DNA of 32,000 bases. Source: Trichodesmium erythraeum IMS101. GTDB taxonomy: Bacteria > Cyanobacteriota > Cyanobacteriia > Cyanobacteriales > Microcoleaceae. The position numbers were made by a program, and so were the translations under genes. Numbering within the stretch: the first letter of the stretch is position 1; each line of letters begins with the position of its first letter. The DNA is taken from NCBI RefSeq assembly GCF_000014265.1, contig NC_008312.1, positions 4,020,001-4,052,000 on the forward strand, read 5' to 3'. Positions 1 through 32,000 of this stretch are shown here, one piece after another. The notes beneath the pieces were generated by a model that worked only from the letters and a program-made list of their open reading frames with translations, was not told where the DNA came from and did not search any database.

Positions 1-220
1 AAAAGTCAACAAGTGGGAAGACAAAATAGAGGAAAAAAGTTAAAAATAGAGCAGTCGCTAGGGTAGTGAGGGTCTTCTCAAACTCTCAAATTTATTCCGT
101 ACTGCGAATGTAAAGGCAAAAAGCAAATATCCCCTACTGACTTTCCCTTCTAGAGGTAAGGGTCTGGTTGACTTACAACTTCCGCTGTAATACATATCCC
201 GCCTCTCATTTTCGTACTCG

Positions 221-817
221 TTAAATAGATCCATAACGTTCTTCTGACCAAGGCTCACCACGTTTGTGATAACCATTACGTTCCCAGAAACCTAATTCTT
301 CATTGTCTAGAAATTCTAGTCCATTAATCCATTTTGCACTTTTCCAAGCATAGAGATGAGGAACTACTAATCGTACAGGACCACCATGATTATAAGGTAA
401 TGGTTCATCAAATAGAGTGTGAGCAAAGAAATTTTCTTCTCGAAGGAAATCAGACAAAGAAATATTAGTAGTGTAACCTCCATAGCAATGTTCCATAATA
501 TGGATAGCTTTGGGGTCTAACTCTACATGAGCCATCAAATCTATAACTTTTACCCCTGTCCACTGAACATCAAGTTTTGACCAACGAGTCACACAATGAA
601 AATCTGCTTTAAAGTGATTTTGTGGCATTGCCATTAAATCTAACCAATTAAAAGTAATTGGTTTAGCCAAACCCCATACTTTTAACTGCCATTTGTCCTG
701 ACTAATATTAGGAGTCTCACCATAAGTTAGTACGGGGAAACCTTTAGCCAAGTGCTGACCAGGAGGAACGCGATCGCTTAATTCTGCTTCTGGTTTTCGG
801 AAAAATTTACCTAACAT
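221..817 (-). CDS. molybdopterin-dependent oxidoreductase, short sulfite-oxidase/YedY-like catalytic domain protein
   Basis: 198-aa ORF with Cys-containing motif FHCVTRWS and the stretch GGPVRLVVPHLYAWKSAKWINGLEF, typical of the Mo-pterin oxidoreductase fold. Full-length ORF. The overlapping ORF at 58..276 is ignored. Confidence 0.75.
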   Translation of the reverse strand: MLGKFFRKPEAELSDRVPPGQHLAKGFPVLTYGETPNISQDKWQLKVWGLAKPITFNWLDLMAMPQNHFKADFHCVTRWSKLDVQWTGVKVIDLMAHVELDPKAIHIMEHCYGGYTTNISLSDFLREENFFAHTLFDEPLPYNHGGPVRLVVPHLYAWKSAKWINGLEFLDNEELGFWERNGYHKRGEPWSEERYGSI

Positions 818-2247
818 GGTTAACTATTTTCGGTTACTTGCTTAATTATTTCTATAATTGACTTAGTTCACTGATAAATAAGCTTTATAAGCTTTGTCAT
901 TATACTTCTCCCAAAATTAATATCAAACGAGGCAAAACAAAGCAAAAACTCAGTGATCCCAAATACATATTAACTATACTATATTATCAATTTAACTAAT
1001 TCCAAGAAACTACTATAAATAGAATGAATCTTACCTATATAATTCCCTTAAGTCTTTTTTTCTAGCTACTTTTATCAGTTTCAATGCTGAGATCAAAACC
1101 TTGGATAGCATTCCTAGGATATTGACACCTTGTATAGAGTTCATTAGATCAACTTGGTTTTTTAACATAATTTCTTGGTTATTTCAGGTTGGATATTCAC
1201 TACTGTTACTTTCTACCGGTGAAACTTACTCACCAAATAAGCGACTATTCTCATACTCACCAGGTAATATAGTGTGGACTTCTCCCTTCTCAGTCCTGGT
1301 ATTCCGTAGGACTTAGGCGTACCTTCAATACAGGATACCCAACTGCCCTATTTTTTTCTATTTCTAGCTACATTTTGACCACAACAAATCACAATTTTCC
1401 AGGGCAAGAATAAACTTTCTGTGATCATCATTTAGGGACTGTTTCTCAAAAAATTAACCCATCTTGACTGATACCATTTGGATTTACATTTATCATGTTA
1501 TGTCCAATATTTCTAGAGGTTTAGACTTTTCTAATATAAAGCTTCTGACTGCCTCATAAGTGCATAAATACCTTTAAGGCAAAATTTCTGTATTCAAGAA
1601 TCATAAAAACTGGTAGAAGTCCCAGGGATAACCTTACCCTAAAGCTTTGACAGTTAAAATACTCAGCAGTTGACTCCCACCTGGATCATAGATTTATTTG
1701 CTCAATCTTGTTTTTGCTAATTTTTTAACATTTAAGTTTTCGTAGACAATAATTTTAGACTTTTGAGCATAACCTATTAGCAGGAGAGAAACTGAAAATC
1801 CTTTCTTTTTTCCTCTGCTATTTTTTGATTCTGTTTAGAAACTGCCATCAGAGCCTTCAACCTGCTTTTACTTCCTGATTAATTTTTATTATAAAAACAT
1901 AAACTTTTACTATTGAGGTAAAAAGCATTCATTATCAATTAATGGCACCAAAAAGTCTCATGAACTTATCCTCTATTCATCTCACATCAAATTGAAAATT
2001 ATCGTGTGATAAAAAATCTAATCCATAAAAAGCAACTTTGTCCAAATCCTTCTAATACTTCTGCCTCCTACCTCTAGTATAATTACCTTATCTTTTTAAT
2101 GAGCCTCCATTATCAAACAGATTTAGTATTGAGATAATAGTTAAGGGTCAAAACATTCCTAGAGAATGTCCCTATCAATCAAGTATATTTAAACTTTAAT
2201 GCCCTAAATGTCAAATCTACACCAGTGGATCAAAAAAATAGCAACTT

Positions 2248-3675
2248 TTACCAATTTTGTAAATTTTGAGATTTATCCTTAATTGACAACACATCTTCTC
2301 CTAACTGAATAGTCACATCCGATCTTAAAGAACCCGTACTTTCTACAAAAACTTCTCCAAAACCAAGAGACCTTTGAACTGCTTGTGCGGCCTGAAGATC
2401 TCCTTTCTGAGCAATAATTCGAGTTACTTCTAAAGATTTACTCCAGGGTTTAGCAACTTTAACATGCCAATAACCAGTCTCTTTGAGAGACATAACTAAT
2501 TCATCAACAGCTTCCAAATTATCAGTACTACCTTGAACTGCTACCGTAATATAGTTATAATCTAAATTTTCTACTTCCCAAGCCTGATAACCAAAATCAA
2601 AGTGTTTAGACATCATATTATCTAAAGTTGTCAAATCAGGCAACCAGTAACTAGACTTATATTTCTTAGGATCGCTAAACTCACCGGGCACCATCAACAT
2701 CTGCACATTAGGTCGTTTAATCTTAGCAGCAAAATTCATTAAAGCGACTAATTCCTCTACACTCAAATTTGTATCAATGTGAGACTGAATTACTGAAAGA
2801 ATTTTTGGCAGTCGGGATAGAGTTTTCATATTGACCGACTGTTCCATAAAAGCTCGCATCAAAAGTTGCTGCCGTTGTACCCGCCCAATATCCCCTAAAT
2901 TATCATAGCGAAATCTGAGAAATTGTAGAACTTGGTTCCCATTTAGATGTTGTTCACCTGCTTTAAGATTAATATAAAGGTGTTGACTATCATCCTGATA
3001 TTTCATGTCTAATGGTACATGAACTTTCAGACCCCCAAGAGCATCTATCAACTTTTCCACACCTTGTACATTGACCCGAATGTAGCGGTCTATTCCTATT
3101 CCACCTAAAAGTTCACTAACAGCTTTTGCACTTTTTGCCGGTCCTCCATAATAGTTAGCAGCATTAATCTTAGTTAAACCTCGATCTTCTACATAAGTTC
3201 GAGTATCTCTGGGAATAGAAAGTAAGGTTAACTTCTGATTTTTAGGGTCAAATCTAACCATAAGTATTGTATCAGATAGTCCTTTAAAAGAATTAACCAA
3301 AGCATGGTAACCTAAATCATCATCCTGAGGATATTCTTTTAAATCTGATGTTAATACCTTAATTCCCAACAACAATATATTGACAGGCCGAGTTAACTCT
3401 GGCAACCTCATATTGCTTTTGGCCAAGTTTTTTTGAGAAAATACTGCTGCATCTTCTGGAGATAACCTTTGTTGCATTAGTGGAGTGCTAGAAAAAGCTA
3501 CTGCCAATAGAGCGCCTGCCGTAGCAGAAGTTATTGCCACTCCGACTACACCTAAAGCTAACCCAAACCAATGTCTCTTTCTAAATTGGGTAGGTTGTTT
3601 CTGGTGTTTTTCTGTTGTTAAATCTTTATTAGGGGTTGAATTTAAAATTTTATTAGTGGGCACTGTTTTCCTCAC
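2248..3675 (-). CDS. LytR-CpsA-Psr (LCP) family cell-envelope protein with N-terminal membrane anchor
   Basis: 475-aa ORF. N-terminal TM helix (WFGLALGVVGVAITSATAGALLAVAF). LCP core motifs NILLLGI, SDTILMVRFDP, LLSIPRDT, KINAANYYGG, IDRYIRVNVQGVEKLIDALGG. Confidence 0.8.
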   Translation of the reverse strand: MRKTVPTNKILNSTPNKDLTTEKHQKQPTQFRKRHWFGLALGVVGVAITSATAGALLAVAFSSTPLMQQRLSPEDAAVFSQKNLAKSNMRLPELTRPVNILLLGIKVLTSDLKEYPQDDDLGYHALVNSFKGLSDTILMVRFDPKNQKLTLLSIPRDTRTYVEDRGLTKINAANYYGGPAKSAKAVSELLGGIGIDRYIRVNVQGVEKLIDALGGLKVHVPLDMKYQDDSQHLYINLKAGEQHLNGNQVLQFLRFRYDNLGDIGRVQRQQLLMRAFMEQSVNMKTLSRLPKILSVIQSHIDTNLSVEELVALMNFAAKIKRPNVQMLMVPGEFSDPKKYKSSYWLPDLTTLDNMMSKHFDFGYQAWEVENLDYNYITVAVQGSTDNLEAVDELVMSLKETGYWHVKVAKPWSKSLEVTRIIAQKGDLQAAQAVQRSLGFGEVFVESTGSLRSDVTIQLGEDVLSIKDKSQNLQNW

Positions 3676-3774
3676 ACACTAAGTATTAAAATAAAAAGTT
3701 TTTTTGTTAGACAAATTTCGCTAAAAATTTAAATAAATTTAAATTTGCAAAATGTTAAATAGAATCTTCAACAA

Positions 3775-4149
3775 TCATAAATGTTTACCGACAACTTTTT
3801 CTGCTATCCGGTTAATTCCTGGTAGCCACAAGGGTTGTCTTTTCCATATCCGAACCATTAGTCCAAAACTAATTATAAAATAGCTAGTAGTTAGTAGACT
3901 ATTTATTAATAATAAGGTAATTATCCCAGATTCCCCTATTTCGACTCCTAATTGCAAGCAAATATTTCCTAATAACCAAATCAAGGTTAAAGTCACAATT
4001 AATCTGCTTACTGCTCTATGTTGTATGCTAGCCTTTTGACGAAACAAAATCCATATTGCAGGAAAAAAACCTAATATTGGAGTTACTAACAAAAATAATT
4101 CTTGGCGGTTAATGTAAGGATTTTCAAATTGCGCAGTATTTTTCATCAT
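3775..4149 (-). CDS. small hypothetical integral membrane protein (3-4 predicted TM helices)
   Basis: 124-aa ORF made of hydrophobic helices separated by short basic loops. I recognise no family, so it rests on ORF length and hydrophobicity pattern only. Confidence 0.45.
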   Translation of the reverse strand: MMKNTAQFENPYINRQELFLLVTPILGFFPAIWILFRQKASIQHRAVSRLIVTLTLIWLLGNICLQLGVEIGESGIITLLLINSLLTTSYFIISFGLMVRIWKRQPLWLPGINRIAEKVVGKHL

Positions 4150-4834
4150 TAGTTATTTGGGTTATCAGTAGAAGTAAAATTTTTGCTAGTATTTACATAA
4201 TTAAATTTTGTAAGATTATACTTAAGCTAATATATGTTGAGATTGGGAATCATAAAAATAACAGGAAAAAAAGTTTAAGTTATTAGGCGTCTTTTTTTAA
4301 ATTAATACCTATATTGTTTCTATGCCCAACAGCTTATTATCTATCAGCAGGTAAACAAAAGAAATTACACATTGAGCCAAGCTAAAATCTTTAATATATA
4401 AACATTGTACTTTGTCAATAATTGCTGTCTAGGTACTGACCATATTAATAACTCAAATCTTACTGCTATCTCATCTATCTTTACCTAAGATAAGGAAATA
4501 ACGTTTCTCCAACTAATCACATTTTAATTTTTATATAACGTTTTTCAAGTTCTTGAGGTACAGTTGTTTTCTGATTTTCTAATTCCACTGAACCTGAATT
4601 ACTACTCAGTAGGGACTTTATATGCCAAGTCTCTACTATCAAACCATTAAACTAAACTAGAACTTCTCCATATATCTGTTCTGATCATAAATAATTAAAT
4701 TAGTAATGACTTAGGTCAGATGAACCCAGGACTAACCTATCAAGTAGGAGTGTATAACTTAATATGCATGTGTAAGTCCTATTAATGTTAAAATTTTCGG
4801 TAATTACTTAATAAGTAGGAGATAGTTTACTATT

Positions 4835-5545
4835 ATGACCACTACCGAGAAGAAACCTATTGTTATTTCCCCATCTATATTATCAGCAGATTTTAGTCGC
4901 CTTGGAGATGAAGTCCGAGCTGTAGATCAAGCTGGTGCTGACTGGATTCATATTGATGTAATGGATGGCCGTTTTGTACCTAATATTACTATTGGCCCAT
5001 TAATTGTCAAAGCACTTCGTCCTGTCACTAAGAAACCTCTTGATGTCCACTTAATGATTGTGGAACCAGAGAAGTATGTTGAAGATTTCGCAAAGGCAGG
5101 CGCTGATATTATATCTGTTCATGCTGAACATAATGCTTCACCTCATTTGCACCGAACTCTAGGCCAAATTAAGGAGTTGGGTAAGCAAGCAGGTGTAGTT
5201 CTTAATCCTTCTACACCTCTAGAATTAATTGAATATGTTTTAGATTTATGTGACTTAGTGTTGATAATGAGTGTCAACCCTGGCTTTGGAGGTCAAAGTT
5301 TTATTCCTACAGTTATATCTAAAATCCGGAAGCTACGTGAAATGTGTGATGCCAGGGGACTTAATCCTTGGATAGAAGTTGATGGTGGTCTCAAAACTGA
5401 TAATACTTGGCAAGTATTAGAAGCTGGTGCTAATGCTATTGTTGCAGGTTCTGCTGTGTTTAAGGCTAATGATTATGCAGAGGCAATTAATGGTATTCGT
5501 AATAGTAAACGTCCCGTTCCTCAACCTCAGTTAGCTACTGTTTAA
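4835..5545 (+). CDS. rpe: ribulose-phosphate 3-epimerase
   Basis: 236-aa ORF with the hallmark motifs [56 protein letters not shown] Shine-Dalgarno-like sequence about 10 nt upstream of the ATG. Confidence 0.95.
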
Positions 5546-5583
5546 TAACAAAAAATACTGTTTAATAAAAAGTTATTAAAATT

Positions 5584-5621
5584 AAAAATGGGTTATATCA
5601 TCCATTTTTAATTTTTTTTTG
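5584..5621 (+). terminator. putative intrinsic terminator after rpe (AT-rich hairpin plus T-run)
   Basis: AAAAATGG (5584-5591) pairs perfectly with CCATTTTT (5602-5609) across a 10-nt loop, followed by AA and a T9 run. It lies between the convergent rpe and DsbA-like genes. The stem is AT-rich, so stability is modest. Confidence 0.4.
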
Positions 5622-5709
5622 TTTTGAGATTAATTTAAATCAGGAGCAAAAGTAAAATTTAAATCTTTTTGTAATGGTTTTGGTTTCTGGCATCTTGCAG
5701 ATAAAATAT

Positions 5710-6459
5710 CTACTGACTAACTTTAGCAAAAGTCTCCTCTATCTGAGATAGTTTGACTGCACCAGAAAAAGTTTCTCCATTCATCACAAAGAAAGGTGTA
5801 CCAGAAACACCTATTTTTTTAGCTAATTGAATATCTGTTTCAATTGAAATGCTAGCTGCTTCAGATTGGCGATCGCTATTAAATTTATCTATATTTAAAC
5901 CCAAATTATTAGCAACTTCTAGATATAATTCTTCTCCTAATCTATCTTGTTGTTCAAATAAAGCGTCATGATACTCCCAAAATTTTCCTTGTTGTTGAGC
6001 GGCCCAAGCTGCTTTAGCTGCCGGATTTGCTTGAGGATGAATGTTTGTTAAAGGTAAATGCTTAAATACTAAAGTTACTCTATCTTGATGCTTATCCATA
6101 AATTCTTTAAGATTTTCCTGTGCTTTAGCACAAAAAGGGCATTGAAAATCAGAGAACTCAAATAGTACTATTTTTTGAGCAGTAGAACCAAAAGTTGGAG
6201 ATTCACCAATTTGTTCTTGAGGATTATTTTTAAACTGTTGTAATGTTTTTTGTTGACTAGCTTCTTTTTCTTGCTGTTGTTCTTGTTGATAAGCCTGTAC
6301 TGATTCAATTATTACCTCTGGATGATCACGAATAATCTGTAGAACTTGTTGTTCTAACTCTGGTTTTATTGGATTATTTGTTAGTTTATCCGAAAAAGTA
6401 CAACCACTCAGACTAATGCAAGTAGTCATAACTATAGATAGTAAGAATAATACTCTCAT
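5710..6459 (-). CDS. DsbA-family thiol:disulfide oxidoreductase, probable lipoprotein
   Basis: 249-aa ORF. Signal peptide ending in the lipobox-like LSGC. Thioredoxin-fold active site FQCPFCAK. DsbA-like tail GVSGTPFFVMNGE. Confidence 0.8.
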   Translation of the reverse strand: MRVLFLLSIVMTTCISLSGCTFSDKLTNNPIKPELEQQVLQIIRDHPEVIIESVQAYQQEQQQEKEASQQKTLQQFKNNPQEQIGESPTFGSTAQKIVLFEFSDFQCPFCAKAQENLKEFMDKHQDRVTLVFKHLPLTNIHPQANPAAKAAWAAQQQGKFWEYHDALFEQQDRLGEELYLEVANNLGLNIDKFNSDRQSEAASISIETDIQLAKKIGVSGTPFFVMNGETFSGAVKLSQIEETFAKVSQ

Positions 6460-6712
6460 AATCAGAAAAGTCTATTTTGTAAGTCAGTTATAATAATAAA
6501 ATTTATATTATACTCCATTGAATATTAAATTATGAATTAGGAACCAAATAGAATAGTAAAAAAATTATACAGACTATCCCTAAAAAAACTTGATTTATTC
6601 CCCCTCTTAAGTGCTTAGACAAAATTAATTAATTACACAAAATTAAATCTTAACCCTCGCTCCCCCTTAAACACTAACACCCATAAATTTGACAGAATTA
6701 TTGACAAATTAT

Positions 6713-8083
6713 TTACTCTTCCTGAGTCATACAACATTCAGGTTGTACACTCAAATTTATGTTTTCACCGCTACGATTCAATTGTATATCAATAGGCAAA
6801 AACAAATATGAAGATTGGACAATTTCCTGGACTTGACTCGGAGAAGTAACTGTCCTATTCTTAACTTCTTGAAGTACATCTCCTGGCCTAATATTAGCTT
6901 TTTCTGCTGGAGAATCATCAAAAACTTTAATAACTAAAACACCTTGCTCTTCAGTAATGACGTTGCTCCCAATTTCTGTATTTAATTTCTGTTTAACTTC
7001 TCGTGTCAGCTCGGCCATTTGAACACCTAGTTTTGGATAGCCACTAAATTCAGCTTCCACTGGTGACTCAAATATAGAGCCATCATCACTGAGAGAATAG
7101 TTACGAAACTCAAAAGTACCATCTGGTCTTTGTGCTACGCGAAAATTATCCGCTGAGTAGGCGGAGTCTATTTCTCCAGAATCTAAATTGGTCGGATCAC
7201 TACCTAATAAAACTAGGCCTTTAGCAGAAGACAAAAGCTCAATCTTTTGTAGGATGGTCTTAGTTTGGTTAATATCACTATCAAAAAACTGAGTGAACAT
7301 GACTCCTGAAGGTCCTGTCATTGATAACTGGCTTTCATGGACAACAAAGCCAACACTGTAGCTTAATTTCCATACTCCTTTAAAGGCTTCTTTTAGCCTG
7401 TCATCTGGTTCAATAAGAGGGCCAAAAATTCTGTTTTCTTTGGTGGATACCTTTGGATATTTTGTCCTTGGTCGAGTGGGAGGTGAAGTTTCTGTTGGAG
7501 TTGGTTCCGATATTGTATCGTTATTTGGATCATTGGGTGCCTCAGGAATCATGGCTAAAATTTTACTAGAGAAAAACCCTGCTATGGCTAGAGCAACTAA
7601 AGACTTCCAAGGAATAGCTCTAGGTTGACCACTTGCTCTCTCCACTAAACACCTTGCCATAATGTCATGGAGTGCCTGTTTTTCTGGGGTAAAAGCAGCC
7701 ATCAGATAACCAACAACTAATACAATTAATCCCAGAATAAACAGTATTCCAGCTAGTATCAAGTATGGTGAATCTGTAGACCCTGTCCCTTCACCCATTA
7801 TGGCCACTATTGTAGCAGCTATCCAAACTACAAGAAAAAATGACTTGCCGAAATATCTTGCTGTTGCTTTGCCAAAAGAAATTTTATTTCCCCGTAAGTC
7901 TGTTACAGAAATTCCAACTATCTGTTTACCTAAAGTTCCTTGTATTTGAGAACTTTCCAATATAGCAAAATATAACCAACCTAATACAGTATTTAAAACT
8001 AGAAAAATAGAGGATTTTACCGAAGTATTTTCATTTATTTCTTGCTTACCCAAAGTCAAGTAAATTAATAGTAAAAAAACCAC
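6713..8083 (-). CDS. RDD-domain membrane protein with C-terminal PDZ domain (true N-terminus probably lies upstream of the GTG at 8083)
   Basis: 456-aa ORF. RDD-type membrane module (GTLGKQIVGISVTDLRGNKISFGKATARYFGK ... ALHDIMARCLV), a Pro/Thr-rich linker and a C-terminal PDZ (GVLVIKVFDDSPAEKANIRPGDVLQEV). The in-frame upstream sequence KYAIFNQIFVDILIDG matches the start of the RDD module in the neighbouring kinase. Confidence 0.75.
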   Translation of the reverse strand: MVFLLLIYLTLGKQEINENTSVKSSIFLVLNTVLGWLYFAILESSQIQGTLGKQIVGISVTDLRGNKISFGKATARYFGKSFFLVVWIAATIVAIMGEGTGSTDSPYLILAGILFILGLIVLVVGYLMAAFTPEKQALHDIMARCLVERASGQPRAIPWKSLVALAIAGFFSSKILAMIPEAPNDPNNDTISEPTPTETSPPTRPRTKYPKVSTKENRIFGPLIEPDDRLKEAFKGVWKLSYSVGFVVHESQLSMTGPSGVMFTQFFDSDINQTKTILQKIELLSSAKGLVLLGSDPTNLDSGEIDSAYSADNFRVAQRPDGTFEFRNYSLSDDGSIFESPVEAEFSGYPKLGVQMAELTREVKQKLNTEIGSNVITEEQGVLVIKVFDDSPAEKANIRPGDVLQEVKNRTVTSPSQVQEIVQSSYLFLPIDIQLNRSGENINLSVQPECCMTQEE

Positions 8084-8144
8084 TCCATCAATTAAAATAT
8101 CAACAAATATTTGATTAAAAATTGCATATTTTTTTGAGACATTT

Positions 8145-9392
8145 TTAAATATTCTTAATAACTAAACAACCATAGATAATGTCATGTAAAACTCGTTTTA
8201 TTTTGTTAAAACTAGCCAGAATAAAACCTATACCTAAAGTTAAGTATGAAAAAAATTTACTAGAATGTCTTTTAGTAGCTTTATCAAAATAAATTCTCCT
8301 TCTTTGTAGATCAGTTACCTTAATTCCCATTAACATTTTTCCAAAAGTTCCTTGTGTTTTTGAACTATCCATTACTGGGCAATAAATAAATCCTGCAATT
8401 ATGTAAAAGACTAAAATTCTTGCCATAAATTCTGCTTCATCAACAGTAACATCATTAATTATAAAATCAACAATTATACTACCAATAATTATAATAGTTT
8501 TATCAATCAAATCAGCAGCAAGTCTCATCCAAAAACCTGCATATTTTTCAACATCGGCAGGTAAAATCCCTTTAATTTCCTGCAATGCTTCCCCAGCATT
8601 ATGATAACGTAACAAGCAATTTTGTTCCACCATTTTATCTATAATATTTCCTAATTCCTGACTAATCAAAACTCCTTGACGCCATAAAAGTTCAGGGTTA
8701 TTTTGATTCCTAAGTAATAAATTAGGAGCTAGTAAATTTGGAGATACTCCCATCAAAGCTTGAATGGCTATTTTTCCAACAGCATAAACATCACTGGCGC
8801 ATTCAGGATGACCTTGACCTTGTTCCCCAGCCATATATCCTGGGGTTCCAATAATAACCGTTATAGTTTTTTGACCTTGCTGGTTAACTAATACTGTACC
8901 TACCTCTTTAACTGCGCCAAAATCAATCAAAACTATCTGATTATCTTCAGTACGTCGCATTAAATTAGATGGTTTAATATCCCGATGGATTACTCCATTT
9001 TTATGGACAAAATCTAATACTTCTAAAATATCAATTAATAAGTGAATAACTTCTGATTCACTTAATTTATTCCCTGGTTTTAGCTCCTCTGTTAAATCTT
9101 TACCTTTAATATATTCTTGAACCAGATAAAATTCGTTATTTTCTTCAAAATTATCTATATAAGTAGGTATTTGCTTGTGATATCCTAATTTTTTTAGACT
9201 CTCGACTTCTTTTTTAAATAAACGTTCAGCATTCTGTAAGGTATAAGGGTCATTTTGTTGAGGTTTAAGCTTTTTAATAACAACTTCTTGATTGGGGGGT
9301 TGTGAATGTTTGTTTATAGCTATATATGTCTGACCAAAGCTTCCAGCTGTTAGGGTCTTAATAATTTCATACTGACCTTTTTTAAGAAACAT
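8145..9392 (-). CDS. Ser/Thr protein kinase (Hanks type) fused to a C-terminal RDD membrane domain
   Basis: 415-aa ORF. Kinase motifs GSFGQTY, VVIKKL, HRDIKPSNL, DFGAVK, GTPGYMAGE. C-terminal RDD module (YAGFWMRLAADLIDK ... GTFGKMLMGIKVTDLQRRRIYFDKATKRH ... VLHDIIYGCLV). Confidence 0.9.
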   Translation of the reverse strand: MFLKKGQYEIIKTLTAGSFGQTYIAINKHSQPPNQEVVIKKLKPQQNDPYTLQNAERLFKKEVESLKKLGYHKQIPTYIDNFEENNEFYLVQEYIKGKDLTEELKPGNKLSESEVIHLLIDILEVLDFVHKNGVIHRDIKPSNLMRRTEDNQIVLIDFGAVKEVGTVLVNQQGQKTITVIIGTPGYMAGEQGQGHPECASDVYAVGKIAIQALMGVSPNLLAPNLLLRNQNNPELLWRQGVLISQELGNIIDKMVEQNCLLRYHNAGEALQEIKGILPADVEKYAGFWMRLAADLIDKTIIIIGSIIVDFIINDVTVDEAEFMARILVFYIIAGFIYCPVMDSSKTQGTFGKMLMGIKVTDLQRRRIYFDKATKRHSSKFFSYLTLGIGFILASFNKIKRVLHDIIYGCLVIKNI

Positions 9393-9616
9393 ATTGATTT
9401 AGTTAATTTAGATAAGTATATTTACTAAGTTTTAAGTTTAAAGTTATTACAGTATAATTGAGTTAAAATATTTGCTAGCATTAATATGGGGTCAAAAAAA
9501 AGAATGTATAAACTTTCTAGAAGGCTCTTTTACGAGAGTTAGAGAAAATATTTGTATAATTCTATGAAGATTTTGTAATCAAAAAATATACTCAAAGTTA
9601 TTACTAAATAAATGCA

Positions 9617-10210
9617 ATGAACGAAATTATTATATCATGGGAAGAGCAAGACACAACCAAGACTAAAACAATAAAGGAAATACAACCTAGCAAAAATCCA
9701 GGAACAGTTAGGTTAGGTCGAGAACCAGCTAATTGTGATATCACTTTTGATGACCCTAGTGTATCTAGGCTTCATGTAGAAATTTTTTATAACAGTCAAG
9801 ATAACAAGTTTTATTTGCGCAATCTAAAAGCTAGTAACCCGCCAATAGTAGATAAAAAGCTTATTGTTAAATATGCAGAAGTTGTTTTAAATAATAATAG
9901 TTTGATATGTCTTGGTCAAACAAAAATTAAAGTTATCTATAACGCAAATAATATTTTCACCTCTCCTACAATTTTGCAATCTCCAATTCCTTTGAATAAT
10001 AACAGTACGGTTTTAAGTCCTCCAGATGCTTCTCAATTAAAAGAACTAGCAACTAAACCAAAAAGATCCATATTTGGAGCTAATTATTTGGTTTGTCCAA
10101 ACCCTAATTGTGGTAAACTTGTATCAATAGAAAAGTTAAATATTGGGTGTAGTTGGTGTGGTACTTCTTTAGCTGATGCCAAAAGTATTATTGTTCCTAA
10201 TAATAATTAA
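9617..10210 (+). CDS. FHA-domain protein with C-terminal zinc-ribbon
   Basis: 197-aa ORF. FHA signature (VRLGREPANCDITFDDPSVSRLHVEIFY ... FYLRNLKASNPPIVD). C-terminal CPNPNCG-x14-CSWCG four-Cys ribbon. Divergent from the kinase gene. Confidence 0.8.
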   Translation: MNEIIISWEEQDTTKTKTIKEIQPSKNPGTVRLGREPANCDITFDDPSVSRLHVEIFYNSQDNKFYLRNLKASNPPIVDKKLIVKYAEVVLNNNSLICLGQTKIKVIYNANNIFTSPTILQSPIPLNNNSTVLSPPDASQLKELATKPKRSIFGANYLVCPNPNCGKLVSIEKLNIGCSWCGTSLADAKSIIVPNNN

Positions 10211-10590
10211 TCAGAATTCAAGTTTAGGCAAAAAGAATATGATTACTGTTAATAAAATAATTTATATATAGTAGGATAAAATAATTTGTAAATAATCTAT
10301 AGATAAAATGTTAAGTAGGTAAACAATATAAATTACATATTGAACGAATCTCAAATCTAATATTTGTTTCAAAATCTCCCTTTGCCAATTTTTTATAAGT
10401 TTATCTGCTGAAAATCTATTGGATAATTGCTATATAGGTTTGCAAGTTTTTCAGAGGAAATAAACTAAAAAAAATATTTATATATAAATAATAGTTTAGA
10501 ATCTTTATTGAAACCATATAGAGTGTAAAAAATATAATTATTGAATAATTTAAATCAGCATAATTGATAACATAATTAATGGTAAAATTC

Positions 10591-11580
10591 ATCACCTCTG
10601 ACAATTTTAGTCTTTATTATTAATAGTAAAAATACGATTTATGAAAATTTTAGTATTAAACTGATATGGAAAAAATTAACTACTGGATACCTCAAAAAAA
10701 ACTACAATATAAATTGCCAGTAGCTATAGTCAGATAATTTAGTAAAATGCCATCCACTATTAGTTAAAATTTAGTTTCTAGTCTTAATTTAAACTACATA
10801 TAATTTCTGGGTATCATGCTTTAATTAGTTGAGAAGAAGGTGATTTAGCAATAGTTGAATAAAATAGCACAAACAGTATATTTATTAATAGTTTACTTCA
10901 AGCAAAATATTTTATTAAAAATTTGAAAGATATAATTATTTAAAATTTGTAAATCACTTAGCATAAATAATAAACATATTAATTTTGAAAAAAAATATGA
11001 ATTCTGAAAAATTTAGGATTAAATTTATATGAAAAAAAATTAACTATTGGATACCTCAAAAAAACGGAATTTAGAAAAATATAAATTCTGAAAAATTTAG
11101 TATTAAACTGATATGAAAAAAATTAACTACTGGATACCTCAAAAAAACACAATATAAATTGCCAGTATCTATAGTCATAAAATTTAGTAAAATGCTATCT
11201 ACTATTGGTGAAAACTCAGCTTCTAGACTTGACTTAAACTACATAGAAATATTTGGGTATTATGCCTTAATTTATTGAGAATAAGGTAATTTAGTAATAG
11301 TTGAATAAAATAGCAAGAACGGTATATTTATTAATAGTTTACTGCTAGCAAAATCTTTAATTAAATATGTGAAAAATATAATCGTTGAAATATTTGGGTA
11401 TTATGCCTTAATTTATTGAGAATAAGGTAATTTAGTAATAGTTGAATAAAATAGCACGAACGGTATATTTATTAATAGTTTACTGCCAGCAAAATCTTTA
11501 ATTAAATATGTGAAAAATATAATCGTTTAAAACTTGCAAATCACCTAGAATAAATCAGCAAAATATTAATAGTAAAAAAA
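10591..11580 (+). pseudogene. about 3.5 decayed head-to-tail copies of the FHA-encoding 5' module of the downstream gene
   Basis: Direct alignment by eye to 11555-11920. Copy A is ~10591-10996 and partial copy B is 10997-11067. Copy C is ~11083-11386 and half copy D is 11387-11580. All are riddled with stops and richer in A/T than the intact copy. Example: TTAACTACTGGATACCTCAAAAAAA versus the intact TTAACTACTGGATACCTCAGACAAC. Confidence 0.75.
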
Positions 11581-13479
11581 ATGACTTCTGAAAATTTTAG
11601 TATTCAACTTATATGGACAGATTTAACTACTGGATACCTCAGACAACCACAATACAAATTACCAGTAACTATAGGAAGAAAATTTAGTAAAATGCCCTCT
11701 ACTATTGGTGAAGATTCAGTTTCTAGACTTGAGTTAAAACACACAGAAATTTCTGGGTATCATGCCTTAATTAATTTAGAAAAAGGTAACTTAGTAATAG
11801 TAGATCAAAATAGCACAAACGGTATATTTATTAATGGTTTACGTCAAACAAAATCTTTAATTAAAGATGGGGATGTATTACAATTAGGTCCATACAAAAT
11901 TGATATTAGAATAAATTTTCCGCCTCCTTGGTTTGTTGATGCTGAGAAAGTAAAAGTTTCAGACTTGCGAAAAAGTGGATATACTTTAGATGAAGCTGAC
12001 TATGGAACTATAGGGGGTGGTTTAGGTAGTTTTATCTGGGTTGATTTTCTGAGAATCTTTGGAGTAAAATCTAATCAAATTGTAGCTCTGGGTATTGTAC
12101 CTCTAGATGAGAATGGCAATATACCACCCAATGAAACTCAAAAATCTTATTGGCATTATAAACAACTTTGTCTGAATTCTCAAATTCCTGACCATGAAAG
12201 ATTGAGGTCTAATTCAGATTCTTGTCCCGATAATATTTGGGGTTGGCCTAGTTATGCTCTTAGGGAGGCTTGGCAAGATTTTTCCCATGGTAGAATTTTA
12301 TCTAGTTTGAAGTGTCTGTGGCAAGTATTTGCAGAGCCAACTTTTGCTCAGACTTATACTCCAAAAGCCAGAAATGTTTTTGCCTCTATAGATAGAGAAG
12401 CGAAACGAATAGGTTGGGATCAGATATTTCGCTTTGGTAGAGTTAGAGCTATTCGTAAAACTGATGATGGACGCTATGCGATCGCCTATTCTTTTTCTAG
12501 TTCTAAAAGCCGAGACTATGGCTTTTTAATAGTTAGCTTTCTTCATCTAGCTACTGGTTATCCCAAACTCAAATTTCTGGAAGACTTACAAATGTATCGG
12601 AGGCAAACAGAAGATTTTAGGGCAGTAGTAAACGCTTATGAAGATCATGCTCATGTCTATGAGCATTTAGAGAAAAATGGAGGGGTAGTATTAATTCGAG
12701 GTCGTGGAATAGTTGCATCCAGAATTATTCAACGTATTTATGAAGTACGACAGCGAAGTCAAAAAAATATAGGAATTATACATTTGATGCGTTCAGAAGT
12801 AACTAAAGGCAAAAAGTTTGGTGTTGCTCAACGTCAAGTAGAAAATAATTTTGAATTTCAACCTTTTAATTGGCCTAAAGCTTGTTGGGGAGGAGAACTA
12901 AGGGTAAAGTTAGAACAGGCAAAACCTGAAAAACGCAAAGACTTACTTAAGGAGTGGGGTGGTACAACGACTGCATCTCGGTCTGACTGGCGACAAATTA
13001 TTCAGCAGGCTAAGTTAGATAAGTGGTATAAGGTTGAATTTGGTAAAGTGACGCGAGTTGAACCAAATCAGGGAAATGGTATTATTACTCATATATCTAC
13101 AGAATTTCCTAAACTGGCTTTGGTAACAGATTTTATTATTGATGCTACTGGTCTTGAAGCAAATGTCGATGAAAGTCCTTTAATTTATGACTTGGTTAAA
13201 AAATATAATCTTCAACTTAACGCTCAAAAACGTTTAACTGTTTCTAATGATTTTGAAGTAATAGGGGTGAGTAATGAACCAGGTAAGATATATGCTTGTG
13301 GTGCTATAACTTTTGGTGGACCTTATGCTGCTGTTGATAGCTTCCTGGGTTTACAGTATACAGCACTGCGTTGTGTCGATCATCTTTTCAAAATTCAAGC
13401 CCCTGGAATCAAATATTTAAATGGGTTTAGTTCTATTGGGCAATGGTGGAAATGGGCAACTAATCAATCTCCTTCCTAG
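11581..13479 (+). CDS. FHA domain fused to a two-dinucleotide-binding-domain (FAD/NAD(P)) flavoprotein-like oxidoreductase
   Basis: 632-aa ORF. N-terminal FHA (VTIGRKFS ... SRLELKHTEISGYHALI ... LVIVDQNSTNGIFING). Then YGTIGGGLGSF (GxGxxG), LIRGRGIVASRIIQRI (second Rossmann motif), IIDATGLE and IYACGAITFGGPYAAVDS. Confidence 0.75.
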   Translation: MTSENFSIQLIWTDLTTGYLRQPQYKLPVTIGRKFSKMPSTIGEDSVSRLELKHTEISGYHALINLEKGNLVIVDQNSTNGIFINGLRQTKSLIKDGDVLQLGPYKIDIRINFPPPWFVDAEKVKVSDLRKSGYTLDEADYGTIGGGLGSFIWVDFLRIFGVKSNQIVALGIVPLDENGNIPPNETQKSYWHYKQLCLNSQIPDHERLRSNSDSCPDNIWGWPSYALREAWQDFSHGRILSSLKCLWQVFAEPTFAQTYTPKARNVFASIDREAKRIGWDQIFRFGRVRAIRKTDDGRYAIAYSFSSSKSRDYGFLIVSFLHLATGYPKLKFLEDLQMYRRQTEDFRAVVNAYEDHAHVYEHLEKNGGVVLIRGRGIVASRIIQRIYEVRQRSQKNIGIIHLMRSEVTKGKKFGVAQRQVENNFEFQPFNWPKACWGGELRVKLEQAKPEKRKDLLKEWGGTTTASRSDWRQIIQQAKLDKWYKVEFGKVTRVEPNQGNGIITHISTEFPKLALVTDFIIDATGLEANVDESPLIYDLVKKYNLQLNAQKRLTVSNDFEVIGVSNEPGKIYACGAITFGGPYAAVDSFLGLQYTALRCVDHLFKIQAPGIKYLNGFSSIGQWWKWATNQSPS

Positions 13480-14038
13480 TCTTATAGAGTCTTTAAGAAG
13501 TTTTTTAACTTTGAAGAATACAAATATTTTTGGAGATTATATCATGAAATAAAAAATCCTATAAGTCGTTTTAGAGTACAATAGTTAGGGTTATTAACTA
13601 TTGCTGATTTACCAATATTTATTAATGTAGGTTTATATATATATATTGATATAATTATTCTTAACTTAAAATACAATTAATAATCAATTATAATACGAAA
13701 CCAGATTTCTTGTTTGGTTATTCAGGTCTTGGCTTAATTATTTATTATTTATGATTTATTATTTAGAGTTTTTGGAAGATCAAGACTAAAATTATTTAAA
13801 AACTTATTTAATAAACCTTTCAGTTTAACTATTTAAGCTAAAATAAATTATCTTCTTTGACAAATAAAGGCAGCCTTTATGTATTTTTTGAGCTTAGATT
13901 TTCAACAAATTTATTATAGTTTTAAATATTAGATAATAAAAAGATAAGGTGAATAGCTTTCCCTTTTTGAAAGGATGAAAAAAATTAAGTTTCAGTATTT
14001 AAAGCTTCCTAATTTCATAGAAGATATTAATAATTGTA

Positions 14039-14458
14039 ATGGTGATAATTGAAATGACTCCTACTTTATTTGGTCGTTGGCAAACAAGATTACTATTATT
14101 AGCAACAGTAGGTATTTTAATTACTATCCCTTTTGGTGAACTGATATACTTTTTGGTATTAGGCTACATTGCTGTTTTAGGTTTATTTTGGGATATATTA
14201 TACGACTTGCTTCAAAAATTCCGTTGGGATCGTGATTGGCCAGGAATTTATCAACTTTTAGCTGCTATCTGGGAAGCTATATTCTTATTATTTATCGCCA
14301 AAACTATAGATTTACCACTCTTAGAAATGTCTGACTTTAAAATTAAAAACTTTGCATTACATTATAGTTTAGTATGGTTAGGATTATATATAGTATCCCA
14401 AACTGTAATGCGAATCTATTTCCCCCGTTGGCGTTTTCGGGGAGGTCGCTGGTTGTAA
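14039..14458 (+). CDS. hypothetical integral membrane protein (about 4 TM helices)
   Basis: 139-aa ORF with regularly spaced hydrophobic helices and a basic C-terminus (FPRWRFRGGRWL). The start may be the second ATG at 14054. No family recognised. Confidence 0.5.
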   Translation: MVIIEMTPTLFGRWQTRLLLLATVGILITIPFGELIYFLVLGYIAVLGLFWDILYDLLQKFRWDRDWPGIYQLLAAIWEAIFLLFIAKTIDLPLLEMSDFKIKNFALHYSLVWLGLYIVSQTVMRIYFPRWRFRGGRWL

Positions 14459-14599
14459 CATTCCCATGTGCAAGCTTGTCTATAGCCTTAACTAAAAAAA
14501 ATAGATTTTTTGACAAAACAGTCTAATTTTTGACAAACTTAGGGAAGTTACTAGTGTATTATTAATATGCTATCATAGGAATTGAATATACAGAGAATT

Positions 14600-15040
14600 T
14601 TAGTCTAAAAAACCCATCAAGTCTTCACTATTAACCCCATTAGAAGCAACAGGACGATTCATCAATATTTTACTAACTTCTAGATTATTAGTACCAATTG
14701 GGCGAACTCCAGAAGCTGTAATTGTATTATTAAATTCTAATCCACTATCTACTACTGGGCGAATTCCAGAGGCAGACATTGTATGATTAATTTTTAGACT
14801 ATTTGAAACTATCGGGCGATTGGAAATTGTTTTACTATATTTAAGGTTAGTTTTACCTATAGGACGATTTCCAGGTAATGCTAATTTGGTTGTTTCTTCT
14901 TGTATTTCTTTTGTTTCTACTGGCTTGGTCTCTACTTGTAAGGTAGTACGTTGTTGAGAGCCTTGCTCCAATTTTGTGGGTAGACTACTTTGAATGCTAG
15001 GTTGATTGCTAGTATCACTAGTTGGGTTAGTTTCTGTCAT
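14600..15040 (-). CDS. hypothetical protein with five short RP(I/V)-containing repeats
   Basis: 146-aa ORF. Polar, low-complexity N-terminal half. The C-terminal half has NRPIGKTNL, NRPIVSNSL, GIRPVVDSGL, GVRPIGTNNL and NRPVASNGV at intervals of about 15-22 aa. Confidence 0.45.
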   Translation of the reverse strand: MTETNPTSDTSNQPSIQSSLPTKLEQGSQQRTTLQVETKPVETKEIQEETTKLALPGNRPIGKTNLKYSKTISNRPIVSNSLKINHTMSASGIRPVVDSGLEFNNTITASGVRPIGTNNLEVSKILMNRPVASNGVNSEDLMGFLD

Positions 15041-15384
15041 AATTCCACTTGTACTTGTAATTTTACTTTCACATCATTAAAGTTGGTTTATCTCATAAAT
15101 AATTAGAACTACTACTTTAATGCTTTTTGGCCTTCTAATTAGGATAATTTTTAGTTTTAATAAACCTTTAATTATTCTAACCATACTTTAAAGCAAAAAA
15201 CATAGCTTTGTGAAAAAATACAATGTCTAATACCAAGTTTGATAAATTTTTGTGACAAGTAGATAGGGATTTTGCTTTTTTATATTTACTTATAGGAAAT
15301 TAGGCAGGAAGGAGGAAGGGATAAATATAAAAAAAAAGGGTCGGGATAGAGATAGCTGTCTGAATTGATGAGGTTATAACTGAA

Positions 15385-16191
15385 ATGACTATGGCAATAA
15401 AAACTCCTACTGTTTTAGCTCTTGACTTTGATGGTGTTTTATGCAATGGATTAAGTGAATATTTTCAAACAGCTTGGCGCACCTACTCTCAATTTTGGCA
15501 AATATCAGATGAAATACCATTAAATGATTTGATGGAAAAGTTTTATCGGTTGCGTCCTGTTATTGAAATTGGTTGGGAAATGCCTCTTTTGATCCGAGCT
15601 TTAATATTGGGTATTGAGGAAGATACTATTTTTCAGGAATGGCAAGCGATCGCTGAAAAAATTGTTATTCAAGAAAATCTAGATCCATGGAAAATAGGTG
15701 CTTGTTTGGATAATACTAGGGATGAATGGATAGTAAAAGATTTGGAAGGGTGGTTATCTTTACATCAATTTTATCCAGGGGTTGTGGAAAAGTTGAAAGA
15801 ATTGATGGTATCGGAGGTTAAACCTATTATTATCACAACTAAGGAGGGAAGGTTTGCTCGTTCTCTGTTGCATAAAGTTGGTGTTAATTTACCAGAAGCA
15901 GATATTATTGGCAAAGAATCTAAACGTCCCAAATATGAAACTCTAAAAATTTTATTGGCAAAACTAGGGGCCCGAACAACTATTTGGTTTATTGAAGATA
16001 GATTAAAAACTTTACTTTCTATACAAAAACACCCAGATTTACAAGAGGTAGAATTATTTTTGGCAGACTGGGGTTATAATACTCAGAAAGAACGAAATTC
16101 TGTGGCTCAATACCCATCAATTCATTTATTGTCTTCTGCTCAGTTTTGTCAGGATTTTTCTAAATGGAAATTTGGAGGTAAGAAGGAATAA
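15385..16191 (+). CDS. HAD-superfamily hydrolase
   Basis: 268-aa ORF. HAD motif I LALDFDGVL, motif II IIITTKE, and a later lysine plus FIEDR acidic motif. Confidence 0.7.
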   Translation: MTMAIKTPTVLALDFDGVLCNGLSEYFQTAWRTYSQFWQISDEIPLNDLMEKFYRLRPVIEIGWEMPLLIRALILGIEEDTIFQEWQAIAEKIVIQENLDPWKIGACLDNTRDEWIVKDLEGWLSLHQFYPGVVEKLKELMVSEVKPIIITTKEGRFARSLLHKVGVNLPEADIIGKESKRPKYETLKILLAKLGARTTIWFIEDRLKTLLSIQKHPDLQEVELFLADWGYNTQKERNSVAQYPSIHLLSSAQFCQDFSKWKFGGKKE

Positions 16192-16300
16192 AAATAAATG
16201 GAGTTATAAGATAAAATTGTGTTTCATAAATAAGGGATGATTTTGATTATTTTCACCATGTTTATGTTGGTAGTTTCTTATATTTTAGCTCAGATAATAT

Positions 16301-16336
16301 TGCTTATTTAACTGCTTATTTAACTGCTTATTTAAC
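16301..16336. repeat. 12-bp direct repeat TGCTTATTTAAC x3
   Basis: Read directly: three perfect adjacent copies in the intergenic region upstream of the NurA-like gene. Confidence 0.85.
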
Positions 16337-16499
16337 TAAATATTTATCCTTGATTGATCCTTTGATTTACCTGTTGCTTATTTGGTCAGAAGATGAAGAT
16401 TGACATAGTTTTTTATAGTAAGTTAAGTGACAAGGATATTCTAGAAAAAGCTACAAAGTGGGGGATAATTTTTTTGAATTTAACTAGGGAACTAAAATT

Positions 16500-17714
16500 A
16501 TGCTAGACCTAACAAAACTAGCACAACAAATGCAAGGGATGAGTCAACATCTGACAAAAGAGGCGATGGCTGCTAAAAATAGATTGGAGATTGCTCAACA
16601 ATTATTAGAAGCAGCAAAGGATGAACAAGAAGATTTATTAGCCTTAGAGGAAAGTTGGTGCGACCGTATACTTTTTAATCCTGCTATTCCTATAGAATCT
16701 TTAGATACTTATCCTCTAATTAATCCTCCTCCAAAAAGTCATACAGTATTCGCTACGGATGGTTCTCAAATAGCTCCAAGTCAACATGAAATTGCCTATT
16801 GTTATTTGTTAAATATTGGTCGAGTAATGTTGCATTATGGGGAAAGTCGTTATCCGCTTTTAGATAGTATTCCAGAAATTTTTTATGAACCAGGTGACCT
16901 TTATATCTCTCGACAATGGGGTATTAAAACAGAAGAATGGATGGGTTATCGACGGACTATTTCTGAGGCTTTGGTTTTGGCCCAATTGGGTTGTGAATGG
17001 GTAAAAAATAATTCTGATAATTTAGGTTCTCCAATATTAGCAATGGTTGATGGTTCTCTGATTTATTGGTTCTTGGAGTCTTTGCCTTCTGAAGCACGGG
17101 ATAGGATTTTAAATCCCATAATGGAAGCTTGGAATAAATTAAAGCTGGCTGGTATTCCTTTGGTTGGTTATTTGAGTGCTTCTCGCAGTAATGAAAGTTT
17201 ATCTTTTTTGCGTTTAAAGGCTTGTATTTATGATGAACCTGATTGTATCAGTAATTGTCCAAATGTTGGTTTGGGGGGATTTGGTTTTACTGAAAAAGCT
17301 CCTTGTCAGTCGTTTGAACCGCTGCGAGATGTGATATTTTGGGGTTCAATATTAAGGCCTGGACAAAGAAGTCCTTTGTGGCAATCTTCTGCTAGAATTC
17401 TGCATTTATATGGGGATAATACTATCTATTTTTGTTATGTGAATGTTGGTAGGGAAGTGGCTAGAATTGATATGCCAGAATGGGTGGTTGAAAATGAGGA
17501 AATGTTGGAGTTAGTGTTAGGAATGATTTTGGCTCAAGTGCAAAAGGGTTATGGTTATCCGGTGGCATTAGCAGAAGCTCATAATCAGGCGGTGGTTAGG
17601 GGTGGCGATCGCATCAGTTTTTTTGCTTTGTTGGAGCAGGAAATGATTAAGGCTGGTTTGAAAAATGTGGGGACTTCTTACAAGGAGACTCGCAAGCGGA
17701 GTAGTATTGCCTGA
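16500..17714 (+). CDS. NurA-like nuclease domain protein
   Basis: 404-aa ORF with N-terminal coiled coil. Acidic motifs FATDGSQI and AMVDGSLIYW are spaced as in the RNase-H-like NurA 5'-3' nuclease fold. This call is from memory of the motifs, not from a search. Confidence 0.5.
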   Translation: MLDLTKLAQQMQGMSQHLTKEAMAAKNRLEIAQQLLEAAKDEQEDLLALEESWCDRILFNPAIPIESLDTYPLINPPPKSHTVFATDGSQIAPSQHEIAYCYLLNIGRVMLHYGESRYPLLDSIPEIFYEPGDLYISRQWGIKTEEWMGYRRTISEALVLAQLGCEWVKNNSDNLGSPILAMVDGSLIYWFLESLPSEARDRILNPIMEAWNKLKLAGIPLVGYLSASRSNESLSFLRLKACIYDEPDCISNCPNVGLGGFGFTEKAPCQSFEPLRDVIFWGSILRPGQRSPLWQSSARILHLYGDNTIYFCYVNVGREVARIDMPEWVVENEEMLELVLGMILAQVQKGYGYPVALAEAHNQAVVRGGDRISFFALLEQEMIKAGLKNVGTSYKETRKRSSIA

Positions 17715-17814
17715 TTTTAGTCGTTATAGTCTCCATGAATTCACAATCATAAATCTGTGATTTTTTGACTGCGGTTTTTATAGCTGCTATTGCTTATGGG
17801 GTGATTTCTCTCAT

Positions 17815-19650
17815 GTCTAAACCTAAATGTTCATAAAGCGATCGCTTCTTAACTAGCAAAAAAAAGTTGTTTTATTTTTAACTAATTGAAGTATAATAAA
17901 AAGTAGACTCACTATTTTTTTTGAGCACACGAGCTTCTGACAACTCAATGAGGAAAGGCGATGGTTGTAGGTGAAACTCAGTAAAATTAGAGTCCCTTGC
18001 TGCAATTCGCACATCTGTTGTGCTCACACTTTAGGAGTCGTTTGCATCATACAAAGCTATTGAGCACTAAGTACTGAAATCTGCTTATAAGTAAGATTAG
18101 GAAAAATTAGACTTTGAAGCTACTAAATATTTATAAAGCGATCGCTTCTTAACTAGCAAAAAAAGTTGTTTTATTTTTAACTAATTGAAGTATAATAAAA
18201 AGTAGACTCACTATTTTTTTTGAGCACACGAGCTTCTGACAACCCAATGAGGAAAGGCGATGGTTGTAGGTGAAACTCAGTAAAATTAGAGTCCCTTGCT
18301 GCAATTCGCACATCTGTTGTGCTCACACTTTAGGACTCGTTTGCATCATACAAAGCTATTGAGCACTAAGTACTGAAATCTGCTTATAAGTAAGATTAGG
18401 AAAAATTAGACTTTGAAGCTACTAAATATTTATAAAGCGATCGCTTCTTAACTAGCAAAAAAAGTTGTTTTATTTTTAACTAATTGAAGTATAATAAAAA
18501 GTAGACTCACTATTTTTTTTGAGCACACCAGCTTCTGACAACCGAGAAGGAAAGGCGATGGTTGTAGGTGAAACTCAGTAAAATTAGAGTCCCTTGCTAC
18601 AATTCTTACATTTGTTGTGCTCACACTTTAGGACTTTGGTCGCATCATCTGAAGCTCCTACAAACTAAGTTAAGTACCGAAGATATAATAGTTATAGGTA
18701 AAAATCAGATCGGAAAAATTAGACTTTGAAGCTACTAAATATTTATAAAGCGATCGCTTCTTAACTAGCAAAAAAAGTTGTTTTATTTTTAACTAATTGA
18801 AGTATAATAAAAAGTAGACTCACTATTTTTTTTGAATACACCAGCTTCTGACAACCGAGAAGGAAAGGCGATGGTTGTAGGTGAAACTCAGAAAAATTAG
18901 AGTCCCTTGCTGCAATTCTTACATCTGTTGTGCTCCCACTTTAGGACTTTGGCCGCATCATCTGAAGCTCCTGCAAACTAAGTTAAATACCGAAGATATA
19001 ATAGTTATAGGTAAAAATCAGATCGGAAAAATTAGACTTTGAAGCTACTAAATATTTATAAAGCGATCGCTTCTTAACCAGCAAAAAAAGTTGTTTTATT
19101 TTTAACTAATTGAAGTATAATAAAAAGTAGACTCACTATTTTTTTTGAATACACCAGCTTCTGACAACCGAGAAGGAAAGGCGATGGTTGTAGGTGAAAC
19201 TCAGAAAAATTAGAGTCCCTTGCTGCAATTCTTACATCTGTTGTGCTCCCACTTTAGGACTTTGGCCGCATCATCTGAAGCTCCTACAAACTAAGTTAAA
19301 TACCGAAGATATAAGAGTTATAGGTAAAAATCAGAAAAGTTAGACATCCCCGCTGCAATTCGCATATTTGTTGTACTCCCACTTTAGGACTTGTTTGCAT
19401 CATACAAAGCTATTGAGCAATAAGTAATGAATATCTAATGCTTATAGGTAAAATTAGGAAAAATTAGACTTTGAAGCTACTAAATATTTATGAAGCGATC
19501 GCTTCTTGACAAGCAGAAAAAGTTGTTTTATTTTTAAGTTAATTGAGTATTATAGGAAAGTAGTAACTCTTTTTTTTGAGATCACCAACTCCTGACAATC
19601 ATGAAAAAAACATCTAATGGTTGTAGGCAAGATGAGGAAAAATTAGACTT
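17815..19650 (+). repeat. tandem array of ~300-bp units, each with one HIP1 palindrome and a promoter-like module
   Basis: HIP1 sites at 17838, 18138, 18437, 18750, 19063 and 19495 give periods of 300, 299, 313, 313 and 432 bp. Each unit starts AGCGATCGCTTCTTAACTAGC-A7-GTTGTTTTATTTTTAACTAATTGAAGTATAAT. There are two variants of the 3' half: alpha in units 1-2, beta in units 3-5, and unit 5 carries beta plus alpha. The sixth copy is diverged and forms the upstream region of the gene at 19935. Confidence 0.9.
19506..19553 (+). promoter_or_regulatory. sigma70-like promoter module upstream of protease paralogue 1
   Basis: TTGACA (19506-19511), 17-nt spacer, TATTTT (19529-19534), plus a second -10-like TATTAT at 19548-19553. 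Homologous to the modules at 23404 and in the array units. The long distance to the ATG (~400 nt) lowers confidence. Confidence 0.4.
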
Positions 19651-19934
19651 TCAAACTACTAACCCAGATAAGTGCGAATGCTGTCTATATTCCTAAAGGT
19701 TTTGCTCCAACAGTAGTTTCCCACACCATCTCAAGCTCGTGAGCTGATGTAAAATTATAAAAAAATACTAGCTCATCCCCAGTGATAACTACCGATATTC
19801 CCCAAAAGTTGTGCTTCAGCTTCAATTATAGGGTTTTGGTCACATTACTTAAAGATCCAAAAAACCAAGGATGGAAGATCTAATGGTTGTAGGAAAAAAA
19901 ATTGACATTAGCACTTGGTGAACTTTTAAGAAAG

Positions 19935-20987
19935 ATGAAATATTTAATTCGCGTCTTTGGCTTAACTTTCCTGTCACTAACTCTGACAAACTGTTCCTTA
20001 TGTCCAAAAAAAATAGTCTCTCTACTAGAGCCTAGTATTTTAAGACTATTTTATACAAATAAACCCCTCATATCTGGAGAAACAGAAGCTTATAATTTAC
20101 TAACCCCAGCTCATGTGGTCAAAAAGGAAGGGAAAAATTTATTAGAAAATAATGATGGGAAAGTTGCGAATGTGACTAAATTAGAAATATTTCCGAGTAA
20201 TATAAATTTAGCTTTAGCAACTTTTGAGCAAACGGGAAAAAAATGTAACTGTAATGATCCATTGCTAAGAATAGGTAATTCAAACAGTTTTAAAACCAGT
20301 AGTTCTGTCTACACTTTGGGCTTTGCTCTTTGGGGTAGGCAGTTGTTATCAGAATTTGCTTTTGGTAGTGTTTATACTGAGGAACGTCGGCGGCCAGGCG
20401 ATGGAGTTTATGATCAAGCTTTGAGTGTAAGTGGAAACACTGAAGTGCCTGTTATGGATCAGAGGGTTAAGTTTATGGCAGCTCATAGAAAAAGTGATCA
20501 AGAACAAGAAATGGTCGAAAGTTTGGCTTCAAGACCACCAAAGTTGTCTGAGTCAGAATGTCAGAATTTCTTGGAAGCTGTATTTTTGGAGGGTAATATT
20601 CAAGGTTTGACTTTTTCCTGGGGTATACCTATTACTTTGAATTTTTTTCGGGAGTATTCTTCAAAGGCGATCGCTGTTGAGATACAAGAACAAGAAGTCG
20701 AGTTACCAGAACCACTTGAGGAGCACCGATGGAAAGAGGAAGAGGAAGAACGGGGTGAAATAGAACCAGAAGGACAAAAACAACTTCATAAGGCCGAATA
20801 TAAGGCCAGACAAGAAGAGCTAGTTGAAATACAAAGCCTACAACTACAAAAAGAATTGATGTCTGAAAAACAAAAGAAAAGGGCAACAATAGGTATCGGG
20901 AGCTTTTGGGTAGATTTTTTGATTTTCGGAGTAGGCCTCAATGCTCTAGTACTTTATGGCGTGTTTTCTTATACTAAAAAAGGATGA
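19935..20987 (+). CDS. degenerate trypsin-like paralogue (predicted pseudo-protease), lipoprotein signal, C-terminal TM anchor, no GUN4 domain
   Basis: The ORF track starts at TTG 19902. The in-frame ATG at 19935 gives MKYLIRVFGLTFLSLTLTNCS, matching the signal peptides of the two paralogues. The His motif is kept (LTPAHVV), the Asp position reads NINLALATF, and the Ser motif GMSGAPVVD is replaced by VSGNTEVPVMD. Confidence 0.6.
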   Translation: MKYLIRVFGLTFLSLTLTNCSLCPKKIVSLLEPSILRLFYTNKPLISGETEAYNLLTPAHVVKKEGKNLLENNDGKVANVTKLEIFPSNINLALATFEQTGKKCNCNDPLLRIGNSNSFKTSSSVYTLGFALWGRQLLSEFAFGSVYTEERRRPGDGVYDQALSVSGNTEVPVMDQRVKFMAAHRKSDQEQEMVESLASRPPKLSESECQNFLEAVFLEGNIQGLTFSWGIPITLNFFREYSSKAIAVEIQEQEVELPEPLEEHRWKEEEEERGEIEPEGQKQLHKAEYKARQEELVEIQSLQLQKELMSEKQKKRATIGIGSFWVDFLIFGVGLNALVLYGVFSYTKKG

Positions 20988-21197
20988 TTTCTCAGACAAA
21001 TATTTACAACATATTTAGAAATAACGAGATACATGGCAAATGGTAAAAGTATTTATCTGAGTCATTTTGATGGTAATTGATGTAACTTATAATAACGGAA
21101 ATAACTCTAAGTCGTTTTCCCTGTCTATAGAAAAAAATTTAGCTGCCACTCAAGTAATTAAAATTATTAGTTTAAAGCCTTAATAAGGCTCTCAGAC

Positions 21198-21252
21198 TTG
21201 GACAACAAAAAACAGTTGTTTTGTTGTATTTAAAAAAAAAATTAAATAATAT
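21198..21252 (+). promoter_or_regulatory. diverged copy of the shared promoter module upstream of protease paralogue 2
   Basis: CTTGGACAACAAAAAACAGTTGTTTTGTTGTATTTAAA aligns with CTTGACAA-N-AAAAA(G/A)TTGTTTTAT(A/T)TTTAA of the other copies. It has an insertion that spoils the canonical spacing. Confidence 0.3.
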
Positions 21253-21421
21253 TGGAAACATATAGCTATTTTTTAGATATAGTTTTATTATAAAAATAAT
21301 TAAAATAAAATCTAGATAAAATCTATATTAAGTTAAAATTTTCCGGATTTAAATATTTAAACCTTTACTAATAAAATGTTATTTGGTATAACCTTTCTGT
21401 CAACTAATATTCTTTAAACCG

Positions 21422-23224
21422 ATGAAATCTCTACTGCCTATTATCAGTATAACTTTCTTATCAATAACTCTGACAAATTTTTCTTCCTCTGTCAAAAAAA
21501 CAGAGGTCGAAGACATAGCTTCTCGACTAGAGGATAGTATTGTTAAACTATCTTATAAAAATCAACCAGGAGATGGAACTGGTTTTTTTGTAGAGGTGGA
21601 AGGAAAGTCAGAAGTCTGTAGTGTACTAACAGCAGCTCATGTTGTGGAAAAAGAAGGACAAAAAATCTTATGGACTGAAAAAGATGAAAAAGTCTGGGAT
21701 GTTGCTACGGTAGAAAGATTTCCTGGTAGTATAGACTTGGCTTTGATTACTTTTAAGCCACACACAAAAAGATGTAATTATCCCGCACTAAAAATAGGTA
21801 AACCAGAAAACCTGAAGATAGGTAGTTCTATTTTTGTTTATGGTTTTCCTCGTCTGGATCAACATTTAGTGGCCCAGTTTGTTGGGGGTCAGGTTTCAGC
21901 TTTGAAGAAAAAAGCCCGGGGTTATGGGGTTGCTTATAAAGCTTTGACTGTTGAAGGAATGAGTGGAGCCCCTGTTGTGGATACAAAGGGTGAGGTTGTG
22001 GCAGTCCATGGAAGTAGTAACTCTAAAATGGTGCCAAGTTTGATATCTCAGCAGATAAGTAGGCCTGATATAGAATGGCAGCTTGATCGGCAAACTTTCA
22101 ATAGAATTAATAATAGTAGTTTGACCTGTGCTTGGGGTGTACCTATTAATTATTTTCGGGAGTCTAAGTTTTATAATGCTAAGTTATATAGTAATCTTCT
22201 ACCTTTAGACTTGAATAAGTGGATACTTTCGATATTTTCCATTAGTGGGTTGATGTTTAGCTCTGGTATTGTTTCTTTTCGGTTCAAGCGTTTTCAAGCT
22301 TCACCAGTTTCGGGACAAGAACAAAATGAGCAGGAAAGAGAGTTTGAGGATGTAGTATTTAGGGGAGAAGAAGAGCACAGACCGTTGAGTTCCCCGGCAA
22401 ATATTCCGACTCAGCTACAAAATGAGCAGGAAAGAGAGTTTGAGGATGTAGTATTTAGGGGAGAAGAAGAGCGCAGACCGTTGAGTTCCCCGGCAAATAT
22501 TCAGACTCAGCTACAAAATGAGCAGGAAAGAGAGTTTGAGGATGTAGTATTTAGGGGAGAAGAAGAGTACAGACCGTTGAGTTCCCTGGCAAATATTCCG
22601 ACTCAGCTACAAAATGAGCAGGAAAGAGAGTTTGAGGATGTAGTATTTAGGGGAGAAGAAGAGCACAGACCGTTGAGTTCCCTGGCAAATATTCAGACTC
22701 AGGAGCAGCAAAGGCAAGGAGGGGTTCAGGTTCTTGAACCTCCGTCTTCTGTGGTTTCTGTGCCTCTGGTTTCTGCAGCTGGAGTTGATTATACTAGGTT
22801 GCATGAGTTATTGGTGGCTAAAAGGTGGAAGGAAGCAGACGATGAAACATATCAAAGAATGATAGAAGTGGCGGACCGGAAGTCCCAAGGATGGTTGAGA
22901 ATTGAGGATACAAAGAATTTTCCTAGTCAAGATTTAGGGATTATTGATAAGCTATGGCTCAGATATAGTAATGGTATGTTTGGTTTTTCTGTTCAGAAGC
23001 AAGTTTATCAGAGTTTGGGTGGTACCCAGAGGTATAATCCAAAAGTAGTAGAGGATTTCGGAGATAAGGTGGGATGGCGCCTGGAGGGAAAATGGTTGAG
23101 TTATGATGGTTTGACTGTGAGTGATAATTATTACAGGGGACACCTGCCGTGTTGTGGGAATGAGGGGTCTTTGTATGGCTGGGCAGCAGTTCTTTGGTCT
23201 CTTCTCTCTCATAAAGATTTGTAA
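21422..23224 (+). CDS. membrane-anchored trypsin-like serine protease with charged 32-aa repeats and C-terminal GUN4 domain
   Basis: 600-aa ORF. Signal sequence. Catalytic triad motifs LTAAHVV, SIDLALITF, GMSGAPVVD. TM helix (ILSIFSISGLMFSSGIVSF). 4 x 32-aa repeat. GUN4 signature VDYTRLHELLVAKRWKEADDETYQRM ... GWLRIEDTKNFPSQDLGIIDKLWLRYSNGMFGFSVQKQVY. Confidence 0.85.
   Translation: MKSLLPIISITFLSITLTNFSSSVKKTEVEDIASRLEDSIVKLSYKNQPGDGTGFFVEVEGKSEVCSVLTAAHVVEKEGQKILWTEKDEKVWDVATVERFPGSIDLALITFKPHTKRCNYPALKIGKPENLKIGSSIFVYGFPRLDQHLVAQFVGGQVSALKKKARGYGVAYKALTVEGMSGAPVVDTKGEVVAVHGSSNSKMVPSLISQQISRPDIEWQLDRQTFNRINNSSLTCAWGVPINYFRESKFYNAKLYSNLLPLDLNKWILSIFSISGLMFSSGIVSFRFKRFQASPVSGQEQNEQEREFEDVVFRGEEEHRPLSSPANIPTQLQNEQEREFEDVVFRGEEERRPLSSPANIQTQLQNEQEREFEDVVFRGEEEYRPLSSLANIPTQLQNEQEREFEDVVFRGEEEHRPLSSLANIQTQEQQRQGGVQVLEPPSSVVSVPLVSAAGVDYTRLHELLVAKRWKEADDETYQRMIEVADRKSQGWLRIEDTKNFPSQDLGIIDKLWLRYSNGMFGFSVQKQVYQSLGGTQRYNPKVVEDFGDKVGWRLEGKWLSYDGLTVSDNYYRGHLPCCGNEGSLYGWAAVLWSLLSHKDL
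22322..22705 (+). repeat. intragenic 96-bp tandem repeat x4 (QNEQEREFEDVVFRGEEEHRPLSSPANIPTQL)
   Basis: Unit starts at 22322, 22418, 22514 and 22610. Copies differ at only a few nucleotides (H/R/Y, P/L, P/Q codons). Confidence 0.9.
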
Positions 23225-23403
23225 ACTGTAAGATATAGCCGGAACTCAGGGTTTAGAGGTTGCTTAAGGTAAGAGGTGAGAAGTAAGGGGTTGATATTGA
23301 TGAGGGATGGCTTCACTTCGGTTATTAGCTAATGTTGTTCCAGTGTTTAAATGGCGAAAATGTTTAGATTTTTTAATTACTAAATAATAGAGCGATCGCT
23401 ACC

Positions 23404-23451
23404 TTGACAAATAGAAAAAATTGTTTTATATTTAAGTTAGATAAGTAAAAT
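23404..23451 (+). promoter_or_regulatory. sigma70-like promoter module upstream of protease paralogue 3
   Basis: TTGACA (23404-23409), 17-nt spacer, TATATT (23427-23432). A second -10-like TAAAAT lies at 23446-23451. Preceded by the extended HIP1 AGCGATCGCT at 23391-23400, the same layout as in the array units. Confidence 0.5.
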
Positions 23452-23561
23452 AGGAAAATATTAGGTCTTTTTTTTTAGGTGGCCATATAATTAGATAGTA
23501 TAAAATTGTCGGTAAAGTTAAAAAAAATCCTACTAACTCAAGTTCCCAACCTCCGAAGCTG

Positions 23562-25433
23562 ATGAAGTCTCTTTTTTCTATCCTTGGTCTAACTTTCCTC
23601 TCTGTCATTCTGACAAACTGTTCCTTATCTCCAGAAAAAATAGCTTCTCGACTAAAACCTAGTATTGTCAAACTATCTTATAAAAATAAACCCGGACATG
23701 GAACTGGTTTTTTTGTGCCTGGAGAACTAGGGGTCTGTACTGTACTGACTGCAGCTCATGTTGTGGACGAGGAGGGAAAGGTAAGGTTACGCACTGAAAA
23801 AGATGGAAAATTCTGGGATGCGGCTACAGTAAAAATATTTCCTCGTACTATAGATATGGCTTTGGTGACTTTTAAGCCAGAGACGGAAAAATGTAATTAT
23901 CGGGCACTGAAAATAGGTAACTCAGATAGTCTCAGGATAGGTAGTTCTATTTTTATTTATGGTTTTCCTCGTCGGGGTGGGGCTCTAGTTCCCCAGTTTG
24001 TTGATGGTAAGGTCTCAGCTTTGGATAGGTTGGCTCGGGGTTATGGGGTTTCTTATAGTACTTTGACTGTGGGTGGAATGAGTGGAGCTCCTGTTGTGGA
24101 TGGGAGGGGTAGGGTTGTGGCTGTACATGGAATGAGCGATGTTGAAATAGTTCAAAGTTTGGCTTCACAACAAGCAGGTTTGTCTGAGGATGAACGGCTT
24201 TTGAGTCAGCAGGCTCAGGAAAGTTTGAGGGCTGCTGGTGTTCAACGTTTGACTTTTTCTTGGGGTATACCTATTACTTTTTTTCGGGAGTCTAAGTTTT
24301 ATTATTCTCAGGTTTCTGGGTTGAGTTTGTGGATGTTGTTTTATGGTGGGGCGGTGTTTGGTGGTGGTGTTGTTTATTTTGGGTTGAGGTATTTTCAAGC
24401 TCCACGGGTTTCAGGAGAAAGACAAGGGGACTGGGAAAGGCAACTTAAGAATGAAAAACGGAGGCGAGAGGAGGTTGAGGGCAGGTTGAGTTCTCTGGAA
24501 AGTTCTCGGGCTCAGGCACGGCAGGAGTTGGAAAGGCAAATAGAATGGGAAAGGGGGAAAAGACGGGAGTTTGAGGCACTGCTTAAGAATGAAAAACGGG
24601 GGCGAGAGGAGGTTGAGGGCAGGTTGAGTTCTCTGGAAAGTTCTGGGGCTCAGGCACAGCAGGAGTTGGAAAGGCAACTAGAATGGGAAAGGGGGAAAAG
24701 ACGGGAGTTTGAGGCACTGCTTAAGAATGAAAAACGGGGACGAGAGGAGGTTGAGGGCAGGTTGAGTTCTCTGGAAAGTTCTGGGGCTCAGGCACGGCAG
24801 GAGTTGGAAAGGCAACTAGAATGGGAAAGAGGGAAAAGACAGGAGCTTGAGGCACTGCTGCAAAGTCAAGGGGAGGTTCAGCCTCGGGTTGTTGAGCCTT
24901 TGTCTTCTGGTGATGTGCCTCTGGTTTCTGCAGTTGGGGTTAGTTATTCTAGGTTGCGTGATCTATTGGTGGCTAAAAAGTGGAGGGAAGCAGACCAAGA
25001 AACATACAAAAGAATGTTAGAAGTTGCGGGCAGGGAGTCCGAAGGATGGTTTAGAGGCTCGGATATAGAAAATTTTCCCTGCCAAGATTTAGCCACGATT
25101 GACAAACTATGGGTAAAGTATAGTAGTGGTAAGTTTGGTTTTTCTGTTCAGAAGCAAATTTATCAGAGTTTGGGTGGTACGAATGAATGGGACGAAAAAG
25201 TCTGGACAGCCTTCAGTGATCAAGTTGGATGGCGAAAAAGGGGTCGTTGGTTGAATTATGATGAGATTTTCGACGAGACATCGCATTGTGTGGGCCTCCT
25301 GCCAGGCATCACACATTGTGACCTCGGCCTGACCGGTGGGCCTGGTCCTTTTGACCTTATTGACTCTTTAAGGATATTAAAAATGGTGGCCATTATTTTT
25401 GCTATTACTATTTTCTCGCGCAGAGACTTGTAG
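23562..25433 (+). CDS. membrane-anchored trypsin-like serine protease (lipoprotein signal) with 46-aa coiled-coil repeats and C-terminal GUN4 domain
   Basis: 623-aa ORF. Signal MKSLFSILGLTFLSVILTNCS. Triad motifs LTAAHVV, TIDMALVTF, GMSGAPVVD. TM helix (LWMLFYGGAVFGGGVVYFGL). 3 x 46-aa repeat. GUN4 signature VSYSRLRDLLVAKKWREADQETYKRM ... FPCQDLATIDKLWVKYSSGKFGFSVQKQIY. Confidence 0.85.
   Translation: MKSLFSILGLTFLSVILTNCSLSPEKIASRLKPSIVKLSYKNKPGHGTGFFVPGELGVCTVLTAAHVVDEEGKVRLRTEKDGKFWDAATVKIFPRTIDMALVTFKPETEKCNYRALKIGNSDSLRIGSSIFIYGFPRRGGALVPQFVDGKVSALDRLARGYGVSYSTLTVGGMSGAPVVDGRGRVVAVHGMSDVEIVQSLASQQAGLSEDERLLSQQAQESLRAAGVQRLTFSWGIPITFFRESKFYYSQVSGLSLWMLFYGGAVFGGGVVYFGLRYFQAPRVSGERQGDWERQLKNEKRRREEVEGRLSSLESSRAQARQELERQIEWERGKRREFEALLKNEKRGREEVEGRLSSLESSGAQAQQELERQLEWERGKRREFEALLKNEKRGREEVEGRLSSLESSGAQARQELERQLEWERGKRQELEALLQSQGEVQPRVVEPLSSGDVPLVSAVGVSYSRLRDLLVAKKWREADQETYKRMLEVAGRESEGWFRGSDIENFPCQDLATIDKLWVKYSSGKFGFSVQKQIYQSLGGTNEWDEKVWTAFSDQVGWRKRGRWLNYDEIFDETSHCVGLLPGITHCDLGLTGGPGPFDLIDSLRILKMVAIIFAITIFSRRDL
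24444..24857 (+). repeat. intragenic 138-bp tandem repeat x3 (LKNEKRGREEVEGRLSSLESSGAQAQQELERQLEWERGKRREFEAL)
   Basis: Unit starts at 24444, 24582 and 24720. Near-identical at the DNA level. Confidence 0.9.
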
Positions 25434-25603
25434 AGTATAACATAAAACAGTTTCAGCCGTCAAGGTAAAAAGTATTATCTCTGTTTTTTTAACGAGTTTT
25501 CTTGATTTGAGGATTTTGATACCTCACTGATCGCGGGATACCCGTGGGGATGGAATGAGTAGGGAAAAGGGTTTCAGGGGGAAAAGGGAAGGGAGAGAAT
25601 AAA

Positions 25604-25750
25604 CCAAAAACCAAAAACCAAAAACCAAAAACCAAAAACCAAAAACCAAAAACCAAAAACCAAAAACCAAAAACCAAAAACCAAAAACCAAAAACCAAAA
25701 ACCAAAAACCAAAAACCAAAAACCAAAAACCAAAAACCAAAAACCAAAAA
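25604..25750. repeat. heptanucleotide microsatellite (CCAAAAA)x21, STRR-like
   Basis: Read directly. Period 7, first unit 25604-25610, last unit 25744-25750, ending 6 nt from the stop codon of the transposase gene. Confidence 0.95.
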
Positions 25751-25756
25751 CTAATT

Positions 25757-26521
25757 TTACTGATCATCAAAAAATTGCATAGCCACCTCCGGGTCATAAC
25801 AATTAGCCAAAACCAACTGTCTGGCCACCTCCACCACCAAATTTGAGGGAAGTTCCCAGTCAGCCCAAGGGAGTCGCATTTGTCCTGGAGAAGCCTTATT
25901 TTTTTTCTTTTTTTTCACCTTAGGCAAAAACCTACTACCCCACCGACGGCGCCTTTGAGACTTAGGTCGAGATTTATATTTCCGGCAAAAGCCCCTATAA
26001 TTTTGAGCACATTCATCAAGAGTTTTTCCCAGAGACAAAAAAGCTGGATGCCACTGTGTCAAACCATCATCAGTGAGACGGTCATAAGTGCCATAGTTAG
26101 AAAAGTCATAGAAAAAGCCAGACTGGATATTAGCAGCTTTTGGGTTAGCATGAATATAGCGAAGAGTATTCAAAGCTCGTTTTTTATCAGTATTGTCAAA
26201 CCCGGTGCTGTGGTATCTTTTCTCCCAAAAATGCCCCGTACGGTTAAGCATCTGGTTAAAACACATAGCGGTATACCAGTTGAGCCAGTGCATAATTTTA
26301 GGTAGTTCTTGTGGTTGGGAGGGCTCTAGTAAATAATGAACATGATTACTCATAATACAAAGAGCATAAAGTTTAAAGGAAAATTTATCTAAAGCCTTTT
26401 TCAAAGCAAACAAAAATATTTGGCGACATTGGAGACGAGTCAAATGAAACTCTCGGTTATTGCAGCGAGAAGTAACATGATAGGAATATTGGGGGAAAAG
26501 TTGGCGCGGTTGTCTAGGCAT
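25757..26521 (-). CDS. IS200/RAYT-type Y1 (HUH) tyrosine transposase-like protein with basic C-terminal extension
   Basis: 254-aa ORF. YHVTSRCNNREF, HUH motif MSNHVHYLLEP, GHFWEKRYHS, catalytic-Tyr region LRYIHANP. Lys/Arg-rich tail (RRRRW ... KVKKKKKNK). No partner tnpB and no recognisable IS ends. Confidence 0.8.
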   Translation of the reverse strand: MPRQPRQLFPQYSYHVTSRCNNREFHLTRLQCRQIFLFALKKALDKFSFKLYALCIMSNHVHYLLEPSQPQELPKIMHWLNWYTAMCFNQMLNRTGHFWEKRYHSTGFDNTDKKRALNTLRYIHANPKAANIQSGFFYDFSNYGTYDRLTDDGLTQWHPAFLSLGKTLDECAQNYRGFCRKYKSRPKSQRRRRWGSRFLPKVKKKKKNKASPGQMRLPWADWELPSNLVVEVARQLVLANCYDPEVAMQFFDDQ

Positions 26522-26589
26522 TATCGGTTGTCAGTTATCAGTTATGAGCTTTTTTTTTTATTATTTATGAGTTGTGGCTAGTTGATCTT

Positions 26590-29500
26590 TATTTCAGTTA
26601 TTTCTGATTTTTTGACGGAAAATTCTCAGATAAAAAATTAGATAAAAAATTAGGCAAAAAATTAGATAAAAAATCAAAAGTACTCAGACAGATATTTCGG
26701 TTCAAATATTTTTTTGTGTTTGAGCGATCGCTAATTTTAGCTATTAGCTAAGAGCTGGAAAAATTGAGGAAAAAATTTATCTCAAATATATTAATAAGTC
26801 ATTTCTCAGGCATCAGCTTTTTGACGGAAAATTCTCAGACAAAAAATTAGATAAAAAATTAGACAAAAAAATAAAAAGTACTCAGCCAGATATTACAGAA
26901 AATTCTCAGATGAAAAATTAGGCAAAAAATTAGATAAAAAATTAGACAAAAAAATAAAAAGTACTCAGACAGATATTTCGGTTCAAATATTTTTTTGTGT
27001 TTGAGCGATCGCTAATTTTAGCCATCAGCTAAGAGCTGGAAAAATTGAGGAAAAAATTTATCTCAAATAATAAAGTCATTTCTCAGCCGTCAGCTTTTTG
27101 ACGGAAAATTATCAGATGAAAAATTAGGCAAAAAATTAGATAAAAAATTAGACAAAAAAATCAAAAGTACTCAGCCAGATATTACGGAAAATTCTCAGAT
27201 GAAAAATTAGATAAAAAATTAGGCAAAAAACCAGAAGTACTCAGACAGATATTTCGGTTCAAATATTTTTTTGTGTTTGAGCGATCGCTAATTTTAGCCA
27301 TCAGCTAAGAGCTGGAAAAATTGAGGAAAAAATTTATCTCAAATATATTAATAAGTCATTTCTCAGGCATCAGCTTTTTGACCGAAAATTCTCAGATGAA
27401 AAATTAGGCAAAAAATTAGAAGTACTCAGCCAGATATTACGGAAAATTCTCAGATAAAAAATTAGGCAAAAAATTAGACAAAAAAATCAAAAGTACTCAG
27501 CCAGATATTTCCGTTCAAATATTTTTTCGTGTTTGAGCGATCGCTAATTTTAGCCATCAGCTAAGAGCTGGAAAAATTGAGGAAAAAATTTATCTCAAAT
27601 AATAAAGTCATTTCTCAGCCGTCAGCTTTTTGACCGAAAATTCTCAGATGAAAAATTAGGCAAAAAACCAGAAGTACTCAGACAGATATTACGGAAAATT
27701 CTCAGATGAAAAATTAGATAAAAAATTAGGCAAAAAACCAGAAATACTCAGACAGATATTTCCGTTCAAATATTTTTTTGTGTTTGAGCGATCGCTAATT
27801 TTAGCCATCAGCTAAGAGCTGGAAAAATTGAGGAAAAAATTTATCTCAAATAATAAAGTCGTTTCTCAAGCATCAGCTTTTTGACGGAAAATTCTCAGAT
27901 GAAAAATTAGGCAAAAAATTAGATAAAAAATTAGGCAAAAAACCAGAAGTACTCAGCCAGATATTACGGAAAATTCTCAGATGAAAAATTAGATAAAAAA
28001 TTAGGCAAAAAATCAGAAATACTCAGACAGATATTTCCGTTCAAATGTTTTTTTCGTGTTTGAGCGATCGCTAAATTTAGCCATTAGCTAAGAGCTGGAA
28101 AAATTGAGGAAAAAATTTATCTCAAATATATTAATAAGTCATTTCTCAGCCGCCAGCTTTTTGACGGAAAATTATCAGATAAAAAATTAGGCAAAAAATT
28201 AGATAAAAAATTAGACAAAAAAATCAAAAGTACTCAGCCAGATATTACGGAAAATTCTCAGATGAAAAATTAGATAAAAAATTAGGCAAAAAACCAGAAG
28301 TACTCAGACAGATATTTCGGTTCAAATATTTTTTCGTGTTTGAGCGATCGCTAATTTTAGCCATCAGCTAAGAGCTGGAAAAATTGAGGAAAAAATTTAT
28401 CTCAAATAATAAAGTTGTTTCTCAAGCATCAGCTTTTTGACCGAAAATTCTCAGATGAAAAATTAGATGAAAAATTAGATGAAAAATTAGATGAAAAATT
28501 AGACAAAAAAATAAAAAGTACTCAGCCAGATATTACGGAAAATTCTCAGATGAAAAATTAGATAAAAATTAGGCAAAAAATCAGAAATACTCAGACAGAT
28601 ATTTCCGTTCAAATATTTTTTCGTGTTTGAGCGATCGCTAATTTTAGCCATTAGCTAAGAGCTGGAAAAATTGAGGAAAAAATTTATCTCAAATAATAAA
28701 GCCATTTCTCAGGCATCAGCTTTTTGACCGAAAATTATCAGATGAAAAATTAGGCAAAAAATTAGATAAAAAATTAGGCAAAAAACCAGAAGTACTCAGC
28801 CAGATATTACGGAAAATTCTCAGATGAAAAATTAGATAAAAAATTAGATAAAAATTAGAAGTACTCAGACAGATATTTCGGTTCAAATATTTTTTTGTGT
28901 TTGAGCGATCGCTAATTTTAGCCATTAGCTAAGAGCTGGAAAAATTGAGGAAAAAATTTATCTCAAATAATAAAGCCATTTCTCAGGCATCAGCTTTTTG
29001 ACCGAAAATTATCAGATGAAAAATTAGGCAAAAAATTAGATAAAAAATTAGGCAAAAAACCAGAAGTACTCAGCCAGATATTACGGAAAATTCTCAGATG
29101 AAAAATTAGATAAAAAATTAGATAAAAATTAGAAGTACTCAGACAGATATTTCGGTTCAAATATTTTTTTGTGTTTGAGCGATCGCTAATTTTAGCCATC
29201 AGCTAAGAGCTGGAAAAATTGAGGAAAAAATTTATCTCAAATAATAAAGTTGTTTCTCAAGCATCAGCTTTTTGACCGAAAATTCTCAGATGAAAAATTA
29301 GATGAAAAATTAGATGAAAAATTAGATGAAAAATTAGACAAAAAAATAAAAAGTACTCAGCCAGATATTACGGAAAATTCTCAGATGAAAAATTAGATAA
29401 AAATTAGGCAAAAAATCAGAAATACTCAGACAGATATTTCCGTTCAAATATTTTTTCGTGTTTGAGCGATCGCTAATTTTAGCTATTAGCTAAGAGCTGG

Positions 29501-32000
29501 AAAAATTGAGGAAAAAATTTATCTCAAATATATTAATAAGTCATTTCTCAGGCATCAGCTTTTTGACGGAAAATTCTCAGACAAAAAATTAGATAAAAAA
29601 TTAGACAAAAAAATAAAAAGTACTCAGCCAGATATTACAGAAAATTCTCAGATGAAAAATTAGGCAAAAAATTAGATAAAAAATTAGACAAAAAAATAAA
29701 AAGTACTCAGACAGATATTTCGGTTCAAATATTTTTTTGTGTTTGAGCGATCGCTAATTTTAGCCATCAGCTAAGAGCTGGAAAAATTGAGGAAAAAATT
29801 TATCTCAAATAATAAAGTCATTTCTCAGCCGTCAGCTTTTTGACGGAAAATTATCAGATGAAAAATTAGGCAAAAAATTAGATAAAAAATTAGACAAAAA
29901 AATCAAAAGTACTCAGCCAGATATTACGGAAAATTCTCAGATGAAAAATTAGATAAAAAATTAGGCAAAAAACCAGAAGTACTCAGACAGATATTTCGGT
30001 TCAAATATTTTTTTGTGTTTGAGCGATCGCTAAATTTAGCCATCAGCCAGGAGCTGGAAAAATTGAGGAAAAAATTTATCTCAAATAATAAAGTCGTTTC
30101 TCAGCCGTCAGCTTTTTGACCGAAAATTATCAGATGAAAAATTAGGCAAAAAATTAGATAAAAAATTAGACAAAAAATTAGAAGTACTCAGCCAGATATT
30201 ACGGAAAATTCTCAGATGAAAAATTAGATAAAAAATTAGGCAAAAAATCAGAAATACTCAGACAGATATTTCGGTTCAAATATTTTTTTGTGTTTGAGCG
30301 ATCGCTAATTTTAGCCATCAGCTAAGAGCTGGAAAAATTGAGGAAAAAATTTATCTCAAATAATAAAGTTGTTTCTCAAGCATCAGCTTTTTGACCGAAA
30401 ATTCTCAGATGAAAAATTAGATGAAAAATTAGATGAAAAATTAGATGAAAAATTAGACAAAAAAATAAAAAGTACTCAGCCAGATATTACGGAAAATTCT
30501 CAGATGAAAAATTAGATAAAAATTAGGCAAAAAATCAGAAATACTCAGACAGATATTTCCGTTCAAATATTTTTTCGTGTTTGAGCGATCGCTAATTTTA
30601 GCCATTAGCTAAGAGCTGGAAAAATTGAGGAAAAAATTTATCTCAAATAATAAAGCCATTTCTCAGGCATCAGCTTTTTGACCGAAAATTATCAGATGAA
30701 AAATTAGGCAAAAAATTAGATAAAAAATTAGGCAAAAAACCAGAAGTACTCAGCCAGATATTACGGAAAATTCTCAGATGAAAAATTAGATAAAAAATTA
30801 GATAAAAATTAGAAGTACTCAGACAGATATTTCGGTTCAAATATTTTTTTGTGTTTGAGCGATCGCTAATTTTAGCCATCAGCTAAGAGCTGGAAAAATT
30901 GAGGAAAAAATTTATCTCAAATAATAAAGTTGTTTCTCAAGCATCAGCTTTTTGACCGAAAATTCTCAGATGAAAAATTAGATGAAAAATTAGATGAAAA
31001 ATTAGATGAAAAATTAGACAAAAAAATAAAAAGTACTCAGCCAGATATTACGGAAAATTCTCAGATGAAAAATTAGATAAAAATTAGGCAAAAAATCAGA
31101 AATACTCAGACAGATATTTCCGTTCAAATATTTTTTCGTGTTTGAGCGATCGCTAATTTTAGCCATTAGCTAAGAGCTGGAAAAATTGAGGAAAAAATTT
31201 ATCTCAAATAATAAAGCCATTTCTCAGGCATCAGCTTTTTGACCGAAAATTATCAGATGAAAAATTAGGCAAAAAATTAGATAAAAAATTAGGCAAAAAA
31301 CCAGAAGTACTCAGCCAGATATTACGGAAAATTCTCAGATGAAAAATTAGATAAAAAATTAGATAAAAATTAGAAGTACTCAGACAGATATTTCGGTTCA
31401 AATATTTTTTTGTGTTTGAGCGATCGCTAATTTTAGCCATCAGCCAGGAGCTGGAAAAATTAAGGAAAAAATTTATCTCAAATAATAAAGCCATTTCTCA
31501 GGCATCAGCTTTTTGACCGAAAATTATCAGATGAAAAATTAGGCAAAAAATTAGAAGTACTCAGCCAGATATTACGGAAAATTCTCAGATGAAAAATTAG
31601 ATAAAAAATTAGATAAAAATTAGAAGTACTCAGACAGATATTTCCGTTCAAATATTTTTTTGTGTTTGAGCGATCGCTAAATTTAGCCATTAGCTAAGAG
31701 CTGGAAAAATTGAGGAAAAAATTTATCTCAAATATATTAATAAGTCATTTCTCAGCCGCCAGCTTTTTGACCGAAAATTCTCAGATGAAAAATTAGGCAA
31801 AAAATTAGATAAAAAATTAGGCAAAAAACCAGAAGTACTCAGCCAGATATTACGGAAAATTCTCAGATGAAAAATTAGATAAAAATTAGAAGTACTCAGA
31901 CAGATATTTCGGTTCAAATATTTTTTTGTGTTTGAGCGATCGCTAATTTTAGCCATCAGCTAAGAGCTGGAAAAATTGAGGAAAAAATTTATCTCAAATA
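26590..32000. repeat. open-ended nested tandem array: about 20 units of 250-287 bp, each with one HIP1 palindrome, two ~100-nt sub-repeats and 11-12 nt A-tract micro-repeats
   Basis: HIP1 GCGATCGC at 26724, 27005, 27281, 27537, 27788, 28064, 28344, 28631, 28905, 29179, 29466, 29747, 30023, 30298, 30585, 30859, 31146, 31420, 31670 and 31936. The unit consensus is readable directly. The array runs to the window edge. Confidence 0.95.

Follow-up and report, generated by a model that had tools for sequence, protein, structure and literature searches.

Tandem duplication of promoter regions, stacking of promoters in tandem, and "promoter propagation", in which homologous modules stand before non-homologous genes, are known kinds of promoter repetition. 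With respect to tandem arrays that are transcribed into RNA, the NsiR1 array of Nostoc/Anabaena PCC 7120 is composed of copies each with a DIF1-motif promoter, the RNA being about 60 nt in length and NsiR1.1 being antisense to the 5' UTR of hetF (PMC9045159). In Trichodesmium erythraeum IMS101, the ncRNA of highest abundance comes from an array of seven repeats and more than 6 kb at 103-110 kb (Pfreundt et al. 2014, PMC4143802), the units of 736-973 bp carrying one mapped transcription start site (TSS) per repeat and an RNA of about 260 nt being detected on northern blots (PMC4143802).

The array described here is located upstream of Tery_2616 of IMS101, in a stretch of 32,000 nt that is hereafter called the window and to which all positions refer. 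It resembles the NsiR1 array in its head-to-tail order, in its site upstream of a protease-family gene of a filamentous diazotrophic cyanobacterium, in the promoter-like sequence of each repeat, and in the near-identity of central copies with divergence of the peripheral ones (PMC9045159), but is different with respect to its units of 300-432 bp, which are sense copies of a promoter plus leader, as against an antisense RNA of about 60 nt. With the 103-110 kb array it shares the strain and the presence of a duplicated piece of a neighboring gene in tandem units (PMC4143802), but it is made of a promoter-leader region and not of the 3' part of a gene, and lies elsewhere on the chromosome (at about 4.06 Mb, as estimated from locus-tag spacing). 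As in stacked promoters and promoter propagation, a promoter module (P) is duplicated head-to-tail and codirectionally with the gene, with no terminators between the copies and in front of two gene families; it differs from the usual stacked promoters in reaching up to six copies, in recurring at the same NurA-adjacent locus across genera and, in Trichodesmium, in the copying of a whole leader of about 400 nt together with the promoter. We consider, with a probability of about 0.55, that the array arose by tandem segmental amplification of everything from the promoter to the start codon of Tery_2616, and that it contains weak promoters at most, with no demonstrated function of its own.

Units of the array and the native leader of Tery_2616

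A single array was identified by Tandem Repeats Finder at 17823-19345 (period 313, 5.0 copies, 93% matches, score 2185). By splitting at GCGATCGCTTCTT[AG]AC, unit starts were set at 17838, 18138, 18437, 18750, 19063, and 19495, giving units of 300, 299, 313, 313, 432, and 440 bp, and the five full units with periods of 300, 299, 313, 313, and 432 bp proposed in the initial annotation were exactly reproduced. Neighboring units are arranged head-to-tail on the + strand with a mutual identity of 0.94-0.99. U1 (17838-18137, 300 bp), with the order P, X, Y-alpha, X', and tail, and U2 (18138-18436, 299 bp, 99% identity to U1) are of the alpha type, whereas U3 (18437-18749, 313 bp) and U4 (18750-19062, 313 bp, 97% identity to U3) are of the beta type and differ from the former in the 3' half; both of these variants, which had been recognized from the beginning, are combined in U5 (19063-19494, 432 bp), a composite of beta and alpha. 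The predicted TATAAT is present in U1 at 17892-17897 and at the equivalent place in the next four units (18191-18196, 18490-18495, 18803-18808, and 19116-19121). Where the -35 box is expected, TTAACT is found in U1 and the other distal units and TTAACC in U5, in agreement with the replacement of TTGACA described before.

U6 (19495-19934, + strand) represents the native P and the leader of about 400 nt of Tery_2616 (paralogue 1). Upon global alignment, U5 proved to be a full-length collinear copy of this native promoter and leader, with 81% identity to 19495-19937 in the aligned columns; the alignment extends over the entire length, HIP1 at one end and the region of the start codon at the other. 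The collinearity of U5 with the whole native upstream region indicates that the units are copies of the promoter plus the complete leader. Amplification of the protease-gene upstream region, as claimed in the initial annotation, is thus borne out, and the first 85 nt or so do form a discrete promoter module; the remainder, however, is not about 200 nt of some other sequence but a copy of the leader. Likewise, the sixth diverged copy is real, but instead of ending at 19650 it is the native upstream region itself and continues to the start codon at 19935-19937.

The left array junction (17823-17837, + strand) retains the original flank upstream of P (CTAAATGTTCATAAA), beginning at the start given by Tandem Repeats Finder (17823), and these 15 nt are homologous to the final 15 nt of each unit (CTAAATATTTATAAA). 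Within the native leader, the X element (ATGGTTGTAGG...AAAAATTAGA) is located at 19617-19647 on the + strand, with a second copy that starts at 19883 and is thus separated from the start codon by about 50 nt; in the distal units, X is found at about 124-154 of the unit and a degenerate X' toward the 3' end. ORFs of 20-58 aa are present on both strands of the array and are not conserved between unit types.

Downstream of the array, Tery_2616 (19935-20987, + strand) encodes a protein of 350 aa that has a signal peptide of the lipoprotein type but no GUN4 domain; its trypsin-like match is weak, and its catalytic triad has lost Asp and Ser. It is followed by Tery_2617 (paralogue 2, 21422-23224) and Tery_2618 (paralogue 3, 23562-25433), both with Trypsin_2 and GUN4 domains. 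Mention of Tery_2615 to Tery_2618 was not found in the collection of papers that was searched. The GUN4-linked protease and NACHT proteins are fast-evolving and resemble components of anti-phage defense (PADLOC PD-T4-6, RT-protease, LmuA), and the P-linked genes look like those for fast-evolving defense- or cell-death-type proteins.

Promoter module P in the window and in related cyanobacteria

P, the first 85 nt or so of each unit, is composed of HIP1, TTGACA, a conserved 17-nt spacer, TATTTT, TATTAT, and a T7-9 run. Within the window it is present in the array and upstream of paralogue 1, the only further copy being that upstream of paralogue 3, with a remnant upstream of paralogue 2. The gene-proximal copy carries a sigma-70-like promoter on the + strand, TTGACA-N17-TATTTT at 19506-19534, with a promoter-scan score of 10/12, and a second -10-like box, TATTAT, at 19548-19553. 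The copy upstream of paralogue 3 (23392-23480, + strand) contains TTGACA (23404-23409), N17, TATATT (23427-23432), and a T9 run; the retention of TTGACA in both gene-proximal copies had been correctly noted. The likeness of the first 95 nt or so of the units to the paralogue upstream regions was also confirmed, gapped identity being 0.89 for paralogue 1 and 0.74 for paralogue 3, and the similarity is only partial, as had been stated, for the degenerate remnant before paralogue 2 (21190-21235, + strand).

In U1-U5, no promoter was detected on the + strand by scanning with the standard sigma-70 consensus, which only the proximal copy passes; TTAACT-N17-TATTTT scores 8/12, below the scan threshold. 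The -35 hexamer is degraded in every distal Trichodesmium copy, and the second -10 box, TATTAT in the proximal copy, is a perfect TATAAT in the array copies. A perfect -10 box is frequently sufficient by itself in cyanobacteria, and the TATAAT of the array copies could have been selected to make up for the loss of the -35 box.

Several other signals were considered and rejected. The A-run and T-run of P are complementary, as in a terminator-plus-promoter insulator, but the AU hairpins are no stabler than those of shuffled sequence. By eye, a GT-N10-AC resembling the NtcA site (GTA-N8-TAC) occurs only in array copies, and its distance to the -10 box is 9 nt instead of about 22 nt; two TTAACTA repeats resembling a Pho box are 28 nt apart and out of the 11-nt phase; and the resemblance of AGATAAGTATTAT to LexA- or Fur-like sites is weak.

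In Trichodesmium as well as in Okeania, Dapis, and MAGs of their relatives, P precedes genes for lipoprotein trypsin-like proteases (with or without GUN4) and for NACHT-GUN4 proteins, and at 13 protease or NACHT-GUN4 loci it is located 159-260 nt upstream of the ATG. Alignment of 42 distinct P copies from several genera revealed a conserved module with sharp boundaries, TTGACA-N17-TATTTT being kept in 35 of them, and across genera, the spacer that separates the -35 and -10 boxes and the nucleotides that directly follow them are conserved to a degree far exceeding the needs of a promoter. Tandem P with two to six copies per locus was found in related genomes, additional copies ahead of the gene-proximal one being common in the clade. 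In Okeania SIO1I7, the interval from NurA to a NACHT-GUN4 gene holds six P copies of 152-183 bp, each of which scores 10/12 as a promoter on the + strand, while terminators are absent from this strand; MO_231.B1 has three copies, and four additional loci have two, the multi-copy state being present in at least six separate contexts. X is homologous to the GAAGTTGTAGGTAAAA..AAAAATCAGA that precedes the ATG in other genera, and adjoins the ATG in their protease and NACHT-GUN4 leaders. In both Trichodesmium and Okeania, the units combine P with AAAAATYAGA, a part of X.

That one sharply bounded module of about 85 nt stands before two gene families with unrelated N-terminal domains might be expected of a mobile element (MITE or "mobile promoter") inserted repeatedly, and the short ORFs of each unit, such as a Cys-rich frame of 30-53 aa and MVVGETQ*, might be taken for small-peptide genes. 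Both of these origins are extremely improbable. Apart from the HIP1 palindrome and the complementarity of A-run and T-run, terminal inverted repeats are lacking, and the copies follow one another strictly head-to-tail, each in collinearity with the native leader. Among the alpha, beta, and MAG_R01 units, neither the length nor the sequence of the ORFs is constant, and the homologous leaders of other genera do not have them; the second of the two frames, considered also as a conserved upstream ORF, was rejected, being absent from the X elements of other genera and altered in MAG_R01.

Proposed small RNAs from the units

In the initial annotation, a candidate sRNA of about 200-250 nt was proposed for each unit. 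As a tandem sRNA locus, the array would fire from every unit a trans-acting RNA of this length, in alpha and beta forms, like NsiR1 upstream of hetF. The perfect TATAAT of every distal unit agrees with such a locus, and so do the very high share of intergenic TSSs in T. erythraeum and the production of the top ncRNA (about 260 nt) from another array (PMC4143802); its place ahead of a gene of the protease family is reminiscent of NsiR1 and hetF (PMC9045159). The dRNA-seq study of IMS101 left out RNAs shorter than 300 nt (PMC4143802), and transcript-derived contigs, sought via a 49-aa array ORF, are not on record.

The properties of the units themselves argue against discrete sRNAs, the loss of the -35 box being one of them. 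No terminator-like site was detected on the + strand at 17800-19950, between the units and the gene, so that any unit transcripts would run on toward Tery_2616. Folding energies on either strand were no better than those of shuffled sequence (z = +0.5, +1.1, and -0.4). Covariance and structure analysis, which had been suggested as a check, gave a covariation term of -0.73 kcal/mol across unit variants and strains, with the main predicted stem broken in two of eight sequences. A GAGCACA/TGTGCTC stem predicted for each unit was rejected, as it is broken without compensation in U4/U5-type units. With respect to a possible riboswitch-like structure of the leader, a small hairpin around X has one compensatory pair (AU:3, GC:3) among eight protease leaders, with a total covariation of -0.12 kcal/mol, and is absent from the NACHT leaders. 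In Rfam, no family reached the gathering score in the window, and only chance-level hits (E<=10) were obtained for 17700-20000.

The parallel with NsiR1 drawn in the initial annotation is likewise not supported in its details. The DIF/TCCGGA motif, located in the window only at 5325 and 21342, is absent from the array, and the terminator, Rfam match, and conserved fold are all missing. The units are collinear with the leader of Tery_2616 and lie on its strand; because they have the same sense as this leader, they offer no antisense complementarity to the protease 5' regions, and antisense-type pairing with these is impossible. The repeated units of other genera share just P and part of X, with no common RNA body, and the divergence of the units is neutral-like (see below). 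Taken with these observations, a trans-acting RNA from each unit is very unlikely.

Divergence of the units and proposed origin of the array

The IMS101 architecture is also seen in Trichodesmium MAG_R01, where an alpha unit, one unit of the U5 type, and a proximal copy are present, and the array layout is thus retained in two Trichodesmium lineages; the MAG_R01 units share substitutions that are absent from the IMS101 units, as in lineage-specific or concerted evolution. Between IMS101 and MAG_R01, divergence was 0.040-0.083 for the array, 0.064 for P within the array, and 0.032 for the proximal P, as compared with a pS of 0.06 for the adjacent paralogues and 0.012-0.11 for other intergenic regions, all of these figures resting on few substitutions, with local divergence varying about tenfold and the counts for P being too small for meaning. 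In orthologous comparisons, the distal P was no better conserved than its flanks, and no purifying selection was detectable on the distal copies. The array thus appears to diverge at the local synonymous, about neutral rate, with weak selection possible. Variation of copy number among strains was rejected as a finding: the spacer between NurA and paralogue 1 ranges from 720 to 2188 bp, but the unit lengths of 189, 321, and 577 are N runs, and other assemblies in this comparison may be collapsed.

The recurrence of stacked P may exceed mutational noise, and the array might be an adaptive cis-regulatory stack or decoy, in which the copy number of P (and of X) tunes the expression of GUN4-linked protease and NACHT genes; possible routes are the addition of co-directional promoters, titration of a regulator that binds the spacer or operator, and competition of leader RNAs for an X-recognizing factor. 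This we regard as rather unlikely. It would account for the cross-genus conservation of the spacer and the -10-downstream sequence with sharp boundaries, for the stacking in at least six contexts with the 10/12 promoter kept in all six Okeania copies, for the joint retention of P and AAAAATYAGA in Trichodesmium and Okeania, and for the defense- or cell-death-like nature of the regulated genes. The 9-mer AAAATTAGA also points in this direction: 83 copies are present in the window where 2.35 would be expected, almost exclusively on the + strand, in the protease array and in the giant array that lies downstream of the cluster. Against this form of tuning, the distal copies are without detectable purifying selection, the -35 box is gone from all of those in Trichodesmium, and in other genomes they are broken by MITE-like insertions. 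In addition, the gene directly served in IMS101 is the catalytically degenerate, GUN4-less paralogue, no binding factor is known, and the apparent differences in copy number among strains are confounded by the N gaps or possible collapse. A more specific version, in which the stacked copies are a copy-number-tunable device for the GUN4-linked protease/NACHT genes, a dedicated regulator is titrated by the distal units (either as operators in the DNA or as sense leader RNAs bearing X, AAAAATYAGA), and the giant array, with about 70 same-strand copies of this motif, is part of the sink, is quite unlikely. Homology of the protease-gene array to the giant array (26600-32000) was examined and rejected, the 9-mer alone being in common.

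With respect to tandem amplification of the promoter-leader region, U5 is one full-length duplicate mirroring the native region U6, and the shorter alpha and beta units are U5-like copies without one or the other of the internal X-Y sub-repeats, each having been re-amplified. The first duplication probably took place by illegitimate recombination at the short homology AAAT.TT.A, between the P-upstream flank and the start of the coding sequence; by eye, this homology is represented by AAATGTTCA in the left flank and by AAATATTTA at codons 2-4 of Tery_2616 and in all unit tails, alternative alignments also existing. Later copies may have been added via unequal crossing-over. The distal copies of T. 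erythraeum would then be weakened promoters, in which the -35 box was lost and a perfect TATAAT retained or gained, and RNAs started in the units would be sense, leader-like transcripts running through the downstream units toward Tery_2616, rather than discrete structured sRNAs. At most, the array would add weak co-directional promoters that feed unterminated leaders to a catalytically degenerate paralogue, and it would evolve about neutrally, being one outcome of the strong propensity of this region for duplication in tandem.

Non-coding DNA accounts for about 40% of the Trichodesmium genome, and the reason for its retention is an open question (PMC4143802). The locus provides a clear worked example of a source of such DNA, namely the repeated duplication of a promoter-leader cassette that is then under no detectable constraint. 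The P-X module is common to GUN4-carrying trypsin-like protease and NACHT proteins of Trichodesmium, Okeania, and Dapis, and this common, strongly conserved promoter/operator points to co-regulation of a set of candidate genes for immunity or cell death in cyanobacteria that form blooms. If stacking is selected, the level of expression would be set by repeat number, an unusual way of doing so.

Tandem repeats altogether make up 26% of the window, including a twofold duplication of 141 bp that ends about 50 nt before another gene.

Organization and origin of the array

The tandem array was recovered by Tandem Repeats Finder at 17823-19345 (period 313, 5.0 copies, 93% matches, score 2185), and identical array families were also recovered by the repeat finder within the window. 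When split at the HIP1-containing start, units U1 to U6 begin at 17838, 18138, 18437, 18750, 19063 and 19495 and measure 300, 299, 313, 313, 432 and 440 bp, the first five being the periods described in the initial annotation. The TATAAT box reported for each array unit is located at 17892, 18191, 18490, 18803 and 19116, and TTAACY indeed replaces TTGACA at -35 in U1-U5. Two 3'-half variants are also present as proposed, alpha in U1 and U2, beta in U3 and U4, and both in U5. The first 95 nt of the unit resemble the upstream regions of paralogue 1 (Tery_2616; gapped identity 0.89) and paralogue 3 (Tery_2618; 0.74), and the similarity to the region before paralogue 2 (Tery_2617) is, as claimed, only partial. 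Each unit had been described as a promoter followed by about 200 nt with no ORF; the promoter module stands, but the alignment of U5 identified the remainder as a collinear copy of the native leader.

U5 and the native region at 19495-19937 are collinear from end to end, with 81% identity over aligned columns, indicating that a unit duplicates everything from the promoter to the start codon. The order within a unit is P (about 85 nt, the promoter module), X (ATGGTTGTAGG..AAAATTAGA), Y (a segment in two forms, alpha and beta), X' and tail. Two Y segments are included in the native leader and two in U5, and the alpha and beta units resemble a U5 from which one X-Y sub-repeat has been lost. The flank immediately left of U1 matches the final 15 nt of every unit, while codons 2-4 of Tery_2616 correspond to the 9-mer AAATATTTA of the unit tail. 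The first duplication may have taken place by recombination at this short homology, between the left flank and the start of the Tery_2616 coding sequence, and unequal crossing-over would then have generated the further copies. With a probability of about 0.9, the array arose by amplification of a promoter-leader cassette whose core is a conserved promoter module.

The heptamer TTAACTA occurs twice, 28 nt apart, in U2-U4 and in U1 (17848-17854 and 17877-17883). This pair arises from substitutions relative to the proximal copy (the gene-nearest P, before Tery_2616), the -35 box TTGACAA and TTAAGTT both being converted, and the first site reads TTAACCA in U5 and in MAG_R01, a related Trichodesmium MAG. 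The pair could be due to chance or be a newly acquired pair of sites.

The promoter module in other genera

When a single genome from each species was scanned for the pattern, P was found in a Trichodesmium MAG, Microcoleaceae MO_207.B10, Okeania SIO1I7, Dapis BLCC M172 and another cyanobacterial MAG, together with one chance hit. A metagenome scan yielded 15 further loci, 13 of them genuine. In 13 loci, P is located 159-260 nt upstream of the ATG of a gene that encodes either a lipoprotein trypsin-like protease (MKSLP...LTNCS) or a NACHT-GUN4 protein. Alignment of 42 distinct copies revealed a near-invariant core, consisting of GCGATCGCTCC, TTGACA, AGAAAAAGTTGTTyTATTTTyAA, AGATAAGTATTATGGGAAAATAGTGGCTC and a T7-9 run, with no conservation flanking P on either side. 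In the consensus scan, TTGACA-N17-TATTTT of P scores 10/12 as a sigma-70-type promoter. X is a second conserved element (GAAGTTGTAGrTAAAA...AAAAATCAGA), adjoining the start codon in both gene families; owing to insertions, it lies anywhere from 60 to 370 nt away from P. In several genomes, P modules are interrupted or flanked by a MITE-like element (CTGTAGGGGTTTGGTCTCCAAACCC...) (contigs L014, ~3950-3990, minus strand; L031, ~7630-7700; L032, ~5170-5240, minus strand; L038, ~1360-1430), and a second element (GTAGGGGCGGGTT...ACCCGCCCC) is present in contigs L016, L026 and L042.

Stacked copies of P were also identified. In Okeania SIO1I7, the syntenic position between NurA and a NACHT-GUN4 gene is filled by six P units, each 152-183 bp long (L016 580-1530); all six score as plus-strand promoters, and no plus-strand terminator was found among them. 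Three copies follow NurA before a truncated GUN4-only gene in 'Trichodesmium sp.' MO_231.B1 (L026 6760-7340), at least two follow NurA on a mat metagenome contig (L036, 4005-4260), and two are present in each of four other contexts at spacings of 229-308 bp. In Okeania hirsuta and Dapis BLCC M126 (L021, L024), the genes that come immediately after NurA are unrelated. The GUN4 locus next to NurA is a rearrangement hot spot. MAG_R01 retains one alpha unit, one U5-type unit and the proximal copy, and substitutions common to its own units indicate concerted evolution. Copy-number differences among T. erythraeum assemblies are untrustworthy, because odd unit lengths represent N gaps and short-read assemblies collapse repeats.

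Predicted function of the distal copies

The initial annotation had proposed a discrete small RNA from each unit, as in the NsiR1 array (PMC9045159), which is likewise tandem and upstream of a protease-family gene in a filamentous diazotroph. The IMS101 array, however, lacks every defining NsiR1 feature that could be tested. No terminator-like site was detected in the array, and TCCGGA (DIF motif) is absent from it. Single-sequence folding gave z values of +0.5 (alpha units), +1.1 (beta units), -0.4 (opposite strand) and -0.15 (native leader). No Rfam family reached the gathering score, and relaxing E to 10 added nothing beyond chance-level hits. RNAalifold on eight unit variants of three assemblies gave a covariation term of -0.73 kcal/mol, the main stem being broken in two of the eight. 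Since the units are oriented like the leader, they are without antisense complementarity to the protease 5' regions. The -35 box is degraded: in the consensus scan the proximal copy alone is promoter-like, and U1-U5 carry TTAACY-N17-TATTTT (8/12) plus a perfect TATAAT without -35. The dRNA-seq study of IMS101 left out RNAs under 300 nt, and its most abundant ncRNA originates from a different repeat array (PMC4143802), providing a precedent for repeat transcription in this genome. An NsiR1-like array of trans-acting sRNAs is considered highly improbable; the IMS101 array most closely resembles a common tandem promoter duplication, as well as the repeat-derived ncRNA locus of the same genome (PMC4143802).

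The chances are about even that the distal copies are weakened co-directional promoters, of which any transcripts would be unterminated sense leader RNAs, and that these copies have no independent function and evolve near-neutrally. Between IMS101 and MAG_R01, divergence, based on small counts, was 0.064 for P within the array, 0.032 for proximal P and 0.040-0.083 for array units, against 0.020 at four-fold degenerate sites of four housekeeping genes, a pS of 0.06 for paralogues 1 and 2, and 0.012-0.11 for other intergenic regions. In orthologous comparisons of two-copy loci, distal P was conserved no better than the rest of its own unit. These small-count comparisons are compatible with neutral evolution of the distal copies. 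The main competing explanation, that selection favours stacking of P for dosage or as a decoy, is supported by the recurrence of stacking across genera, by the over-conserved operator-like sequence of P and by the AAAATTAGA motif, found 83 times against 2.35 expected and almost confined to the promoter-leader array and a giant downstream array. Constraint is, however, lacking on stacked distal copies, which often decay, and we regard this explanation as rather unlikely.

Genes and repeats around the array

Proteins of the window are identical to those of Trichodesmium erythraeum IMS101, and include Tery_2614 (HAD hydrolase), Tery_2615 (NurA, 16500-17714), Tery_2616 (19935-20987, annotated start ATG at 19935), and Tery_2617 and Tery_2618 (Trypsin_2 plus GUN4, 21422-25433). 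No mention of locus tags Tery_2615 to Tery_2618 was found in the literature searched. Tery_2616, without a GUN4 domain, keeps His of the trypsin-like triad but has lost Asp (D to N) and Ser (GMSGAP to GNTEVP), and comparison with its MAG_R01 orthologue gives a pN/pS of 0.60, where housekeeping genes nearby give 0.15-0.34. This gene, which the array precedes, is a pseudo-protease or else a paralogue in decay. The GUN4 domains found in the protease and NACHT proteins (Tery_2617/Tery_2618; L016 1618-3987) hit PD-T4-6, an anti-phage model in PADLOC, at E about 1e-39, and the hits of the protease domains are RT-Protease_XI and LmuA. These matches, combined with high pN/pS in the N-terminal halves (0.8-1.3), suggest that the protease/NACHT-GUN4 genes are of a defence or cell-death type.

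The protease-GUN4 linkers of Tery_2617 and Tery_2618 consist of in-frame tandem repeats at 22321-22702 (96 nt x4) and 24444-24859 (138 nt x3). Orthologues in other assemblies vary in length, partly by one repeat unit; the lengths for Tery_2617 (600, 568 and 536 aa) may reflect real variation or assembly collapse. TCCGGA (DIF1-like) is located at 21342-21347 and precedes the start codon of Tery_2617 by ~75 nt; its count in the window is at chance level (2 against 2.77 expected).

Tandem repeat accounts for 26% of the window, including a 141 bp x2.0 duplication with 97% identity at 11246-11531, indicating a high local tendency to duplicate. This duplication ends ~50 nt before an FHA-domain gene (11581) and aligns to a ~154-column gap in MAG_R01, where the intergenic region is ~150 bp shorter. 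Another duplication (84 bp x1.9, 10991-11148) likewise precedes this gene. The heptamer AAACCAA, perfectly repeated x21.6 at 25601-25751, directly adjoins Tery_2620 (25757-26521, minus strand; IS200-like Y1 transposase family, DUF1568, 254 aa), which belongs to a 90%-identity cluster with 205 members. Tery_2620 is flanked by repeats on either side and may be of the REP-associated tyrosine transposase type. The giant array, on the opposite side of the three-gene protease cluster from the promoter-leader array, extends from 26600 past the window end at 32000 and comprises 20 or more units, 250-291 bp in length. Every unit contains a HIP1 site (GAGCGATCGCTAA), a TTTTTGAC[CG]GAAAATT box and the 12-mer AGAYAAAAAATT in runs. 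The two arrays have only the 9-mer AAAATTAGA in common (~70 giant-array copies, all on the plus strand), and the start of the same giant array is found at the end of a MAG_R01 contig (L011 16259-16305).

Follow-up and report, generated by a model that had tools for sequence, protein, structure and literature searches.

The genus Trichodesmium carries about 40% non-coding DNA and long tandem arrays (PMC4143802). One such array, at 103-110 kb in T. erythraeum IMS101, extends over more than 6 kb in 7 units of 736-973 bp (Pfreundt et al. 2014, PMC4143802), with the 3' part of the neighbouring gene duplicated in each. A TSS has been mapped in every unit, a ~260-nt RNA has been confirmed by northern blot, and 44.7% of TSS-associated primary reads derive from this array (PMC4143802). 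In heterocystous cyanobacteria the NsiR1 sRNA is encoded in a tandem array upstream of hetF (Ionescu et al. 2010, cited in PMC6596454). Its units have an NtcA/HetR-dependent promoter, and verification of the sRNA extends to at least 19 other heterocystous cyanobacteria (PMC6596454).

The stretch of DNA analysed here (the window, 32,000 nucleotides) lies on the chromosome of T. erythraeum IMS101, as exact protein matches show, spans Tery_2606 to about Tery_2620 and has chromosomal housekeeping genes as its context. From ~26596 to the window end (32000) it is occupied by a tandem array of more than 5.4 kb. We favour, with a probability of roughly 0.55, the reading of this array as a macrosatellite that is non-coding, young and confined to one species and that owes its growth to slippage and unequal recombination.

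Anatomy of the array and its units

The array and an example unit are made up as follows.

26596-32000, no strand: nested tandem array (read here as a macrosatellite), from TRF, AGCGATCGCT spacing and unit alignment
26596-26722: partial first unit, before the first AGCGATCGCT site
26723-31934: 19 complete HIP1-to-HIP1 units; the 20th is cut by the window end
28630-28903, plus strand: example unit, type H, 274 bp, present in four identical copies (unit classes)
28630-28639, no strand: extended HIP1 palindrome AGCGATCGCT of the example unit, one per unit
28644-28658, plus strand: short hairpin TTAGC-N5-GCTAA of the example unit
28665-28695, plus strand: A-rich block GAAAAATTGAGGAAAAAATTTATCTCAAATA, also predicted bent zone 1 of 3 (alignment, wedge model)
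28730-28808, plus strand: sub-repeat 1, GAAAATTATCAGATG followed by three 11-12-nt micro-repeats and AGTACTCAGCCAGATATT
28812-28877, plus strand: sub-repeat 2, GAAAATTCTCAGATG followed by two micro-repeats and AGTACTCAGACAGATATT

Twenty AGCGATCGCT sites were counted between 26723 and 31935, spaced 250-287 bp apart, and TRF reported one array at 27646-32000 (period 274, 15.8 copies, 88% matches, score 6546). Together with the unit alignment, these results bear out an earlier sequence-only reading of this DNA, which had described 20 HIP1-marked units running head to tail up to the window edge. Its statement that no reading frame is conserved across units was likewise upheld when ORFs were compared between them. 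On alignment of the 19 complete units, 195 of 307 columns were invariant, and pairwise identity was 94.3% on average (range 89.8-100%). The units fall into 11 distinct variants, whose order, ABCDEFGHHGABIGHGHJK, is non-periodic with exact AB and GH repeats; the once-only types C-F form a string at the gene-proximal end. All three levels of nesting that had been proposed were recovered, and a fourth has to be placed on top of them, namely exact duplications of one and two units (AB...AB, GH...GHGH). The longest exact multi-unit repeat comprises three consecutive units, GHG, or ~850 bp.

Within the unit, the alignment agreed with the earlier description of the A-rich block, the sub-repeats and the micro-repeats. 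GAAAAATTGAGGAAAAAATTTATCTCAAATA differs in one unit only, and the two sub-repeats of each unit have the form GAAAATT(C/A)TCAGATG ... AGTACTCAG(C/A)CAGATATT. The AAAAA(A)TTAGRY micro-repeats occur as 2-5 contiguous direct copies, twice per unit, and TRF detected many nested 12/24-nt arrays inside the main one. Micro-repeat copy number varies between units and also, at one and the same unit, between ocean samples. A sub-repeat length of 95-115 nt had been given and is corrected here: the spacing from the start of the first sub-repeat to the start of the second is 58-95 nt. Two hairpins had also been assigned to every unit, of which TTAGC-N5-GCTAA was found but CAGCT-AAG-AGCTG is missing at 28630-28903 and in the other CATTAGC units of the alignment. 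Neither is prominent in the predicted RNA fold.

Distribution of the array and the neighbouring Y1 gene

One gene adjoins the array: its ATG (26521) is 75 nt away, with the array on the upstream side.

25757-26521, minus strand: gene for a Y1_Tnp/'DUF1568' protein of 254 aa, ABG51815, inferred to be Tery_2620 (Pfam)

The junction between array and gene was reproduced in six independent contigs, namely the Great Barrier Reef MAG GBRTRLIN201, three TARA samples and two other metagenomes. All are short-read T. erythraeum assemblies, originate from different oceans and show 97.5-100% nucleotide identity over gene and junction; two are scaffolds with 100-N gaps at the other internal repeats of the window. 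All six end inside unit 1-2, and the copy number of the array rests on one assembly, the finished IMS101 sequence. It could be supposed that the repetition is real while copy number and unit order are partly a construct of that assembly, which would fit the exact repetition of single units and of runs of two or three, the breakage of every short-read assembly within the first one or two units and the lack of a second assembly that spans the array. However, an assembler would hardly have invented 11 unit variants arranged without periodicity, and two full HIP1-marked units were independently assembled in one TARA contig. We consider such an artefact quite improbable.

In three other Trichodesmium lineages the Y1 gene (88-94% nucleotide identity) and the GUN4 gene on its 3' side are kept, the 5' flank is taken up by a P450 gene, parAB or a 191-aa ORF, and the array is absent at these orthologous loci. 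A conserved 28-mer pattern of the unit had no match in genome, metagenome and viral contigs, and a conserved 35-mer pattern none in metagenome contigs. No array match was obtained by blastn among plasmids and phages, unit motifs were not seen elsewhere in the window, and blastn of one unit against 91 related loci carrying the neighbouring genes returned nothing outside the array. The array is restricted to one species, T. erythraeum. In another Trichodesmium genome we noted a similar A6TT-type 13-nt minisatellite adjoining a HIP1 site.

The neighbouring protein contains the Y1_Tnp domain PF01797 (Pfam E 4.2e-18), and its HUH motif (H60, H62) and catalytic tyrosine (Y122) are invariant in 20 homologues. 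The claim that the array abuts a Y1/RAYT gene holds as far as the Y1 domain is concerned; for the RAYT part, the NCBIfam model of REP-associated tyrosine transposases, NF047646, gave 60.2 bits, below its cut-off of 80. Solved structures, including TnpA, were not matched by sequence, either with the protein (E<=0.01) or with the 20-homologue profile (E<=1). Such an HUH/Y1 enzyme might have produced the array or use it as substrate, the unit hairpins serving as REP-like sites or repeated nicking at the 5' side of the gene starting a rolling-circle-like copying. The short distance to the ATG, the invariant catalytic residues and the difference in 5' flank among four Trichodesmium lineages, beside a conserved 3' flank, would suit this idea. 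Against it, the hairpin stems measure only 5 bp and one hairpin is lost in CATTAGC units, the RAYT score stays below its cut-off, and no solved structure is matched. Around the Y1 gene of the window there is no REP-like inverted pair, only low-complexity A/T matches, and among 80 cyanobacterial orthologous loci none has a consistent adjacent array or an inverted pair with z>4 between the flanks. Since no orthologue shows either feature, the link between array and RAYT is one of adjacency only; a functional tie to the Y1 gene is not supported, and we give hardly any credence to the earlier suggestion that the array is substrate DNA for the transposase, the 5' flanks of the relatives being without it.

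Possible transcription, predicted bending and possible protein binding

Two promoter-like sites were located by consensus match.

26764-26792, plus strand: promoter candidate TTGAGG-N17-TATATT, in 5/20 units (consensus match)
28641-28668, minus strand: promoter-like site TTTCCA-N16-TAAAAT, directed towards HIP1 and the Y1 gene (consensus match only)

The first had been put forward as a plus-strand promoter of every unit; it lies at exactly 26764-26792, but 15 units are without it. On the minus strand, TTTCCA-N16-TAAA(A/T)T is found in 20 of 20 units, as a weak, 9-of-12 consensus match. By analogy with the highly transcribed >6-kb tandem array of the same strain (PMC4143802) or with the NsiR1 array of Nostocales, the ~275-bp units might be tandem ncRNA genes, each with its own promoter, giving unit-length or read-through RNA that would be A-rich if made from the plus strand or U-rich if made from the minus strand. 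Both promoter-like sites agree with this explanation. A further hint comes from the longest pseudo-ORF of the array (87 aa), which had one match among 5.8 billion proteins, a 77-aa Metaclust entry with the same sequence as a second array ORF, at 31723-31956. JGI metagenome contigs, scanned twice, yielded no array sequence; the match, being confined to Metaclust, might therefore derive from transcript assembly, and may weakly hint at expression of the array.

However, the overall number of promoter-like sites shows no enrichment relative to shuffles (13 vs 9.7 +/- 3.4), and the units contain no terminator-like sites. RNA folds were no more stable than shuffles on either strand (z = +0.18 and +0.53), Rfam gave no match at gathering score or at E<=1, and nothing is conserved outside one species. 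The array is also missing from the top-ranked TSS in Table 1 of PMC4143802, for which the library excluded RNAs <300 nt. There is no coding or RNA-structure signal in the array, and we hold the ncRNA explanation, the main rival, to be possible yet doubtful.

A wedge model predicted a mean bend of 24 degrees for the array, compared with 15.6 for the remaining window and 14.7 +/- 0.5 in shuffles, an end-to-end ratio of 0.71 vs 0.85, and three bent zones per unit, with the A-tract blocks bent. A second array lies at 17.8-19.7 kb in the window, and the two have the motif TCAGAT(CG)GAAAAATTAGAC in common, on the same strand. These features would be compatible with a structural or protein-binding DNA, in which a nucleoid-associated or partition-type protein recognises the phased A-tract micro-repeats as iterons or as bent DNA, and the array serves as a chromosomal organising or titration site. 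The contiguous 12-nt direct repeats would suit such a role, as would parAB, which stands directly upstream of the orthologous Y1 gene in one related lineage. Yet a period of 12 bp does not match the 10.5-bp helical repeat, the bend values depend on the wedge-model parameters chosen, and the second array is no more similar than shuffles, 78/500 of which reach the observed score. On another contig a parB orthologue stands without an array, and the sister lineages have no array. Within the window, which does not include the far flank, neither a candidate binding protein nor par genes are encoded next to the array. We regard this function as unlikely.

Proposed origin of the array and comparison with known systems

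The locus combines a long head-to-tail, non-coding array with exact multi-unit repeats and restriction to one species, as a satellite would. The varying micro-repeat number, the exact duplicate units and two-unit blocks and the mean identity of 94% speak for recent turnover. A plausible course of events would begin with the 12-nt A-tract motif AAAAAATTAGRY, which may have expanded by replication slippage; the block of 58-95 nt that holds it would then have been duplicated, and finally unequal homologous exchange or gene conversion would have multiplied a ~275-bp unit with a chance HIP1 site into a head-to-tail series. The one- and two-unit blocks suggest that copying is still under way, probably under neutrality. 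The array would adjoin the Y1 gene because the 5' side of this gene varies between Trichodesmium lineages, and not by any action of the gene. The main physical effect of the array is most likely that intrinsically bent A-tract segments recur periodically along the DNA, as the model predicts. If the array is transcribed at all, this is most likely incidental and would start at the weak minus-strand promoter-like site that each unit carries, reading towards the Y1 gene.

Certain observations count against the satellite reading. The promoter-like site is kept in all 20 units, the extra predicted bending might result from selection on a structural or binding function, and T. erythraeum from different oceans has retained the same array-gene junction. 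In addition, all units agree exactly in several blocks of 20-35 nt, which is weak evidence because the unit copies are so young. Since the other array of this genome yields 44.7% of primary reads (PMC4143802), 'junk' is a risky default.

Compared with that 103-110 kb array, the present one is similarly multi-kilobase, intergenic and gene-abutting, with near-identical head-to-tail units, and neither resembles anything outside the species. It differs in its ~275-bp units, at least 20 copies and three-level internal nesting, and in that blastn of one unit found no match outside the array in the neighbour-gene loci. With NsiR1 it has in common a cyanobacterial tandem array of direct repeats 5' of a gene and the idea of a promoter per unit, but a terminator, a stable fold, an Rfam match and conservation beyond one species are lacking here.

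The sequence-only reading was right that the array is not HIP1 alone, STRR, LTRR/CRISPR or MITE, as the window holds no unique spacers, terminal inverted repeats or dispersed copies. HIP1 is present in every unit, 20 of the 33 sites in the window being in the main array and 6 in the second; it is a passenger amplified with the unit. STRR was rejected on the periods of 12 and ~275 nt, which are not heptanucleotide; LTRR and CRISPR on the sequence between repeated elements, which is itself repeated, and on the absence of cas genes from the window; MITE/IS on the head-to-tail units, which have no spacer or TIR and no further copies, whether elsewhere in the window or among 91 related loci. At ~275 bp the units also depart from the 7 or 37 bp of the STRR and LTRR classes. 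Beyond the Y1 gene as seen from the array, at 25601-25751, there is a genuine STRR-like heptamer tract, (AAACCAA)x21.6.

REPs are reportedly palindromes of 20-40 nt that are dispersed genome-wide and flank the RAYT gene in inverted orientation. The likeness to REP/REPIN-RAYT systems (Nunvar 2010; Bertels & Rainey 2011) is repetitive DNA beside a gene with a Y1 HUH-transposase domain; here, in contrast, the array is tandem and one-sided, its hairpins are weak, and inverted pairs are absent around this gene and in the 80 loci of its family. Plasmid centromeres have tandem iterons downstream of partition genes, of ~11-12 bp in R1 parC and in 43-bp units in F sopC. They share contiguous short direct repeats with our array, which is far larger, has no par genes beside it in the window and lies among chromosomal housekeeping genes. 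The last comparison is with eukaryotic-type satellites that have higher-order repeats. Here the setting is a bacterial chromosome, the scale is that of kilobases instead of megabases, and the comparison implies no function as centromere or heterochromatin; yet the array is similarly nested (12 nt, 58-95-nt block, ~275-bp unit, two-unit blocks), its interior units are homogenised with once-only types at the gene-proximal end, and it is A-tract rich, predicted to be bent, species-specific and collapsed in short-read assemblies.

The array and its surroundings

Tandem Repeats Finder resolved the stretch from 27646 to the window end into 15.8 copies of a 274-bp period (88% matches, score 6546), with many 12- and 24-nt tandem arrays nested within it. 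Between 26723 and 31935 there are 20 copies of the extended HIP1 palindrome AGCGATCGCT, spaced 250-287 bp apart, and the claim of a long head-to-tail array, made from the sequence-only reading, was thereby borne out. The features to which we refer are as follows.

9400-11580: intergenic region of 2.2 kb with 23-28% GC, from a minus-strand kinase gene to two plus-strand FHA-domain genes
17823-19660: second array, flanked by the NurA gene and the ORF at 19902, with five units of ~313 bp plus degenerate copies
21422-23224 and 23562-25433: paralogous genes, both encoding Trypsin_2 + GUN4 fusion proteins
25601-25751: perfect STRR-like heptamer tract, (AAACCAA)x21.6, between the Y1 stop codon and the convergent GUN4 gene
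25757-26521, minus strand: Y1 gene, encoding a Y1_Tnp protein
~26596 to window end: main array, with units of ~275 bp

Taking each HIP1-to-HIP1 segment as a unit gives 19 complete units and a 20th cut by the window end. A unit begins with HIP1; next come a short hairpin region and the near-invariant block GAAAAATTGAGGAAAAAATTTATCTCAAATA. It also holds two sub-repeats, in each of which GAAAATT(C/A)TCAGATG is followed by micro-repeats and then by AGTACTCAG(C/A)CAGATATT, and the sub-repeat cores contain two to five copies of AAAAA(A)TTAGRY. The anatomy described earlier (HIP1, hairpin region, A-rich block, two sub-repeats and micro-repeats) matches both the sequence and the alignment of the 19 complete units, with two corrections: the sub-repeats lie 58-95 nt apart, start to start from first to second, and not 95-115 nt; and of the two hairpins proposed for the hairpin region, the second is missing from the CATTAGC unit that was examined and, by alignment, from the other CATTAGC units as well. 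Pairwise identity between complete units averages 94.3% (range 89.8-100%), and 195 of the 307 alignment columns are invariant. When units were lettered by sequence type (A-K), their order was ABCDEFGHHGABIGHGHJK, in which blocks of one and two units are repeated exactly. The nesting levels described before hold, and these blocks constitute a fourth one that had been missed. Since 20 of the 33 HIP1 sites in the window fall in the main array, and six in the second array, HIP1 is a passenger in the main array.

The window encodes proteins identical to IMS101 ABG51801, ABG51810 and ABG51815 (chromosome of 7,750,108 bp), and its gene order agrees with published tables in which rpe is Tery_2606 and the RDD-domain kinase Tery_2609. 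From these protein identities and the gene order, set against the published locus tags, we infer that the Y1-domain ORF (Q111K9) is Tery_2620; ahcY (Q111K6, Tery_2623) is located beyond the array, and the genes around it are ordinary chromosomal genes. A literature search returned no description of the array and no mention of Tery_2615, Tery_2616 or Tery_2618-2621.

Other repeats were observed in the same window. Within the intergenic region at 9400-11580 there are tandem duplications of 84 bp and 141 bp, and the cumulative GC skew minimum of the window falls there. The Trypsin_2-GUN4 paralogues carry in-frame internal tandem repeats, of 96 bp x4 (22321-22702) and 138 bp x3 (24444-24859), and the kilobase that holds the latter (24001-25000) is G-rich, with GC skew up to +0.49.

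Independent assemblies and the Y1 gene

The T. erythraeum MAG GBRTRLIN201 has a 127.8-kb contig that encodes the identical Y1 protein and breaks off at window position 26735, where the array has its first HIP1 site. The identical protein is also encoded on three short contigs from TARA Oceans, which extend one to two units into the array before stopping, and two more metagenome contigs (97.5-99.9% identity) stop at 26674. As these contigs reach the array, at least six assemblies reproduce both its junction with the gene and its tandem nature. Relative to IMS101, one TARA contig has micro-repeat indels of 12 and 25 nt, both within the same unit. The copy number (at least 20) and the order of the units are those of the IMS101 assembly alone, in which the array extends past the window end; we consider it very unlikely that assembly has inflated this copy number.

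The two scaffolds among these assemblies, L001 and L090, have 100-N gaps at other internal repeats of the window. Such gaps break the Trypsin_2-GUN4 genes (L001 4089-4188; L090 1877-1976 and 3961-4060), one of which is called as two pieces in short-read scaffolds, and a 100-N gap likewise replaces the second array in short-read T. erythraeum scaffolds.

The gene beside the array had been proposed to be a Y1/RAYT gene (RAYT, REP-associated tyrosine transposase). Its 254-aa product, a Y1_Tnp/'DUF1568' protein, does contain a Y1_Tnp domain (E 4e-18), in which the HUH and Tyr residues are invariant; however, it scores below the NCBIfam cut-off for REP-associated transposases. A sequence search of solved structures with the protein and with its profile gave no match. 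The family retains 65-75% amino-acid identity across cyanobacterial orders, conserves a C-terminal extension and is present in two copies in some genomes. Rather than an IS200 transposase or a classical RAYT, the protein seems to be a domesticated HUH enzyme.

Among 80 orthologous Y1 loci, none showed a consistent tandem array next to the gene, and none showed REP-like inverted matches with z>4 between the two flanks of the gene; around the Y1 gene in the window, inverted matches were of A/T low complexity only. Other Trichodesmium lineages, with 88-94% nucleotide identity in the Y1 gene, keep the GUN4/trypsin gene 3' of it. On the 5' side, four lineages present four states: the array; a P450 gene in the ALOHA_ZT_67 MAG, where a 109-kb contig continues straight through; parAB in one lineage; and a 191-aa ORF in MAG_R02. 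The 5' flanks of the closest Trichodesmium relatives have no similarity to the array. Since these relatives keep the 3' gene and have unrelated 5' flanks, the array is a T. erythraeum-specific occupant of a flank that varies among lineages, and the evidence says that it is not tied to the Y1/RAYT gene. That the array might be the substrate of the Y1 enzyme, as had been suggested, or its product is extremely improbable in view of the 80 loci that have neither adjacent arrays nor REP-like flank pairs and of the sister lineages that lack the array.

The occurrence of parAB upstream of the Y1 gene in one lineage raised the idea of a centromere, but the parB orthologue examined lies in an unrelated context and has no array, which lent that idea no support. 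The heptamer tract by the Y1 gene varies across assemblies and lineages, with 5-9 copies and the versions CAAAAAC, AAACCTA and TAGGTTT. Within 300 bp downstream, 29 of 84 Y1 loci have a heptamer tract, as compared to a background rate of 0.14 per 300 bp; the Trichodesmium loci in this count are non-independent.

Coding, RNA and bending signals in the array

The ORFs of the array are short and unlike between units. A decayed coding repeat of ~92 codons per unit was considered and rejected because all frames contain stops, unit lengths are not divisible by three and homologous proteins are lacking. Exact-pattern scans for relatives of the unit returned none in genome, metagenome (two different patterns) and viral contigs, and blastn of the array sequence against plasmids and phages gave no match. 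An exact look-up of a 69-aa array ORF in protein collections was also negative. An 87-aa pseudo-ORF compared with 5.8 billion proteins had a single match, a Metaclust entry with no contig recorded, which is verbatim the 77-aa pseudo-ORF of one unit (31723-31956, minus strand). As array DNA is absent from JGI metagenome contigs in two pattern scans, this entry may stem from a metatranscriptome assembly and may be a weak hint of array transcription.

Tandem ncRNA genes would have precedents, namely a >6-kb array in IMS101 itself, whose ~260-nt RNA makes up 44.7% of primary reads (PMC4143802), and tandem sRNA arrays in other cyanobacteria such as that of NsiR1 (PMC6596454). For the present array Rfam returned no match, whether at gathering thresholds or with E<=1; no tRNA and no intrinsic terminator was found; on neither strand is the fold of a whole unit better than those of its dinucleotide shuffles (z +0.18 and +0.53); and promoter-like sites are no commoner than in shuffles (13 versus 9.7 +/- 3.4). 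The plus-strand promoter candidate TTGAGG-N17-TATATT exists, but in 5 of the 20 units only. The best recurring candidate is TTTCCA-N16-TAAA(A/T)T on the minus strand, present in all 20 units and directed through HIP1 toward the Y1 gene. The sequence offers a weak promoter-like site per unit and nothing further, and we regard the tandem ncRNA explanation as rather unlikely.

None of the NtcA GTA-N8-TAC, LexA, HLR1/RpaB, Pho or DnaA boxes was seen to fit the array on inspection by eye. In a wedge model with Bolshoy-Trifonov parameters, the figures of which are indicative only, no other 2-kb stretch of the window is predicted to be as bent as the array. The predicted bend, taken over +/-21 bp, has a mean of 24 degrees in the array, as compared to 15.6 in the remainder of the window and 14.7 +/- 0.5 in shuffles matched for composition, and the predicted end-to-end ratio is 0.71 versus 0.85. 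Three bent zones are predicted per unit, at the A-rich block and both micro-repeat cores. The predicted bending is a property of the sequence and no evidence of function.

In the second array each unit contains AAGCGATCGCTT (HIP1) and a perfect TATAAT; it has no Rfam match and no terminator, and its fold z-score is 0.13. The motif TCAGAT(CG)GAAAAATTAGAC and HIP1 are common to both arrays. This common motif and the predicted bending would suit a protein-binding or bent-DNA platform, but the similarity between the arrays is not significant, and we hold such a platform to be quite improbable. Common ancestry of the two arrays found no support, their local alignment score being reached by 78 of 500 shuffles.

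In the Trichodesmium sp. ALOHA_ZT_67 MAG (L088, 15110-15327), a 13-nt minisatellite, (AAAAAATTGTGTG)x16, adjoins a HIP1 site and shares the 'A6TT + 4-5 nt' design of the array micro-repeats. This likeness suggests that motifs of the A6TT type expand easily in the intergenic DNA of Trichodesmium.

Origin of the array and comparison with known arrays

The layering of the array, the copy-number polymorphism of its 12-nt motif, the exactly duplicated blocks and the confinement to a single species, together with the lack of any coding, RNA-structure or gene-association signal, point to satellite-style evolution in T. erythraeum, to which we assign a probability of about 0.55. Slippage of the A-tract motif would have come first, followed by duplication of the block holding it; the ~275-bp unit would then have been amplified, and would still be undergoing homogenisation through unequal exchange or gene conversion. 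No positive sign of function was seen in the array. Even if neutral, it would be a clean bacterial case of satellite-style hierarchical repeat evolution and a potential marker for typing T. erythraeum strains.

It is unlikely, in our estimate, that the array is instead a functional bacterial 'satellite', with higher-order repeats kept by selection and not drift. As a source of RNA, the conserved minus-strand promoter of each unit would yield an abundant U-rich repeat RNA, making the array a second T. erythraeum ncRNA factory besides the published one. As a platform, the phased A-tract blocks would form bent DNA recruiting a nucleoid protein in a highly polyploid cyanobacterium.

Trichodesmium is a globally important nitrogen fixer with a genome that is ~40% non-coding, a proportion which the genus tolerates (PMC4143802). 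Being the second multi-kilobase array described there, and lost by every short-read assembly, the main array indicates that arrays of this sort recur in these genomes and are systematically under-sampled. Its position in the Tery_2620/Tery_2621 interval offers a concrete locus at which to ask whether repeat-derived RNAs are general in the species.

The main array is structurally unlike the published IMS101 array (PMC4143802), from which it differs in the size of its units, their number and their nesting. It is a further case of a feature already known, the long species-specific tandem arrays of Trichodesmium non-coding DNA, and, while unusual among bacteria, is not so within this genus.
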